DNA from: Oscillospiraceae bacterium
GTDB lineage: Bacteria; Bacillota; Clostridia; Monoglobales; WRAG01
Assembly (NCBI GenBank): GCA_009780345.1
Contig: WRAG01000010.1
Span: 251 to 64,250 of the forward strand
DNA: 64,000 nucleotides
Direction: 5' to 3'
Both the position numbers and the translations under genes were made by a program. The notes beneath the pieces were generated by a model, which did not search any database, had not been told where the DNA came from, and was given only the letters and a program-made list of their open reading frames with translations. Position 1 is the stretch's first letter; each line of letters begins with the position of its first letter. Below, one piece after another: positions 1 to 64,000 of the stretch.

Positions 1-130
1 TAAAAATTTTTTTGTATAAATTGTTGACAAATAACAAAAAACTTGTTAAAATGAATCTGAATGTTTCTGTTTGTTAATAATATTGTAAATAATTAATAAT
101 TTATATACAACTAAAGTGGAGGGATTTTTT

Positions 131-3100
131 ATGATTATGAAAAGAAGGTTGTTCTCGCTGTTCGTAGCTTTGGCTATGGTAGTAACGGTAGTCGGCGCCA
201 TTGCCATGCCGTACTCGGAAGCCACAGAGGCGGCATTGGAAATTGAAGAAACTCTTTGGGAGTTTTCGGGCATTCAACCGATAGCCGGTGATGCTGATTT
301 GGTTCTTAGACCCAATTTTTGGACTCGTACTCGCTCGGATTCAACTGCTTCAGCCAACAATCCGGTAGGAAACAACGCAATTTCAGCAGGTGCTATCCAT
401 TTTGGAATGGAAGGTTTTTTAAGATTTGCTGTAGATACTAATCTAAGAAATATAATAATAAATGACCCGTCTTTTGAAGTTAATCTTCAAGTGGCGGCTC
501 AAATCGAGGGAAGCCGTGCGCCGAATCAGCAATTCAGAGTTATGGCGGTTCCGGCAGACAAAGTGCAATACGTAACCACAGACATGACTTTTGCAACATC
601 GATTGCAGACGGTATAGCGTATAGAACTACGACTAACAATGCTCCTTTTTATCTTACAGGCAACTATCCCGCTAATACCACATATGCTATTTCACCGGTG
701 ATAACCACAACTACAACCAGCCCCAGACAACTGGTTCTTGTTGACGTAACTGATGTAATAGTTGAGTATTTCACAAATAACCCGACTGTGTTTGATATCG
801 CTCTTATACTTGTTATAGATCAGGTTAATCCCGGCGGTTATCTTACTACCACAGCGGGTGTTGAGGTAAGTAACCTTGTGCACATCGGGGTTTATGCAAC
901 CGAGAACCCAACGTACAATCTTGTAAGTCCAACATTACAAATGTACTTTAACACTCCTTACGTAGACCCAAGAACCGGCGCAAGCTTTAATGTAACAGCT
1001 GTAAGATCGGCAACTGCCGCTAACGTGGCTGAAGTTACCGTTACCGGAACAAATGAAATGGACGTAGTTTCTGTTCAAATCACTTGTGGTGTTACCGGCG
1101 CTGTCGTGGGTTCGACAAACAATATTTTAGGCGGCGATGGTTCTACATCTTTCAACGTTGGACCAATTTCTTTTTCTGACGGAAATGATGATAGCTATGA
1201 TGTAAACGTTACTGTTACAAACATTTTAGGAAATCTGCTCAACCCCGCTCCCGGGTTTGTTGAGCTTTGGACAAGAAACGTTGTGTTTAACAGTAATGGC
1301 GGAACGCGTGTTCCCGCTTTAAATCTTGTTTCCGGAGGTCCTGTCGCTCAACCACCAAACCCAAGCAGAGGACAGTTTTGGAGTTTCACGGGTTGGTTTA
1401 CGAACCAAGAGGCAACTTCGAGTTGGAATTTTAATAGTCCAATTTCTGCTTTAACTGCTGATTCTAATGGTACTGTAACGCTTTTTGCGGGTTGGAATCT
1501 TATAGGTCAGCCCCCCGAACAGGCAGTCAACATTATTTATCCGAATTTACGTACGTTAACTCGTAGTGACGGCGGCGGTAACACTATTCAAACGATCAAC
1601 GTCGGCACCAATAATTTCGCGGCGCAATTTGGTAATGTTCCTCGTATTCAAGAGTTATTTTTAAGATTCTCTTTAACTGACGAGCAAATTGATTTTCTTT
1701 TAAACGACGGAAGTTTTTCGTCTGACCTTCAACTTACTCTTTCAGCAGAAGCAGGATTTTTAACTCCGCAACCACGGATTAGAGCGGTTGCAGTTCCTGC
1801 AGAAAACATTAGCGGCGTGCGTCCGAATATGACGTTTTTATCTTCACTTCAAGACGGCGTAGCGTATAGAAGAACTAACGCGGCAGACGGACTAGGCAAT
1901 AATAATGCTCATTCCATAAACGCGAATATGATTAACGCAATTTCTTCTCCGCCTTCAAATATAATCACTACAGCGTGGCCTGATATCAACATTTATTCGG
2001 TTGATTTGACCGAACTTTTAAGAGACTATTTTATAAAATATCCTGAAATGAACGATATTGCGCTTATAATAGTTTTGGATAGAACTCCTGTGGTTGTAGC
2101 AGATCATTCTATGATTCGTTTAGGAGTTTATCCAACCGAAAACGAAGCGGCTAGTCAAGTTAATCCTCGTATGAGATTCCACTTCGACTATTTGGATAAC
2201 AGACTTCCGAGTGCATTTGGTATTGCTTCTTTGACGCAATCAACTACAAACCCGACGGCGGTGACAATAGACTTAAACGGCGTTCAGCCGACCGACGTTG
2301 TTGATGTTGAATTCAGATCAGGTGGCGCGTATAGAGTTGTAAGAGGTATAAGCGCGACGGCGGGCGTACCTTTTGACGTTGCTATCCCGTTCTTCCCGGA
2401 AAACGACGACAATTATCAAGTTATTGTTACTATTACTAACGCTGTAGACGTTATAAGATTTAGAAATGACGGCATATTTGACCCGAGTCAGCATCCTAGA
2501 CCTCTTAACAACATACCTACTCGAAGAGTTGTATTTGACAGCAACGAAGGCTCACCTGTTCCCGAGCAAGCAGTAATGCACAACGGATTGGTAACTGCGC
2601 CTAACCCGGAAACAGAACGAGCAGAATGGGAACTTCTTGGCTGGTTTACCTATCCGCAAGATAGAATTCCGTCAGGCTCGGCAGATTTCCAATGGAATTT
2701 TGCTGTAAACAGAATAGGTCAAGCTGAAGTTACAACACTTTATGCGCATTGGCAGCCAACCTTAGTAGCTCCCATAGAGAGAAGCGTGCGCTCTAATTTA
2801 TCTAGACGTACGCGCTCGGATAACCCACTACAAACTTGGGTATCACCGGGTAATAATCAGATGAGTACCGGCGCTATCGGCTTTATTATCGAATCGTTTA
2901 TAAGATTTGACGAACTCACCGACATAGAAGTAGACAGGATTAGAAACGATCCAACTTTTACCGCTTCTTTTGCGGTATCTGCGGCTACCGAGGGCGGGCG
3001 TTTGCAAAATCAACGATTTAGAGTTATGGCGATTCCGAATGAAAGATTAGGCGGCGTTCGAGATGGTATGACTTTTGCCACCACTTATGCAGATAACATT

Positions 3101-4234
3101 GCATTTAGAATGGTGCCAAATCAAAGTCTAGAGTTAGTTGGTCAAGTAGGCATTGGCGAACCAATCGGAAATTACCCTGCTAACGTTGTTTACGCGCTTT
3201 CTGAAGAAATATCTTCAAACAGAGTTATGACTACCGTTGACGTTACCGAAGTGTTAGTAGATCATTTTACAAGATATCCCGCAGCAAGAACTATAGCTTT
3301 TATAATGGTTATTGATGAAGTTGACCCACGCGCTGTAAATTCTCAGGATTTTGTTCCGTATACTAACCTTATACATCTTGGCGCAGATTATGCCATCGAA
3401 AACCCTGCGGCTAATCAGATTAATCCTACTTTAACAATAAGCTATTTGGTGGATAACAGAGTAGACGGTCAGGTGGAAATTGATCTTGCGAAATCTACTA
3501 ATGAAGGTTTTGTAACTATTTGTACCACTTATGCGCACAGAACTGATACGATCGCGGTTGCGTTTACGTCAAACGGTCATACTGAAACTGTTTACGTAGA
3601 CTATAACAACAACGAACCATTTGATGTTCAAGTTCCTTGGTTTGTTCAAAATAATCAAATGTTTAACATTACCGCTACCATAACTAATGCCGGAACGCCT
3701 CCGCGTCTCATGGCTACTGAAACTATTACCGGAGTTCAAATTTATACGTTGTATGTTGAGTTTGATAACGATATGCCTACGATTTTCGGAATACCCCAAA
3801 CCGGTCAAAATATCACTCCTCCTATACCTCAAAGTCCGAATCAAGTTTTCGGCGGTTGGGAATCAGCGGGTGGCGTTTTATGGAACTTTGCCACTATGCC
3901 GATAACGGCACCTATGGCTTTCACGGCAACATGGAGAGTTCCTGTTGTAGACCAAAATGGCGATGTGGTTGATATAAGCAACCTTGCTGACGCAACACAG
4001 CTTGTAGTTTCAACAACAGTTGCTAATGGAACAACCGTTCAGCCTGTGATTGCGCTTTATGGAGCAAACAACAGATTTATGGGATATTATTTCCCGGCTC
4101 CTGTTACAGTTGCGGGTGGAAATATCACATTTGCAGTATCAGGACTAAGCCCGGACGCTGTAAGCGCGCTTATAGTGACTTGGAACAGCTTTGCTGACAT
4201 GAATCCGTTGGCATATGCAATTACACTTCAATAA
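131..4234 (+). CDS. Secreted giant surface protein with three diverged ~415-aa modules. Each module is a DNRLRE/CBM96-like beta-sandwich, an Ig-like region and a Listeria-Bacteroides (Flg_new) repeat. A C-terminal beta-sandwich tail follows.
   Basis: GGAGG lies ~8 nt upstream of ATG 131. Signal peptide MIMKRRLFSLFVALAMVVTVVGAIA. The modules start near nt 300, 1536 and 2780, each opening with x-R-[TS]-R-S-D and a F-[LI]-R-F strand (FLRFAVD, FLRFSLTD, FIRFDELTD). Each ends in a Flg_new-type repeat (FTGWF..LFAGW, LLGWF..LYAHW, FGGWE..FTATW). No SLH repeat and no sorting signal are present. The beta-sandwich family assignment is tentative. Confidence 0.8.
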   Translation: MIMKRRLFSLFVALAMVVTVVGAIAMPYSEATEAALEIEETLWEFSGIQPIAGDADLVLRPNFWTRTRSDSTASANNPVGNNAISAGAIHFGMEGFLRFAVDTNLRNIIINDPSFEVNLQVAAQIEGSRAPNQQFRVMAVPADKVQYVTTDMTFATSIADGIAYRTTTNNAPFYLTGNYPANTTYAISPVITTTTTSPRQLVLVDVTDVIVEYFTNNPTVFDIALILVIDQVNPGGYLTTTAGVEVSNLVHIGVYATENPTYNLVSPTLQMYFNTPYVDPRTGASFNVTAVRSATAANVAEVTVTGTNEMDVVSVQITCGVTGAVVGSTNNILGGDGSTSFNVGPISFSDGNDDSYDVNVTVTNILGNLLNPAPGFVELWTRNVVFNSNGGTRVPALNLVSGGPVAQPPNPSRGQFWSFTGWFTNQEATSSWNFNSPISALTADSNGTVTLFAGWNLIGQPPEQAVNIIYPNLRTLTRSDGGGNTIQTINVGTNNFAAQFGNVPRIQELFLRFSLTDEQIDFLLNDGSFSSDLQLTLSAEAGFLTPQPRIRAVAVPAENISGVRPNMTFLSSLQDGVAYRRTNAADGLGNNNAHSINANMINAISSPPSNIITTAWPDINIYSVDLTELLRDYFIKYPEMNDIALIIVLDRTPVVVADHSMIRLGVYPTENEAASQVNPRMRFHFDYLDNRLPSAFGIASLTQSTTNPTAVTIDLNGVQPTDVVDVEFRSGGAYRVVRGISATAGVPFDVAIPFFPENDDNYQVIVTITNAVDVIRFRNDGIFDPSQHPRPLNNIPTRRVVFDSNEGSPVPEQAVMHNGLVTAPNPETERAEWELLGWFTYPQDRIPSGSADFQWNFAVNRIGQAEVTTLYAHWQPTLVAPIERSVRSNLSRRTRSDNPLQTWVSPGNNQMSTGAIGFIIESFIRFDELTDIEVDRIRNDPTFTASFAVSAATEGGRLQNQRFRVMAIPNERLGGVRDGMTFATTYADNIAFRMVPNQSLELVGQVGIGEPIGNYPANVVYALSEEISSNRVMTTVDVTEVLVDHFTRYPAARTIAFIMVIDEVDPRAVNSQDFVPYTNLIHLGADYAIENPAANQINPTLTISYLVDNRVDGQVEIDLAKSTNEGFVTICTTYAHRTDTIAVAFTSNGHTETVYVDYNNNEPFDVQVPWFVQNNQMFNITATITNAGTPPRLMATETITGVQIYTLYVEFDNDMPTIFGIPQTGQNITPPIPQSPNQVFGGWESAGGVLWNFATMPITAPMAFTATWRVPVVDQNGDVVDISNLADATQLVVSTTVANGTTVQPVIALYGANNRFMGYYFPAPVTVAGGNITFAVSGLSPDAVSALIVTWNSFADMNPLAYAITLQ

Positions 4235-4248
4235 TCTATTAATTAAAA

Positions 4249-4288
4249 CAAAATCGCCGCATATCACGATGATATGCGGCGATTTTTT
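4249..4288 (+). terminator. Rho-independent terminator of the 131..4234 gene
   Basis: Stem aaatcgccgcatatc / gatatgcggcgattt followed by a T-run. Confidence 0.8.
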
Positions 4289-4304
4289 AACTATGATACT
4301 AAGA

Positions 4305-4495
4305 TTATAATGGGCATAGCATGTAGAAATGTAAGCATTTCTACCGCAAAATTTTTGATTTTGCGTATTGAATTTGAAAAATTCAAGCAATGCCCATTGC
4401 AATGAGGTGTGTAAAATTTTCCGCGAAAATTTTTAGCGGCGCTTTGCTCCGAAGCGAAATAGCAAAGCTATTTCGACAACAAACTCTCATTATAA
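4305..4495 (+). repeat. 191-bp structured MITE-like intergenic repeat, copy 1
   Basis: Starts TTATAATGGGCATAGC and ends ACTCTCATTATAA (inverted termini TTATAATG / CATTATAA). It contains six short hairpins inside two long-range closing stems. It aligns along its full length with copies at 20324..20514 and 45378..45569. Confidence 0.85.
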
Positions 4496-4514
4496 AAAAA
4501 TACTTAAAAAATGC

Positions 4515-4543
4515 TTGACATTATAATTTGTTTGTTGTATAAT
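4515..4543 (+). promoter_or_regulatory. Sigma-70-type promoter for tRNA-Gln
   Basis: TTGACA (4515-4520), 17-nt spacer, TATAAT (4538-4543). The tRNA starts about 22 nt downstream. Confidence 0.75.
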
Positions 4544-4564
4544 ATGTGAGTTGTTAATTTATAT

Positions 4565-4641
4565 TGGGCTGTAGCCAAGTCGGTAAGGCACCAGACTTTG
4601 ACTCTGGCATTCCGTAGGTTCGAGTCCTGCCAGCCCAGCCA
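4565..4641 (+). tRNA. tRNA-Gln (anticodon TTG)
   Basis: Acceptor stem TGGGCTG / CAGCCCA. Anticodon arm CCAGA-CTTTGAC-TCTGG. T-loop GGTTCGAGTCC. Encoded 3' GCCA. Confidence 0.9.
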
Positions 4642-4720
4642 AATTATTTCAAATCCGAACCTTGATTTGTATTCACAAATGGATTGTTCGGAATTGTGAT
4701 TGGGCGATAGTCACAATACA

Positions 4721-4757
4721 AAAACCACCCTGTCACATGACGTCGGTGGTTTTTTGT
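4721..4757 (+). terminator. Terminator downstream of tRNA-Gln
   Basis: aaaaccacc..ggtggttttttg hairpin followed by a T-run. Confidence 0.7.
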
Positions 4758-4870
4758 TGTTTAATTATGCAGTCGGCGCATTGACGCATTTTGACTCTCA
4801 AGTAAAAATTTGTTGACATTTATCATAATTAAGTGTATTATGTATGAAAAGTAGAAAGAAGGCGATTTTT

Positions 4871-5341
4871 ATGCGTATGCGAAAAACAATATTGATCGTT
4901 TTGTTGTTTGTTGTTTGTTCTGTGTTTTTAACTGCTTGTGGCAGTCCGCGCGAGCCAATGGATATGAATGTATTCCGAACTGTTATAGAATCAGAAGGCT
5001 ATACGATAAAGGATATGATGTACGAGTCCGACGAATTTGACGAAAACATTTTTTCTGAATACTTATCAGTATTCGCTGACGATTATTCGTTCGAATTTGC
5101 AGTATTTACGACCGAGCAATACGCTATAAATACGTTTAATGGCATGCGCGCACAAGCGGAAGCTAATAGAGGCTCAACTCGCAGCTATAGAACAGTTAAT
5201 GTTTCAAACCACGCCATGTTCGAGCAAACTTCAGACGGAATGTTTTGGCACATCTATCGAGTGGATAACACACTTTTATACGTTCTTGCCGATAGTGATT
5301 ATAGAAGCCATGTTCGTGACTTGATTGACCGAATACAATAA
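4871..5341 (+). CDS. Small lipoprotein, function unknown
   Basis: Signal peptide with lipobox (ILIVLLFVVCSVFLTAC|GS). RBS AGAAGG lies upstream of ATG 4871. An in-frame ATG at 4844 is also possible. Confidence 0.7.
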   Translation: MRMRKTILIVLLFVVCSVFLTACGSPREPMDMNVFRTVIESEGYTIKDMMYESDEFDENIFSEYLSVFADDYSFEFAVFTTEQYAINTFNGMRAQAEANRGSTRSYRTVNVSNHAMFEQTSDGMFWHIYRVDNTLLYVLADSDYRSHVRDLIDRIQ

Positions 5342-5387
5342 AATTTTACATATATAATATAAATGAAAAGGGTAGGTGCTGCAACAA

Positions 5388-6953
5388 ATGAACGTCCCTA
5401 ACGTAAACATGTGGATTTTGGTGGTTTTCGCGGTGTATTTCAGTGCGATAATCGGATTAGCGATTTATTTCAGAAAGTCGAGCAACATGAGCGACTATTA
5501 CCTGGCAGGCAGAAGCCTTAACACTTGGGTCGGCGCGCTTTCTGCGCAAACATCCGATATGTCGGGCTGGCTTCTTATGGGGCTTCCGGGTGCCGTATGG
5601 GCGGCAGGATTCGGCGGCGCGTGGATTGCCGTCGGTCTTACTATCGGAACCATTATAAACTGGTTGTTTGTCGCGAAAAAGCTGCGGCGTTACACAATTG
5701 TGGCGAATGGTTCGATAACTTTGCCCGAATTTTTAGAAAATCGTTTCCGCGACAAATCCCACGTTCTTAAAACAACGGCGGCAGTATTTTTTGCGATATT
5801 CTTCACGCTTTACGCGGCATCCGGCTTCGTTGCAGGCGGAACATTGCTTCCTCGAATTTTTGATTTAAATTATCAAACCGCGGTGCTTATTCTTTCGGCA
5901 TTTGTTGTAATTTACACTCTTATAGGCGGATTGAAAGCGATAAGCTGGACCGACACGATTCAAGGAATGCTTATGTTCTTCGCGGTTCTGTTCTTACCGA
6001 TTATTATTGTATCAATGATGGGCGGTTGGAGCGAAATTACCGCGGCGGTTGACCAACCCGGGTTTTTCAACCTGTTCTACTCCGGCGGAAACCGAATTTC
6101 AGCAATAGCAATCATATCAGGGCTTGCTTGGGGGCTTGGATATTTCGGAATGCCGCATATTTTGATTAAACTTATCGCCATTAAGAAAGAAAAATACGTT
6201 GGGCGCAGCGCGCTTATAGCTATCATATGGGTTGTTATTGCGCTTGCGGCGGCGGTTATGGTGGGGCTTGTCGGACGGGCGTTTATGCCGGACTTGGCAA
6301 ACCCTGAAACCGTGTTTAATTTGTCGGTATCGAGAATATTCCTTTACGGCGGTTCGCCGATTTGGATGGTTTTGCTTGGCGCATTATTCCTTTGCGGAAT
6401 GTTCGCGGCGATAAAATCAACGGCGGATTCGCAACTTTTGGTCGGCTCGTCGGCGGTTGGAGATATTTACAAGCAAATTAATAAAAAAGCCTCCGACAAA
6501 CATATGGTTTGGTTTAGCCGCGGAACCGTTTTGGCGGTAGCGCTAATTGCACTTTGGATTGCGCTTAACGCTTACGACCCGGTGATTGGCGGACCTGACC
6601 GTACTCGAGGTGTAATGGCGCTTGTTGCCATGGCTTGGTCGGGCTTCGGCGCGGCGTTCGGGCCTATCGTGCTTACTTCGCTTTATTGGAAACGCACAAA
6701 TCGTGTCGGCGCCATTGCCGGAATTCTTGCCGGCGGTTTGACGGTATTGATTTGGCAATACGCTCCGATTATGGGCGGCGAAACATTTTTCGGCGGTGTG
6801 ACACTTCTTGCGCATACCGGATTGCTTTCAATCGTTCCCGGATTCGCGCTCTCGCTTATCGCGATTATAATCGGAAGTTTGGTGACAAAGAAACCGACCG
6901 CTGAGATGCTTGCGGACTTTGAAACGGCGAAGAAGCCTTTGATTGAAGATTAG
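5388..6953 (+). CDS. putP: Sodium:proline symporter (SSF family)
   Basis: About 12-13 TM helices. The N-terminal pattern YYLAGRSLNTWVGALSAQTSDMSGWLLMGLPG is typical of PutP/SSF. The start may be GTG 5376 or ATG 5388. Confidence 0.85.
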   Translation: MNVPNVNMWILVVFAVYFSAIIGLAIYFRKSSNMSDYYLAGRSLNTWVGALSAQTSDMSGWLLMGLPGAVWAAGFGGAWIAVGLTIGTIINWLFVAKKLRRYTIVANGSITLPEFLENRFRDKSHVLKTTAAVFFAIFFTLYAASGFVAGGTLLPRIFDLNYQTAVLILSAFVVIYTLIGGLKAISWTDTIQGMLMFFAVLFLPIIIVSMMGGWSEITAAVDQPGFFNLFYSGGNRISAIAIISGLAWGLGYFGMPHILIKLIAIKKEKYVGRSALIAIIWVVIALAAAVMVGLVGRAFMPDLANPETVFNLSVSRIFLYGGSPIWMVLLGALFLCGMFAAIKSTADSQLLVGSSAVGDIYKQINKKASDKHMVWFSRGTVLAVALIALWIALNAYDPVIGGPDRTRGVMALVAMAWSGFGAAFGPIVLTSLYWKRTNRVGAIAGILAGGLTVLIWQYAPIMGGETFFGGVTLLAHTGLLSIVPGFALSLIAIIIGSLVTKKPTAEMLADFETAKKPLIED

Positions 6954-6970
6954 TATTTAGTATCGGCACA

Positions 6971-7011
6971 AAAAACAAAACTCCCGCTCAGTTTTGAGCG
7001 GGAGTTTTTTT
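6971..7011. terminator. Bidirectional terminator between convergent putP and the CobW-like gene
   Basis: aaaactcccgctca-gttt-tgagcgggagtttt, flanked by A- and T-runs. Confidence 0.8.
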
Positions 7012-7969
7012 ATGTATTTAGAAATCGTTTAACCTCTTCCTCGTTCATACTATTACCGATAAGTGTCAAAGTCTGCTCGCCGCTTCCTTTGAACGGCGTC
7101 ACAGTTACGTCTTGCATCGCGATATTAAGCAGAATAAGCTCGCCGTCGATGTTTAAAATTCCCTTAGCGCGGCAGATGTCGCCGAATGTTCCATCGCCGC
7201 AAAGTTCAATCAATCGCTCAAGCTTCGCGCGTGTAAAGATTGTTGCCGGCTTTATCGTTATCGAATGAAGGTGGCTGTGATGATGTGCGTAATGTTCTTC
7301 AGGCGGTAAATTTTCCTGGCTTAGCAGAAGTTCGAAATCGGCTGAATTCCAATCATCCCATGCTTTCGCGGCTATAAAAACGTCGGGATTAATATTTTTA
7401 ATATCGCAGATTAGTTCTGCCACATTCACAGCCTCGCCTCTAAATGTTTGCTCAGAGTGTGGCGTGGGAAATAGTGCAGGCTTTGCCTGCTTTTCTAATT
7501 TGCTTAAAACAATCGAGGGCGCGTTTTTAATCTGGTTATATATAAAACTGCCGTACGTCGCCTTTGAAAACTCGAAATTAACGCTGTCAACAATGGTAAT
7601 TACGTTGCCAATCTCGCATTTGTCCTTCAATTCTTCCGATTTTAGGATATCGAAAAAATTATCGAATATAAAAATTCCCGACGGCTCAAAAACGATACGG
7701 TCTGGCGAAAATGTGTCGATAACCTGCATTATCGCAACTGAAATCTCATCTTTAAGGGTGCAGCAGATACAGCCGCCCTCCATTTCGACAGCGGTGAATC
7801 CGCTCGATTCGATAATCCGCGCGTCAAGCCCGGTTTGGCCGAACTCGTTGACGATGCAAACAGATTTCAGACCCAAATCAATGTAGTATTTTAGCAGTTT
7901 ATTTACGAACGTGGTCTTTCCCGCGCCGAGGAAACCGGATATAATATCTAATTTGGTCATATTTGTCAC
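7010..7969 (-). CDS. COG0523/CobW-family G3E GTPase (putative metallochaperone)
   Basis: P-loop GFLGAGKTTF. CxCC motif GGCICCTL. His-rich stretch HYAHHHSHLH. CobW_C-like C-terminus. Confidence 0.85.
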   Translation of the reverse strand: MTNMTKLDIISGFLGAGKTTFVNKLLKYYIDLGLKSVCIVNEFGQTGLDARIIESSGFTAVEMEGGCICCTLKDEISVAIMQVIDTFSPDRIVFEPSGIFIFDNFFDILKSEELKDKCEIGNVITIVDSVNFEFSKATYGSFIYNQIKNAPSIVLSKLEKQAKPALFPTPHSEQTFRGEAVNVAELICDIKNINPDVFIAAKAWDDWNSADFELLLSQENLPPEEHYAHHHSHLHSITIKPATIFTRAKLERLIELCGDGTFGDICRAKGILNIDGELILLNIAMQDVTVTPFKGSGEQTLTLIGNSMNEEEVKRFLNT

Positions 7970-7977
7970 CTCTTAAT

Positions 7978-8047
7978 GTAGGGGCGGCATTTTGCCGCCC
8001 GTGCTAACGGATAATATCATTTTCGGGCGGCAAAATGCCGCCCCTAC
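7978..8047. repeat. Inverted pair of 24-nt arms, each arm itself a self-complementary GC hairpin
   Basis: gtaggggcggcattttgccgcccg .. cgggcggcaaaatgccgcccctac, located between mtaC and the CobW-like gene. Confidence 0.8.
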
Positions 8048-8099
8048 AATTAAAAAGCGACTACAAAATAAGTAGCCGCTTTGAATTATCATTGTCGAA

Positions 8100-8732
8100 T
8101 TAAGCAACGAATGTTCGCGCAACTTCCGCCGCGCTTGCCGCGTCGGGCGAATATGCGTCCGCGCCGATTTGGTCGCTGAAACTTTGAGAAATTGGCGCGC
8201 CGCCAACCATGATCTTAACGCTGTCACGAAGTCCGGCAGCTTTAAGCGCGTCGATTACCACTTGCTGCTCATTCATAGTTGTGGTAAGAAGCGCCGACAA
8301 CAGAAGAACTTGTGGCTTGTGCTCTCGAACCGCTTCAACAATTTTGTCTTCCGAAATGTCGATACCCAAATCCATAACTTCGAATCCTGCGCCCTCTAAC
8401 ATCATTTTAACCAAGTTTTTGCCGATATCGTGCAAGTCGCCTTTAACCGTGCAGATAATCGCTCTTCCGATAGGTTGAACGCCCTCTTCAAGCAGCTTTT
8501 GCTTCAAAAGTTCGGTTCCTTGATTTAAAGCGCGCGCCGCGATTAGAACTTCGGGCACAAAAACTTCGTTATTTTTAAATCTAACACCGATTTTTCCCAT
8601 GCCGTCAAGCAATCCTTGGTCAAGAATTTTCGACGCCGGAATACCGTCCGCAATTGCTTGCTTCACAAGCTCGACAACGTCTTTTGCTTTACCTTTTTGC
8701 AGTGATTCAGAAATGTTAACTAAGATTTCCAT
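8100..8732 (-). CDS. mtaC: Corrinoid (B12)-binding protein of a methyltransferase system
   Basis: N-terminal helical cap plus a Rossmann B12-binding domain with the DxHxxG motif (GDLHDIGKNLV). It lies adjacent to mtaB. Confidence 0.8.
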   Translation of the reverse strand: MEILVNISESLQKGKAKDVVELVKQAIADGIPASKILDQGLLDGMGKIGVRFKNNEVFVPEVLIAARALNQGTELLKQKLLEEGVQPIGRAIICTVKGDLHDIGKNLVKMMLEGAGFEVMDLGIDISEDKIVEAVREHKPQVLLLSALLTTTMNEQQVVIDALKAAGLRDSVKIMVGGAPISQSFSDQIGADAYSPDAASAAEVARTFVA

Positions 8733-8752
8733 GTTTTTATCCTCCTAAAATT

Positions 8753-8800
8753 ATTATACTGATTTTTATTATTAATTTGTCAAGGACCAGCCCTTGACAA
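8753..8800 (-). promoter_or_regulatory. Candidate mtaC promoter embedded in a 9-bp-arm palindrome
   Basis: On the minus strand: TTGACA (8778-8783), 19-nt spacer, TATAAT (8753-8758). The palindrome ttgtcaagg-accagc-ccttgacaa spans 8777-8800. The spacer is longer than optimal. Confidence 0.45.
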
Positions 8801-9206
8801 TCCCGCAATCTTTTGCGCGTCAAAAGTTTGATCAAAACCGGTCGCCTTGCGTTGTCGCAAAACGCTTACGCTGCGCAACGAATCGGCGACGGCGAGTGCG
8901 AACAACTCGTCATTACCCAACAACATCTCGCGCTTTTAGGCGCGGGTCGCTCTCGACCGAGCGCAGTGCTATATCTCTCTAATTTTTCCGCGAACGCGGC
9001 TAGTCAACCCAGCTTTTCTGTCGCCGGCTTTGGTGCAAATCGCCGCTTTTTGGCGTTTGCGTCCATAGGCGACCGGGATTGGTAAGGGCAGAGCCCTTAT
9101 CGCCCGTCCGGCAGGACACAATGCCCGCAGAGCCTCGCTCTGAATAATGGTTTTTAGGGCATCGCCCTAAAAACCTACGCTGTGGCGTAGCCACTACGTA
9201 TTCCTG
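8801..9206 (-). other. GC-rich, hairpin-dense non-coding spacer between mtaB and mtaC
   Basis: At least 10 short stem-loops, for example ggtttttagggc-atc-gccctaaaaacc, aagggc-aga-gccctt, cagagc-ctc-gctctg, ccgcg-aa-cgcgg and cttttg-cgcgt-caaaag. Only short Arg-rich ORFs are present. Confidence 0.6.
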
Positions 9207-10577
9207 CTACATATCGTACTTCTTAGGATCCAACTTCGAGCATCGTGGAATCATTTGCTCTGCCAGTTCGCCCGCGTCTTTCGGCATATCCTGAACCGTT
9301 TCGGCAAGCATATCCAACCACATAAGCTCTTTATCGTCCAAGTTAAGCTCTTTATTGTTATACGCTTTTTGCATATATTCAAGCGCGAGCAATGCGCCTG
9401 CTTTCGAACGCTCGTAATATCCGTCGATTTTAACAAGTTCTTTAGAAATATTAAGCACAACGTCGGGACGCAACACATATGCCTGCGGATCAAGTCTGCT
9501 GTCACTATCCGCATGCAAGTCACGCATGAGAAGTGCGGCATCTTTGCCGCGAGCGGTAGCTTCGTTCATCAAACGGCAATCGTAAACAAGTTGCTCGAAC
9601 GAAACGGTGGGAGCCATTCCGCCGAGAAGTTTGATGTTCTGAATCGACTCGTTGCTCCAAATATCAGCCAGGCAGAACGCGATATTTCCAATCGGCGATA
9701 AATGCGCGCAAGCCGCGGTTCTTCCCTCCATAGAAATCGGAGTTCCTGTAATCGCTTTAACGTATGCGCCTTCGTAGCCGCAATCTTTATGCGGACCTTT
9801 CGCGCCGCATTCAATAGCGACAAGCGCGCGAATCGCGGAAACCACTCTTACGGTCGCGGAGAACACTTTCGGTATCATGTTTCGATCGGCGAGAACCATA
9901 GCGGTGTTCGCAAATCCACACGCGCTGTCGCCCGCCGGAACCACGCCGGTTTTATCGCAGATGTTTACGATTTCGCTCCAAAGTTTGTTCATATCGGTGC
10001 AGCCAAGCACAGACAGCGCGAAGATTGACTTATCAATCTCGCCGAACATAATCGCTTCGTCATGCGATTCTTTTCCGCCGACAGATTCGATGGAAATGAA
10101 GTCCGCGCCCACTTTCGCGCAACCTTCAATAACGCTAAGTACAGATTCCCATTGCTTACCCTTCCACATATGTTCAAGCCCCGGGCCTTCGCGCATATCA
10201 ACGGGCGTAAGCCTTACAGAACCTTTAATACCATGCTTCGCTTCGTATTCTTTGATCACGTCAACAACGGTTTTGCAAACCTCGACGCCCCACTCGGGAT
10301 TCACAGTCATAGGCGGCAGGGTTTCGATCTCCGCCACGAAGCCGGGAACATAAAGCTCTTTCGCGCGGTCGCATATGCCTGTAATGATTTCTTTGTAGTT
10401 GCGAATAACTTCGGGCATTGTTTCCTGCGTGATAAGCATTGGCGGCAACGTAAAGTTAACTTCCGGATAAACCGTTCCGCCGCCGATTGACATTCCGTTT
10501 TTAAGCGTAACGGGGTGTAGCGACTTTCCGTATATAAAATCGTCAAGATTTTGATATGCGGTTTTGGTAAAATTCAT
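9207..10577 (-). CDS. mtaB: Methanol:corrinoid methyltransferase (MtaB family)
   Basis: About 456 aa starting at ATG 10577, with RBS AAAGGAG 9 nt upstream. The conserved block GPHKDCGYEGAYVKAITGTPISMEGRTAACAHLS matches the MtaB core as I recall it from Methanosarcina. The ORF-track start at 10700 is an upstream extension. Confidence 0.85.
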   Translation of the reverse strand: MNFTKTAYQNLDDFIYGKSLHPVTLKNGMSIGGGTVYPEVNFTLPPMLITQETMPEVIRNYKEIITGICDRAKELYVPGFVAEIETLPPMTVNPEWGVEVCKTVVDVIKEYEAKHGIKGSVRLTPVDMREGPGLEHMWKGKQWESVLSVIEGCAKVGADFISIESVGGKESHDEAIMFGEIDKSIFALSVLGCTDMNKLWSEIVNICDKTGVVPAGDSACGFANTAMVLADRNMIPKVFSATVRVVSAIRALVAIECGAKGPHKDCGYEGAYVKAITGTPISMEGRTAACAHLSPIGNIAFCLADIWSNESIQNIKLLGGMAPTVSFEQLVYDCRLMNEATARGKDAALLMRDLHADSDSRLDPQAYVLRPDVVLNISKELVKIDGYYERSKAGALLALEYMQKAYNNKELNLDDKELMWLDMLAETVQDMPKDAGELAEQMIPRCSKLDPKKYDM

Positions 10578-10941
10578 CTTTAACATCTCCTTTTGAGACT
10601 TAGATTGCGTGAATTGCCGCAATCTATAGTCGGTAACGGCAGCCCGCGCATAGCGTGCGGCAATTACACTATGCCGTTTTGACGCGTATTTTGCGTCCAA
10701 AGTTCAGGGGCGTAACATTCTTGTGCGTCTTTACAAGAATGCAAAGCCATCTGCCTTTTCTAAAATTTATGTCTGTAACATTTTCATTTTGGTACTTATT
10801 TTACACTAATTGCATAGGGATTTATAGCAAAATTTTTTGATTTTTTGAAAAATTATGCTTTTTTCTCCAAATCAGGCTTGAAATTGCAGTAATTTAGTGA
10901 TATTCTTAATTGGGCATGCTTACAAAGCGGGAGGACTGCAT

Positions 10942-11958
10942 ATGAAAAAAATTAATTGGAAAGCGATTCAATTTGCTGTGGCTTTAACACTTTTTATCGT
11001 CGGATGGCTGTTTGACGCCGACGCTTTTAGGCATCGATTCCACGATTTCGAGTTTTTAAAGCCATATTTGCTTTTGGCAAGTTATGTTATCATAGGTTGG
11101 AAAGTTATCTTCACCGCGTTTCGCAATATGTTCAAGGGGCAATTTTTTGATATAAATTTCTTGATAACCGTTACCACATTCGGTGCTATCGCGCTTGGGA
11201 TATATAGTATGTACACAGGCGGGCATGGTCATCATTGTTGCGATTACCATCACAATCACGATTACTTGCGCCATTTTTGCGATTATTTCAAGGAAGCCGC
11301 GAAGGTTATGCTGTTTTTCTTTATAGGTATGCACTTTCAGGATTTGGCAGTGCGAAAATCGCAAAAGGCAATTGAGGAAGCGAATTGCGCACACACTAAA
11401 GACTTTAAAAAGCCTGCAACCGAAGAGTTTATCACTAAATTTTCGAAACTTTACACACCGATTGTGGTTGGCGCGGCGTTGTTGCTTGCTGTAATCCCGC
11501 CTTTGTTGTTCGGCGGACTGTGGGAAGATTGGATTTACCGCTCGCTGATATTTTTGGTGATTTCCTGTCCTTGCGCGCTTGTTATATCGGTTCCCATGAG
11601 CTATGCCGCCGGAATCGGCGCGGCGAGGAAAAACGGCATATTAATAAGTTGCGGCTGTTATTTGGACAGGCTTGCGCGCGGTAACAAAGCCGAAATCGAC
11701 GAAATGATTGACGCGGGCGACATTGTATTGACCTCAAACGAGCCGACGGCGATTGAGCGTGCCGTAAAAATCGCGAGAAAGACAAAACGTATCGTATGGC
11801 AGAATATCGTATTTATACTGGGCGTGAAAGTAGCGTTGTTAGCGTTCGGCGCGTTCGGAATCACTGGTATTTGGGAAGCCGTTATGTCGGATATCGGGAT
11901 TGCCACACTTGCGACGTTGAACGCTTTGCGAGCGGCGCGGGTATCGACGAAAATATAG
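10942..11958 (+). CDS. Membrane-domain-only derivative of a P1B-type (CadA/ZntA-like) heavy-metal ATPase
   Basis: It keeps FFDINFLITVTTFGA, VMLFFFIGMHFQDLAVRKSQKAIEEA, the CPC helix LVISCPCALVISVP, GILISCGCYLDRL, and C-terminal DIVL..ARKTKRIVWQNI..LNALRA. It has no TGES actuator domain, no DKTGT and no GDGxND. A His/Cys-rich insert GHGHHCCDYHHNHDYLRHFCDY is present. RBS GGGAGGA precedes ATG 10942. Confidence 0.75.
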   Translation: MKKINWKAIQFAVALTLFIVGWLFDADAFRHRFHDFEFLKPYLLLASYVIIGWKVIFTAFRNMFKGQFFDINFLITVTTFGAIALGIYSMYTGGHGHHCCDYHHNHDYLRHFCDYFKEAAKVMLFFFIGMHFQDLAVRKSQKAIEEANCAHTKDFKKPATEEFITKFSKLYTPIVVGAALLLAVIPPLLFGGLWEDWIYRSLIFLVISCPCALVISVPMSYAAGIGAARKNGILISCGCYLDRLARGNKAEIDEMIDAGDIVLTSNEPTAIERAVKIARKTKRIVWQNIVFILGVKVALLAFGAFGITGIWEAVMSDIGIATLATLNALRAARVSTKI

Positions 11959-11989
11959 AAAAAAGCCGCTTGAGAGAGCGGCTTTTTTA
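11957..11989. terminator. Bidirectional terminator
   Basis: aaaaaagccgct-tgagag-agcggctttttt between convergent genes. Confidence 0.8.
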
Positions 11990-11990
11990 T

Positions 11991-12470
11991 CTATCCAACG
12001 TCTTTTTCCATATCAACGTGCGGGCAACCGTGGATAACATATTCGTCACTAACAATGCTGTATCCGCATTTTTTGTAAAATCCCAACGTATGCGATTGCG
12101 CGCTTAGCAGGATTTTTCTCGCGCCGAGCGAGATTGCCTTCTCTTCCATAAGCGACATAAGCCGCGCGCCGTCGCCGGATTTTCTTCGCGAGGAGAGTAT
12201 CGCAACTCTGCCGATTCGAAAGTCGGTGGAATTTTCTTGAACAAGCCGCCCCGTTCCGATTGGAACATCGTTTTCGTACAGCACGATATTCAGCGACGAA
12301 GATTCCAACTCGTCGAACACCACTCCAACCGCGGCGAAACCTTGTTCGTCAACGAACACCGATGTTCTGATTAATTCAACGTCCGGCGTTAAGCCGAGCG
12401 ACCAAATACTTTTATATTTATTCACGCAAACAAATCCTTTCGCGCCGCGATTATTCTTCGGCGGTTTCAA
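11991..12470 (-). CDS. GNAT-family N-acetyltransferase
   Basis: Acetyl-CoA pocket pattern GRVAILSSRRKSGDGARLM and a C-terminal FYKKCGY. The start is uncertain and overlaps the upstream gene end. Confidence 0.7.
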   Translation of the reverse strand: MKPPKNNRGAKGFVCVNKYKSIWSLGLTPDVELIRTSVFVDEQGFAAVGVVFDELESSSLNIVLYENDVPIGTGRLVQENSTDFRIGRVAILSSRRKSGDGARLMSLMEEKAISLGARKILLSAQSHTLGFYKKCGYSIVSDEYVIHGCPHVDMEKDVG

Positions 12471-13686
12471 ATTTTTCCGGTTGCATAGTTTCCGCGTCGT
12501 ATTTCCGTGTCATTAACCGGCAGAGAAAGAAGTTCACAATAAGCGCAATGCCGGAGAAGAAAAACCACCAATTTATTCCGATAATTTCACTTATCGGAGC
12601 CGCAATTAAAAGCCCTAAAGGCGTCATAGACGTTACTGCCATCATAATGAGTGAGAAGACTTTCCCCATTTTGTCGGGCGCGATTGTCTCTTGAATATAC
12701 GCCATAAACGGCACTTGCATAAAAGGAACGGAACCGCCCATAAAAAAGCAAAGAACAATAAAAACCCAAAATGCGTTGTACGGCAAAGCTCCGCTGACCA
12801 AAGCAGTGATCCCCATAAGCCCGATTGCTAAAGACGCCATCAAGAATCGGCGTTTCATTCCGCCCAAAGTTCCGAGGATAAGCGAGGCTGCCACCATTCC
12901 GCCGGCGAATAGGAATTCAGACATTCCGTTATGCCACTCGGTTCCTAAAAAATGAACACGCACTAATAGCGGAAACAACGATCCTAACGGCATAAACAAA
13001 AACATCATAATCAACAAAAACGGAAATATCGACATAAGCGGCTTGTTTTCTCGCATTGCGTGAAAACCTTGTTTCATATCCGCAATTATGCTCACTTTTT
13101 CGCCGCTTTTCGGAATGTCGGGAATTTTGATGAATAACAGGCAGGTGATTGCGCAAATCATTCCAAAAATATCAATCAATACGACGCCTTCTATTGAAAA
13201 CAATCTAAAAAGTGCCGCGCCCATAACGGGTCCCAGTAATGATGAAAATGAGTTTATCATGCTGCCCCAACCGCCTGCTTTGGTAAGCATTTCCGGCGGA
13301 ACAAGCATAGGAATCGCCGCTTGCATTGCAGGCATATGGAAAGTTGTTCCGATTCCGCGCATAAATAATATGATATAAACAAACCAAATCGGCGGTGTTT
13401 CAAATAAAAGGAAAACAACCCCTAAGGTCGCGCTTAAAATTGCCACGTAAATATCCGCGATAATCATAACAGTTCGACGGTTATAGCGGTCAACCCAAAC
13501 TCCCGCAATCGGTCCTAAAAGTATGCTTGGAACGATTGCCACGATTGCCGCTATACCAAGCGAAATGGCAGATTCGGTTTGTATCGTAACCCACCAGATA
13601 ACGGCGAACTGTACGGCGCTTGCGCCGAGAAGCGTAAACGCTTGGCTTGTGATAATAGGTACAAATTGTTTTTTCCAGTTCGTCAT
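12451..13686 (-). CDS. MFS transporter (DHA3/macrolide-efflux-like)
   Basis: About 12 TM helices. The N-terminal pattern FTLLGASAVQFAVIWWV..GPIAGVWVDRYNRR is present. Probable start is MTNWKK at 13686. Confidence 0.75.
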   Translation of the reverse strand: MTNWKKQFVPIITSQAFTLLGASAVQFAVIWWVTIQTESAISLGIAAIVAIVPSILLGPIAGVWVDRYNRRTVMIIADIYVAILSATLGVVFLLFETPPIWFVYIILFMRGIGTTFHMPAMQAAIPMLVPPEMLTKAGGWGSMINSFSSLLGPVMGAALFRLFSIEGVVLIDIFGMICAITCLLFIKIPDIPKSGEKVSIIADMKQGFHAMRENKPLMSIFPFLLIMMFLFMPLGSLFPLLVRVHFLGTEWHNGMSEFLFAGGMVAASLILGTLGGMKRRFLMASLAIGLMGITALVSGALPYNAFWVFIVLCFFMGGSVPFMQVPFMAYIQETIAPDKMGKVFSLIMMAVTSMTPLGLLIAAPISEIIGINWWFFFSGIALIVNFFLCRLMTRKYDAETMQPEKFETAEE

Positions 13687-13868
13687 GATGTGAAAATCCT
13701 CTCTCTGTTTTTGCAACAATATATCATGCATACTGTGGTTGCGGCAACCTATTTTACTTTCCATTGCCGCAACTGTATCGCAACTATTGGTTGCAAGACG
13801 CCGGTAACTATTGATTGCAAACAGAGTTTAGTTTAACACAATTTCAGACAAACGTCAAGTCAAATCAA

Positions 13869-14567
13869 TCATACTTTAAATCGATATCCGGCGCCCCAAA
13901 CGGTTTCTATGTACTGAGGTTTCTTCGGAATTGCCTCGATTTTTTCGCGAAGCCGCTGTATATGAACGGTTACGGTTGATATGTCGCCGATTGCGTCGAA
14001 GCCCCATATTCTGTCGAATAGTATATCTTTACTGAATACGCGGTTCGGATTTTCGACGAAAAACAATAAAAGTTCGAACTCTTTCGCGGGCAAAATAATT
14101 TCGTTATCGTTTTTGAATACTCGGCGATCTTCTTTATCGATGGATAATTCCCGAATATCCAGTTTTTTATTCCTATTTACATCAATTCCGCTGCTTTTAA
14201 GGTTCTTATATCGGCTTAGGTGTGCTTTCACTCTTGCAACAAGCTCGTTCGGGCTGAATGGTTTGATCATATAATCGTCCGCGCCAAGACCAAGCGCCCG
14301 AACTTTGTCAAAATCCTCGGTTTTCGCCGAAAGCACGATTAGTGGTATATCCAAAGTTTTGCGAATTTCCGCGCAAATCTGAAAACCGTCTTTGCCGGGG
14401 AGCATAATGTCTACGATTACGAGGTTATACTCGCCCGAAAGTGCCGCCGCGCAGCCGAGCGTACCGTCGGTTTCTATGCGGCAGGAATAGCCGTTCATTT
14501 CAAGGAAGTCGCGTTCAAGTTCCGCGATATTCAAATCATCTTCAATTATTAGAATTTTCTCCGCCAT
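13869..14567 (-). CDS. OmpR/PhoB-family response regulator
   Basis: Receiver domain MAEKILIIEDD..VDIMLPGKDG plus a winged-helix C-terminus ending TVWGAGYRFK. The ORF-track start at 14741 is an extension into the kinase gene. Confidence 0.85.
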   Translation of the reverse strand: MAEKILIIEDDLNIAELERDFLEMNGYSCRIETDGTLGCAAALSGEYNLVIVDIMLPGKDGFQICAEIRKTLDIPLIVLSAKTEDFDKVRALGLGADDYMIKPFSPNELVARVKAHLSRYKNLKSSGIDVNRNKKLDIRELSIDKEDRRVFKNDNEIILPAKEFELLLFFVENPNRVFSKDILFDRIWGFDAIGDISTVTVHIQRLREKIEAIPKKPQYIETVWGAGYRFKV

Positions 14568-15684
14568 TGTTCTCTCCTTTTGTTGGTAAGTAGATATTAA
14601 ATTCCGTTCCGACGTTTTCCTCGCTTTTCGCCCATATTTTTCCGCCGTGCGCTTCAACAATATGCTTCGAGATTGATAGTCCCAGTCCGCTTCCCGAAAC
14701 CGCGCCGTTTCTTGATTCGTCGCCGCGGTAAAACGCTTCAAAAATGTGCTTCAAATCGTCAGAGCTTATGCCGATTCCGTTATCCGAAAACGTTGTATAG
14801 AAGCCGTTTTCGCCGATTTTGCCTGAAATACTTATCTCGCAGTCGTCCTCTTTTTTGTATTTTACCGAATTTCCGATAATGTTCGCAAACACGCGGCGCA
14901 TTTGCTCGCGGTCGAGTAAAACCAAAACCTCATCGTCAGTTATATCAACTTTAACTGTGATATTTTTCAGCTCGAATTCAAAATTAAACTCGTCGATTAC
15001 GTTTTGCAAAAATTCGGGCAGATTAACGTGCTTGAAATTAAAATGTACGCGATTGAGCCCCAGTTTTGTCTGAAGCTGTATATTATCCAGTAATTCGTTT
15101 ACAATTTTCGATTTTTCGTATATGACTTTTATATAATGCTCTCTTTTTTCAGGCGTGTCGGCGACGCCGGAGAGAATTCCCTCAACGTAGCCGTTCACCG
15201 ACGTAATCGGCGTTCGAATATCGTGCGCGATGTTGGCGAGCAGGAGGTTGCGGTTTCGCTCGTTTTCTTGCGCCGCTATAACGCTTTGCTTGAGTCGGAA
15301 TTTCATTTTATCGAACGCTTCGCAAAGTTCGTCCATTTCTTTATCGCCGGTCATGGTTATTTCGAAGTCTAAATTCCCGCTTTTTATATTATCCGCCGCG
15401 ATTTTCAGCTGTTTCAGCGGAACCAAAGTTTTGCGCGTTAAGTACAAAGTGATAGCAAGGCTTGTAAGCACAACGATTACAACGCAAATGATTCCCCATA
15501 CCAAAATATAGTTTAGTAAAATCGAGTTAAACTCGTCGCGAAGGTTTTCCGCGAACCTTACATATGCAGGATTATTTACCAAAAGCCCGAATATCATAAA
15601 AACAGTAATAACCGATATTAGAAATATCGGTATTACCAGCATTAATATATTCGATAATATAAACTTGAATCTGATACTTTTCAA
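14542..15684 (-). CDS. Sensor histidine kinase (2 TM, HAMP, HisKA, HATPase)
   Basis: H-box LLANIAHDIRTPITSV. G-box GSGLGLSISKHIVEAHGGKIW. The start is ambiguous: TTG 15684, 4 nt after the upstream stop, or ATG 15744. Confidence 0.8.
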   Translation of the reverse strand: MKSIRFKFILSNILMLVIPIFLISVITVFMIFGLLVNNPAYVRFAENLRDEFNSILLNYILVWGIICVVIVVLTSLAITLYLTRKTLVPLKQLKIAADNIKSGNLDFEITMTGDKEMDELCEAFDKMKFRLKQSVIAAQENERNRNLLLANIAHDIRTPITSVNGYVEGILSGVADTPEKREHYIKVIYEKSKIVNELLDNIQLQTKLGLNRVHFNFKHVNLPEFLQNVIDEFNFEFELKNITVKVDITDDEVLVLLDREQMRRVFANIIGNSVKYKKEDDCEISISGKIGENGFYTTFSDNGIGISSDDLKHIFEAFYRGDESRNGAVSGSGLGLSISKHIVEAHGGKIWAKSEENVGTEFNIYLPTKGENNGGENSNN

Positions 15685-15688
15685 TTGC

Positions 15689-16435
15689 CTAAAATTCCTT
15701 TCTGTTAAAAAGGTAAAGTCCGCCGACAAAAAAAGTGATTCCATATCCTAAGACCAGTGTTACGCGGCTTAGCAACGCGCCGAACGGCAACATGGTTCCT
15801 ATTAAAATTCTGTCCCATTGCATATACTGAACGAAGAAGATTCCGTTCGCCCAGCCGATAAAAAGACTTGCGTATTGCAAGGCGGCATATACCGCAATGC
15901 ACAAGAACATTGCAAGCGATGAGCCGTTTGTGATTTGGTTTATAAGCGCCGCCATAAGTATGAGGACGAACAGCGGAACCAAGTTCACCGCGAACGCCGC
16001 GATGGAAAACGCTATGTTTGGCAGGGCGCCCGACGCGTTAAACGCGAATTCGAGCAGAGAACTTGCCACCCAAAACGCGCACAAATTTATCGCGACAAGG
16101 CAGAAAACCGCAAGGGTTTTCGAAAGATAGACTTTAAACCGGCTGATAGGGCGCATTAGTGTGATTTTGATGTTGTTATTCTTAAACTCGCTGCAAAACA
16201 AGTCGGTGACAGCCATAAAAATTATAATGGGCAAAAGGATATCAATCAGCAAAGTCGAGTTCATCATTGCGACGTCAGATATTCTTACATTGGTACGAGC
16301 CAGCGACGAAATTAAAGACGTGATCAGCGGCGGAACGGCGCAAATCAACATTCCGATAATCATAAGCACTAAATATTTTTTCCGCGCGGCTAACTTGAAA
16401 AGTTCGCCTTTGAAGTTTTCGAAAATTTTGCTCAT
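15689..16435 (-). CDS. ABC-2-type transporter permease
   Basis: Six predicted TM segments. Translationally coupled (4-nt overlap) to the upstream ATPase gene. Confidence 0.65.
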   Translation of the reverse strand: MSKIFENFKGELFKLAARKKYLVLMIIGMLICAVPPLITSLISSLARTNVRISDVAMMNSTLLIDILLPIIIFMAVTDLFCSEFKNNNIKITLMRPISRFKVYLSKTLAVFCLVAINLCAFWVASSLLEFAFNASGALPNIAFSIAAFAVNLVPLFVLILMAALINQITNGSSLAMFLCIAVYAALQYASLFIGWANGIFFVQYMQWDRILIGTMLPFGALLSRVTLVLGYGITFFVGGLYLFNRKEF

Positions 16436-17166
16436 AGCACCACCGCCCCCTTACGCTCTTTCACTTGATTTAGGAAATAATCTTCCAAGGTTGGATTAAA
16501 TTCAAGCGCGGATTCGATTGAATCAACCGAAACAAGCTCGCCGTCGTAGATAACCGCGATTTTGTTGCACATTTTTTCAAGCTCGCTTGAAATATGGCTT
16601 GAAATTAGGAATGTAACGCCCTTTTCTTTTGAAAGACGCACGATAAGTTCGCGCATTTCCACGATTCCCTCGATATCCAAGCCGTTCGCGGGTTCGTCAA
16701 GGATGATAAACTCGGGCTCGGACAAAAGCGCCATGGCGATTCCAAGCCGCTGCTTCATGCCAAGCGAAAACTTGCCGGCTTTATCGTTTTTGTATTTATC
16801 CAATCGAACGATTGACAAAGCTTTGTCAATTCGCTCGTTATCCACATTATTGTATAGACGCGCGGCAAGTTTAAGGTTATTATACGCCGATAAATAGTCG
16901 TAGATGGAGGGCATCTCAATGAGACACCCTACATCCGCCATCGCTTTTTCAAACTCCGCCCGATTGTCGTAACCGAACACTTCAATCGCGCCCGAATCAA
17001 CACCACATAAGCCAACTATCGCTTTCATGGTGGTTGTTTTCCCGCTTCCGTTCGGCCCCAGGATACCGAAAATGTCGCCCTTTTCGATTGAAAAGGTAAT
17101 ATTTTCGACGCCTCGCCCGTTTTTATATTTCTTCGTTAGGTTTTTAATCTCCAACACTTTCGTCAT
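16432..17166 (-). CDS. ABC transporter ATP-binding protein
   Basis: Walker A GPNGSGKTT, signature FSLGMKQR, Walker B FIILDEP. Confidence 0.85.
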   Translation of the reverse strand: MTKVLEIKNLTKKYKNGRGVENITFSIEKGDIFGILGPNGSGKTTTMKAIVGLCGVDSGAIEVFGYDNRAEFEKAMADVGCLIEMPSIYDYLSAYNNLKLAARLYNNVDNERIDKALSIVRLDKYKNDKAGKFSLGMKQRLGIAMALLSEPEFIILDEPANGLDIEGIVEMRELIVRLSKEKGVTFLISSHISSELEKMCNKIAVIYDGELVSVDSIESALEFNPTLEDYFLNQVKERKGAVVL

Positions 17167-18337
17167 AATCAACAACCTCTTCTTCATGAACATTTGTTAT
17201 AATTCGAGCATCTTCTTCACTCAAAACTTCCTCCGCAACTACTGTCGTTGTTGATGTTTCATGGTTGCGCCTGCCTTGTCTTTCAAGTCGTGTCGGAGTC
17301 GTATACTCAATTCTGAATGATTCAGCAAGATCTCGCTCAAACTCTCGTATAAGTTCGTCAAGTTCTTCTTCACTTAAGTCTAAACTCCGCAAAAACTCTA
17401 CATGATTATCTCTATGAGCTTGCATATGTTCTGTCATATTATTTTCCATTCTTTCCATTTCGTCGGGGATTGCGTCCACGTCAAAACGTTCGATTACAGT
17501 CGTTCCGAAATCCCAAAGCGTCGCGTCAAATGAAAATTCAACGGTATTACGTTCGCCGTTTCGTCCGCCGACCAATGCAGTATTCAAACTCACCGCTCTA
17601 AGGTTTCCGTCTCGGTCAACGCTTGTAGAGATTTTCACAAAATCGATAACCGGGTCGTCGCCAAGCATGTAAATCGGGTCTCCCATAGCGTCGTTTGGGT
17701 TCGCGTAAGACATATGTCCGTTCATTGAGAACAAAAGAGAGATTCCGCTTTGAACAATTCCCGGAACTTGACGGCGGCTTAGGTTCATTTCATAAGTTCT
17801 GATTCCGTCCTCGTCCGATACCATAACTATGTTGCTTTTCAATCCGCCCATTACCATATCAGCGGCAACTTCAGCAAAATTTATCGTGCGGTTGGCGATT
17901 CTCATTGAGTGTTCGTCAGTGCTGATTCCCATCCAGTTAGAATCGTTTCTTCCGCGGTGTTGCCATACGTCATGGTCTACTCTTCCGGTTTGAGTGTTTT
18001 CACGCGACCAAATTTGTACGCCGTCTTGAATGTGAGTGGTCGAAGATGATGACCAATCTCTTAGATAGTTTACGCTCGTGTTTATCTGTTTTTGCGAAAC
18101 GTCGCTTCCCATGTCATATTGCGCGAACACACCTTCACGATTAACCGTTTGACCATTAATGCTGAACGACATTTCCATTTCAATCGTAAAGTTGTCCGCG
18201 AATATAAGGCTTCTTATCGCTTCCTTGGTTTCGCTGTACCCATTCGCGCTTCCGAGATTGGCGAAAACCGATCCGGTAAGCAATGTGATTCCGGCAATTA
18301 AGCTTATTGCCATCAAATGTTTTCTTGCAAATTTCAT
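17144..18337 (-). CDS. Secreted protein of unknown function with an acidic C-terminal tail; first gene of the ABC/two-component operon
   Basis: Signal peptide MKFARKHLMAISLIAGITLLTGSVFA. I recognise no motif. Confidence 0.6.
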   Translation of the reverse strand: MKFARKHLMAISLIAGITLLTGSVFANLGSANGYSETKEAIRSLIFADNFTIEMEMSFSINGQTVNREGVFAQYDMGSDVSQKQINTSVNYLRDWSSSSTTHIQDGVQIWSRENTQTGRVDHDVWQHRGRNDSNWMGISTDEHSMRIANRTINFAEVAADMVMGGLKSNIVMVSDEDGIRTYEMNLSRRQVPGIVQSGISLLFSMNGHMSYANPNDAMGDPIYMLGDDPVIDFVKISTSVDRDGNLRAVSLNTALVGGRNGERNTVEFSFDATLWDFGTTVIERFDVDAIPDEMERMENNMTEHMQAHRDNHVEFLRSLDLSEEELDELIREFERDLAESFRIEYTTPTRLERQGRRNHETSTTTVVAEEVLSEEDARIITNVHEEEVVDYDESVGD

Positions 18338-18455
18338 TTTTTATATCCTCCTTTTGAGATATGTGTGAACGTCCTCACAAACTTAGTATAAAACGCCGAT
18401 ATAAACATTGTATATCATAATTATAAATAAAAAATAAACGAAATCTAAATATTTT

Positions 18456-18490
18456 AGAAATACCGCAAGTTGCACACTTGCGGTATTTTT
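18456..18490 (-). terminator. Terminator after the 18504..19232 gene
   Basis: aaataccgcaagt-tgcac-acttgcggtattt. The same stem sequence (AAATACCGCAAG) recurs at 61499..61531. Confidence 0.7.
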
Positions 18491-18503
18491 GTAGGTATGT
18501 AAT

Positions 18504-19232
18504 TTAAGGTGTTTCCTCAATATCCGCTGCCGTTTGGGCAAGCGAATCGTCCGTCTTCGCTTCTTTTCTCTTTGCTTTGATATGTCCAACCCATTCTCTG
18601 ATATAAAAGAGAATATTAGAGAAAATTGACGACGCGGCGATGAAAACCGCGATTATGTTGGCGAAATACGCGTGATTGATTATATTGAAAATTCGATTTC
18701 CGATAAAACTGATCCGCATAAGATTTGTGCCTTTTAATATGTTGCCGATTATCAATCCAAGCAACGTCAGGCAAATCAGCCATTCCAGCCACGCGGAGTA
18801 GGTTCGCACTTGAAGAATATGAACCAACACAACGGTTGATATTATCGTTAAAGATGCAAACAAGCCCGCGAAAGCGTATGGCAACCATTTAGCAACATAC
18901 TTGCCTGTGCTTACCCGCCAATCGAGATAGCAGAAGACATAGTTTCGTATTGCCGCGAGCCCGAAAAGCAGGGTTAGCGTATAGTTTTCCAAGAAAAACG
19001 CGGATAAAACTAAATACGCGCTGAAAGTACCCACAAGGAACATCATTCTTACTTTGTTTTTCACCTGCCACGACCAAAACGAAAATATAAACGAAATAAA
19101 CGCGAAAACTTGGCTTACAATCCAGTGCGTAAGCGGAACATATAATTGAAAAGTTAGAACAGACCAACCAAAAAAAGGACCTAATGTGCCGTATGGCGCG
19201 ACATTAGACGCAATGTACTCCATGTACTCCAT
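18504..19232 (-). CDS. Polytopic membrane protein, possibly YgjV-like
   Basis: About 6 TM helices with a Lys-rich C-terminus. The family assignment is weak. Confidence 0.5.
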   Translation of the reverse strand: MEYMEYIASNVAPYGTLGPFFGWSVLTFQLYVPLTHWIVSQVFAFISFIFSFWSWQVKNKVRMMFLVGTFSAYLVLSAFFLENYTLTLLFGLAAIRNYVFCYLDWRVSTGKYVAKWLPYAFAGLFASLTIISTVVLVHILQVRTYSAWLEWLICLTLLGLIIGNILKGTNLMRISFIGNRIFNIINHAYFANIIAVFIAASSIFSNILFYIREWVGHIKAKRKEAKTDDSLAQTAADIEETP

Positions 19233-19470
19233 GATTTAACCTCCGGTTCAGTTAATTCTATGTTTCATATAGAAAGTATAACAGAAAACATCCGCCTATG
19301 CAATACTAAATTTTCATTTCCGCGTCGTGATTTAAAATAAGATTTCGCGCTTGCGGCGAAATCTCGCGCCGCGGCGCGATGGTTTTTTTCATGCGCGCTG
19401 TGTGTGCGTCGCCCCTGCGAGGCTTTTTGCTTTATAGGAAATGAGCAATTTCCTATAAAGCAAAAAATGA

Positions 19471-19499
19471 TTGTCATTCGGGGCGAATCGTGCTATAAT
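19471..19499 (+). promoter_or_regulatory. Promoter of the sortase gene
   Basis: TTGTCA, 17-nt spacer, TATAAT. It is preceded by a 14-bp-stem hairpin (gctttataggaaat..atttcctataaagc). Confidence 0.65.
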
Positions 19500-19534
19500 T
19501 ACAATATAATATGCGAACGATAGCGAGGTGCGCA

Positions 19535-20275
19535 ATGAAGTCGGAGAATGTTAATAAAATCAAAATTAGACGCAAATCGTGGCGTTGGTTTGTGCTTTTG
19601 ACGATGTTTGCAATCGGGCTTGCTCTTGTTATTTTTGCCGCACGAGAGTTGTGGGTCGGTATGCGCGACGACGCTGCCGCGCAAGCGGAGTATGAGCAAC
19701 TACGCGAATTGAGCGCTAACATAGTCAACGCCGAAGAACCTGCCATCCTAACACAGGAGCAAATTGCGGCTTTGTTGCGCGTTTTTTCGGAAATAAATCC
19801 GGATTTTGTAGGTTGGATTACTATCCCCGGCACGACGGTGGATTATCCTATCGTGCGGGGGGCGGATAATGCAAGGTATTTGAACACTACTTTTAGCGGA
19901 GCTTCAAATCCTGCGGGCGCGATATTTATGGATTATCGCGCCATTTACGGTTTCAAAGCGCCGGCAAGTTTGATTCACGGGCATAATATGCGTGACGGTT
20001 CGATGTTCGCGCCGCTTGTGAATTATATGAACCGGGAATTTATGGATAATTATCCGGAAATTATTATTCTGACGAAGTATGGTGAACGGCTGGTTTATCG
20101 TGTTGTAAAGGTGCGGCGAACCGACGCGTGGGACGATGTATACGCGCTTGATTTTAATAATGCGGAAGCGGCGGAGTTCTTAGAGCATTCTGACGCCGAA
20201 CGAGTTCTAATATTATCAACCTGCCTCGGCGGCGCCGACCGCAATGCGCGTTTGCTGATATTCGCCGCGCAATAA
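19535..20275 (+). CDS. srtB: Class B sortase
   Basis: N-terminal TM anchor. INPDFVGWITIPGTTVDYPIV, catalytic His context LIHGHNM, and Cys context ILSTC. An alternative start is at 19511. Confidence 0.8.
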   Translation: MKSENVNKIKIRRKSWRWFVLLTMFAIGLALVIFAARELWVGMRDDAAAQAEYEQLRELSANIVNAEEPAILTQEQIAALLRVFSEINPDFVGWITIPGTTVDYPIVRGADNARYLNTTFSGASNPAGAIFMDYRAIYGFKAPASLIHGHNMRDGSMFAPLVNYMNREFMDNYPEIIILTKYGERLVYRVVKVRRTDAWDDVYALDFNNAEAAEFLEHSDAERVLILSTCLGGADRNARLLIFAAQ

Positions 20276-20301
20276 CCACTAATTCATATAAGAATTAAAG
20301 A

Positions 20302-20330
20302 TTGACAGTCCGCAAGTCTGCCTTTATAAT
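20302..20330 (+). promoter_or_regulatory. Hybrid promoter formed at the left junction of MITE copy 2
   Basis: TTGACA in the flank (20302-20307), exactly 17 nt, then TATAAT supplied by the repeat terminus (20325-20330). It points into the repeat and toward the ABC-F gene. Confidence 0.4.
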
Positions 20331-20514
20331 AGGTACTGCATGTAGAAACGCTTGCATTTCTACCGCAAAATCTTTGATTTTGCGTATTGAATTTGAAAAA
20401 TTCAAGCAATGCCTATTGTGAGAGGCATGTAAAAATTTTCAATGAAAATTTTTGGCGGCGTTTTGCGCCGCGGCGAAATAGTTTTGCTATTTCGACAACA
20501 CACTCTCATTATAA
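20324..20514 (+). repeat. 191-bp structured MITE-like repeat, copy 2
   Basis: Same termini and hairpin set as copy 1. It sits inside the loop of a flanking hairpin (caagtctgcct .. aggcagacttg). Confidence 0.85.
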
Positions 20515-20567
20515 TTATTAAATAGGCAGACTTGTCTGTTATCGAACTATAATTTGGAGGGGTTTTA

Positions 20568-22484
20568 GTGTTACTGATGTGTTCCGATTTGAAAAAGTCA
20601 TTTGGCGTTGATGAAATTCTCACCAACGTTTCGTTTATATTAGAAGATCGCGAAAAAGCGGCGTTGGTCGGCGTCAACGGAGCAGGAAAAACATCGATAT
20701 TTCGTATGCTGACAGGTGAATGGCAACCGGACGGAGGCTCCATTACACGCGCAACCGGTTTGCAAATCGGATATTTGCCGCAGACAACAAGTTATGCCGG
20801 CCAACATACAATGTATGACGAACTTGATTCGGTGTTCGAGCCTCTGCGGCAAACCGAACGGTTAATGCGAGAGTTGGAGCGGGATATGTCAACGCAATCC
20901 GGTAACGAACTTGAAGCGACCATGAAAAAGTATGACAAGCTTACGGCGGAGTTTGAGAAAAAACGCGGGTTCGAGATTCAAAGCCGAATTCGCGGCACGC
21001 TTAAAGGTTTAGGCTTCACCGAAAGTCAATGGCAACAACCTATGCAAGAACTTTCAGGCGGGCAGCGAACCCGCGTTGCGTTAGGCAAGTTATTGCTGAC
21101 CGAGCCGGATTTACTGTTGCTCGACGAGCCTACGAACCATTTGGATATCGAGAGTATAATTTGGCTGGAAGAATATTTGCAGAGCTATGACGGCGGAGTT
21201 TTGATTATCTCTCATGATCGCTATTTCTTAGACAAAACGACGACAAAAACCATCGAAATCGAGAACAAAAAATCGACCGTTTATAACGGCAACTACAGTT
21301 TTTACACCGCCCAAAAAGCAATCAATCGCGAAACAGCACAGCGGCAGTTCGATGACCAGCAAAAGGAAATCAAACGGCAGGAAGCGGCAATAAAAACCAT
21401 ACGTTCGTTTAAAACCGAAGCCGCGCTTATCCGCGCGAAAAGCCGTGAAAAGCTGTTGGACAAAATGGAACGCGTTGACGCGCCGGAGATTTTGCCCGAC
21501 CAAATTCGCATAAATCTTACACCAAAAACGCAGACAGGCAAGGATGTTTTAAGCATCGACGCACTGTCTATGGCGTTTGACGACAAGGAGCTATTCGAAA
21601 ATGTATCATTCGAACTTAAAAAGGGCGACAAAACCGTACTGGTCGGCCCGAATGGTGTCGGCAAGACAACTTTGTTTAAAATCATACTCGGCAAGCACGA
21701 ACCGAAATCGGGAACTATCCGCGAAGGCGCGAATTTGCATATAGGTTACTACGACCAGGTTAATCAAAATTTGACGCTTGAGAAAACCATTTTCGACGAC
21801 TTGGCGGATACATATCCAACGTTGACGCAAACCGAAATTCGCAATGTTCTGGGCGCGTTCCTGTTCTCAGGCGATGATGTTTTCAAGCCGATTTCTATGC
21901 TAAGCGGCGGCGAACGAGGACGTGTTTCGATGGCGAAAATTATATTGGGCGGCGCGAACCTACTAATCCTTGACGAGCCGACAAACCACCTTGATATGTT
22001 CTCAAAAAACGTTATGGAGCAGGCTCTACGAAACTTCCCCGGCACGATTTTGTGCATTTCCCACGACCGTTATTTTATCAACAATATCGCAACCAAAATT
22101 TTGGAAATGAACCCAAGCTGCATAACGGAATACGCCGGAAATTACGATGATTACTACGCCGAGAAGCAGAAACGAGCGAACAGAGTTGAAGACTTCGCAA
22201 TGTCGCCTGCCGAATCTAAGCCGCAGTCAACGGCGAAAAACGAATGGCAGCGTAAAAAGGAGATGGAATCGTTAGAGCGCAAGCGAAAGTCGCGAATTGA
22301 GCGGTTAGAGAATTCCATCAAGGAAGTCGAAGAAAAAATCGCCGACCGCGACGCGCGACTCGCGCAAGACGAAGTCGGACGAAACGCCGAATTGGCAATG
22401 GAATTGTTGGAAGAGAAGTATGAACTTGAGGAGCGATTGTTGGAATTATATACAGAGCATATGGAAATAATGTCGGAAATATGA
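20568..22484 (+). CDS. ABC-F family ATPase (Uup/YdiF-like translation-associated type, no TM domain)
   Basis: Two cassettes: GVNGAGKTS / LSGGQRTRVAL / LLLLDEPTNHLD and GPNGVGKTT / LSGGERGRVSM / LLILDEPTNHLD. A charged linker and a C-terminal coiled coil are present. Confidence 0.85.
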   Translation: MLLMCSDLKKSFGVDEILTNVSFILEDREKAALVGVNGAGKTSIFRMLTGEWQPDGGSITRATGLQIGYLPQTTSYAGQHTMYDELDSVFEPLRQTERLMRELERDMSTQSGNELEATMKKYDKLTAEFEKKRGFEIQSRIRGTLKGLGFTESQWQQPMQELSGGQRTRVALGKLLLTEPDLLLLDEPTNHLDIESIIWLEEYLQSYDGGVLIISHDRYFLDKTTTKTIEIENKKSTVYNGNYSFYTAQKAINRETAQRQFDDQQKEIKRQEAAIKTIRSFKTEAALIRAKSREKLLDKMERVDAPEILPDQIRINLTPKTQTGKDVLSIDALSMAFDDKELFENVSFELKKGDKTVLVGPNGVGKTTLFKIILGKHEPKSGTIREGANLHIGYYDQVNQNLTLEKTIFDDLADTYPTLTQTEIRNVLGAFLFSGDDVFKPISMLSGGERGRVSMAKIILGGANLLILDEPTNHLDMFSKNVMEQALRNFPGTILCISHDRYFINNIATKILEMNPSCITEYAGNYDDYYAEKQKRANRVEDFAMSPAESKPQSTAKNEWQRKKEMESLERKRKSRIERLENSIKEVEEKIADRDARLAQDEVGRNAELAMELLEEKYELEERLLELYTEHMEIMSEI

Positions 22485-22638
22485 CAAAAAACTTAAAAAT
22501 AAGCGGTAATTCTTTAAAAAGATGTTGCTTTTTGCCGGAATTCATGTTATTATAATGGTATAATATACACAATATGTAATAATGTGTGAAATCTAAGTAT
22601 TATTCAACTTATGAAAGTCAGAAGGGTAGGGATTATTT

Positions 22639-25600
22639 ATGAAAAAATTTGCATTTTTAATGGCTTTGATTTTTATTTTGGGGCTGCTTCCAATCAGCGG
22701 TGTCTATGTTAGCGCTGCTACCAGTATTAGTGATTTCACGATAATACCGGGTGAGGCTCATGATGTCGATTGGTCGGAAATTTATGATACCCTAAGACCC
22801 GGGCAAATTTGGACGGACAAATCTGTTTACTACCCGCAAGATTCGCTGACTGATGATTATGACGGAACGGTTGTCATTACCATTTACGTATGGGGCAGGC
22901 CTTACATGACCGAAAGCGGCGATTACGGAATGTTGGGTGGTAACCAAGAGGTAACAATCACCACTCAAATCGGCGATTTTCAACTTGAGGATTCTGTTTA
23001 TCCGGCAGGCGTTACTTTTTTGGAAGCCGCGAACGGAGTATTGCAATGGAGTATTCCTGAAGCGCTTATTACGGACCCCGACGAACCGTTAGCGGTACAT
23101 TTTTATCTTTATTTGGAAGATCGAGCAAATTGGCTGACAAATTTTTGGTATTCGACCAGCGGTTCATTCCTTGAAGTAAAGTTTGAGCCCGGGCTTGACA
23201 ATCCATACTACTGGACAACCGAAGAGGTTACATACAACGCGTTCGACGCGCCCACCATGAACTGGAACAACGGAACCGGACTCAACAGCGGAACGATTGT
23301 AGATAATGTTTTAGGCATAACCTTATCTTTCGGCAAAAACGCAAGCCCCGCTAATCAAACCGCGGCTTCCGTTCCTTGGGCAAACACAACTTATCGGAAT
23401 AATTACTGGGCTCAAAACGCCTTAGTTGTAGGTCGCCCTCAGCCATATTATTGGCATTTGTATTGGGTTAGAACCACTCCGAAGATATACATATTTACTG
23501 TGCACGGGTTAGTCACCGATGTTGACGGTACTGCGATTGATGTCGTTTATGAAATCTCGCTAGGCGGAATGGGCGGGAACTCTCCCGTGGCAGGAAGCAG
23601 AACAATTACAAGTGATGTGTATTTTAGAAGAACTTTTGTCGAAGGCGATCCGACTCAACTTTTCCACTGGGACGAAGAAGGATTCTTGGTTTACAGCACG
23701 CCGTTAATCGCGCAAATTATGCTGATTGACGAAGAATCGACGCATGACGTTTATTTCGGCTCTTTGATAATTGAAAAAGAATTTCCGCCCGATGGAGAAG
23801 ATTGGCGCCACCTTGATTGGGACGTAGATGATGAAACGCTATTTACCGTAAGGCTTAAAACTGACAACGATTTCTATGTAGTGCTCGAAGAAGGTCTTGC
23901 GCAAAATGAATTCCACTTCGACGGATTTACCGATAGACCGGAACTTGCGACCACAATTACTTTTTCGGTAGATGTTCCCGCTATCATTGAAGATTTGCCA
24001 AGGTATATGTCAGATGATGACGCCGCCAATAATATTCCGATATTGTATTCGGTACATGAATTTTTTGAAGGATTCTTCGAACCGAGAGATTGGCCGCTTG
24101 TTTACGAGCGGATTAATGTTTACTATTCTTTAGATTATGAAGAATTTTATCCGGAACCGCCCTCGTTCGAAATTATAAGTGAGGAATATAGAACCATCAC
24201 TATATTGAATAAATTTGAACACGGTATCGGATTTTTAGAAGTTTATAAACTTATGGACGGTTTCCCCGCCGATTGGGACGTGGATTATGATACCGTATTT
24301 TACATCCGCATTTGGGATGTATATGCGCAAAACTATTTGCTGTTCGACGCCGATCGTGAATTTGAACCCGGTTCGCCGTTTTACGGCACCATTTGGTGTA
24401 TCGGTAACCACGAAATCGGATTAACCGAGCCGCACGAAGGCCGCGTAATGATGGAAATTCCGATTAGCCGTAACCAACCCGTTCGGCTTTCGAACTTATG
24501 GACGTGGGGTAGTTATCAAGTCGTTGAAGTGCGTCAAGCAGACGCGGTGTTCCCGCAAGAGACCCAAGATCCGTTACTTGATCCTGATTGGATATATTTT
24601 TGGGATAACATCGCCGACCGCACGCCATTTTACCTGCGAACGCCGGCAGAATGGGCGGAAAGCTTTGCTTGGTTGCAAAATCGCATTGACAATGATTGGA
24701 CGGAAATCCGACAAGTCGTAACTGACGCCGAGTGGCACGCGGTGCCGATAGATGAGTGGTTTTGGGGCGTTATATATTCAGAAAACAACTTCACGACCTG
24801 TGACGATCCTTATTGCGATAATCAATACTGCGATGATCCCGATCACGATTGGAGCAATAGATTACATTTTAACCAAACCATTATTACAACAGTAACCAAT
24901 CGTTTCAAATTCCATTGCGGAACTTTGGTGTTCACTAAAGATCTTTGCGATAATGCCGCGGCTTGGGGAGTAGATGGAGATACTTCATTCTTCGCGCGGG
25001 TCAGAGCGGACGACGGCAGAATTTTAGTATTCGTTCCTGACGGCGATGACTTCCGAGTGATTGGATATATAGAATATAATGACGGTGTTTTCGGCACTTA
25101 TCAGGTTCTCTGCCCTGTCGGTGGAGCGAATCCGCCGGGACAACATATGATCGGCAACAGCCTTTTGCCCGGCAATCACTCGACGATCATTGAATTCAGC
25201 GCGAATTCTTCGACAAGACTTATAGAAGTGCCTTCATATCCGTTTGGATTTGATATTTATTACACGATTGAAGAAGCTTTCCCGTTCGGAGAGCCTCTCG
25301 GTTTCTTGGATAGTGAATATTTTATGGGAGAAGACGAAATTCCCGCCGGCGGGTTTATAGTTCCTCACGGTGAAACTATAGATATAACGATTCGCAATAC
25401 TTTCGAGCCGGGGAACGGAGAATTCATCATTTTCAAGGAATTAGCAGGTGAGTATGCGGCGTGGGATGTGGATGATACAACCGAATTCTTCGCGATTGTT
25501 GAGCGAGATAGTGATGAAGAACTTTTATACTTCATTTTTGACGCGGAGGAAGAAGTATTTGTGTATGTAAACGCGAATCCGACTTATTTTACAATCCCTG

Positions 25601-28344
25601 AAGGTGAGCCGCAAGCCGTTATTCCGTTTTCGGTAGAAAATCCGGCTGTTTTGGTGGGACTTAGCACTGACCACACCAATTATACGGTTTCTGAGGTAGG
25701 TAGTGACGGCGATCCGCTTGGCACCATTGCCGAAATCGGTTTTGTGGCAAATGTTGTCGGACCTGCTGTTAGTGGTTACAATTTACTTGTAACGATTACA
25801 AACAGATTTTACCCGCGGCCTAACATACCGACTTTCGGTGTAATCTATGACGGCAACGAAAACACAGGCGGCGAAGTTCCCGAGGATGACAACGAATATC
25901 TCGCCGGCGCGACTGTAACGGTGCTGGGTAACGCGGGAACTCCGCCTCTTACTCGAACCGGACATATTTTTATCGGTTGGAATACTCAAGCGGACGGTGG
26001 CGGCACGCCATATGTGGCTGGAGAAACATTCTTAATGCCTGCCAGATATGTTACGCTTTACGCGGAGTGGAAGCCTTTATTTACAGTAACCTACGACGGC
26101 AACGGCAACACCGGCGGCGATGTTACGATTGACGATAACGATTATATCGCCGGCGCAACCGTAACTGTATTAGGCAACGTTGCGCCTACCCCTCTAATCC
26201 GAACCAACTATAATTTTATCGGTTGGAATACTCAAGCGGACGGCGGCGGCACGCAATATGCTGCGGGAGAAACGTTCTTAATGCCTAACCGAAACGTTAC
26301 ACTTTACGCGCAATGGGAAAACATATACACCCCACCTACATTTACGGTAACTTACAACGGTAACGGCAACACCGGCGGTTCTGCCCCTGTTGACGATAAC
26401 GAATATAATACAGGCGCAATCGTAACCGTATTAGGCAACACCGCGCACGCGCCATTGGTTCGAACTAATTACGTTTTCGCGGGTTGGAACACACGACGCA
26501 ACGGAAGCGGCACGCAATACGCGGCAGGAGCTACGTTTACAATGCCTCCTCGAAACGTTACGCTTTACGCTCAATGGTATCCGGAAGATACATTTAACGT
26601 AATTTACGACGGCAACGGCGGGAATACAACAGGCACACCGCCGGCTGACTTGAACGATTACTACGGCGGAACTTTGGTAACCGTACTTGGTTCAGGTACA
26701 ATGAGCAATCCTAACTATGAGTTTATAGGTTGGAATACCGAGCCCAACGGTTCAGGCACGCACTTTAATATTGGTGATGATTTTGTGATGCCGTATGAGG
26801 ATGTTACGCTTTACGCTCAATGGTCGGCATACCCGACTTTTGAGGTGATTTATGTATCAACTCTGCATACAAGCGGTGTTGCTCCTGTTGATCCAAATAG
26901 ATACCTTGAGGGCGCGACGGTAACGGTAAGAAATCGAAACACACTCGCGCGAACCGATTGGGACTTTATCGGCTGGAGAAGCGACGACGGAACACTTTAC
27001 AAAATCGGCGATACTTTTGAAATGCCTGCTCGAAACGTTCGCTTAACCGCGGAATGGGCAGAACCGCCGACTTATACTATCACTTATGACGCAAATGATA
27101 ATGATGGCGGCTCGGCGTTCCAAGGAATCCTTCCGATTGACGAAAACCGTTATTTGCCGGGAAGTACTGCGACAGTAAGAGATCGAAATGACGCTCTCGG
27201 AATACCGCCTATTTCCAGATTAGGTTATACCTTAATTGGCTGGAATACCGCGTCCGACGGTTCAGGAGATTCCTTCGAACACGGTAACAGTTTGGTTATG
27301 CCTGCCGGAAATGTTACACTTTACGCGCAATGGCGGCGTAACAGCCATTCGCTGATTTACGACGCGAACGGCGGAACGGGAACACCGCCCGTTGACAACG
27401 GGAGTTATGCGGGCGACGGCTATGAAACTGTTGTAATACAAGACCAAGGCGAATTGCTTAGAGATCGGCACAGATTTATCGGCTGGAATACCGAGCCTGA
27501 CGGCAGCGGCGAGTGGTTCCAACCGGACGACACACTTACAATGCCCGATTCGGACGTAACGCTTTACGCGCAGTGGGAACATTTAGGCACTCCGCCTCCA
27601 CCACCTCCACCGGGACCGGGTTGGCGCCCGCCTCCTTCTTATGTTCCGATAAGACCAATACCGCCGCCTACCGCGAAAGACTTTTTCGTTGACGACCATA
27701 TTTGGTATATCCGCGGGTACGAGAATACCGAAATCAGACCGAACAACAACATCACCCGTGCGGAAATCGCAATGGTATTTTATCGTTTGCTAAGACCGGA
27801 ATTAAGGAATTTTACGCCGTATAATCCGTTTAACGATATAAACGGTGACGAATGGTTCGGGCTTGCGGTTGCTACGCTTGCGTATTACAACGTGTTCACC
27901 GGATATGAGGACGGGAATTTTGAACCTCATTCGCTTATTACAAGAAGAGAGTTCGCGGCAGTTGTTTCACGATTCGAGTATTTGGTTGCAACTAACGAAA
28001 ACCCATATAGCGACGTAGATTCGAACGACTGGGCGCGCAATTATATCCTTTCGGCAACCCAAAAAGGTTGGTTTGTCGGACACGGCGGAATGTTCAGACC
28101 GTCAGACAATCTTACTCGCGCCGAGCTTGTAACCGCTGTGAATCGCGTTCTTAATCGGCATATCTTGCTTGAAGATATTCCTGATGATGTGTTTAATTTC
28201 CCTGATTTAGACCGCACGCATTGGGCGTACGCGGCGTTCATGGAAGCCACACACACTCACGAGTTCGAAAGAAACGCCGACGGCAGAAATGAAACATGGA
28301 CAGAAATTTTAGGAACAGGTTTAGACGCGGCATATAACCAATAA
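22639..28344 (+). CDS. 1901-aa SLH-anchored surface protein: N-terminal domain, four prealbumin-like beta-sandwich modules, 7 Flg_new repeats, a poly-Pro linker and 3 SLH repeats
   Basis: Signal peptide. Repeated module signature (IIEKEFPPDGEDW.., LEVYKLMDGFPADW.., LVFTKDLCDNAAAW.., IIFKELAGEYAAW..). Seven units ending LYA[EQ]W between about 25830 and 27585. Linker PPPPPPPGPGWRPPP. SLH motifs with ITRAE / ITRRE / LTRAE. Confidence 0.85.
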   Translation: MKKFAFLMALIFILGLLPISGVYVSAATSISDFTIIPGEAHDVDWSEIYDTLRPGQIWTDKSVYYPQDSLTDDYDGTVVITIYVWGRPYMTESGDYGMLGGNQEVTITTQIGDFQLEDSVYPAGVTFLEAANGVLQWSIPEALITDPDEPLAVHFYLYLEDRANWLTNFWYSTSGSFLEVKFEPGLDNPYYWTTEEVTYNAFDAPTMNWNNGTGLNSGTIVDNVLGITLSFGKNASPANQTAASVPWANTTYRNNYWAQNALVVGRPQPYYWHLYWVRTTPKIYIFTVHGLVTDVDGTAIDVVYEISLGGMGGNSPVAGSRTITSDVYFRRTFVEGDPTQLFHWDEEGFLVYSTPLIAQIMLIDEESTHDVYFGSLIIEKEFPPDGEDWRHLDWDVDDETLFTVRLKTDNDFYVVLEEGLAQNEFHFDGFTDRPELATTITFSVDVPAIIEDLPRYMSDDDAANNIPILYSVHEFFEGFFEPRDWPLVYERINVYYSLDYEEFYPEPPSFEIISEEYRTITILNKFEHGIGFLEVYKLMDGFPADWDVDYDTVFYIRIWDVYAQNYLLFDADREFEPGSPFYGTIWCIGNHEIGLTEPHEGRVMMEIPISRNQPVRLSNLWTWGSYQVVEVRQADAVFPQETQDPLLDPDWIYFWDNIADRTPFYLRTPAEWAESFAWLQNRIDNDWTEIRQVVTDAEWHAVPIDEWFWGVIYSENNFTTCDDPYCDNQYCDDPDHDWSNRLHFNQTIITTVTNRFKFHCGTLVFTKDLCDNAAAWGVDGDTSFFARVRADDGRILVFVPDGDDFRVIGYIEYNDGVFGTYQVLCPVGGANPPGQHMIGNSLLPGNHSTIIEFSANSSTRLIEVPSYPFGFDIYYTIEEAFPFGEPLGFLDSEYFMGEDEIPAGGFIVPHGETIDITIRNTFEPGNGEFIIFKELAGEYAAWDVDDTTEFFAIVERDSDEELLYFIFDAEEEVFVYVNANPTYFTIPEGEPQAVIPFSVENPAVLVGLSTDHTNYTVSEVGSDGDPLGTIAEIGFVANVVGPAVSGYNLLVTITNRFYPRPNIPTFGVIYDGNENTGGEVPEDDNEYLAGATVTVLGNAGTPPLTRTGHIFIGWNTQADGGGTPYVAGETFLMPARYVTLYAEWKPLFTVTYDGNGNTGGDVTIDDNDYIAGATVTVLGNVAPTPLIRTNYNFIGWNTQADGGGTQYAAGETFLMPNRNVTLYAQWENIYTPPTFTVTYNGNGNTGGSAPVDDNEYNTGAIVTVLGNTAHAPLVRTNYVFAGWNTRRNGSGTQYAAGATFTMPPRNVTLYAQWYPEDTFNVIYDGNGGNTTGTPPADLNDYYGGTLVTVLGSGTMSNPNYEFIGWNTEPNGSGTHFNIGDDFVMPYEDVTLYAQWSAYPTFEVIYVSTLHTSGVAPVDPNRYLEGATVTVRNRNTLARTDWDFIGWRSDDGTLYKIGDTFEMPARNVRLTAEWAEPPTYTITYDANDNDGGSAFQGILPIDENRYLPGSTATVRDRNDALGIPPISRLGYTLIGWNTASDGSGDSFEHGNSLVMPAGNVTLYAQWRRNSHSLIYDANGGTGTPPVDNGSYAGDGYETVVIQDQGELLRDRHRFIGWNTEPDGSGEWFQPDDTLTMPDSDVTLYAQWEHLGTPPPPPPPGPGWRPPPSYVPIRPIPPPTAKDFFVDDHIWYIRGYENTEIRPNNNITRAEIAMVFYRLLRPELRNFTPYNPFNDINGDEWFGLAVATLAYYNVFTGYEDGNFEPHSLITRREFAAVVSRFEYLVATNENPYSDVDSNDWARNYILSATQKGWFVGHGGMFRPSDNLTRAELVTAVNRVLNRHILLEDIPDDVFNFPDLDRTHWAYAAFMEATHTHEFERNADGRNETWTEILGTGLDAAYNQ

Positions 28345-28356
28345 TTGAAAATAAAC

Positions 28357-28392
28357 AACACGGTAAAATTTTATTTTACCGTGTTATTTTTT
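28357..28392 (+). terminator. Rho-independent terminator
   Basis: aacacggtaaaat-ttt-attttaccgtgtt followed by a T-run. Confidence 0.85.
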
Positions 28393-28506
28393 GTTCAGAA
28401 AACACGCTTGCTTTTCAAATTTATTATTGACTTTTGTTGAAAATAGTGATATAGTTATTAAGGTTTATACCTTTATTTATCAAAAATTTAAAAAGGAGCG
28501 TTAAAA

Positions 28507-29526
28507 ATGAAACTAAAAAGACTTTTAATCGCGACACTATTGCTCGCATTGTGTGTAACGGCTTTCACCGCTTGTACCGGAGATACCCCGCAAGATACCT
28601 CACAAGACGGATCGTATGATTTCACGGTTGGGATACTCTCGGGTGCGAACATCCCTGCTTTTGAACTGGGAACGCCCGGTTTTCGAAACCGCTTGACAGA
28701 GCTTATGGAATCTGCAGGATTAACCGTGCGCTTTGAATATCGAAACGCGGGCGGAGATGCCGCAATGTCTACCACAATTTCGAACACTTTCGCGGCGCAA
28801 AATGTAGATTTGATATTTTCTCTCGGAACAAGCGCGTCGCAACGCGCGTTGCCGGTTGCGACGGCGGCGGGCATACCGTTGGTATTCGGTATAATCACCG
28901 ACCCTGTCGGCGCCGGACTTGTTTCAGACATATCCACCGGCGCGTCAAGCGCGCTGCCTATGGAAACACAAATAGATTTGTTGGAAGAATTGTTGGGAAG
29001 CGAACTTAACGGCGATAATCGCGTCGCTTTCTTGTACACAACCGATGAGGATAACTCGGTTGCGTCTCTTGGGCGTTTGCAAGCAGTTGCGCCGGAAGGA
29101 ACAATCGTACCTTTCGGAATACCGGCGAACGGATTAGGGCAACTTACGCAACTTTTCATCAATATTGCCGCTGATCCGTCAATCCGCGCGATTTATATCC
29201 CGCAAGACAATCAAATTACAGGAAATATGCAAATGGTTCAAAACTTAAACCACAACCAAGACGCTGATCGTCGATTGCCTGTCGTGGTTGCCGATTTGCC
29301 TATCGTGGCGAACGGTGCGCTTGCATCTTTGTCGGTTGACTTCGCGGCAAACGGCGCGGCGGCTGCGGATATCGCGTTTAATATTTTGATGAACGGAACT
29401 TGGCCCGCAACATTCTATTCGCCGACGGCGGCGTCTTTGTCGTTATACATCAATCAGACAGAAGCTGATGCAATTGACTTTATTATCCCCGCCGCATTGG
29501 TTTCAAGGGCGAACAGAACATTTTAA
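28507..29526 (+). CDS. ABC transporter substrate-binding lipoprotein (ABC_sub_bind / COG2984-like)
   Basis: Lipobox VTAFTAC|TG. Pattern VGILSGANIPAFELGTPGFRNRL..DLIFSLGTSASQ..IPLVFGIITDPVGAGLV. Confidence 0.75.
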   Translation: MKLKRLLIATLLLALCVTAFTACTGDTPQDTSQDGSYDFTVGILSGANIPAFELGTPGFRNRLTELMESAGLTVRFEYRNAGGDAAMSTTISNTFAAQNVDLIFSLGTSASQRALPVATAAGIPLVFGIITDPVGAGLVSDISTGASSALPMETQIDLLEELLGSELNGDNRVAFLYTTDEDNSVASLGRLQAVAPEGTIVPFGIPANGLGQLTQLFINIAADPSIRAIYIPQDNQITGNMQMVQNLNHNQDADRRLPVVVADLPIVANGALASLSVDFAANGAAAADIAFNILMNGTWPATFYSPTAASLSLYINQTEADAIDFIIPAALVSRANRTF

Positions 29527-29603
29527 AGTGATTTCATAAAACGATTTTTCAAATGGGGTTGTTGCCTTTGGCGGCAACCCCAAAAAACTACTGAAAAAAG
29601 AGG

Positions 29604-30545
29604 ATGAAAATGGGAATTGACTTTTTTTTAAGAACTTTATACGGAAGTTTAGGACAAGGACTGTTATACGCGCCGGTGGCAATCGGTGTTTTTATGTCTT
29701 TACGCATTATGAAAAAGCCCGACTTGACCATTGAGGGCACTTTCGCTTTCGGCGCCGTAATCGCCATGACTTTGCTGTATCACGGGGCGCATTTTACGAC
29801 GGCGCTCCTCGTTGCGACTGTGGGCGGCGCGGTTGCGGGGCTTGCAACTTCGTTGATTCACACAAAACTGAAAGTAGACGGCATAATTTCCGGCTTACTT
29901 GTTACCATGGCTTTGTTTTCGGTCAATTTATTTATTATGGGAAGCAGCACAATCTCCGCGCCGCTTAGAACTTTTATATTCGCGCCCGTAAATAATTTGT
30001 TAAGCCACGGTTTAGGGGCGTCGAATTTTGAAGCGTTGCAATGGTCGTACATAATTATAGGATTATTCATTCTTATTGTGGTGATTACCGTTTTGCATTT
30101 TCTTTATCAAACGAAATTTGGTTTGTCAATGCGCGCGACGGGCGATAACGAGCGTATGGCTTGCTCTAACGGCGTAAATACCGACAGCCGCAAAATTTCG
30201 TCGCTTGTGATATCAAACGCGATTACCGGGCTTGCGGGCGCGTTGGTTTCTCAGAAACTAAACGGCGCCGAAGTCGGCATAGGGGCGGGAGTTCTTATCA
30301 TCGGGCTCGCTTCGCTTGTTATGGGAGAAATTATAACGCCTAAAAACAGAAGTATGGTGACGCAGCTTATATTCATTGCGCTTGGCTCGCTTATTTATTT
30401 CATCTGCATAACCATGGTGGTCGCTTCTGGGTTGCTTCATTCTAATTGGGAGCGTTTGCTCACCGCTTTGCTTGCATTGCTTGCGCTGTGCATGCCTAAA
30501 CTGCGGCAACTTCTCTTTAAGAAGAAAATTGAGGTGACCAAATGA
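29604..30545 (+). CDS. ABC transporter permease (COG4120-like)
   Basis: About 8-9 TM helices, between the SBP and ATPase genes, with a 4-nt overlap with the ATPase gene. ATG 29610 is an alternative start. Confidence 0.75.
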   Translation: MKMGIDFFLRTLYGSLGQGLLYAPVAIGVFMSLRIMKKPDLTIEGTFAFGAVIAMTLLYHGAHFTTALLVATVGGAVAGLATSLIHTKLKVDGIISGLLVTMALFSVNLFIMGSSTISAPLRTFIFAPVNNLLSHGLGASNFEALQWSYIIIGLFILIVVITVLHFLYQTKFGLSMRATGDNERMACSNGVNTDSRKISSLVISNAITGLAGALVSQKLNGAEVGIGAGVLIIGLASLVMGEIITPKNRSMVTQLIFIALGSLIYFICITMVVASGLLHSNWERLLTALLALLALCMPKLRQLLFKKKIEVTK

Positions 30546-31291
30546 TAGAACTTCAAAATATATCACAAGTTTTTGACAACGGAGTCGAGAGAAACCAGGT
30601 GTTAAAGTGTTTAAACCTAACCATCCCCGAGGGGCAATTTGTTACTGTCATAGGTGGAAACGGCGCAGGCAAAAGTACGCTTTTTAACATTATAAACGGC
30701 AATATACGCCCTACTTCGGGCTCGATATTTTTTGACGGCAAAGATATTCAGAGGAAAAGCCACAGCGCGCGTGCGGCAATGATTGCTCGTGTGTATCAAG
30801 ATCCTAATTTCGGGCTTTGTCCTGATTTGACAATCGCGGAAAACATGGCGTTGGCGAATTCTCGCGGCAAATGGCGCGGACTTCAATGGGCCATCCGCAA
30901 AAAAGATATTGCTTTTTTCAAGGAAAGGCTGGCGGAGTTCGATTTAGGGCTCGAGAAAATGCTTCGCAAAAAAGCATCGCTTTTTTCAGGCGGGCAGAGG
31001 CAGGTCGTGACGCTGCTTATGGCGACGCTGCAAAAACCGAGGTTGCTGCTTCTGGACGAACACACGGCGGCGCTTGACCCGAAGATTGCAAAGCAAGTCA
31101 TGTGTATTACAAAAAAGCTGGTTGATGAGCAAAAAATAACAACCATAATGATTTCGCATAATATGAGCGACGCGATTACATATGGCGACAGGCTTATCAT
31201 GCTTAACCGCGGTGAAATCATTTTGGACGTTTCGGGCGAGGAAAAACAAAACCTTACCCCTGCGGAATTGATAACGATGTTTGAATCATAA
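30542..31291 (+). CDS. ABC transporter ATP-binding protein (COG1101-like)
   Basis: Walker A GGNGAGKST, signature FSGGQRQVVTL, Walker B LLLLDEHTAALD. Confidence 0.85.
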   Translation: MIELQNISQVFDNGVERNQVLKCLNLTIPEGQFVTVIGGNGAGKSTLFNIINGNIRPTSGSIFFDGKDIQRKSHSARAAMIARVYQDPNFGLCPDLTIAENMALANSRGKWRGLQWAIRKKDIAFFKERLAEFDLGLEKMLRKKASLFSGGQRQVVTLLMATLQKPRLLLLDEHTAALDPKIAKQVMCITKKLVDEQKITTIMISHNMSDAITYGDRLIMLNRGEIILDVSGEEKQNLTPAELITMFES

Positions 31292-31312
31292 TAAATTTTA
31301 GTAGTATATATA

Positions 31313-31346
31313 AAAAGTGAACCTCACAAGAGGTTCACTTTTTTTG
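31313..31346. terminator. Bidirectional terminator between convergent operons
   Basis: aaaaagtgaacctc-acaa-gaggttcacttttt. Confidence 0.85.
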
Positions 31347-31369
31347 AGATAGGTTAAGTTTTTTCTATT

Positions 31370-32227
31370 TTAACTTACAAGCGGCTTAAACGCCCTCGCT
31401 TCCCACAGCATAAATCTCGCTTCCGCCCCTTCGAATCTCGCAGGAATAGGTTCATTTTCCACCCACAAGCCATCAAATCCGTTGGGTATTTCAACATCTC
31501 TGATATATACGTCAAGAAGCCGTCCGGTATCATCATATTTCGCGGCAATAAGAAATAAATCCTTGTCGCCTGTTGTATTTATCGTGTTAAACGATACTAT
31601 ATTTTCAACCGATACATTGAAGTTTGTTATACGAAACGGTGTTGCAATAATAACAGAACCGATTTCGCCGTTATCGCCGAGAAGATTGATAGCCAGTCGT
31701 TCTCTATTCGAATTGGCCGGCAATTCCGGATTGCGAACATTCGCGAAACTAATTCGTATTTCGTCAGTTTCTCCTAAAGCCGCTTCTTCCTCTGCCATAA
31801 AAGTATAGGTGATCAAGTTGAAGTTTTGTATCGTCATGTTATTGGTTCGCGCCCAAGCAACGAAAGCATAGGCCGGGCCAACTATCGGAGTTATTTCACC
31901 GGTCGATCGTGTAAATCCCGGAGGTCCTGTAAATATTCCTTGACTCAAAACGGCTGAATAAGCCGGGTCAAATGTTATATGAGTCAACACAAGACCTTCC
32001 GGAACATAAATACGTATCGGCATAGTCATAAATCCCGGATTATTTTCAAAACGAAGAGTTACGTCAAAAGCGTCGCCCCGAAAAACCCGCTCAGGCATGC
32101 CTGTGGCGATTATCCGCGCTTCATTCGTCGCCGTCGCTGTTTTATTATTCACCGAAAGCGGAATAAGAAAAACAAAAATAAGCGCAAGCGACATTATCCG
32201 CATTGACATGCGTATTTTAAAATTCAT
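31370..32227 (-). CDS. Secreted cohesin-like module protein with a C-terminal beta-sandwich tail
   Basis: Signal peptide. GDAFDVTLRFENNPGFMTMPIRIYVPEGLVL is paralogous to the third cohesin-like module of the 1958-aa protein. The tail ends ARFMLWEARAFKPLVS. Confidence 0.7.
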   Translation of the reverse strand: MNFKIRMSMRIMSLALIFVFLIPLSVNNKTATATNEARIIATGMPERVFRGDAFDVTLRFENNPGFMTMPIRIYVPEGLVLTHITFDPAYSAVLSQGIFTGPPGFTRSTGEITPIVGPAYAFVAWARTNNMTIQNFNLITYTFMAEEEAALGETDEIRISFANVRNPELPANSNRERLAINLLGDNGEIGSVIIATPFRITNFNVSVENIVSFNTINTTGDKDLFLIAAKYDDTGRLLDVYIRDVEIPNGFDGLWVENEPIPARFEGAEARFMLWEARAFKPLVS

Positions 32228-32249
32228 TTTGTGAACACATCCTTTTTAA

Positions 32250-33470
32250 TTATCTTTGCGCCAAAAATCTTGTAAATATAGCGGAAACTTCCGCTCTCGT
32301 TGCGGTTGAAAGCGGGTCAAACCTGCCATCGGGCCGTCCTCCGACTAAATCAGCGCCCTGTATCGCGCGAACCGCGTCAACTGCCCAATATGATATTTCA
32401 TCTTGGTCTATAAAGTTAGCAATATATCCCTGCGCAATTTCAATACCCATAATCTCAACATAACGGAACAGCATAACCACCATCTGTTCGCGGGTTATCG
32501 GCAAATCGGGGGCAAAATTATCGCCGCCTACTCCTTGAACAATTCCTGCGCCCGCCGCCCATTCAACCGCACCAAAATACCAAGCGGAATCTACGACATC
32601 AACAAATTTGGGCAAATTGTTAAATACGGAAGTATCAACACCTTCCAAATTCGCCAAAACTTGCGCGAACATGGCGCGAGTCATGCCTACTTGCGGACTA
32701 AACTGATTATACGCAGTACCTTGGAACAACGAATTCTCCCAAACCGTCCTTACATATTCATAATACCACGCCGTTTCGACAACATCGCCAAACGGAAGCG
32801 TCACAGCCTCATACGGCGACTCCGGATATTCCGGTTCGGGGTTAGGGGCCGGAGTTGGACCCGGCGTAGGTGGTGGAGTCGGCCCAGGTCCGGGACGCGG
32901 CGGTGGCGCAGAAATAGTATCATCACCATTATCGTCACCATTACCGTTGCCATTGTCATCATCTCGTAAAATATATACGCTACCTTGCGTTACCGAATAA
33001 CTGAGCTGATTTGAGTTATAATCAACCACCATACCAACCGTAACGTTGATAGTAGCTTCGCCCGCCGGAGCATTGTCCGGCACGCTAAATTCTACATTAA
33101 GTAAAACGCCTGTCGAAGTATCATTTTCTACGCCAATCCATATAACGTTAAAAGGATTTCGACTGTATGTGCTCTCATCAACTCCGACAAACATATGATA
33201 AGTCAACGCCGTTCCGGATGTTACCGAATTCACGCTATCAATTCTCAATCTATACGAGTCGTATCCAACACTTAATCTTAATCCCGCAATTCCCGGGTTG
33301 GCAACCAACATGATAGGAACGATTACGCTTTCGCCCGGAGCCGCCGAAAATTGTTCCACTTCTATTTCCACAGTATCGTTTGCGTAAACCGACGGTATAT
33401 AAAATAACAATAAAGCAACTACGCAAAGAAAGCACAGAGTAATTCTATGAAACCTCTTTAATTTTATCAT
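32250..33470 (-). CDS. SLH-anchored cohesin protein (anchoring-scaffoldin-like)
   Basis: Signal peptide. Cohesin-like VEIEVEQFSAAPGESVIVPIMLVANPGIAGLRLSVGYDSYRLRI. Linker PPPRPGPGPTPPPTPGPTPAPNPEPE. Three SLH repeats (FGDVVETAWY..MTRAM, FVDVVDSAWY..ITREQ, FIDQDEISYW..ATRAE). Confidence 0.8.
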   Translation of the reverse strand: MIKLKRFHRITLCFLCVVALLLFYIPSVYANDTVEIEVEQFSAAPGESVIVPIMLVANPGIAGLRLSVGYDSYRLRIDSVNSVTSGTALTYHMFVGVDESTYSRNPFNVIWIGVENDTSTGVLLNVEFSVPDNAPAGEATINVTVGMVVDYNSNQLSYSVTQGSVYILRDDDNGNGNGDDNGDDTISAPPPRPGPGPTPPPTPGPTPAPNPEPEYPESPYEAVTLPFGDVVETAWYYEYVRTVWENSLFQGTAYNQFSPQVGMTRAMFAQVLANLEGVDTSVFNNLPKFVDVVDSAWYFGAVEWAAGAGIVQGVGGDNFAPDLPITREQMVVMLFRYVEIMGIEIAQGYIANFIDQDEISYWAVDAVRAIQGADLVGGRPDGRFDPLSTATRAEVSAIFTRFLAQR

Positions 33471-33495
33471 GTCTATCTCCTCGTGGGTTTATCAT

Positions 33496-36400
33496 CTATA
33501 ATCTTAATTCATATGGGAATGCCTTCAAGATGATAACGTCAGTAACTATGCCGTCAATCATTTGCATAACAACCCAATCACGAACCGCGATTGCCGGAGC
33601 AGGGAAGTCAGGCCAGGAATCTAGTGATGTTGTTCTCAATCTCGCTCCGGCTGTTAACCATTGTTGATGCGGACGATTGATGTTTCCAAGATCACCGACT
33701 ATCAATTGCATTGAAGCAACTCCTTGACTCATATCAAGCACATAAACATTAGCGCCAGAACGAATGTTGTATCTCATGCTTGCAAAGTTCCAACGTTGAG
33801 CTTCAGTATTATGCCAATTGTGTCCCATGCCATCAGTAAATCTTGGTCCAACGGTTATAAATCCCGCTCCTGTTTGCACAACAGGACCCATAATAATTGA
33901 TTGACCTTCATCGAAATCAGTCCAAACGGAAACCTCGTTAGGTAAAGCTCCTAATTCCAATTCGAAGCTAGTTGCCAAATTTACTAATGTCGGCAATCTA
34001 TGTGTAAAATGAGACGTAGACGTATTATCTACACTAATGTTATCTAATTCAAACAATGCAGAAACTTCATAGATTTCATCTCTCTCATTCACACTATAGC
34101 GGAAAGCAGTACCTCTAAGCATGTTGTCAAAATGATGTGCCGTATTAACTGTTGATAACAAGTTCCTTCTTTCGCCGTTTTGAAAGAATTCTACACTCCT
34201 AACCCTTTCGTCGGAATCATTAATTGTCTGGGCTACAGAATTAAATACCGCCAGATGATATGCCGGGTCGGGCGGCTCAGCGCTACCAAAACCGGGGAAG
34301 ATATCAGCATTGACAGGATCGTGATCGAAAGCAACTATTACTTGAACCACGCCGGTTCTTTCATTTAAGTCAAACAGCTGAACTTGCTCAAGTATACGAG
34401 CGTGAAAAAGGAAATCGTCAACAGTTCTGACTCCTGACCTCGCGCTGTCAATTTCACCAAACTCATTCGTTTGAATATCAAATATAAGCGTATCATTGTT
34501 AACGTTTGCGCTTAGTCTGGGAGTAAGATAGTCAACAGTAGTGACTCTGTCGTTACGAACGTCAAACGCAAACGTTCTGCTAACATAAGCAGGTCCTACA
34601 GAAGAGAATTCTCTGCCGGTCCACCCATTTGATCTCGCAAATTCAACACTGGTGATTTGACCGCTAACATTAACGCTATATCTGATTAGCTTGTTTTCGA
34701 AGAAGCTTAACCCACCCGGTAGCGGAGCAAAATTTCCGGCTGCACCGCCGTCACCTCTGAATGAATCAACCCCAAACGGTGAATTTTCAATATTTACAAC
34801 CGGCGCAAATCTGCGAGTCGATACACTACCGTCTCTATGTAATATTTGAAGCAAGCCTCGTCGACTAAAACCATCATCACCGGTATCGGCCATCATAACA
34901 AACCCGTAATTTATAAGTTCAGCCGGCGCTTTAAAAGCGGCAATATTACCGAATTCGTCAAGAACGAACGTTCCTTCCGAGCCAACCCTCACTCTTGATG
35001 TATCGTAAGCTCCAACCGCAACATAGTACTCTGTTCCGTCAATCCAGAAAGTCGGACCGGGAAGAAGATTTCCTTGAGAGTCAACCCATTCAGACGGCTC
35101 CCACGAACGAGGTGAAGCAGACGTTATCGCAACTCTACCTTCAATAGTGTTCGTCAAAACACGAATATTGTATAAGAAATCGTCAACAATGTTAACCATG
35201 TTAACTTCTACAGCCAATACGTCACCCTCGTTAATATCTCCAAGTCCGATTCGGCGACCGTTTCGTGTAATCCTGTAAGAAACGTCTAAACGGCTCGTGT
35301 CAAGCTCGATGACAGATGGCAAAAGCCTAGAATTCACAGGATTTCTTGCAATAAGAACTCTAGCGTTTGTGTCAACTTCATCAACAACGAAAATTTGAGG
35401 AGAATTTACAATTATTAAATCATTCCATCCTGTTCCGTTAGTGTCAATAACAGTTATGGTTCCGTTTGATAGCGAATTGCCTAAGATTGTGCTTTGACCG
35501 TGTGTGAATATCTCATCATCCCATACAGTTCTGCCATTATATATAACGGTATAGTTATCGGCAAGGCTTAGCGTGGTAGAAACCCTTGAGCCGGCATTTC
35601 TAAAATACCTAATTCTATCATTTCCGCTCCAATCAAATTCAAACCTATCAAAATCAGCGATATTAAATCTAGTCGATACATTTCTGTTCGTTTCCGGAAC
35701 TATTGAAACGATTACGTCATCAATTTGCCCGTATTCTTCCACGATATAGAAAACCACACGTTGACCGATAAAATTAGCGGCGTTAGTGTTTCCAACACGG
35801 AACGCCACATTATTAAGCGTGAACGGATAAATCGTAGGCATGGCATATCTCGGGTTATCTGTTCCAAAGTTGTTGTAAATATTTAACCTAACCGTCTCAG
35901 GCGCCGTAGATTGGTTATTAATAATTTCAGGTCCAAAAAGATTAGTATATCTGTTAGCAACCACTCTCCCACTAAGTCTGATAGCATTGTCCGGAATAAT
36001 AATAGTGTCGGGAAAATCACTATAATTCATTTCAGCCTTAGTTATGTCATGTCCGACCAGGTATCTTTTAAGCCTAACCGCGTCGTCAAGGTCAGGTCTG
36101 CCCCTTAAGATAGATGCTTCGGTTACCATTGCGGCATTATGATTTATTTCTACGTCATGATCGGCAAGGTATTTCGCAAGCCATGAAACATCAAGAAGAT
36201 CAATGGTTCCATCACCGTCTATATCACCCGGAATAAAGTCGCGCAACAATATTCGTCCGTTAGTAATAGGAATATTCAATTCTTCCCCATCAGCATTTCG
36301 CGGAATACTGTTATAATCTCTAATCGCGAAGCTTGCTTCAACCGGATAAACGTTAAATACAGCCTCAGAATCAGTAGCAAAAGTTAGCCTAAGCAATACA

Positions 36401-39372
36401 GCGTCGCTTTCATAAAAATTATATACACGCACCCAGTTCGCGAAAAATTGCCCTGATATACTTGTTGTTTCTCCGGGTTGCGTATCTTCGGGACCGGTAA
36501 ATCCGCTAAATAGTTCATCATCCAATATATCATATCTTATCAAAGTCAACTCATCCGGGAATTGTACCCTAAGCGGCATACTCGCAAACCCGGGATTGCC
36601 GCTTATACTGATATCAACCGTTATATTATCTCCGCTATCGGCTCTTAATGAAGATACTGTAAGAGCTATCGGCGACGGTGGCGGCGCCGATACCGTAAAC
36701 CCGGCAAGCATAGTATGACTAACCGCTGTACCTTCATAATAGTCAAGCGCAGTCACTATAATATTGCCGCTATGATTGCCTGCCGGCAACCCTAATTCCG
36801 GTCGAATGGTGAAAGTCGCGCTCTCAAGTGGCAAAAGAGTCGTATTATTTAATCCTCTAACAACTTCCCATCCATCAGGCACGGCAGTTATTTCAAGATC
36901 AGTAACCCGCATGGTTCCATGATTAGTAACTGTAACAATTCTTTCAGCACGTTGAGCATATCCTTCTTCCACGGTTCCGAAATTCAGGTTCCCCGACATT
37001 ATTATTGACAATATCGAGCTCGACCCTCCTGCGGTAATAGTAAACGTATTCGCGCCCGCCGTTATCGGTTCAAACCCTGCAATATTAACGGTATAAATTC
37101 CTACCGGGAAGAAAGCTCTCGGCAATCCAATTGTGATATTGTTTCCGAGAACAGTAATTGTCGCATCTGCTGTCACATCCGTGCCTGTCGCGTTTGTGAC
37201 AGTAATGTCAGAAAGCATAACGCCATGGAGTGGTCCGCCGAATACGATATTAACATCTCTGTCGCGAGCGACGTTAGGAGTAGTAATTACGAATTGGTTA
37301 GCCTCCGCCGGAACGATAGTCAAATAAACCGGAATAGTTAGATTCGCCGGAATTACCCAAGTAGGAATATCAGTAGTTCCGATAGTTCCGCCTGGATTTA
37401 CAGGTCTGACAAATCCTACACGAGTTCTACCAATAGTAGACCAATTGCTAAATGTCGGCCATGTAACCCATTCAACATCAAGGTCAGTCCAACGCTCGCC
37501 TGAGAGATATATTCCCATATCAGGAATACGAAGTCTGTAAGCTATTTCTACAACATTACCTGCAATTTGAGTGCCCCAATTAATGATCGGTGAACCTACT
37601 AAACTAGTAAGTTCAAACGAATCCGGAGCAACGATTGATTGAACCGCTCTTTGCCCCGCAGGTGAAACAGTCAACACAGCGTGAACATTAATCGGATGAG
37701 AAAGACCGGGCACAACAGCTTGACCGGTAGCTTGAACCATGTCGCCTTCGTCTCCTAAATACAAAGTGCCGGATAAAATATGATTCCAAGTAATCGTAGC
37801 AATTTGATTGGTCAACGAACCTACGTTAACCATCGCCGTTGTCGGAAGATCAGTCATACCGTTAGCAAGAGCGTCAGCAATAGTATTAACAGTAACACCG
37901 TCAGCAGGAGGAAGTTCTCTTTGAAACGGTCCCGGCGCCGTAGTGATTGTTCCAAGACCGATATTGCCCGTAAGCGTAAATGTTCCCGCAGTCGCGTTAA
38001 CAACAGCTAAAGTCCAGTTGTTAGGAGCGGTTCCAAGCCCGGTGAACGCGCTTGGCACAAGGTCGATTCCCGCAAACGGAGAACCATTTGGAAGTGTAAC
38101 CGTCCCTGTAAGTGTTTGAGTCCTTTGATTCACGTTAAATCCTGTCCAAGCGATGTTAACATTGCCCTCGCCGGACGGGAATGAAGTCGGAAGTGTTGGA
38201 GCAGTTCCGCCAACAACAGTTGTCGCAGCGTTCAACATGTTAGTAGCCACCACAAGGTCAGCACCTCTAACACTATTTGAACGTTCGATATTTATTGTAA
38301 GATTCTGAGCTGTAATAGTCAAGTCGCCAAATATATAATGATACCAGTTTACATTTGTTGAAATCGGAGTAGCCCCCGGGTCAGACACTCGTAAAGTAAC
38401 AGTACCAAGGTTATCAATCGGTCTAACACCAGCCACATACAGAAGGTTTACGTCAACACCTCTAGTCGCCTCTCTCGGTGTCTGCGAACGTACAAACGCA
38501 GAACCTGTAGTTGGGTCATCTGTAAAACGGTTCAGAGTGACAAATTGTAAGTTTGCAGGAGGTGGATCAACTATAGAGTCAGCAGAAATGCGAGTCGGGT
38601 CCCAACCAAAACGCAACCTTCCACTGAATGACTCAAACTCTCCTGTAGTGCTAATAGTCAACTCAATATCAGTATGTCCGCCTTCGGGCACTAAAACCGT
38701 TAAAACGTTATTCGCAATACCCGCACCGGTGAAAGATAGCGTCGTCGCACCGCCTCCAATGACGCTCGTTGTACGCTCGATATTTAAAGTAAGATTTTGC
38801 GCTGCAACAGTCAAGAAATCGCCAAATTCACAGCCAAAATCATAATGATACCAGTTTATAGTTGTTGAAATCGGATTCGCCCCCGGGTCAGCTACTCGTA
38901 AAGTAACAGTACCAAGGTTATCAATCGGGCTATTACCATTAATATTCAAGAGTTGTAAGTCAACACCTCTGGTCGCCACTCTTGGAACCGCTGAACGCAC
39001 ACTCGCAATACCCGTCGTTGGATCGTCGGTAAAGCGGTTAGCACCCATAGACTGCAAGTTTGGAAAAGGCGGATTAACTATAGAGACAGCAGAAATGCGA
39101 GTCGGATCCCAACCAAAACGTAATCTTGCGCCAGCTGCCTCATACGCCCCGGTAGTGCTAATAGTCAACGCAATATCAGCATGTCCGCCTTCCGGCACTA
39201 AAACCGTTAAAACGTTGTTCACAATACCCGCACCGGTGAAAGAAAGCGTCGTCGCACCGCCTCCAAAACGAGTTTCAACGTCGTCAGGCGTAGCAACAGC
39301 CGTAAAACTAAATAACGCCAAAACCATAGATAAAATTATAACCGCCGCTAATCCTTTTTTAAAAAAGTTCAT
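33496..39372 (-). CDS. 1958-aa secreted protein: 2 tandem cohesin-like modules, Ig-like domains, a cohesin-like module plus dockerin-like module, and an ~850-aa C-terminal region of unknown fold
   Basis: Signal peptide MNFFKKGLAAVIILSMVLALFSFTAVA. Tandem 169-aa modules (GGGATTLSFTGAGI[VA]NNVLTVLVPEGGH..RLRFGWDPTRIS). Cohesin-like ITVDISISGNPGFASMPLRVQFPDELTL. Dockerin-like PGDIDGDGTIDLLDVSWLAKYL ... RPDLDDAVRLKRYLVG at about nt 36046-36234. Confidence 0.8.
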   Translation of the reverse strand: MNFFKKGLAAVIILSMVLALFSFTAVATPDDVETRFGGGATTLSFTGAGIVNNVLTVLVPEGGHADIALTISTTGAYEAAGARLRFGWDPTRISAVSIVNPPFPNLQSMGANRFTDDPTTGIASVRSAVPRVATRGVDLQLLNINGNSPIDNLGTVTLRVADPGANPISTTINWYHYDFGCEFGDFLTVAAQNLTLNIERTTSVIGGGATTLSFTGAGIANNVLTVLVPEGGHTDIELTISTTGEFESFSGRLRFGWDPTRISADSIVDPPPANLQFVTLNRFTDDPTTGSAFVRSQTPREATRGVDVNLLYVAGVRPIDNLGTVTLRVSDPGATPISTNVNWYHYIFGDLTITAQNLTINIERSNSVRGADLVVATNMLNAATTVVGGTAPTLPTSFPSGEGNVNIAWTGFNVNQRTQTLTGTVTLPNGSPFAGIDLVPSAFTGLGTAPNNWTLAVVNATAGTFTLTGNIGLGTITTAPGPFQRELPPADGVTVNTIADALANGMTDLPTTAMVNVGSLTNQIATITWNHILSGTLYLGDEGDMVQATGQAVVPGLSHPINVHAVLTVSPAGQRAVQSIVAPDSFELTSLVGSPIINWGTQIAGNVVEIAYRLRIPDMGIYLSGERWTDLDVEWVTWPTFSNWSTIGRTRVGFVRPVNPGGTIGTTDIPTWVIPANLTIPVYLTIVPAEANQFVITTPNVARDRDVNIVFGGPLHGVMLSDITVTNATGTDVTADATITVLGNNITIGLPRAFFPVGIYTVNIAGFEPITAGANTFTITAGGSSSILSIIMSGNLNFGTVEEGYAQRAERIVTVTNHGTMRVTDLEITAVPDGWEVVRGLNNTTLLPLESATFTIRPELGLPAGNHSGNIIVTALDYYEGTAVSHTMLAGFTVSAPPPSPIALTVSSLRADSGDNITVDISISGNPGFASMPLRVQFPDELTLIRYDILDDELFSGFTGPEDTQPGETTSISGQFFANWVRVYNFYESDAVLLRLTFATDSEAVFNVYPVEASFAIRDYNSIPRNADGEELNIPITNGRILLRDFIPGDIDGDGTIDLLDVSWLAKYLADHDVEINHNAAMVTEASILRGRPDLDDAVRLKRYLVGHDITKAEMNYSDFPDTIIIPDNAIRLSGRVVANRYTNLFGPEIINNQSTAPETVRLNIYNNFGTDNPRYAMPTIYPFTLNNVAFRVGNTNAANFIGQRVVFYIVEEYGQIDDVIVSIVPETNRNVSTRFNIADFDRFEFDWSGNDRIRYFRNAGSRVSTTLSLADNYTVIYNGRTVWDDEIFTHGQSTILGNSLSNGTITVIDTNGTGWNDLIIVNSPQIFVVDEVDTNARVLIARNPVNSRLLPSVIELDTSRLDVSYRITRNGRRIGLGDINEGDVLAVEVNMVNIVDDFLYNIRVLTNTIEGRVAITSASPRSWEPSEWVDSQGNLLPGPTFWIDGTEYYVAVGAYDTSRVRVGSEGTFVLDEFGNIAAFKAPAELINYGFVMMADTGDDGFSRRGLLQILHRDGSVSTRRFAPVVNIENSPFGVDSFRGDGGAAGNFAPLPGGLSFFENKLIRYSVNVSGQITSVEFARSNGWTGREFSSVGPAYVSRTFAFDVRNDRVTTVDYLTPRLSANVNNDTLIFDIQTNEFGEIDSARSGVRTVDDFLFHARILEQVQLFDLNERTGVVQVIVAFDHDPVNADIFPGFGSAEPPDPAYHLAVFNSVAQTINDSDERVRSVEFFQNGERRNLLSTVNTAHHFDNMLRGTAFRYSVNERDEIYEVSALFELDNISVDNTSTSHFTHRLPTLVNLATSFELELGALPNEVSVWTDFDEGQSIIMGPVVQTGAGFITVGPRFTDGMGHNWHNTEAQRWNFASMRYNIRSGANVYVLDMSQGVASMQLIVGDLGNINRPHQQWLTAGARLRTTSLDSWPDFPAPAIAVRDWVVMQMIDGIVTDVIILKAFPYELRL
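38278..39290 (-). repeat. Tandem 507-nt (169-aa) duplication encoding the two N-terminal cohesin-like modules
   Basis: Antisense shadow ORFs at 38537..38845 and 39095..39418 share the same peptide at a 507-nt offset. The two protein modules have near-identical N-terminal halves. Confidence 0.8.
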
Positions 39373-39632
39373 TATACTTCCTCCTTGCTTCTTTAACTTC
39401 GATAATCTCCTTAAATGACTTATCGAAATTTTTACACAAAATTTTTGCCCATATTATGGGTTATTATACAACATTTTCGACAAAATTGCAAGCTTTTTTT
39501 TAAATCGCCATTGATACATGTAAACACTTTTTCCGGTGATTCAAACATCACAGCAAAGGAAACTCCATAATTAAAAAGGTTGACTTTTTCAAAATTTTAG
39601 TATATTATAAACAATATAAGGAGGAATGTGCG

Positions 39633-42281
39633 ATGAAATTAAAAAAACTTCTTTGTTTGATACTTACTTTCACTATAATATTGGCGGTTATGCTGACAAT
39701 GGTAACGTTCGCCGCGCCCGCGCCGGGGGCGCAAGTGGTCGCAAGCGGCAGGCTCGACAATTGGACTGCCGAAGGCTCCATATTTCTAGAACATGGGGCG
39801 TTTGTAAGAGTGAATATGGTGGGTGGACAGCCCCACCCACCACGAAACTTACATTTCGTTGACGGTCGCGACGGTGGCGCGCAAAGAGAATCTTTTTTAC
39901 GATTTGAATTTGCCAATTACATTGATCGTATCCTCGCCGGCGATGAGCTTAGATTGCAACTAAATATTAACGAAGCGGTATGGCATAATCCCGCGGGCGC
40001 ATACATTCTTCCGCCGCACTTAGCTGAGTTTTGCTATATGACGATAGGTCCCAGTATCGTAAGAACAACAAGACCACCAAGTAACACTTCCATGAGCAAT
40101 GATCTCAGCCGATTGGCGGCAACATTTACTCCATTTTCGGCAGGCAGGATACTTACAAGCGATATGGGGCCCGCAGTTCGCGACTTTTTTCTTACTTATC
40201 CGAATGAGACGGGGATAACTTTAAGAATACAGTCGCTTTGCCGCGACCCGAGGCAAACAACCGACGGAACCGCCATTTTTTCATTCAACGGAATGTCGCG
40301 CTTGCCCGGCGAGCCGACATTAGTATTCACTAACACCGATATCGGCGCGCCGTGGAGATTATATGACGACGGCACTTTGGTGGTTGACGAAGGAACTATC
40401 AATCGACCAACCGGGTTTACAACACCGTGGAGTCAATGGCGTTTTGATATTAACAATGTTATCTTCACAGGTCCGATTGACGCCGAAGAATCTTCTTTAA
40501 ATTTCTTGTTTTTTTTCTTTTCGAATATGACAAACATCGAAGGATTGGATTATATCAATACCCGAAATATGCAGACTATGATAGGTTTATTTGAGCTTGC
40601 AAGCAGCTTAACAAGCCTTGATTTATCAAGTTGGGACACAAGTAATGTAACGGACATGAGCCGTATTTTTTCCGGCACGCATAGCCTAACTGATTTAAAC
40701 ATATCAGGTTGGGACACAAGCAACATGAAAAATATGTCTAGCATGTTCGGCGGCACGCAAAGTTTGACAAGCTTAGATCTTTCCCATTTTGACACAAGCA
40801 ATGTGACGAGTATGGGTAGTATGTTTTCGGGTGCGTCAAGCCTATCTAAACTTGATTTGTCAAACTTCAACACAAGCAATGTGATAAGTATGAGTGGAAT
40901 GTTTAACGGTGCAAGTAGTTTGACAAGCCTTGACCTCTCTCATTTTGATACAAGCAACGTTGAAGGTATGAGTATGATGTTTGCTAATACAACAGACCTA
41001 ACACGCTTAGATATTTCCGGCTTTGATACAAGAAACGTTAGGTACATGAACAATATGTTTTGGAATGCAAATTCTTTGCGCGAACTTACTTTGGGTGAGC
41101 ATTTTAGGTTTATGGTGATTGAAACGAGTTGGCCGCAACAAAATCCCGCTCTTCCACCTGTACCCGACAACGACTACTTCACAGGAGTTTGGCAGAATGT
41201 CGGCAACGGAACGGTCGGCAATCCGCTTGGCGAGTTTGAATTTACGTCCGACGAACTTATGGCGGCGCTTGATAGAAATAATCCTAATTCCGCAAACTAC
41301 GCGGGGCAAACTTGGGTTTGGCAGCCGACCGAGGAAAATCGCGTCGATTTCATTTTCGCAATCGAAGTGGAGGGAGAGCTTGACTTCGGCAGGCTTCCGG
41401 TCGGATATGCGCAACCGGCTGGGAGAACGGTTACAGTTACGAATGTGGGTGATCAATCTTTGAACCTGTTTGTGTCTTGGCCGCCGCCTCTTCCGGGAAC
41501 GTTTCCCCCTTGGCCGTGGAGCGGTGGTGCCACTCAGTCACTTGGTTGGGTAGCGCCGGGAGAAAGCGCGACTTTTACGGTCCGAGCTAACACAGGAATG
41601 TCGATAGGAGTTTATCCTCTTAGAATTAGCATACATCATAGAGAACCTTCAGTTACATTGCTTATGGCGACCATATACGCACGATTCGAGGTATACCAAC
41701 AGCAAAGTGGTGGCGGTGGTGGATTTGGAGGCGGCGGTGGCGGCGGAAGTTGGAACAACAATCGCCCAAGCGGAAATGTTTTCTCGTCGCCATCATCCGG
41801 CAACAATGATAATGCAAACAATAATGTTGCAGCACCTCAGACACAACAATTCACCGACGTTTCGCCGAACGACTGGTTTTTCGATTACGTTGAATCCGCG
41901 GTTGCGAGCGGCTTGCTGAACGGTGTTGGAAACGGCGAATTTGCGCCGAACGTGTCAACAACGAGAGCGATGTTTGTAACTGTTCTGTGGCGGCTTGCGG
42001 GAAGTCCGAACGGCTATAACGGCGGTAATTTCAGCGATGTTGCTGACGGTAATTGGTATAGCGAAGCAATTGCGTGGGCGGCGGCGAATGGAATCGTAAC
42101 AGGCGTTGGAAACGGATATTTTGCGCCGAATTTGAACATTACTCGCGAGCAAATGGGGTTGATTTTGTATCGTTATGTCGGAGATTTGGCAGATGAAATT
42201 ATGGACAGGAATTACGTTCCGCAGAACACAGCGACTCGCGCAGAAATGGCGGCAGTTATGTTGAGGCTGAGCGAAAGATAA
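39633..42281 (+). CDS. SLH-anchored surface protein: DNRLRE/CBM96-like domain, BspA-type (DUF285) leucine-rich repeats, Ig-like domain, Gly-rich linker and SLH repeats
   Basis: RBS AAGGAGG and a signal peptide. ESFLRFEFANY. About 7 LRR units of the type LTSLDLSHFDTSNVTSMGSMFSGASSL. LDFGRLPVGYAQPAGRTVTVTNVG matches LNFGTVEEGYAQRAERIVTVTNHG in the 1958-aa protein. Linker GGGGGFGGGGGGGS. SLH repeats FTDVSPNDWF..TTRAM and FSDVADGNWY..ITREQ. Confidence 0.8.
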   Translation: MKLKKLLCLILTFTIILAVMLTMVTFAAPAPGAQVVASGRLDNWTAEGSIFLEHGAFVRVNMVGGQPHPPRNLHFVDGRDGGAQRESFLRFEFANYIDRILAGDELRLQLNINEAVWHNPAGAYILPPHLAEFCYMTIGPSIVRTTRPPSNTSMSNDLSRLAATFTPFSAGRILTSDMGPAVRDFFLTYPNETGITLRIQSLCRDPRQTTDGTAIFSFNGMSRLPGEPTLVFTNTDIGAPWRLYDDGTLVVDEGTINRPTGFTTPWSQWRFDINNVIFTGPIDAEESSLNFLFFFFSNMTNIEGLDYINTRNMQTMIGLFELASSLTSLDLSSWDTSNVTDMSRIFSGTHSLTDLNISGWDTSNMKNMSSMFGGTQSLTSLDLSHFDTSNVTSMGSMFSGASSLSKLDLSNFNTSNVISMSGMFNGASSLTSLDLSHFDTSNVEGMSMMFANTTDLTRLDISGFDTRNVRYMNNMFWNANSLRELTLGEHFRFMVIETSWPQQNPALPPVPDNDYFTGVWQNVGNGTVGNPLGEFEFTSDELMAALDRNNPNSANYAGQTWVWQPTEENRVDFIFAIEVEGELDFGRLPVGYAQPAGRTVTVTNVGDQSLNLFVSWPPPLPGTFPPWPWSGGATQSLGWVAPGESATFTVRANTGMSIGVYPLRISIHHREPSVTLLMATIYARFEVYQQQSGGGGGFGGGGGGGSWNNNRPSGNVFSSPSSGNNDNANNNVAAPQTQQFTDVSPNDWFFDYVESAVASGLLNGVGNGEFAPNVSTTRAMFVTVLWRLAGSPNGYNGGNFSDVADGNWYSEAIAWAAANGIVTGVGNGYFAPNLNITREQMGLILYRYVGDLADEIMDRNYVPQNTATRAEMAAVMLRLSER

Positions 42282-42304
42282 AGGGAATTTAAATTTTATA
42301 CATC

Positions 42305-42342
42305 ATATACGCGCCGTTTAAACAACGGCGCGTATATTTTTT
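42305..42342 (+). terminator. Rho-independent terminator
   Basis: atatacgcgccgtt-taaac-aacggcgcgtatat followed by a T-run. Confidence 0.85.
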
Positions 42343-42496
42343 GTCATTTTTCTAATTTCCCAGAAATGTTTAAAAAGTCCTTGACAAGTTGTTACAGAGA
42401 GTTGCTGTCTAAACGAAAAAATATTGAATCTTACAAGAGGAAATTTACAAAAATTCGCTAAAATGATAAATAAAATGCAACTCAAATTGTGATTAC

Positions 42497-42537
42497 ACAC
42501 TATAATACTTGATTTTTCAAGTATTATAGTGTATAAT
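42497..42537 (+). promoter_or_regulatory. Perfect 16-bp-arm palindrome overlapping the candidate promoter of the 42583 gene
   Basis: acactataatacttga-tttt-tcaagtattatagtgt (42497-42532). TTGATT, 17-nt spacer, TATAAT (42532-42537). Confidence 0.5.
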
Positions 42538-42582
42538 GTAAGCAAAATTATAATTTAAATCATTACAAGGAGCGTGATTTAG

Positions 42583-45399
42583 GTGCTTAAAAAGCTAATA
42601 TCGACAATAATTGTAATAGTAATGTTTATATCGATTTTGCCTGCCCTCGCCATGCCTGACGTCAATGACCATTGGGCAAATGACGCAATTCAGCGTTGGT
42701 ATGACTTCGGCGTAGTCAGAGGTTACGACGACGGAACTTTCCGCCCCAATAACCTCATCACCCGCGCCGAATTCGCGACAATTATCAACCGCGTTTTAGA
42801 AAGCAACGCAACATCCGACGCAACGTTCCCCGACGTCGCCCAAAACGCTTGGTACGCAAGCGAAATACGGCAAGCGTACGCAACCGGCTTTATGCGCGGC
42901 GACGCGGACGGCACAATGCGCCCGAACGACAATGTTACCCGCGAGGAAGCGGCGGTTATGCTTGGCCGCGCCTTTAATGTGGCGGAAAATAGCGGAAACG
43001 AAAATCCTTTCGCCGACGCAGACGAAATTTCCGGCTGGGCAAGCTATCATGTCGACGGAATGAGAGCGGCAGGGTATATTACGGGCTATTACGACGGAAC
43101 TTTCCGCCCGCGGAACTATATTACCCGCGCGGAAACCGTGATTTTGATTGACCGAATCGCGTTAGAGTTTTATGAAGAAAATAATCGACCTACAACGCCC
43201 GCGCCGCCCATTATCGGCGGACCTTCGGGCGGCGGAAACTTTGGCGGCGGCGGTGGCAGACAACCGGGACCATCAGGACCTCCGATGCCGGGGCCGGGAC
43301 CGAGTCCTCAACCGTTCGTGTTCGAAATTCCAAGCGAAATCCGCGTGTCATCGCAAAGCCGCTTTTACCTTATAGATATAATCCAACTTTCCGACAACAC
43401 GATAGTAACATCTGAATTTTTGAATCATTCCGGCGAAGGTTCGCATATAAGTTTTGGCGGCGTGATTGACGAAATAGGCAAACAAATATTACTTCACGCC
43501 GGTGGGTGGAATATTGAACCGAGCAGCGAATTCACCCTTGAATTCACCGCAACCCGCGGAACCGAAACCTTGACACGTCAAATGACCGTAATTATCGAAG
43601 AATCAGAATGGTATTCTATTAATGCGAACAATATGCTTTGGGCGCGCACCCCGATAATACTTCCCGATATTACCGGCGATTATTGGATTAGCTATACGGT
43701 TTGGTATCGCGACGTAAGAAACGGCCGGATATTTGGTGGCGGTCGCGGGCGGAGCACTCTCCCCGCCGGCGAATTTGAAGTTATCGCAGGCGGCGTGATT
43801 CATAATTTCAATGGTTTCAGCGAAGAATTCAGCGAACTCGGCGGAATAATAGGATATGAAGACTCAACCTATGATATTGATTATTTGACCTCAATTATCT
43901 CTCCGAGACCGCCGCCGCCACCGCCGCCGCGTCCGTTTATTATGCCCGAGCACGATTTTGACTTAATCCCAAGCGTGCCGCCGCAAAACGTGATAATCAC
44001 GCAAGAGGACGTTAATAATTTCCACGAAATGGGAGATTATCATTGGGTGACAAAAGAACTACCCACAATCACCCTTGTGCCGCGCGCGCGAAGAACGTTC
44101 TCGCTTACAGGCATAATAATCGCACCAAGTAGCGTTACGGGAACGGCGAGTGTCACAGGAACGGCGTATGTGACCTTACAAAGCAGAATGGAAGATTTCT
44201 ATTTCGGACATAGGTACACCCGAACAATCGAAGTTCCGATAAACGACATACTCACGGAGTATAGGTTCGACAACGTTCCAATGGGCGTATATGATATAAT
44301 CGTTGACTTAAACCGAACCAATATTGCGCAAATCTCGACGGTTCTAAACCAAAACCGAACAGGTCACAACATCGTACTAATCGCGTCGGACAGAGAAATG
44401 GGGCGCGTTGCGGGAACCATAACCATCGACCGCGCCGTGGATTGGGATATGAGCGTATGGGTTAACATTTCCAGAGGTTATTCTAATTTTTGCCCTGAAT
44501 CAGGCGCGGGAAGCAGCTGGTCAGTCTCATATTGGGGGGACGGCTTTATTATCCCCGCAGGACAAACAAGCGTAGACTTCCTTTCCTCGCGACTGCCGAC
44601 CGGCGAATATGATATTCAGGTTTCTATAGCGAACACTTTAACCGATTATATTTCAGATGCCGTTCAAATAACCAACACTACCGTGCAAAAAGACTTCGAT
44701 TTCACCGTCGGACAGAGAATCACCGGAAGAGTTGAAAATTGGCAACGGTTTGCAGAACCATGGATGCCTAGTAATAATCCGAATAGAGTAATAGTAAGCC
44801 TTGTCCATCCATACACGCTAACTTCAAGATCGATGACGATCGCTCCGTTCCCTCGTCCGCCGTCGGGTGGTGGCACGTGGCCTTGGCCGTCGCCAAGCGG
44901 AAATTTCGGATTTCACGGTCTTGAAAGCGGAACATATGAAGTCAGCGTTGTATTGGAACGGTGGACTTCCGGAAGTTTTCAAACAATTGTGCTCGCCAGA
45001 GAAGAAATCATTATCACCGATTCCGACATTTCGGGCGTAAACTTCGACCTTGCCGACGTTAATCTTTCTTACGAAATCGAGCGTATCGAATTTGAGGGCG
45101 TAGAACTGTCGCAAGATCCGAACAACCCGACGATTTTGCCGTTCCCTAATACTGTGCAAATTGTAGGTAACACCATTTTCGCACATAGGCAGGTTAGTAT
45201 ATATAGGTATATTAATGGCGTACATCAAGGTATATTAAGAGATAGATTTGGAAGCGACAGCACAATAAACATTCCAATGTGGTGGGGAAATGATGAACCG
45301 ATTTCGTTTCAAATTGTCGTTCGCAATTTTGACGGCACATTCCTTGCCGAAAGCGCAACATACTATGTTATTTTGAGTTATAATGGGCATAGCGTGTAG
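42583..45399 (+). CDS. 938-aa surface protein with three N-terminal SLH repeats, Pro/Gly linkers and beta-sandwich-like C-terminal domains. Its last codons and stop come from MITE copy 3.
   Basis: RBS AAGGAG with GTG start. Signal peptide. SLH repeats (DVNDHWANDAI..ITRAE, FPDVAQNAWY..VTREE, FADADEISGW..ITRAE). Linkers GGGRQPGPSGPPMPGPGPSP and RPPPPPPPRP. The final codons aat ggg cat agc gtg tag lie inside the repeat. Confidence 0.8.
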   Translation: MLKKLISTIIVIVMFISILPALAMPDVNDHWANDAIQRWYDFGVVRGYDDGTFRPNNLITRAEFATIINRVLESNATSDATFPDVAQNAWYASEIRQAYATGFMRGDADGTMRPNDNVTREEAAVMLGRAFNVAENSGNENPFADADEISGWASYHVDGMRAAGYITGYYDGTFRPRNYITRAETVILIDRIALEFYEENNRPTTPAPPIIGGPSGGGNFGGGGGRQPGPSGPPMPGPGPSPQPFVFEIPSEIRVSSQSRFYLIDIIQLSDNTIVTSEFLNHSGEGSHISFGGVIDEIGKQILLHAGGWNIEPSSEFTLEFTATRGTETLTRQMTVIIEESEWYSINANNMLWARTPIILPDITGDYWISYTVWYRDVRNGRIFGGGRGRSTLPAGEFEVIAGGVIHNFNGFSEEFSELGGIIGYEDSTYDIDYLTSIISPRPPPPPPPRPFIMPEHDFDLIPSVPPQNVIITQEDVNNFHEMGDYHWVTKELPTITLVPRARRTFSLTGIIIAPSSVTGTASVTGTAYVTLQSRMEDFYFGHRYTRTIEVPINDILTEYRFDNVPMGVYDIIVDLNRTNIAQISTVLNQNRTGHNIVLIASDREMGRVAGTITIDRAVDWDMSVWVNISRGYSNFCPESGAGSSWSVSYWGDGFIIPAGQTSVDFLSSRLPTGEYDIQVSIANTLTDYISDAVQITNTTVQKDFDFTVGQRITGRVENWQRFAEPWMPSNNPNRVIVSLVHPYTLTSRSMTIAPFPRPPSGGGTWPWPSPSGNFGFHGLESGTYEVSVVLERWTSGSFQTIVLAREEIIITDSDISGVNFDLADVNLSYEIERIEFEGVELSQDPNNPTILPFPNTVQIVGNTIFAHRQVSIYRYINGVHQGILRDRFGSDSTINIPMWWGNDEPISFQIVVRNFDGTFLAESATYYVILSYNGHSV

Positions 45400-45569
45400 A
45401 AATGCTTGCATTTCTACTGCAAAATCAAAGATTTTGCATATTGAATTTGAAAAATTCAAATAATGCCCATTGCAATGAGGCGTGTAAAAATTTTCCATGA
45501 AAATTTTTGGCGGCGTTTTGCGCCGCGGCGAAATAGCTTTGCTATTTCGACAACACACTCTCATTATAA
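45378..45569 (+). repeat. 192-bp structured MITE-like repeat, copy 3
   Basis: Same termini and hairpins as copies 1 and 2. It overlaps the 3' end of the 42583..45399 ORF. Confidence 0.85.
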
Positions 45570-45611
45570 TGATTAAACGCTGAAAAGCGTTGACACATAA
45601 AGGATTTACAC

Positions 45612-45666
45612 AAAAATACCTATTGATATCCGGACCCAAGAGGGTCAGAAATCAATAGGTATTTCA
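45612..45666 (-). terminator. Long compound hairpin terminator downstream of the 2079-aa gene
   Basis: aaatacctattgat .. atcaataggtattt with an inner ggaccc-aaga-gggtc. A T-run follows on the minus strand. Confidence 0.7.
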
Positions 45667-45690
45667 ATTTGTATTAATCAACAGAATACT

Positions 45691-48600
45691 CTAGATAATC
45701 ACATCTTCCGCTCTCGCGTTCGGCAATTGCAACATTGCCCAGTTGCGCGCGGGGGCTTGGGGTGAGGAATTAGACGCAATCTGCATCGCCCAATAGAACC
45801 AAGCGCTTGTGTTCGCGTTATCTATCCAAGTTTTCATGTTCGCCGTATCAATATCGGTTGCCGTACGACTTAGCACACGGTTAACTATTGTCGCGAACTC
45901 TGCTCTTGTGATATTTGCGTCCGGATTAAAGTTTCCGTATTGATCACCCTGTATCCAACCGATTTGTGCCGCTAGGTTAATATTATTTCTCGCCCAACTG
46001 TCGGAAATATAAGGGAACATATCTGTTGTGCCACGATATTGCGCTTCGTCGTGTAAAAACCGTGTCATAACCGTGACAACTTCCGCCCGTGTAATTGGCA
46101 GATTCGGTCTGAAAGTGCCATCCGGAAAGCCTGTCATTATTCCCTTATGATTCGCCGTCGATATTGCATTGCTAAACCAAGCTTCGCCATTGTTCGGCAC
46201 ATCAGAGAACGGGTTTTCAAGCGTCCAGTAAGCGGCTCTCGTTTCATCGCTTACAATCCGTAAGAGAATGCTCGCCACTTCAGCGCGGGTAATAACATCG
46301 TTCGGCGCGATGTGGTTATTTCCTTCTCCGATAAGGTAGGAATAGTGAATTTCTGTCAAAGTAACATCCTGCCTAAATCCCGGGTCTTGAATTTCCGGTT
46401 CCCGATTTCCAGAATCTATAAATATCGGAGGTCTAAATACCGGATCGTTAAATCCCGGATTTTGATTAGCGGTCCAATGCGCGTATAGGGTGTGATCGCT
46501 TGTTTGTGTCACCAAACTTGATGCAAGTACACGCGTTCCGCCGTTTGCGTTAGTGAACCATCCCAAGAAGGTATGCCCTGCTCTGGTTGGCGTTGTGATT
46601 ACGTTAAACGCGCTTTGATATGTGCCGCCAACGGTAACTGACGCGGTTTGTGTTGCGGGCGCGCCGCCGTTTGCGTCGAATGTCACCGTAATAGTCGGCG
46701 GTGGCGGCGGCAGTTCAGGCGCCCATTGCGCGTAAAGAGTAGTATCTATCGATGGAACATTGCTCAAATCGGTAATTTGTGTCCCGCCCGTCTGCGCGTC
46801 AAACCAGCCTTGGAACACAAAACCCGTCTGCGTCGGCTCTGTCACCGAAGCGAGGATAGACGCGTAACTGCTACCTACCACGTTCCCGCTCACAACCAGT
46901 GGCGTCGGCGTTCCGCCGTTCCCGTCAAAGGTAATCGTCACCGTTGGAAGCGGCGCCCATTGCGCGTAAAGCGTTTGATCCGCCGTCGCCGTTACTATAT
47001 CGGCAGGCTGCACCTGCGTTCCGCCAATGATTTGCGTGAACCAACCTACAAAGTCGCTGTCTGCCATAATCGGAGTTGTAACAGCGGCGAATGGTGCTTC
47101 ATAGGTGTTACCGCTTATCGCTGGCTCTTCCTGCATGGCGGGCGTTGCTCCCAGCGAGTCAAAGATGATATTAATCTGAAGCGGTGCCCATTGCGCGTAA
47201 AGCGTTGTGTTTGTTGCCGGAATTATGTCCGCGTCTGCAATCTTGACGCCTCCTGTCGGCGCGTCAAACCAACCGAGGAACGTGTAAAATTCTTGCGTAG
47301 GCTCTGTAACTGAAGCAAGCGTAACGGCATAAGTGCCGCCGATAATTTTGCCGGATACGACTTGAATTGCTGGTGTTCCGCCGTTCGCGTCAAAGGTTAT
47401 CGTAACTGTCGGGTCTGCAATCCAATGCGCGTAAAGCGTTTGATCTGCTGTTGCTGTTACGATCGTTGTGTCGAGAATTTGCACGCCGCTCGTATCTCCG
47501 TTAGGCGTGGTAAACCAGCCGGCAAAAATATAGCCGAATTGTGTTGGTGTTGCGACTTGCGACAAAGCACTTGCGTATGTGCCTGTCACTTGAACCGGTG
47601 TTACTGTCTGCGTTGCAGGCGTGCCCCCCTGTGCGTCAAAGGTGACGGTGATAGTGGGAACCGGCGCCCACTGCGCGTAAAGCGTCGTATCCGCCGACGG
47701 AACAGAGCTTGAATCGGTAATCTGCGTGCCGCCCGTCTGTGCGTCAAACCAGCCTTGGAACACAAAATCGGTTTGCGTCGGTTCGGAGACCGAAGCGAGG
47801 ATAGGCGCATAGCTGTTGTTAGGCGCGTTTCCGCTCACAACCTGCGTCGTGGGATCGCCACCGTTCGCGTCAAAGGTGATAGTGACCGTCGGATCGGCAA
47901 TCCAGCGCGCGTAAAGCGTTTGATCCGCCGTCGCGGTAACCGTCGTCGTGTCGAGAATCTGCACAGCGCCCAATGTTCCGCTCGGCCCGGTAAACCAGCC
48001 GTTGAAAACGTAACCCGCGAGCGACGGATTCGCGATTTCGCCAAACGCCGCCGCGTATGTGCCGCCGACTGTAACCGTTGCCGTCTGCCCGTCGGGCGCG
48101 CCGCCCTGCGCGTCGAAAGTGACATTAATTGTCGGTTCGGGAGTCCACCACGCGTAAACGTAAACCGTTGTAGCATACGGAGGCACCAAGTACCCCGGGC
48201 TAACTGTGCTTCCGCCCATACCTTGCGGTTGGTCGTGCCAACCATTAAAGATATACCCCGCCAAAGTCGGCGTTGTAATTGCGTTAAGAGCAGAGGCGTA
48301 GGTTGAAAGAGGAATCTGACCGCCCACGGTCTGTGTCGCGGGGCTGCCGCCTTGCGCGTCAAATATTATCGTAACAGTAACTGAAACCCAGTGTGCGTAA
48401 AGGATTTGGTCGGTTGTCGCCGTCACAACTGTGGTCGGAAGAATCTGAACGCCGCTCGTATCTCCGTCCGGGGTTGTGAACCAGCCACTAAATGCGTAAC
48501 CCATTTTCGACGGAACTTGGACTTGGGACAGCGCGGGCCCGTAGAGAGTTCCGGTTTCCAATATTTGCTGTTGCCCGTCGGGCGTGCCGCCTTGCGCGTT

Positions 48601-51600
48601 GAAGGTTACGTTGATTGGCGGGATTGGAGCCCATTGGGCGTAGTATGTTGTGTCGGTTGCGGGGATTATGCTGCTGTTTGTGATCTCTGTCCCGCCCGTC
48701 TGCGCGTCATACCAGCCCATGAACGTGTAGCCGGGTAGGGTGGGAGGTTGGATAAAGTAATCCACTAAAACCTCCATGCCAACAACCGCGCCGCGCCGTA
48801 CTTGCGTTGCAGGCGAACCGCCTTGCGAGTCGAAAGTAAGTGTAACGGTGGGCGTGATGTCCCAATGGACATAAAGGGTGATTCCGTCGGGCGCATCCCA
48901 CACAATTGACGTTGGCAGAACTTGCACACCGCTTGTATCACCGTTTGGAGTCGTCCACCAGCCGCCGAAATAGTAATAATTGCCGCTCGGAGGGGTTGGG
49001 TCCGCTGTGGCCGACATCGCTTGCATAAAAGTTCCGCCTATCGTAACAGGCTCATGGTAAGCAAGCGTTTGGTCGGGCGAAAGCGTCGTTCCCGCGCCCG
49101 GAATTATGTCAGCCGGGTTAAAATATCCCCCCTGCGCGTCAAAAGTAACGGTGATAGTGGGAACCGGCGCCCACTGCGCGTAAAGCATCGTATCCACCGA
49201 CGGAACAGAGCTTGAATCTGTAATCTGCGTTCCGCCGCTCTGCGCGTCAAACCAGCCTTGGAACACAAATCCGAGCTGCGTCGGCTCTGTAACCGAAGCA
49301 AGGATAGGCGCATAGCTGCTACCCGGCGCGTTTCCGCTCACAACCTGCGTCGCGGGATCGCCGCCGTTCGCGTCAAAGGTAATTGTAAGTGTCGGATCGA
49401 CAATCCAGTGCGCGTAAAGGGTTTGATCCGCCGTCGCCGTAACCGTCGTCGTGTCGAGAATCTGCACGGCGCCCAATGTTCCGCTCGGCTCGGTAAACCA
49501 GCCGTTAAAAATGTAGCCCGCCAACGACGGATTCGCGATTTCGTCGAAAGCCGCCGCGTATGTGCCGCCGACTGTAACCGTCGCGGTTTGCCCGTCGGGC
49601 GCGCCGCCCTGCGCGTCGAAAGTGACATTAATTGTCGGCTCAGGCGTCCACCACGCGTAAACGTAAACCGTCGTAGCATACGGAGGCACCAAGTACCCCG
49701 GGCTCACTGTGCTTCCGCCCATGCCTTGCGGTTGATCGTGCCAACCATTAAAGATATAACCCGGCAAAGTCGGCGTTGTAATTGCGTTAAGAGCAGAGGC
49801 GTAGGTTGAAAGTGGAATCTGACCGCCCACGGTCTGTGTCGCGGGGCTGCCGCCTTGCGCGTCAAATATTATCGTAACAGTAACCGAAACCCAGTGCGCG
49901 TAAAGGATTTGGTCTGTCGTTTCCGTCACGACGGTGGTCGGGAGAATCTGAACGCCGCTCGTATCTCCGTCCGGCGTTGTGAACCAGCCACTAAATGCGT
50001 AGCCCATTTTCGACGGAACTTGGACTTGGGACAGCGCGGGGCCGTAGAGAGTTCCGGTTTCCAATATTTGCTGTTGCCCGTCGGGTGTGCCGCCTTGCGC
50101 GTTGAAGGTTACGTTGATTGGCGGGATTGGAGCCCATTGGGCGTAGTATGTCGTGTCGGTTGCGGGGATTATGCTGCTGTTCGTGATCTCCGTCCCGCCC
50201 GTCTGCGCGTCATACCAGCCCATGAACGTATAGCCGGGTAGCGTGGGGGTTGCAATCGCAAGGAGAGTGGCGGCAAATGTATCGCCGATGACTCTGCTTG
50301 GCACGACTTGAATGGGTGGCGTTCCGTCGTTTGCGTCAAAGGTAATAGTAACCGTCGGTTCGGCAATCCAATGCGCGTAAAGCGTTTGGTTTGTCATTGT
50401 TGTAACGACGGTATTGTTAAGAATTTGCACGCCGCTATTATCTCCATTCGGCGTGGTAAACCAACCGCGGAAAATATAGCCGGTTTGCGTCGGTGTTACA
50501 ACTTGCGACAAAGCGTTTGCGTATGTGCCGGTTACTTGAACCGATGTTACCGCCTGCGTTGCAGGCGTGCCGCCCTGCGCGTCGAAAGTCAGCGTAATTG
50601 GCGCCGCGTATTGCGCAACGTAAGCAGTATTATCGCTGATTAGCGTTGTAAGCACTTGGGCAGAGGTCAAAACAGTAACGCCGCCGTCCGATGACCAGCC
50701 GATAAACCCGTAATTTGCGTTAGGTTGCGGAATCGGTGATATAGTCGGGACAAGCGGACTATTAGTGGTGGGAATACTCTGTTGCGTCTGCGTTCCTGCC
50801 GTAAAAGTTCCATTTGTGCCCGGATCAAAGGTAACTGTCAGAGACATAATCATAGCGCCCGAATTATAATAGTTGATGTCAGAGTTATTGAGCGGACTGT
50901 TAAAAATAGAACTGTATATCGACTGTATCTGCGTTGACGTTGCTACGTTAGGCGGCGGAATTCGCGCGCCGTTTCCTGCAACGTTGCCTGTAAATACAAC
51001 ATTCGAACCAATGATTAGATTGTTATAAACATTGTTATGCAACGGATTACTATAGTCATTTTGCGCAGAAAATATACCGCCGCCGTTGCCGCTGGCGGTG
51101 TTATTGCTGATCGTGCCGCCGCTTATCGTTATCAGTCCGGACGCGTCAGTATGGATACCGCCGCCATAGACTGTGCGGTTATTGGTGATAAGTCCACCGG
51201 TCATGGTCAGATTCGCCGCCTTCAGCTCGACGCCGCCGCCAACTGCGACAGCAGAGGTCGCCACATTGCCGGTAATCATGCCGCCGGAGATGGTGCCGTA
51301 TCCGTTTCTGATTTCCACGCCACCGCCGCTTGAAGAAGCAGTATTTCCGCTGATTATGCCACCTGTCATGGTGAAGGTGCTATTGCCTTCCAAAAGTACG
51401 CCTCCGCCGGCCCAAGAGGAGGTATTGTTTGTAATAAGACCGTCGTTCATGATAAGCGATCCCTGATTGCTTACATGCACAGCGCCCCCGTATGCAGCGT
51501 TTCCGCCTCCGGGCGCACGGCTGTTTGTGATTGTGCCGCCGCTTTCGATCGTAAGCGTCCCTCCGAGAACATCCACGCCGCCGCCGACAATAGTGCCGCC

Positions 51601-51930
51601 CGGTCCGCTCAGCGTAACATTTTGAAGAGTCAAATTTCCGGTTACACTAAAGTGCCGCTGACCGGTCGTGGCTTGTGTAAAGGTAAATGTCGAACCTGCC
51701 ACGCTTGTGAGGACGATATTTTGACCGGCGGCGATTGCAATCGCCCCGCCGGTGGCAGAGAAACTGTTTTCAAGTTCAATCGTCGTCACCGTTCCGTCTG
51801 TCGGCGCCGCGGCAATAGCTACCGCAAGGTCACTATAGCTTGTGACACTAACCGGCGCCGCGAATACTGTGGGAGCGAGAAGTCCTCCCAAAAGAGCTAC
51901 AACTAAGAATAATGATAAAAACTTTTTCAT
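45691..51930 (-). CDS. 2079-aa SLH-anchored surface protein: PMP-type parallel beta-helix repeats, ~18 Flg_new repeats and 3 SLH repeats
   Basis: RBS GGAGGG and a signal peptide. GGA[VI]/GGG[VI] with F/I-x-x-N repeats (GGAVHVSNQGSLIMNDGLITNN, GGGVLLEGNSTFTMTGGIISGN, and others). I counted eighteen units ending Y[AV][QHR]W. SLH motifs with ITRAE three times. Confidence 0.85.
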   Translation of the reverse strand: MKKFLSLFLVVALLGGLLAPTVFAAPVSVTSYSDLAVAIAAAPTDGTVTTIELENSFSATGGAIAIAAGQNIVLTSVAGSTFTFTQATTGQRHFSVTGNLTLQNVTLSGPGGTIVGGGVDVLGGTLTIESGGTITNSRAPGGGNAAYGGAVHVSNQGSLIMNDGLITNNTSSWAGGGVLLEGNSTFTMTGGIISGNTASSSGGGVEIRNGYGTISGGMITGNVATSAVAVGGGVELKAANLTMTGGLITNNRTVYGGGIHTDASGLITISGGTISNNTASGNGGGIFSAQNDYSNPLHNNVYNNLIIGSNVVFTGNVAGNGARIPPPNVATSTQIQSIYSSIFNSPLNNSDINYYNSGAMIMSLTVTFDPGTNGTFTAGTQTQQSIPTTNSPLVPTISPIPQPNANYGFIGWSSDGGVTVLTSAQVLTTLISDNTAYVAQYAAPITLTFDAQGGTPATQAVTSVQVTGTYANALSQVVTPTQTGYIFRGWFTTPNGDNSGVQILNNTVVTTMTNQTLYAHWIAEPTVTITFDANDGTPPIQVVPSRVIGDTFAATLLAIATPTLPGYTFMGWYDAQTGGTEITNSSIIPATDTTYYAQWAPIPPINVTFNAQGGTPDGQQQILETGTLYGPALSQVQVPSKMGYAFSGWFTTPDGDTSGVQILPTTVVTETTDQILYAHWVSVTVTIIFDAQGGSPATQTVGGQIPLSTYASALNAITTPTLPGYIFNGWHDQPQGMGGSTVSPGYLVPPYATTVYVYAWWTPEPTINVTFDAQGGAPDGQTATVTVGGTYAAAFDEIANPSLAGYIFNGWFTEPSGTLGAVQILDTTTVTATADQTLYAHWIVDPTLTITFDANGGDPATQVVSGNAPGSSYAPILASVTEPTQLGFVFQGWFDAQSGGTQITDSSSVPSVDTMLYAQWAPVPTITVTFDAQGGYFNPADIIPGAGTTLSPDQTLAYHEPVTIGGTFMQAMSATADPTPPSGNYYYFGGWWTTPNGDTSGVQVLPTSIVWDAPDGITLYVHWDITPTVTLTFDSQGGSPATQVRRGAVVGMEVLVDYFIQPPTLPGYTFMGWYDAQTGGTEITNSSIIPATDTTYYAQWAPIPPINVTFNAQGGTPDGQQQILETGTLYGPALSQVQVPSKMGYAFSGWFTTPDGDTSGVQILPTTVVTATTDQILYAHWVSVTVTIIFDAQGGSPATQTVGGQIPLSTYASALNAITTPTLAGYIFNGWHDQPQGMGGSTVSPGYLVPPYATTVYVYAWWTPEPTINVTFDAQGGAPDGQTATVTVGGTYAAAFGEIANPSLAGYVFNGWFTGPSGTLGAVQILDTTTVTATADQTLYARWIADPTVTITFDANGGDPTTQVVSGNAPNNSYAPILASVSEPTQTDFVFQGWFDAQTGGTQITDSSSVPSADTTLYAQWAPVPTITVTFDAQGGTPATQTVTPVQVTGTYASALSQVATPTQFGYIFAGWFTTPNGDTSGVQILDTTIVTATADQTLYAHWIADPTVTITFDANGGTPAIQVVSGKIIGGTYAVTLASVTEPTQEFYTFLGWFDAPTGGVKIADADIIPATNTTLYAQWAPLQINIIFDSLGATPAMQEEPAISGNTYEAPFAAVTTPIMADSDFVGWFTQIIGGTQVQPADIVTATADQTLYAQWAPLPTVTITFDGNGGTPTPLVVSGNVVGSSYASILASVTEPTQTGFVFQGWFDAQTGGTQITDLSNVPSIDTTLYAQWAPELPPPPPTITVTFDANGGAPATQTASVTVGGTYQSAFNVITTPTRAGHTFLGWFTNANGGTRVLASSLVTQTSDHTLYAHWTANQNPGFNDPVFRPPIFIDSGNREPEIQDPGFRQDVTLTEIHYSYLIGEGNNHIAPNDVITRAEVASILLRIVSDETRAAYWTLENPFSDVPNNGEAWFSNAISTANHKGIMTGFPDGTFRPNLPITRAEVVTVMTRFLHDEAQYRGTTDMFPYISDSWARNNINLAAQIGWIQGDQYGNFNPDANITRAEFATIVNRVLSRTATDIDTANMKTWIDNANTSAWFYWAMQIASNSSPQAPARNWAMLQLPNARAEDVII
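47624..50247 (-). repeat. Two ~1.12-kb near-identical direct repeats at a 1503-nt offset inside the 2079-aa gene
   Basis: The protein block TLPGYTFMGWYDAQTGGTEITNSS ... YAQWAPVPTITVTFDAQGG (~385 aa) occurs twice with few substitutions. Antisense shadow ORF pairs share peptides at a 1503-nt offset: 47755..48306 with 49258..49809, and 48391..48738 with 49855..50241. Confidence 0.85.
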
Positions 51931-52069
51931 ATTAAACCCTCCTTTTAAATCTCCTTTGTGTTAAAAATATAACCCAAAAATTTCAAGTCAAGGGGACAAA
52001 ACAGCGTTTTATTCTAAAAAATCAATATACAATGCTGCGCGATAAGGTATTAGGGTTTGCCGAATGGCA

Positions 52070-53653
52070 TTAAAAATCGATTTGAAATGTTTGAGAACAA
52101 TGATTATTTGGTTTGAATAAAGCAAAACGGCTTGAAACAGAATGTTTCAAGCCGAAATTTGGTGCGCCGATTAAGGAAGCAGACGAACCGCCAAGCCCAC
52201 TATCAACAGGGCATTTCTCAATCCCTGCATTAACCTCGTCAAGCGTTATAGTACGCTCACCATCTTTACAATTCAATACTAAAACAATTTTATTATCATA
52301 AATATACACCGAATTAACGAAAATGTCAACAAGTTTTTGCTTTTCTTCCCAATCTTCAATGTTCACTTCTCGCCAACGGCAAACCCAAAACCTTATATCT
52401 TCCTTTGATAGCAAGGGTTTCTTGATTTGTTCCTGCAAAATAGCAACTTCAAGCTGATTTTTGCGTTCCTCTAATTCGTCAAGCCGTTTCTTAGTAAATT
52501 CGTTGTAAATACCGTCTTGTATAGCATTTAGGATATTGGTTGCTGACCTTTCAACCTCTGCAAGTTGCTTTTGAAGTAACGGCAATTCGGGATTTTCTCG
52601 TCCTTGCAATGCGAAAAGTGCGTCAACTATGCGATTGATAAGCGGTTCGTCATTCAGCATTTCCATAACGTGAAAAATAACTAAATCCTCAATCCACGCT
52701 TTTTTGGCGGTCTTTTTATCACATTTTCGTTTTCGTGCGTGATAACACTTGTAGTAGCGATATATATTATTCCGTCCAGTTCCACTCTCGCCCGTCATCA
52801 TTGCTCCGCATTTTCCGCAAAATAATTTCATTGTCAATAAATACTGCTCGTCCAACGCTTTCAAGCGTGACGGTGCTTTCTTATTCTTCCTCATATTATC
52901 TTGAACTTTGTCGAATATTTCTTGTGAAATTATCGGCTCAAAAGCGTTTTCAATAGTTATATCCTTGAACGAATATTCGCCCAAATATCGGCGATTTTTC
53001 AACATATATGTAACACGGTTGATATTCATTTCCCCGCCCTTGACATTCCGTATTCCTCTGCTATTTAAGCTGTTTACAATGGTTTTAATCGTCTTTCCGT
53101 TTGCGTAATCGGTGAAAACCTCACGAACGACAGGAGCGGTCACGGGGTCGATTTCAAAATATTGCTCGTCATTTATCTTGTAACCAAACGGAATCGAACC
53201 GCCGTTAAACTTACATTTTAGAGCGTTTTCGGTCATTCCTCGATTTACTTTAACCGCAAGTTCAGCGGAATAATATTCAGCGAAACCCTCTAATACGCTT
53301 TCCATCAGCATACCCTCGGGGGTGTCGGACAGTCGCTCGGTTGCAGACACGACACGGACATTGTTTTTCGCCAAAAGATGCTTGTAATGCGCGCTGTCAT
53401 AGCGATTTCTCGCAAATCTGTCTAACTTCCAGACCAGAACGACATCAAATAATTCTTTTCCGCTATCTTTTATCATTCGCTGAAATTCGGGTCGGTTATC
53501 GGTCTTGGCTGATAAAGCCCTGTCTATGTAAGTGTTAAGTATTGTTATACCTTGTTTTTCGGCGTATTCCTTACATTCTCGGAGTTGCCCCTCAACGCTA
53601 TTTTCGGTTTGATTATCAGAAGAATAGCGGGCATAGATGACGGCATTTTTCAT
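52070..53653 (-). CDS. Large serine recombinase
   Basis: Resolvase catalytic domain VIYARYSSDNQ..VLVWKLDRFARN. Recombinase domain. Zinc ribbon CGKCG..YYKCYHARKRKCDKK. Coiled coil. The last ~45 codons run through a terminator-like hairpin, so the true C-terminus is uncertain. Confidence 0.85.
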   Translation of the reverse strand: MKNAVIYARYSSDNQTENSVEGQLRECKEYAEKQGITILNTYIDRALSAKTDNRPEFQRMIKDSGKELFDVVLVWKLDRFARNRYDSAHYKHLLAKNNVRVVSATERLSDTPEGMLMESVLEGFAEYYSAELAVKVNRGMTENALKCKFNGGSIPFGYKINDEQYFEIDPVTAPVVREVFTDYANGKTIKTIVNSLNSRGIRNVKGGEMNINRVTYMLKNRRYLGEYSFKDITIENAFEPIISQEIFDKVQDNMRKNKKAPSRLKALDEQYLLTMKLFCGKCGAMMTGESGTGRNNIYRYYKCYHARKRKCDKKTAKKAWIEDLVIFHVMEMLNDEPLINRIVDALFALQGRENPELPLLQKQLAEVERSATNILNAIQDGIYNEFTKKRLDELEERKNQLEVAILQEQIKKPLLSKEDIRFWVCRWREVNIEDWEEKQKLVDIFVNSVYIYDNKIVLVLNCKDGERTITLDEVNAGIEKCPVDSGLGGSSASLIGAPNFGLKHSVSSRFALFKPNNHCSQTFQIDF

Positions 53654-54024
53654 TCGCCCTCACCGCCTGTACTTAACCTTAAAATCGCCTCTTGAAGTTT
53701 AGCGTTGAGTGCGGAATTTGGTTCAAAACAAGCCTTGACGAACTGCGCCCATTCTTCTTTGTTTTCCATTTTGCTCCGCAGAATATCCGGCTCATAATTG
53801 TATAGCTTGCCTTGCGGTTTCTCGCAACGCCCGAAAATCCAATCAAGCGAAACATCAAAATGGTCGGCATACCAACGGAGTAATTTGTTTGTTGCCTCGC
53901 CCTTTCCGTTTTCAATTTTGGCAACTGTTGATTGATTTGTTACGCCCGATAATTCGGCTAATTCTTTTTGCGAATATCCCGCCGAAATTCTTAATGTTCT
54001 TAAATTTTCTGCCATTTTATACAT
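53650..54024 (-). CDS. XRE-family HTH regulator, translationally coupled to the recombinase gene
   Basis: HTH GYSQKELAELSGVTNQSTVAKIENG. 4-nt overlap with the recombinase start. Confidence 0.8.
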   Translation of the reverse strand: MYKMAENLRTLRISAGYSQKELAELSGVTNQSTVAKIENGKGEATNKLLRWYADHFDVSLDWIFGRCEKPQGKLYNYEPDILRSKMENKEEWAQFVKACFEPNSALNAKLQEAILRLSTGGEGE

Positions 54025-54116
54025 AGTAAAACCTCATTTCATTGTGTTTTGAATACATTGTATTATATAAACGAATTGTTGTCAAGTTTTATTTTGAATT
54101 TATTTTATGGATTTTT

Positions 54117-54191
54117 GTAATACTTAAAATGTCCCCAACTTTGAAACATAAAAAAACATTCCCAATGTTGGGAATGTTTTGGAGTATTACT
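54117..54191 (+). repeat. ~76-bp structured repeat, copy L1
   Basis: Outer inverted repeat tgtaatac / gtattac. Inner perfect palindrome aaaacattcccaa-tg-ttgggaatgtttt. It aligns with 57921..57997 in direct orientation. Confidence 0.8.
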
Positions 54192-54248
54192 GATTGTCAA
54201 GCGGATTGAAAGTAGAGGGTGAACATCTTTTAACAATAAAATTTAGAT

Positions 54249-54767
54249 TTACAATCCCCATATAATTCCTATCTTTTTCATACTAACATATTTCTTCCGG
54301 CTAACGATTATATGGTCGTGCAGTTTTACATCAATGGTCTTTAAAGCATTCGCAACTTTGGTCGTAACATCAATATCGTTAATAGATGGTTCTAATTCAC
54401 CGCTTGGGTGATTATGAGCCAAAACAACGGAATGCGCATTGCTTGAAATCACAGTTTCCATAATAAGCCTAATGGGAGCAGGTGCTGAATTTGGGTCGCC
54501 ACGAGAAATTTGGTCATAGCTAATAAGGCGTTTGCTTGATGAAAGACTAATAAGATACAATTCTTCTGCCATCTTGCTATAAAACAAAGTTATCGCATAT
54601 TTGCCAACTTTCTCTGTCGTGTCTAAAATCGGAGTATCCCCCATCATCATTCTGTCGTAAATTCCTGAAATTGTCGGAAGTTGCTCTATAAAATATTCCA
54701 ACTGTTCTTGTTGTAGTCTTTTATGAAATTCAATCAACTTTTCAAGTTCATTAGTCATTCCATTCAT
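54249..54767 (-). CDS. radC: RadC-like JAB/MPN-domain protein
   Basis: JAMM motif LAHNHPSGELEPSINDIDVT. Confidence 0.8.
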   Translation of the reverse strand: MNGMTNELEKLIEFHKRLQQEQLEYFIEQLPTISGIYDRMMMGDTPILDTTEKVGKYAITLFYSKMAEELYLISLSSSKRLISYDQISRGDPNSAPAPIRLIMETVISSNAHSVVLAHNHPSGELEPSINDIDVTTKVANALKTIDVKLHDHIIVSRKKYVSMKKIGIIWGL

Positions 54768-54769
54768 TC

Positions 54770-56038
54770 TTACGCCGCCTTATCAATATCAACATTTGTT
54801 CGTACCGATTTTCGTCTTAACTTTGAGAATATCTTAACAGGGAAATCATTTGCGTTATCTGAAACCTTAAAGGTTAATGTTCCGTCGTTCTCCATAAATT
54901 TCAACGATAATTTTCGGTCAAATATGTACTTCACCTGTGAACTGTCTAATTTATATATGGAATTTTTCAATGAATCCAACATTGCCGACTTGAACAAATT
55001 GTCAACTTTATCCAATAAATTCTTATCGACCAAACCATCGCATACAAACAAAATATTCTTATCTGCACAAGTTTGAATGATGTCGAATAATTCGGCGACA
55101 AACTCCATATTTCCGCTTGCTACGTGACGGAGCATTTCGCAACCGTTCAAGAGGATGTCACCTTTAATCAAATTATCAATTTCAGAAATAGAACTGAAAT
55201 CTGTTTTAAGAGTAGCAAGGCTTTTGCGGTCATATTGATTAGAAAGAACCGCAAAATTCTCAATGATTTCCTCGAAATTATTAGCATAACTATTATAAAT
55301 TTCGGCAGTTTTTGTGTTGCCATTTTGCGCCCAATCGCTTAAAAATATTTTTTTGTAATTTTCCAAACTCCAAATCGCTGTCTTGATTTCGTTGTCATAC
55401 GCAAGTCGTGAGTAATATTTTTTAAGTTGATATATTATCGCAAAACCAAATAAAGGAACGACAACACCTAATAAAGCAATCAGCAGCAAATCATTCACAA
55501 TCGTTGTACGGAATAATGTGGTCGTAGTTAAAACAACAACGCCAATTGGCAAAAGAATTTTCAAAGATTTTCTGTCGTTATCCCGAACATTCTTTAAACC
55601 GTCTTGTTGTTTGATAAGATGATAAATGCCAAAATGAATAGGGGTACTGATTAAATCATCGAAAATATATGGTATTGTTAAATTCCAAATAACATTGTCT
55701 ATAATCCCTATTATTACTTGTGAGACAATCCAAACTGAAACGCTGATTGTGTATGCCATAGCCAAAGCTAAAATTTTCGGTTTTTCTTTATGCATTACCC
55801 GTAAAGTCACCCATAGCAATGTCAAACCCAATAAAGAACGCACAGGTTCAATGAAATTGAACATTGATGTTGCAATAAAATAGAGGGCAAAAACAAGTGT
55901 TGCAACAGTAACCTTTATTATTTCGCCCTTGTTATTAAATGTTTTCTTCCCTTGTATTATTCTGTAATGCAAATTGCAAAATATAGCCAAAACCAAGTTA
56001 ATAGAAATGATTGTAAGCATTTCCATAAGTTCCCTCAC
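54770..56038 (-). CDS. Polytopic membrane protein (6-7 TM) with a ~190-aa cytoplasmic domain of unknown function
   Basis: TM-rich N-terminal half. The C-terminal half has a faint layout resemblance to AgrC-type GHKL kinases (..LFKSAMLDSLKNSI.., LKFMENDGTLTFKVSDNANDFP) but lacks the H-box and G-boxes. It ends 2 nt before radC starts. Confidence 0.55.
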   Translation of the reverse strand: MRELMEMLTIISINLVLAIFCNLHYRIIQGKKTFNNKGEIIKVTVATLVFALYFIATSMFNFIEPVRSLLGLTLLWVTLRVMHKEKPKILALAMAYTISVSVWIVSQVIIGIIDNVIWNLTIPYIFDDLISTPIHFGIYHLIKQQDGLKNVRDNDRKSLKILLPIGVVVLTTTTLFRTTIVNDLLLIALLGVVVPLFGFAIIYQLKKYYSRLAYDNEIKTAIWSLENYKKIFLSDWAQNGNTKTAEIYNSYANNFEEIIENFAVLSNQYDRKSLATLKTDFSSISEIDNLIKGDILLNGCEMLRHVASGNMEFVAELFDIIQTCADKNILFVCDGLVDKNLLDKVDNLFKSAMLDSLKNSIYKLDSSQVKYIFDRKLSLKFMENDGTLTFKVSDNANDFPVKIFSKLRRKSVRTNVDIDKAA

Positions 56039-56146
56039 CTCAAGGACAGTCTAACATATTTTGACGAAATTTGCAAGATTTATTTTAGAAATTGCTACGA
56101 CAAAAACACCCTAATTTTTTAGAGTGTTTTTGTATAAACGAAATAA

Positions 56147-56320
56147 TTATCTTCGTCTTATGCCGTCACCAAACCTCTGTGCAAACCTATCTAATCTTTC
56201 CCTTGCCGTTGGTCTTTGTCTGTTACTCGTTGACATCGGCGTTGCTTGCGCCGACTTGATTTCTTTTGCAAGCAACGCTTCCCTTTGTGCTGATGTCATT
56301 ACTATTGGTTTTATTGACAT
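56147..56320 (-). CDS. Small basic protein (57 aa), unknown function
   Basis: RBS GAGGAGG about 8 nt upstream of ATG 56320. Sequence MSIKPIVMTSAQREALLAKEIKS..RERLDRFAQRFGDGIRRR. Confidence 0.45.
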   Translation of the reverse strand: MSIKPIVMTSAQREALLAKEIKSAQATPMSTSNRQRPTARERLDRFAQRFGDGIRRR

Positions 56321-56361
56321 TTCTTTCACCTCCTCTGCCTGTCAATTGCCGTTACCAAAGT

Positions 56362-56760
56362 TTACAGTCTTCTCAAGAACGCTTCTACTCCACGAACATC
56401 TCTCCTAATGCTGGCGTTCATCCCGTCCCTAAGTCGAGGAAATCTATCCCAAAACTCAGATGAAGCTCCAATTTGCGCCATTGTTGTAGCTTGGTGTGGA
56501 TTTATTGGAATTGGTGTAGGTCGCGCAAAATTACCACCCAACATCGCTCTTGTTATTGGTCCGACTATTCCGTCAACGACAAGACCGTTGTTAAGTTGAA
56601 AATGTCGCACAGCGTAATCGGTGTTTGCTCCAAAAAATCCGTCCGCTTGAAGTCCTAAACCGTTCAATCCCAAATAACCGCCGTGTTTTAAGAATAATTG
56701 GATTGTCCGAATACACGATATGTCTCTCGGTTTGTTGTTATTGGTAAACATACTATACAT
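56362..56760 (-). CDS. Peptidoglycan-binding-domain (PG_binding_1-like) protein without a signal peptide
   Basis: RBS GGAGGTG. IQLFLKHGGYLGL..ADGFFGANTDYAVRHFQLNNGLVVDGIVGPITRAML. Confidence 0.65.
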   Translation of the reverse strand: MYSMFTNNNKPRDISCIRTIQLFLKHGGYLGLNGLGLQADGFFGANTDYAVRHFQLNNGLVVDGIVGPITRAMLGGNFARPTPIPINPHQATTMAQIGASSEFWDRFPRLRDGMNASIRRDVRGVEAFLRRL

Positions 56761-56955
56761 CTATTTCACCTCCTCTCTTTTTGTGACTTATATTAAACCG
56801 CGCGTGGTTTACAAGATTTTATTGACAACTTCATATCATTTGTGATACAATGTTAGTCAAGATATATTATACAGTATAATTTTGCAACTGTCAACACTTT
56901 TGTGCAATAAAAATATTTATGTTGCGTTATTAGTCGGAAAGGAGTGGTTAATATT

Positions 56956-57405
56956 ATGTCAAAAGCCTGTTTTTTCGGTCACAGGAATATAAATAGCACT
57001 ATAACTCCTATTTTACGCGCTGAAATTGAAAATCACATTGTTGAAAAAGGTGTGAATACATTTTATGTGGGCGTTGACGGTAAATTTGACACCATTGTCG
57101 CCGCCGTTTTACGAGAATTGCAGAAAAAATATTCTTATATAAGCATATATCGTATATTGGCATATCTTCCGACTGATAAAGACGAATACCGTGATGGACA
57201 GTACGAAAAGACGATATATCCCGAAGGGCTTGAGCTTGTGCCACAACGATTTGCGATTAAGTTTAGAAACCGTTGGATTGTAGAGCAAACCGATTTTGTG
57301 ATAGCTTATGTTCAGTTGGATTACGGCGGCGCGTATGAAGCCGTGAAATACGCAGAACGAAAGAAAAAAAGCATTATAAATATAGCACGGATAGGAAAGG
57401 ACTGA
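56956..57405 (+). CDS. SLOG-family (DUF1273/YoqJ-like) protein
   Basis: CFFGHRN near the N-terminus. YVGVDGKFD. RNRWIVEQTDFVIAYV. GGAYEAVKYAERKKKSIINI. RBS AAAGGAG 11 nt upstream of ATG 56956. Confidence 0.7.
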   Translation: MSKACFFGHRNINSTITPILRAEIENHIVEKGVNTFYVGVDGKFDTIVAAVLRELQKKYSYISIYRILAYLPTDKDEYRDGQYEKTIYPEGLELVPQRFAIKFRNRWIVEQTDFVIAYVQLDYGGAYEAVKYAERKKKSIINIARIGKD

Positions 57406-57412
57406 TTTAATA

Positions 57413-57847
57413 ATGTTAGAGTTTAAAGAAAGATTACAGTTATTGAGGGCGTTAAATAAAGTTTCGCAAGAAGATTTTGCAAAGGCGTTAAATATTTCGC
57501 GCGGTGCTGTAAGCGGTTATGAAACAGGAATCCGAACACCGGATATTGATGTTTTACAAAATACCGCTGAATTTTTCGGCGTTTCTGCTGACTATTTATT
57601 AGGGATTTCCGATGTAAAGAATACCGACACCGATTTACAAGCAATCTGTAAAGCGTTGAATTTGAGCGAAAGAGCCGTTGAGAATTTGCGAAATACGAAA
57701 GGTAAAACAACAGATTTATTGTTAAATTCGGATGAATGGAATGTTTTTATTGACAGCATTTCGGAAGTTTTGAAAAGCAAAAAAGATGTTGAATATAAAA
57801 AATTCCTCGCAACCCAATGCTTGTTGAAAATGTTAAACGAAATTTAA
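57413..57847 (+). CDS. XRE-family HTH regulator
   Basis: HTH VSQEDFAKALNISRGAVSGYETG and FFGVSADYLLG. Confidence 0.8.
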   Translation: MLEFKERLQLLRALNKVSQEDFAKALNISRGAVSGYETGIRTPDIDVLQNTAEFFGVSADYLLGISDVKNTDTDLQAICKALNLSERAVENLRNTKGKTTDLLLNSDEWNVFIDSISEVLKSKKDVEYKKFLATQCLLKMLNEI

Positions 57848-57920
57848 TAAATCCCATTTGACAAAAAAATTCATTTATGCTACAATTTCCGCAAGGGAAT
57901 TGTAGCATTTTCAATTAGAA

Positions 57921-57997
57921 TGTAATACGATAATGTTCCCAACTTGGGAACATTAAAAAACATTCCCAACATTGGGAATGTTTTTGAGGGTATTACA
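57921..57997 (+). repeat. ~76-bp structured repeat, copy L2
   Basis: Outer tgtaatac / gtattaca. Inner hairpins atgttccc-aactt-gggaacat and aaaacattcccaa-ca-ttgggaatgtttt. Confidence 0.8.
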
Positions 57998-58122
57998 TAC
58001 CATAATATATTTTGCAAGATTTATCTTGCAAAATTTCGGTGTTGCGAAAGCAAACCGAATTGACGGCGGAAGCCGTCAGGCGTTGTCCACAGACAACGCA
58101 ATCCCCCTCGGAGAGCCCACAA

Positions 58123-58200
58123 CACTTTACAAATTCAGCCGCTCCAAGCGGTGAATTTGAAAGTGTTATAGTGGGTTACATACTTTCAGCAGAAAGTACG
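58123..58200 (+). other. Candidate oriT for the MobV relaxase
   Basis: Imperfect 18-bp inverted repeat cactttacaaattcagccgc-tccaa-gcggtgaatttgaaagtg, followed by TTATAGTGGGTTACATACTTTC. That tail resembles my recollection of the pMV158-type nick region (..TATAGTGTG/TTATACTTT..). Confidence 0.45.
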
Positions 58201-58270
58201 GTGTTGCTCCGAAGTTTGGTTGAGGGGTTTTAAGTTTGGGTTTAGAAATGAGGTATTTGCTTTGGCGAAT

Positions 58271-59455
58271 ATGACAGTTGTTCGCAACAATCCGCACAGC
58301 CGGAATAGTGTTGGTGCGGTCGAACGGCATAACGAACGAAAAAACGAAACATATTCAAATGTTGATGTTGTTGTGGAGCAATCGCATAACAATATTTATT
58401 TTAAGAAATGCGAAAATACATACCTACAAATTTTTGATAAAATGATTGCTGATAATGTTATCAGTACGCGCGGATTGAAACCTGACGCACACATTATGGG
58501 TGAAATGATTTTTGATGTGAATACCCGATATTTTGAGGAAAACGGCGGTTATGAGTTCGCAAGGAAATTTTATGAAGACGCGTACAAATTTGCCGTTGAT
58601 TTGGTTGGTGATGAAAGATATATAATCTCGTCTGTAATGCACGCTGACGAGCGAAACAAGGCACTTACGGACGAACTCGAAAAAGATGTATTTCATTATC
58701 ATTTACATATCGTTTATGTGCCTGTCGTGGAAAAGGAAATCCGTTGGAGCAAACGCTGTAAAACCCCCGAATTGATTGGAACAGTTAAGGAAGTTATAAA
58801 CCAAGTATCACATTCAAAAAAATGGCAGTCTACCCTTGAAAATGGGGTTATGACGAAATCATATTCCAAACTTCAAGACGATTTTTGGGAACATATGCGA
58901 AGTGCCGGGTACGAGGTCGAGCGCGGCGAAAAGGGTTCTACCAAAGAACATTTAACAGTTATCGAATACAAAACCGAGCAAGAAACACAACGGCTTGCGG
59001 AAGTTACGCAACAAGTTATGCAGCAGATGTTTATGCAACAAAAACTTGACGAGGAAATTGTTCTCAAAGAGAGTGTTATCAAGCAAAAGGAGCAATTAGA
59101 CAAACTTGGCAAGAAAACGCTTATCGGAAACGAAATCAAGCTGACAGCGAAAGAGTTTGAGGAAGTTAAAAACCTTGCTTTGATTGGGATTGACAGTCAA
59201 ATTGAGATTAAGGAACTTAAAAGCGAAATTAAAATGGTCAAGTCAAATTACAACGCTTTACAAAAAGCATACGATATTTTACAGTTGAAATATGACGATT
59301 TGAAGTTAGAATTTGCAAGATTGAAAAGGAAAGTTCAACCCTATATTGACGCTTTGAAACATTCGCCTGAAAAGGTTAGGGCGGTTATTCAAGAGGTATT
59401 GAATTTGATAAAACAAGATAAACAAAAAAAGAAAAATCGTTACAAACAAAAATAA
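58271..59455 (+). CDS. MobV-family (Mob/Pre) relaxase
   Basis: N-terminal VERHNERKNETYSN. HxDE..HxH motif VMHADERN..FHYHLHIVYVP. Long C-terminal coiled coil. The ORF-track start at 58220 is probably an extension. Confidence 0.85.
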   Translation: MTVVRNNPHSRNSVGAVERHNERKNETYSNVDVVVEQSHNNIYFKKCENTYLQIFDKMIADNVISTRGLKPDAHIMGEMIFDVNTRYFEENGGYEFARKFYEDAYKFAVDLVGDERYIISSVMHADERNKALTDELEKDVFHYHLHIVYVPVVEKEIRWSKRCKTPELIGTVKEVINQVSHSKKWQSTLENGVMTKSYSKLQDDFWEHMRSAGYEVERGEKGSTKEHLTVIEYKTEQETQRLAEVTQQVMQQMFMQQKLDEEIVLKESVIKQKEQLDKLGKKTLIGNEIKLTAKEFEEVKNLALIGIDSQIEIKELKSEIKMVKSNYNALQKAYDILQLKYDDLKLEFARLKRKVQPYIDALKHSPEKVRAVIQEVLNLIKQDKQKKKNRYKQK

Positions 59456-59675
59456 TAAAAAATTTTTGCACAAAAAATTTGACGCCTTTTATTTGTATAA
59501 GTTATAATTATATTACCATTCAATGGTAGAAACAAATGAAAGGGGGGCAGTAGCTCCAAGTCCGTTATCGCCTCAATACGGATATGGCTTTGGAAGATGG
59601 CGTTGAAATGTTCGCCCACATTGTCGAAAATAAAAAACGGATGTATTGACCTCGATAATTGTTTAGGAGTGCGAT

Positions 59676-59831
59676 ATGCGAACGGACAAATTGAAAAATA
59701 ACTCTATTCCGCAATTTGAGATTGATAGTTTAGCGAAGTTGCTTTTACCGAAAATGCAAGCGTATTTTGAAAGTGAACAGGGCAAGCGAGAGTTTGAGGA
59801 ATGGAAAGAGAAACAGGAACATAAGCAGTAA
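59676..59831 (+). CDS. Small hypothetical protein (51 aa), below the ORF-track length cutoff
   Basis: RBS AGGAG 6 nt upstream of ATG 59676. Sequence MRTDKLKNNSIPQFEIDSLAKLLLPKMQAYFESEQGKREFEEWKEKQEHKQ. A hairpin terminator follows. Confidence 0.45.
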   Translation: MRTDKLKNNSIPQFEIDSLAKLLLPKMQAYFESEQGKREFEEWKEKQEHKQ

Positions 59832-59836
59832 AGGTT

Positions 59837-59871
59837 GGGGCTGTAAGCCGTATTTTGGCTTACAGCCCCTT
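59837..59871 (+). terminator. Hairpin terminator
   Basis: ggggctgtaagcc-gtatttt-ggcttacagcccc. Confidence 0.65.
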
Positions 59872-59897
59872 AACCATCCGGCAACAAAATCTCTACG

Positions 59898-59978
59898 GTG
59901 TGTCAAGGGCGGCGCGGTTTTTGCGCCGTGTATTTTACCCTTGACACGACGAGAGGGATTTTGTTAGGTTTTATGATT
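59898..59978 (+). repeat. ~80-bp repeat A with conserved inverted arms GTGTCAAGGG / CCCTTGACAC
   Basis: Aligns with 61409..61493. The arms and the 3' flank (..gattttgttaggttttat..) are conserved, while the loop differs. Confidence 0.75.
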
Positions 59979-59986
59979 TGAAAGAT

Positions 59987-61357
59987 TTAGCTAATTTTCA
60001 AAAGATTTTCACATATTATTTTAATAAGATAATCTTCTAATAACTCAATTTGAAAATTGTCGTATAATATGTCAGTAATTTTAATAATTTCATCTATACA
60101 CATTATTATGTTTATCTTGAATTTTCTATTTATGTGTGTATGTATCATCTGTTGCATTTGCTTGTAATCTTTATTTTTTACAAATTTTTTAATTAAATCT
60201 TGCAAATGCACAGGAAATTTAATTTTCTTTTTTATATCATTCTTTTTTTTGTTTGCTTTGTCACTTTCAATTTGCTCTAACCATTCTAAAAATTCCGTTT
60301 TGCATACATAACATTTTTTGTTCGTTTTTGTTACTTTTGGAAAGTTGCTAGAGTGGAAAAGTTTATATGCTTCACCTTTTGAAATTCCTATATATTCCAT
60401 AACTTCCTCAACACCCAATGTATCATTCAAACTGTATAAATTAAAATCTTTCGTATAATTAAATATGCCTGTATATATTTTATAACAAAAATCAATAGAG
60501 TCCATTTTATTATCAAATTCTAATTTTGAGTGTAGTTTTGAGTTGTAAGAATTTTCCATATTTGCTTGCGATGCTTTAACATAATATTTTTGTGCTTCAA
60601 AATAAATGTGGAACTCAAAATCACCAGCAGAACATTTATAGCAATCTTTATTGTCGTTATGTTGAAACATATTGAAAAATTCTTGCTTTTTTTGTTTTTC
60701 AATTTGCTCTAACTCTAATTTTATGCGTTCTTTTTGGTTTTTAAAATATATAGTTTGTCTTTTTACTTTATCTTTTTTACGACATTTATCACTACAAAAT
60801 TTAACAGAACGACTTGCCATAAAAGTATTTTCACAAACAACGCATTTTTTCTCAATAAATTCAGGTTTTATATTTTGTTTTTTTTGAATATTTCTACATT
60901 CAGCACTACAAAATTTTCTTATATGTCCAATTACGGCAAATTCCACTTCGCAAATTGGGCATACTGCATATTTTGTAACGTGTTTTTTTCTGTGTATTTC
61001 TGCCATTAATTGTTTGTGTGCATTTTCACTACACTCTGTATTGCAATAAACACGGGCGTGATGATTAGAAGTGAATTCTATTCCGCAAAATTTGCATTTT
61101 TTCTCGACAAGCTTGGATTTTAATTTCTGTTGTTTTTGAACATTTCTGCATTCAGCACTACAAACTTTGGCGTTATATGGAATTAATGCAAATTCTATTC
61201 CGCAAACTAGACATATTGCGTACCTTATATCGTGTTTCCTTTTACGGCTTTCTTCATTTATTTGGTTACTTCCAATTTTTTTGCATTCTGCGCTACAATA
61301 TACACGACTACGATTAGCCGTAAATTCAGTTCCACAAATTTTACATAGTTTAATCAA
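59987..61357 (-). CDS. Multi-zinc-ribbon protein with a C-terminal excisionase-type HTH; very AT-rich gene
   Basis: Five copies of C-x2-C-x(11-13)-C-x3-C (CKICGTEF..YCSAEC, CLVCGIEF..VCSAEC, CKFCGIEF..YCNTEC, CPICEVEF..FCSAEC, CVVCENTF..FCSDKC). HTH-like LGVEEVMEYIGISKGEAYKLFHSSNFP. Confidence 0.7.
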   Translation of the reverse strand: MIKLCKICGTEFTANRSRVYCSAECKKIGSNQINEESRKRKHDIRYAICLVCGIEFALIPYNAKVCSAECRNVQKQQKLKSKLVEKKCKFCGIEFTSNHHARVYCNTECSENAHKQLMAEIHRKKHVTKYAVCPICEVEFAVIGHIRKFCSAECRNIQKKQNIKPEFIEKKCVVCENTFMASRSVKFCSDKCRKKDKVKRQTIYFKNQKERIKLELEQIEKQKKQEFFNMFQHNDNKDCYKCSAGDFEFHIYFEAQKYYVKASQANMENSYNSKLHSKLEFDNKMDSIDFCYKIYTGIFNYTKDFNLYSLNDTLGVEEVMEYIGISKGEAYKLFHSSNFPKVTKTNKKCYVCKTEFLEWLEQIESDKANKKKNDIKKKIKFPVHLQDLIKKFVKNKDYKQMQQMIHTHINRKFKINIIMCIDEIIKITDILYDNFQIELLEDYLIKIICENLLKIS

Positions 61358-61408
61358 GCAAATCCCTCTTTTGATTTTAAGTTAAATAAACTATATCATA
61401 TACACTAC

Positions 61409-61493
61409 AGCGTGTCAATGGCAATGTAGTCTTTATGTTATTATCTTAACCCTTGACACGCAGCAAGCGAATTTTTGTTTGGTTTTATATAAT
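61409..61493 (+). repeat. ~80-bp repeat B (partner of 59898..59978)
   Basis: gcgtgtcaatgg .. cccttgacacgc, then agcaagcgaatttttgtttggttttat. Confidence 0.75.
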
Positions 61494-61498
61494 GACAT

Positions 61499-61531
61499 AG
61501 AAATACCGCAAGCCTATGCTTGCGGTATTTC
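61499..61531 (-). terminator. Terminator downstream of tRNA-Leu
   Basis: aaataccgcaagc-ctat-gcttgcggtattt. Confidence 0.75.
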
Positions 61532-61585
61532 TATAACTATTGCAAAACAATCACCGACTATAAAATGGTTCGTTTTACAATGATT

Positions 61586-61669
61586 TGGTGCGGGCGAAAG
61601 GACTTGAACCTTCACGTCAAAGACACTAGATCCTAAGTCTAGCGCGTCTGCCAATTCCGCCACGCCCGC
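61586..61669 (-). tRNA. tRNA-Leu (anticodon TAG), class II with a long variable arm
   Basis: Reverse complement gcgggcg..ctaga-CTTAGGA-tctag..gaaggttcaagtccttt-cgcccgc-a-cca. Confidence 0.9.
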
Positions 61670-61680
61670 ATGCCTTTCGT

Positions 61681-61710
61681 ATTATACTACAACAATCATT
61701 TCTTTGTCAA
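61681..61710 (-). promoter_or_regulatory. Promoter of tRNA-Leu
   Basis: On the minus strand: TTGACA (61705-61710), 18-nt spacer, TATAAT (61681-61686). It lies 11 nt before the tRNA 5' end. Confidence 0.7.
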
Positions 61711-61825
61711 GCGTTTTTTTGCACTTTTTTCATACTTTATAATTTTTCATAATCTCTGCGGAACTTTTTCATGTTTTTATCGTCTAACATTAATAAGATA
61801 TAAAATTTAGGGGAGGGATTTTTTT

Positions 61826-63424
61826 TTGAAAAAAGTGCTTACCATGTTTATCGCTTTTATGGTTTTATTTTCAAGCTTTGCGCTCATTGCGCAAGCGAAT
61901 ACCAACAACCCCGTGAACGCTGAAACGCACTACGGAATCATAGTTCGTGTAGACCTAAGCAGACACGCGCCGCCGGTGTTAATTGATATCGAGGACGAAG
62001 ACGGCAACTTACACATCCACAGGCTTGCCGACGTTTTTATACTCGACGCCGGCGGTAGAGGGAATCGTCATATGGTTTACACAGATTACGACGTATGGGG
62101 ACCCGTTTACGACGTGCGTGACTTTGAGAACCTGCTTGTCAGATATAGAGTTACAAACATCGGCGCAAGCGGCATTGGTACAATCGACTTAATCGAGCTT
62201 ATCGACCCGCTCCCGCCGGGAAGAAGTATTCGGCCTATTATAAACTATCGGGCAAGCGGATGGAGCATTAGAACGTCAGAGGACGAGCCTATTATAACAA
62301 TTAACCATGCTTATGACGAAAGAATTATTCATCACCGTGACGGATTTTCGTTTGAAGATTATTTTTTAGTTGCTATAAGAAGAAACGGGCTGCATTTGAC
62401 TTCGGCGCGTGATATTGGCGAATTTATAGATATTATATTAGATCGCCGTGTAGGTTTCTACGTCGGTCCGCTTTGGCCCGGACCACCACCGCCGCCGCTT
62501 TTTGTTATCGAAATTCCACGCGCGTTTGAGAACAGCTATATTTGGGTGGAAATAAACGGCGACCGTCGCCCAATCGTATCGCCGCCCGGACCAAAGCCGC
62601 CTCCGCCGCAACCGCAACCGCCGCCCGAGCCGTATCCCGATATAATCGACCGTGTAATCTTCGCCTCGCCTTATGATTGGCAGGTTAACAACCTAAATAT
62701 TCAAGACGCCAACTGGGGTTTAAACGCCGTCAGAATTCACTCGGCAACCGATGTGAGAATCACCCCAAGACGCACCGAGTTTTCGTTTGACGACTACTTT
62801 TTGGTGATTATCAGCGGTTGGGACACAAGCACAGCGTCGATAACAAGCCTTTACGCAATTCGCGACAGCGGATACGAACTAAATTTCGAGCTAATAACCG
62901 AGCACGCCGCTGACCCGGGCGGAGCCGTTATGGTTCCGTGGTTTAAGATGATTGAAATTCCGGTAGAATTCTTGGATAGAGATATCGTCATGGGCGATAT
63001 AAGAATTCCGGGCATTTCGTTGCCCGAACCTGCGCCAACACCGCCAAACAACAGCGAAATCCGCGTTTTGCTAAACGGAACGCCGATAGAATTTGACGTT
63101 CCGCCGCAAATCATCGACAACCGAACTATGGTTCCGTTCCGCGCGATATTCGAGGCGTTGGGATTTGATGTTGAATGGGACGGAGAGGAACAAAGCATTT
63201 TTGTGCCACAAAGACACGGAGCTATTAAACTGTGGATTGATAGTAATGTTATGATGATATGGCGCGATTTTGCTGAGGTCTATGAAGAAAAAATCACACT
63301 TGATGTTCCACCGATGATTGTGGATAATCGCGCACTCGTACCGCTCCGGGCTGTTTCGGAAGCGATAAATGCCGAAGTTGAGTGGGACGAGGATACGCGA
63401 ACTGTATCAATAACCCAAAATTAA
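61826..63424 (+). CDS. Secreted protein with two repeated N-terminal modules, poly-Pro linkers and two C-terminal copper-amine-oxidase-N-like stalk domains
   Basis: RBS GGGAGGG, T9 tract, TTG start. Signal peptide MKKVLTMFIAFMVLFSSFALIAQA. FSFEDYFLVAI and FSFDDYFLVII modules. PGPPPPPL and PGPKPPPPQPQPPPEP linkers. IRVLLNGTPIEFDVPPQIIDNRTMVPFRAIFEALGFDVEWD and ITLDVPPMIVDNRALVPLRAVSEAINAEVEWD. Confidence 0.8.
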   Translation: MKKVLTMFIAFMVLFSSFALIAQANTNNPVNAETHYGIIVRVDLSRHAPPVLIDIEDEDGNLHIHRLADVFILDAGGRGNRHMVYTDYDVWGPVYDVRDFENLLVRYRVTNIGASGIGTIDLIELIDPLPPGRSIRPIINYRASGWSIRTSEDEPIITINHAYDERIIHHRDGFSFEDYFLVAIRRNGLHLTSARDIGEFIDIILDRRVGFYVGPLWPGPPPPPLFVIEIPRAFENSYIWVEINGDRRPIVSPPGPKPPPPQPQPPPEPYPDIIDRVIFASPYDWQVNNLNIQDANWGLNAVRIHSATDVRITPRRTEFSFDDYFLVIISGWDTSTASITSLYAIRDSGYELNFELITEHAADPGGAVMVPWFKMIEIPVEFLDRDIVMGDIRIPGISLPEPAPTPPNNSEIRVLLNGTPIEFDVPPQIIDNRTMVPFRAIFEALGFDVEWDGEEQSIFVPQRHGAIKLWIDSNVMMIWRDFAEVYEEKITLDVPPMIVDNRALVPLRAVSEAINAEVEWDEDTRTVSITQN

Positions 63425-63431
63425 CTTTTTC

Positions 63432-63460
63432 TTGACAATTTTAAGCGAATATGGTACGCT
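63432..63460 (+). promoter_or_regulatory. Candidate promoter of the terminal non-coding leader
   Basis: TTGACA, 17-nt spacer, TACGCT (TAnnnT retained). Confidence 0.4.
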
Positions 63461-63494
63461 TAATGCATAATTAGAATGTGTCACGCGCCGAATT

Positions 63495-63720
63495 AGTCAG
63501 GCGCAGTCGCGGAATAGGGTGAAAATCCCTGCGAACAGGTCACTGTGAAGCGGTACGGTTGGATATTCAACCGGCGTTTGCAAAAATTTTGATGTATATT
63601 GTTCAAAAATGGACGGGAGCGTGTATGAGTATACCCGATCGAACATTTTAGGACAATAGACACAAAATTTAAAAACGCAAAGCCGATAAGTCAGATACGC
63701 TGTGACATATCCCTTGCTTT
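63495..63720 (+). ncRNA. Candidate cobalamin-riboswitch-like element (tentative)
   Basis: Core GGAATAGGGTGAAAATCCCTGCGAACAGGTCACTGTGAAGCGG (63511-63553) resembles the GGGAA-nnn-GGTGAAAATCC..ACTGTGA..CGG consensus. The B12-box-like AAGTCAGATACGCTGTG (63688-63703) is imperfect. No ORF longer than 16 aa is present on this strand. Confidence 0.35.
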
Positions 63721-63786
63721 CCCGGGCGGAGCAATGTGTGGCGTGCTGACATTTTCGTTATTCTTTGAATAACTTTTGCGCATATT

Positions 63787-63819
63787 AAAACACGTTTCGT
63801 CTAACGAAGCGTGTTTTTT
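63787..63819 (+). terminator. Rho-independent terminator, a possible expression platform
   Basis: aaacacgtttcgt-cta-acgaagcgtgttt followed by TTTTTT. Confidence 0.65.
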
Positions 63820-64000
63820 GATTTCACAAATTTTCGGCAGATGGCTGTGGATTTTCGGGAATACGGTAGATTGTTTCCGATCAAACATCGCCACAAAACG
63901 GCTCGTTTTCTCGGACAATCCTCAAGGACGTGGCATTAGCAAAATTATACTGAGGTTCCAAATCTTCGATTTGGCTAAACCGAAGGATACCTTTAGTGTG

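What the first reader, a model, noticed from the sequence alone, without database searches (positions are those of the whole stretch)
54117..57997. Cargo module bracketed by ~76-bp structured direct repeats: RadC-JAB, a kinase-like membrane protein, a PG-binding protein and SLOG + XRE
Seen: two repeat copies (54117..54191 and 57921..57997) are about 88% identical by eye and lie in the same orientation. Each is a compound hairpin with outer arms TGTAATAC/GTATTAC(A). The inner perfect palindrome is AAAACATTCCCAA-nn-TTGGGAATGTTTT.

Together they flank a 3.7-kb block containing:
- a RadC-like JAB protein (HNHPSG..PS..D);
- a tightly coupled 6-7 TM protein whose cytoplasmic domain faintly recalls an AgrC-type kinase but lacks the His and ATP-lid motifs;
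- a 57-aa basic protein;
- a cytoplasmic PG_binding_1-like protein;
- divergently, a SLOG/DUF1273 protein and an XRE regulator.

Established: JAB/RadC and SLOG domains recur in phage-defence and other conflict systems on mobile elements.

Inference: this is a self-contained accessory cassette, possibly a defence or exclusion system. It may have been acquired by recombination at the repeated hairpin sites. Alternatively the repeats are simply duplicated bidirectional terminators.
Basis: partly seen in the sequence, partly recalled or inferred. Interest (0 to 1): 0.55.

Follow-up and report, generated by a model that had tools for sequence, protein, structure and literature searches.

The report
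Twin terminator hairpins bracketing mobile-element cargo
Two copies of a 76-bp double hairpin sit at the two edges of the variable cargo region of a small mobilizable island in an uncultured gut Oscillospiraceae bacterium. They most likely act as transcription stop signals that shield the island's excision and transfer genes from its accessory genes, so this is an ordinary arrangement rather than a new defence system.

Summary
**Observation: confirmed.**
- The two copies lie at 54116-54191 and 57920-57998. They are direct repeats, 88% identical over a 57-nt core.
- Each has 8-9 bp outer arms and a perfect 12-13 bp inner palindrome. There are no other copies in the 64 kb window.

**Context.**
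- The repeats lie in a roughly 9.6 kb low-GC integrative mobilizable element, made up of a large serine recombinase, an XRE regulator, cargo, oriT, a MobV relaxase and a Zn-ribbon/HTH protein.
- The repeats sit at the backbone/cargo junctions. Related elements keep the backbone but carry other cargo (glyoxalase, GNAT) and lack the repeat.
- Those relatives have an unrelated hairpin at the position of copy 2.

**Structure of the repeats.**
- Read outward from the cassette, both copies give the same RNA hairpin (-15 and -16.5 kcal/mol).
- That hairpin is followed by U7 in copy 1 and U5 in copy 2.
- Best reading: duplicated intrinsic terminators that insulate the cargo (confidence about 0.55).

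**The genes.**
- The calls for RadC-JAB, PG_binding_1, XRE and YpsA-type SLOG hold up.
- The membrane protein is a degenerate, truncated AgrC-like kinase.

**Why it is not a defence system.**
- PADLOC gives no defence hit.
- The five genes do not co-occur elsewhere. Only XRE2, the membrane protein and a RadC remnant recur, in one decayed locus.
- No evidence supports recombination at the hairpins.

Low interest.

The parts
54116..54191 (.). Repeat copy 1. It has outer arms TGTAATAC/GTATTAC, a decayed hairpin A (54128-54150) and a perfect hairpin B (54152-54180, centre TG). It lies 58 nt downstream of the radC stop and 31 bp upstream of the -35 of the xre1/recombinase promoter.
   Evidence: The scan calls a terminator on the minus strand at 54180-54153 followed by a T-run. 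The outward RNA hairpin is -15.1 kcal/mol followed by U7.
57920..57998 (.). Repeat copy 2. It has outer arms ATGTAATAC/GTATTACAT, a perfect hairpin A (57931-57955) and a perfect hairpin B (57956-57985, centre CA). It lies downstream of xre2 and of a strong promoter, immediately left of the conserved oriT-mob backbone.
   Evidence: The fold is -38.2 kcal/mol, z -7.7. Hairpin B is -16.5 kcal/mol followed by U5. Backbone conservation resumes at about 58003.
54249..54767 (-). Short RadC-like JAB protein (172 aa). The JAMM motif HNHPSGELEPSIND is intact and there is no N-terminal HhH domain. Its start lies 3 nt after the stop of the membrane protein gene.
   Evidence: Pfam PF04002 8.8e-35. NCBIfam RadC models match below their cut-offs. 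PHROG 10276.
54770..56026 (-). 418-aa membrane protein with 6-7 TM helices, a helical stalk and a truncated GHKL-like domain. It is a degenerate AgrC-like 'pseudokinase': no H-box His, and it ends before the G2 box.
   Evidence: There is no Pfam hit. The family is rare: 17 representatives among 1.84 billion. Motifs appear in alignment A1. Relatives hit HATPase_c and HATPase_c_5. The model has pLDDT 73, and its best PDB match is the AgrC kinase module, weakly (E 0.14).
56104..56137 (-). Internal intrinsic terminator of the same A-tract/stem/U-tract design. It lies between the 57-aa gene and the membrane protein gene.
   Evidence: -17.4 kcal/mol, z -6.7.
56147..56320 (-). 57-aa basic protein of unknown function, with a strong RBS (GGAGGTG).
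   Evidence: It is called as a gene in other assemblies. No family hit.
56362..56760 (-). 132-aa protein with one PG_binding_1 domain, no catalytic domain and no evident signal peptide.
   Evidence: Pfam PF01471 6.4e-13. It matches only the wall-binding part of SleB and of endolysins.
56822..56894 (.). Overlapping divergent promoters. TTGACA-18-TACAAT on the plus strand drives SLOG-xre2. TTGACA-17-TATAAT on the minus strand drives the PG-binding...radC genes.
   Evidence: Scores of 11/12 and 12/12. The block is 81% conserved in L058, next to the XRE2 ortholog.
56956..57405 (+). 149-aa YpsA-type SLOG protein.
   Evidence: Pfam PF06908 6.4e-4, below the gathering score. There are 124 homologs, many with PF06908. 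The AF2 model has pLDDT 91.7 and its best PDB match is YpsA 2nx2, followed by ShosA and DprA.
57413..57847 (+). XRE2, a 144-aa HTH_3 regulator. A 62%-identical ortholog is paired with the membrane protein gene in L058.
57858..57908 (+). Strong promoter (TTGACA-17-TG-TACAAT) whose -10 lies inside a 14-bp hairpin. It reads into repeat copy 2. The promoter is conserved in relative L045.
52070..54024 (-). Backbone of the mobile element: a large serine recombinase (52070-53653) and XRE1 (53650-54024). Their promoter is at 54085-54057.
   Evidence: Pfam Resolvase, Recombinase and Zn_ribbon_recom. Promoter 11/12. The XRE1 ortholog in L046 is 69% identical.
58120..58185 (+). Probable oriT: an inverted repeat plus AAGTGTTATAGTGGG/TTACATAC. 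By analogy with pMV158, the nick is predicted at about 58175/58176 on the plus strand.
   Evidence: Nearly invariant in L043-L046. The pMV158 MobM site is AAGtaTAGTGTG and its nick is TGTG/TTATAC on the coding strand (PMC5863519).
58262..59455 (+). MobV (Mob_Pre) relaxase.
   Evidence: Pfam PF01076 1.2e-31. NCBIfam MobV 2.2e-13, below its cut-off.

Best explanation
**What the repeats are.** The two 76-bp units are duplicated compound intrinsic (Rho-independent) terminators. They stand at the two edges of the variable cargo region of an integrative mobilizable element (IME).

**What the cargo does.** The cargo is transcribed outward from a pair of overlapping divergent promoters at 56822-56894:
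- Leftward: the PG-binding gene, the 57-aa gene, the pseudokinase gene and radC.
- Rightward: the SLOG gene and xre2.

**How the terminators work.**
- Each outward transcript ends in the same 12-13 bp hairpin B followed by a U-run.
- This stops read-through into the xre1-recombinase operon on the left and into oriT-mob on the right.
- Cargo expression is thereby kept apart from the control of excision and transfer.
- Copy 2 also stops (or attenuates) transcripts from the strong promoter at 57858-57886.

**What the cargo is.** It is a mosaic of accessory genes typical of conjugative elements, not a conserved five-gene system.

**Shown versus inferred.**
- Shown: the sequences, folds and positions, the variable-region boundaries, and the lack of co-occurrence.
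- Inferred: that termination really occurs, and that it serves as insulation.
For: 1. **Terminator anatomy.** Read outward, hairpin B is -15.1 kcal/mol followed by U7 in copy 1 and -16.5 kcal/mol followed by U5 in copy 2. No shuffle of 200 folds as well. The consensus scan calls copy 1 a terminator on the minus strand.
2. **Same design inside the cassette.** A third hairpin of the same A-tract/stem/U-tract design sits at 56104-56137.
3. **Position.** Copy 1 is 58 nt past the radC stop and just upstream of the xre1 promoter. Copy 2 follows xre2 and precedes oriT-mob.
4. **Identical outward hairpin.** The TG/CA flip of the hairpin centre makes the outward-transcribed hairpin identical in both copies, 29 of 29 nt (I1).
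5. **Positional analogues in relatives.** L043-L046 carry a different hairpin followed by ATAATTTTGC at exactly the place of copy 2, for example TCGTCCGCT..AGCGGACGA in L045 and CGTTCGCC..GGCGAACG in L044. The position is conserved while the sequence is not, as expected of a terminator.
6. **Location at the junctions.** The repeats lie at the backbone/cargo junctions. Backbone homology ends at about 53984 and resumes at about 58003-58100.
7. **Chance analogue.** A chance match in a Bacillota MAG (L028) is a plain gene-end terminator with nearly the same stem.
8. **No defence hits, no conserved gene set**.
Against: - There is no transcript data, so termination is only predicted.
- A three-way junction with conserved outer arms is more elaborate than a terminator needs.
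- Both copies face the same way although the operons they would terminate run in opposite directions.
- Independent terminators would not be 88% identical, so a duplication or transfer event must be added to the explanation, and its mechanism is unknown.
- Copy 2 lies downstream of a strong promoter that is conserved in L045. It would cut off that transcript after about 100 nt, which needs its own explanation (attenuator, small RNA, or mob using a promoter inside oriT as in pMV158).
- xre2 already has a hairpin plus a short U-run at 57877-57908.
Confidence: 0.55

Rival explanations
1. The hairpins are recombination sites, like attC or a resolution site. The cassette would have entered, or can leave, by site-specific recombination between them, perhaps through the element's serine recombinase or the Mob/Pre relaxase.
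For: - The direct repeats sit exactly at the cargo edges.
- The 12+2+12 palindrome with a non-palindromic centre has the format of serine-recombinase crossover sites (general knowledge).
- Mob/Pre enzymes recombine oriT-like RS_A sites (general knowledge).
- The cargo position is a swap hotspot in this element family.
Against: - Relatives with other cargo have no such repeat at either junction.
- All five assemblies of this element show the same arrangement, with no empty or inverted form.
- No tyrosine integrase or hairpin-specific (Y1/HUH) transposase was seen among the ORFs of the element scanned with Pfam.
- Similarity of the repeats to oriT is not significant. For copy 2, 29 of 1000 shuffles and 16 of 183 other windows score as well. 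Copy 1 shows none.
- The ends of the element do not resemble the repeat.
Confidence: 0.1
2. The unit is a small non-autonomous mobile or dispersed palindromic element (of the MITE, REP or Correia type) that landed twice in intergenic DNA of the island. Any terminator activity would be a by-product.
For: - The 8-9 bp terminal inverted arms enclose a structured core, about 76 bp in all.
- Copy 2 looks like an insertion or replacement between a promoter and oriT, both of which are conserved in L045.
- The two copies are 88% alike, which implies recent common origin.
Against: - Only two copies exist in 64 kb, both inside the island.
- No related copies were found among 185,579 species-representative genomes or in IMG/VR, apart from chance palindromes.
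- No target-site duplication is seen at the flanks.
Confidence: 0.1
3. The palindromes are binding sites for a dimeric DNA-binding protein (XRE1, XRE2 or the Zn-ribbon/HTH_17 protein). They would act as operators or roadblocks controlling the recombinase and mob genes.
For: - There are two adjacent palindromes with the half-site TTCCCAA, spaced 1-2 nt.
- Two XRE regulators are encoded next to the copies.
- A similar palindrome recurs in Streptomyces and in an actinophage-like contig, where an operator role is plausible.
Against: - The half-site occurs at no promoter of the element (54057-54085, 56822-56894, 57858-57886). Outside the repeats it is seen only at 52346 and 58885.
- The copies lie about 70-80 bp from the nearest -35 or downstream of the start site, not over a promoter.
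- Perfect 12-13 bp stems flanked by A- and U-runs are typical of terminators.
- The XRE2 ortholog in L058 and the XRE1 orthologs in L044 and L046 occur without the palindrome.
Confidence: 0.08
4. The hairpins work on single-stranded DNA after transfer, as priming sites (sso-like) for complementary-strand synthesis of the mobilized element.
For: - Both copies have the same orientation on the strand predicted to be transferred, regardless of gene direction.
- Copy 2 lies just upstream of oriT, where all relatives also have hairpin-rich DNA.
- pMV158 carries two sso elements around mobM (general knowledge, not tested here).
Against: - The units are much shorter than known sso elements, and I saw none of their conserved motifs (judged from memory only).
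- The hairpins are not conserved in relatives.
- Copy 1 folds poorly as a plus strand (z -3.0).
Confidence: 0.05

Closest known systems
Tn4451/Tn4453-type mobilizable transposons and other Firmicute IMEs with a serine recombinase and a MobV relaxase (review PMC5704250)
   Same: - Small size, about 10 kb.
- One large serine recombinase.
- A Mob_Pre/MobV relaxase with oriT just upstream.
- A variable cargo block between the integration and mobilization modules.
   Different: - The gene order and regulators differ: XRE1 is coupled to the recombinase, and a Zn-ribbon/HTH_17 protein is present.
- The cargo is not antibiotic resistance.
- The element abuts a tRNA-Leu gene.
- Its ends and its excision have not been shown.
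Bidirectional intrinsic terminators, and phage 'morons' (added transcription units that bring their own promoter and terminator)
   Same: - A stem flanked by an A-run and a U-run, usable from both directions.
- The cargo has its own promoters and terminators and a lower GC content (33-37%) than its surroundings.
   Different: - Here the two terminators are copies of one another.
- Each is embedded in a three-way junction with a second hairpin and closing arms.
Integron attC sites and gene cassettes
   Same: Structured, imperfectly repeated hairpin sites bracket exchangeable genes.
   Different: - There is no IntI-type tyrosine integrase.
- There are no R''/R' core sites.
- The block holds six genes with their own promoters instead of one promoterless gene.
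- Relatives lack the sites.
AgrC / HPK10 peptide-sensing histidine kinases
   Same: - The membrane protein has a 6-7 TM sensor, a helical stalk and the first half of a GHKL domain.
- Distant family members keep the H, N, G1 and G2 boxes.
- AgrC is the best, though weak, structural match.
   Different: - The window protein has no phospho-acceptor His, no G2 box or ATP lid, and no partner response regulator.
- It is translationally coupled to a RadC-JAB gene.
B. subtilis YpsA (SLOG, PDB 2nx2), DprA and ShosA
   Same: The fold matches (TM-score 0.70 to YpsA), and the family shares conserved Gly-rich motifs.
   Different: - Sequence identity is only 12%.
- This clade lives on conjugative and mobilizable elements next to relaxases, usually with a divergent small XRE gene.

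Membership tests
Intrinsic (Rho-independent) terminator | A stable stem-loop followed immediately by a U-run on the transcribed strand | tested here: met
   Hairpin B read outward is -15.1 kcal/mol followed by U7 in copy 1 and -16.5 kcal/mol followed by U5 in copy 2. The scan calls a terminator at 54180-54153 on the minus strand.
Intrinsic (Rho-independent) terminator | Location at the 3' end of a transcription unit | tested here: met
   Copy 1 is 58 nt after the radC stop. Copy 2 is 73 nt after the xre2 stop.
Intrinsic (Rho-independent) terminator | Transcript 3' ends map to the U-run | not testable with these tools
   No RNA data are available for this uncultured organism.
Known anti-phage defence systems (PADLOC-DB 2.0) | Component proteins match defence-system models | tested here: not met
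   Only generic HTH models hit the two XRE proteins. RadC, the TM protein, the 57-aa protein, the PG-binding protein and SLOG give no hit.
Conserved multi-gene system (any) | The genes co-occur in other genomes | tested here: not met
   SLOG neighbourhoods lack the other genes. TM-family neighbourhoods lack RadC. Only XRE2, the TM gene and a RadC remnant recur, in L058.
Integron cassette / attC | An adjacent IntI tyrosine integrase and R''/R' core sites in the hairpins | tested here: not met
   The only recombinase in the element is a serine recombinase. No GTTRRRY or RYYYAAC cores are seen in the arms.
MITE / REP-like dispersed repeat | Many dispersed copies; terminal inverted repeats; target-site duplication | tested here: inconclusive
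   Terminal inverted arms are present. Only two copies exist in 64 kb, none in the public genome or viral scans, and there is no target-site duplication. The rest of the genome was not available.
Secondary oriT / RS_A site of the MobV relaxase | Sequence similarity to the element's own nick region | tested here: not met
   The local alignment score is matched by 29 of 1000 shuffles and 16 of 183 other windows for copy 2, and by 412 of 1000 shuffles for copy 1.
Integrative mobilizable element (serine recombinase + MobV) | A recombinase, a relaxase and an oriT, with no mating-pore genes | tested here: met
   Pfam finds Resolvase, Recombinase and Zn_ribbon_recom, and Mob_Pre. An oriT-like block is conserved in five elements and resembles the pMV158 nick region. 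No T4SS genes lie in 52-61.6 kb.
Integrative mobilizable element (serine recombinase + MobV) | Defined att ends; excision and mobilization | tested here: inconclusive
   There is a low-GC island next to tRNA-Leu. The junction regions share only 8-mers. Excision cannot be tested here.
Histidine kinase, AgrC/HPK10 type (membrane protein) | A phospho-acceptor His (H box) and N, G1 and G2 boxes of the GHKL ATPase | tested here: not met
   Relatives have NHKY, NLLSNAxKEL, DNAHxFP and GNSTNGTGxGY. The window protein has no His at that position and stops at ..VRTN, before G2. It has no Pfam hit. Relatives hit HATPase_c and HATPase_c_5.
YpsA/DUF1273 SLOG | A match to PF06908 and a SLOG Rossmann-like fold | tested here: met
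   The protein itself scores below the gathering score (20.2 against 27.7 bits). Homologs at about 50% identity carry PF06908, and the model's best PDB match is YpsA 2nx2 (E 2.7e-6, TM-score 0.70).
RadC-like JAB | A PF04002 match and the JAMM motif HxH-x7-S-xx-D | tested here: met
   8.8e-35. HNHPSGELEPSIND is read directly from the sequence. The N-terminal HhH domain of full-length RadC is absent, so NCBIfam scores fall below the cut-offs.

The most novel reading that the evidence does not exclude
The core of the cassette may be an uncharacterized membrane-anchored conflict or signalling module of mobilizable elements. That core is XRE2, plus an AgrC-like pseudokinase translationally coupled to a RadC-JAB enzyme. 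The pseudokinase would sense an envelope or peptide cue and hand control to the JAB enzyme, for example to exclude or abort competing elements. In this reading the twin three-way-junction hairpins are module borders that let the unit move between elements.
Probability: 0.08. Interest if true: 0.55.

Novelty: new member of a known kind. Interest (0 to 1): 0.2.

Why it matters
The finding mainly serves as a clean example of how a small mobilizable island in gut Clostridia is organized. A conserved excision module and a conserved transfer module flank a swap-prone cargo slot, which here is fenced on both sides by copies of one terminator.

It removes a candidate 'defence cassette' from the list.

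It also flags two minor leads:
- A rare family of AgrC-like membrane kinases on mobile elements, of which this copy is a dead version coupled to RadC.
- A clade of YpsA-type SLOG proteins that habitually sit beside relaxases.

Tried and rejected
1. **Pseudo-oriT / RS_A site.** I noticed that GAGGGTATTACATAC after copy 2 resembles the nick region GTGGGTTACATAC. The alignment is not better than shuffles or other windows, so I rejected this.
2. **Leading-region 'establishment' genes with ssDNA promoters.** By analogy with pMV158, the transferred strand is the mob coding strand. Mob would then enter first and the cassette last, so this is not favoured.
3. **Invertible segment.** Hairpin B forms a perfect 29-nt inverted pair. 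However, all five assemblies have the same orientation, and both sites are intergenic.
4. **Trans-antisense pairing** between an RNA from the 57858 promoter and the radC 3' end. The transcribed overlap is only the self-complementary hairpin B, so I dropped it.
5. **Known RNA families.** Rfam gives only sub-threshold hits, E about 0.8-0.95.
6. **Repeat family in public data.** The 34 genome hits and 1 viral hit are unrelated chance or Streptomyces palindromes.
7. **Plasmid and phage DNA searches.** Only the tRNA matched.
8. **Viral-contig protein scans** for SLOG, RadC and the PG-binding protein found nothing. The membrane protein has no plasmid homolog, and plasmid RadC homologs are at most 34% identical.
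9. **Covariance model of the repeat.** I abandoned it because MAFFT mis-aligned the right arm. nhmmer on my hand alignment gave no output, and that alignment and its printed identity were faulty. I relied on blastn-short instead.
10. **Micro-variation.** The other assemblies are 99.94-99.97% identical and show no changes in the repeats, so no covariation test is possible.

Full report
**Observation**

The region was read directly.
- The repeat finder reports one strong two-copy direct repeat, 54128-54184 and 57932-57988, 57 nt at 88% identity. It also reports a 29-nt, 100% complementary inverted pair, 54152-54180 and 57957-57985.
- With the outer arms, the units span 54116-54191 and 57920-57998.
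- The palindrome AACATTCCCAA-NN-TTGGGAATGTT occurs only at these two sites in the 64 kb window, against none in 100 shuffles.
- Sensitive blastn-short found no diverged copy in the window or in any fetched locus.
- Copy 2 folds as a three-way junction: closing arms, hairpin A and hairpin B. On both strands it reaches -38 to -39 kcal/mol, z about -7.5.
- Copy 1 is weaker, because its hairpin A has decayed to -4.1 kcal/mol, no better than shuffles.
- The centre of hairpin B is TG in copy 1 and CA in copy 2, which is an exact flip.
- The observation, the coordinates and the listed genes are therefore confirmed.

**Context**

- The window is a contig of an uncultured Oscillospiraceae MAG.
- GC content falls from about 45% to 31-41% between 52 and 62 kb.
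- In that stretch lie:
  - A large serine recombinase (52070-53653) coupled to an XRE gene (XRE1).
  - The cassette.
  - A MobV/Mob_Pre relaxase (58262-59455).
  - A 51-aa ORF.
  - A 456-aa protein with Zn-ribbon repeats and an HTH_17 domain.
  - A tRNA-Leu gene.
- No mating-pore genes are present. This is an integrative mobilizable element of the general Tn4451 kind (PMC5704250).
- A block at 58120-58185 is nearly invariant in five related elements. Its sequence, AAGTGTTATAGTGGG/TTACATAC, resembles the pMV158 MobM binding and nick site on the mob coding strand (PMC5863519). This is the probable oriT.

**Relatives**

- The same element, 99.94-99.97% identical and in the same chromosomal place, occurs in four other assemblies. 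The repeats are unchanged and there is no alternative arrangement.
- A metagenome scan with the relaxase found five more distant elements, 62-88% identical.
- L046 keeps recombinase fragments, a 69%-identical XRE1, oriT and mob. Between them it carries two glyoxalase/VOC genes, two GNAT genes and one unknown gene.
- L044 carries two other genes in that slot.
- Nucleotide homology with these relatives ends at about 53984 and resumes at about 58003-58100. The slot between the XRE1 promoter and oriT is therefore a cargo hotspot, and the two repeats sit just inside its edges.
- None of the relatives has the repeat.
- At the exact position of copy 2 they carry unrelated hairpins followed by ATAATTTTGC.
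- L045 also shares the strong promoter that lies just left of copy 2.

**What the repeats most likely are**

- Cargo transcription starts at two overlapping, near-consensus divergent promoters at 56822-56894 and runs outward.
- Read outward, both copies present the identical hairpin B. It is followed by U7 in copy 1 and U5 in copy 2, at -15.1 and -16.5 kcal/mol.
- The scan independently calls copy 1 a minus-strand terminator.
- A third terminator of the same design lies inside the cassette at 56104-56137.
- Left of copy 1 is the promoter of the xre1-recombinase operon, which runs in the same direction as radC. Right of copy 2 are oriT and mob, which run in the same direction as xre2.
- Terminators at these two points would prevent cargo transcription from running into the excision and transfer modules.
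- The hairpins at the same spot in relatives are conserved in position but differ in sequence. This fits that role.
- I therefore read the repeats as duplicated insulating terminators, with confidence of about 0.55.
- Several points remain unexplained:
  - The extra hairpin and the closing arms.
  - The shared orientation of the two copies.
  - How the duplication arose.
  - Why copy 2 follows a strong promoter. It may attenuate a mob leader or end a roughly 100-nt RNA, and mob may use a promoter inside oriT as pMV158 does.

**Rival readings**

- *Recombination sites.* Relatives with other cargo lack the repeat. No empty, circular or inverted form was seen. No suitable recombinase is present apart from the serine recombinase, whose likely att regions do not resemble the repeat. 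Similarity to oriT is not significant.
- *Dispersed mobile palindrome.* Only two copies were found and there is no target-site duplication. Public genome and viral scans returned only chance or Streptomyces palindromes. The rest of the genome could not be searched.
- *Operators.* The half-site is absent from all promoters of the element, and orthologs of both XRE proteins occur without it.
- *ssDNA priming sites.* This is compatible with the shared orientation on the strand predicted to be transferred, but nothing else supports it.

**The genes**

- *RadC.* It is a short JAB-only protein with an intact JAMM motif. RadC-type JAB domains are typical of conjugative elements and are thought to process nucleic acids (PMC5512222).
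- *The membrane protein.*
  - It had no relative but itself in the word-indexed search.
  - The exhaustive search found 17 representatives.
  - Their alignment shows H, N, G1 and G2 kinase boxes in distant members. The window protein lacks the His and ends before G2.
  - Relatives hit GHKL Pfam models.
  - The AF2 model (pLDDT 73) shows 6-7 TM helices, a stalk and a partial alpha/beta domain. Its best, weak, PDB match is the AgrC kinase module.
- *The SLOG protein.* It is confirmed by 124 homologs and by a confident model (pLDDT 91.7). Its best PDB matches are YpsA, then ShosA and DprA.
- *The PG_binding_1 protein.* It has only the wall-binding domain.
- PADLOC recognizes no defence component.

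**Co-occurrence**

- SLOG homologs lie in conjugative or mobilizable elements beside relaxases, coupling proteins or agr-like loci. A small XRE gene usually lies divergently upstream. RadC, the membrane protein and the PG-binding protein are never present.
- Membrane-protein relatives lie next to a SpoU methylase, a MobA/MobL relaxase or a MazE-like gene, not RadC.
- One locus, L058, shows a related core. It holds:
  - A 62%-identical XRE2.
  - The conserved divergent promoter block.
  - A fragmented membrane-protein gene (78% nt identity).
  - A stump of the radC start.
- L058 has no SLOG, PG-binding or 57-aa gene, and no hairpins.
- The five genes are thus a mosaic. At most XRE2, the pseudokinase and RadC form a unit.

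**Verdict**

- The 'cargo' reading is right.
- The 'defence system' and 'recombination at hairpins' readings are not supported.
- This is a new member of known kinds: an IME with a cargo slot, and intrinsic terminators. Interest is low.

Noticed in passing
window 59987-61357 (-): A 456-aa protein made of about six tandem CxxC...C zinc-ribbon modules followed by an HTH_17 (excisionase-like) domain. It matches PHROG 1271 'HNH endonuclease' at 7.5e-26. It could be an unusual directionality or accessory factor of the element.
   Followed up: partly
window 58120-58185 (+); L043-L046: A probable MobV oriT: an inverted repeat plus AAGTGTTATAGTGGG/TTACATAC. It is nearly invariant across five related elements and resembles the pMV158 nick region.
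   Followed up: partly
window 57858-57908 (+); L045 885-935: A near-consensus promoter with an extended -10, whose -10 lies inside a 14-bp hairpin (-20 kcal/mol). The promoter, and a hairpin over it, are conserved in L045. Together with copy 2 as terminator, it would give a roughly 100-nt RNA.
   Followed up: partly
window 56822-56894; L058 1797-1844: Two overlapping divergent promoters (11/12 and 12/12 matches) whose start sites nearly coincide. This is a switch-like layout, and it is conserved next to the XRE2 ortholog in L058.
   Followed up: partly
window 51940-61590; tRNA-Leu(TAG) 61586-61669 (-): A low-GC island of about 9.6 kb ends next to a tRNA-Leu gene, which is unusual for a serine-recombinase element. 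The exact ends were not found, as the junctions share only 8-mers. L047 shares 63 bp just inside the right end.
   Followed up: partly
L055 6173-9052; L056 3235-6114: In other elements, SLOG homologs sit beside a relaxase and a complete agr-like quorum-sensing locus: a LytTR regulator, a HATPase_c_5 kinase, AgrB and a 49-aa peptide gene.
   Followed up: no
L001, L003-L006, L010, L011, L020, L021, L024, L026, L048: The palindrome (G)CATTCCCAA-NN-TTGGGAATG(C) recurs in many Streptomyces genomes, twice in L001. It also occurs in a high-GC phage-like contig, which holds one exact copy and a second near-copy 146 bp away. It is probably a real actinobacterial operator and is unrelated to this element.
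   Followed up: no
window 45691-51930 (-): A 2079-aa surface protein (Flg_new and SLH domains) with 52-57% GC, well above the window mean, lies directly left of the island.
   Followed up: no
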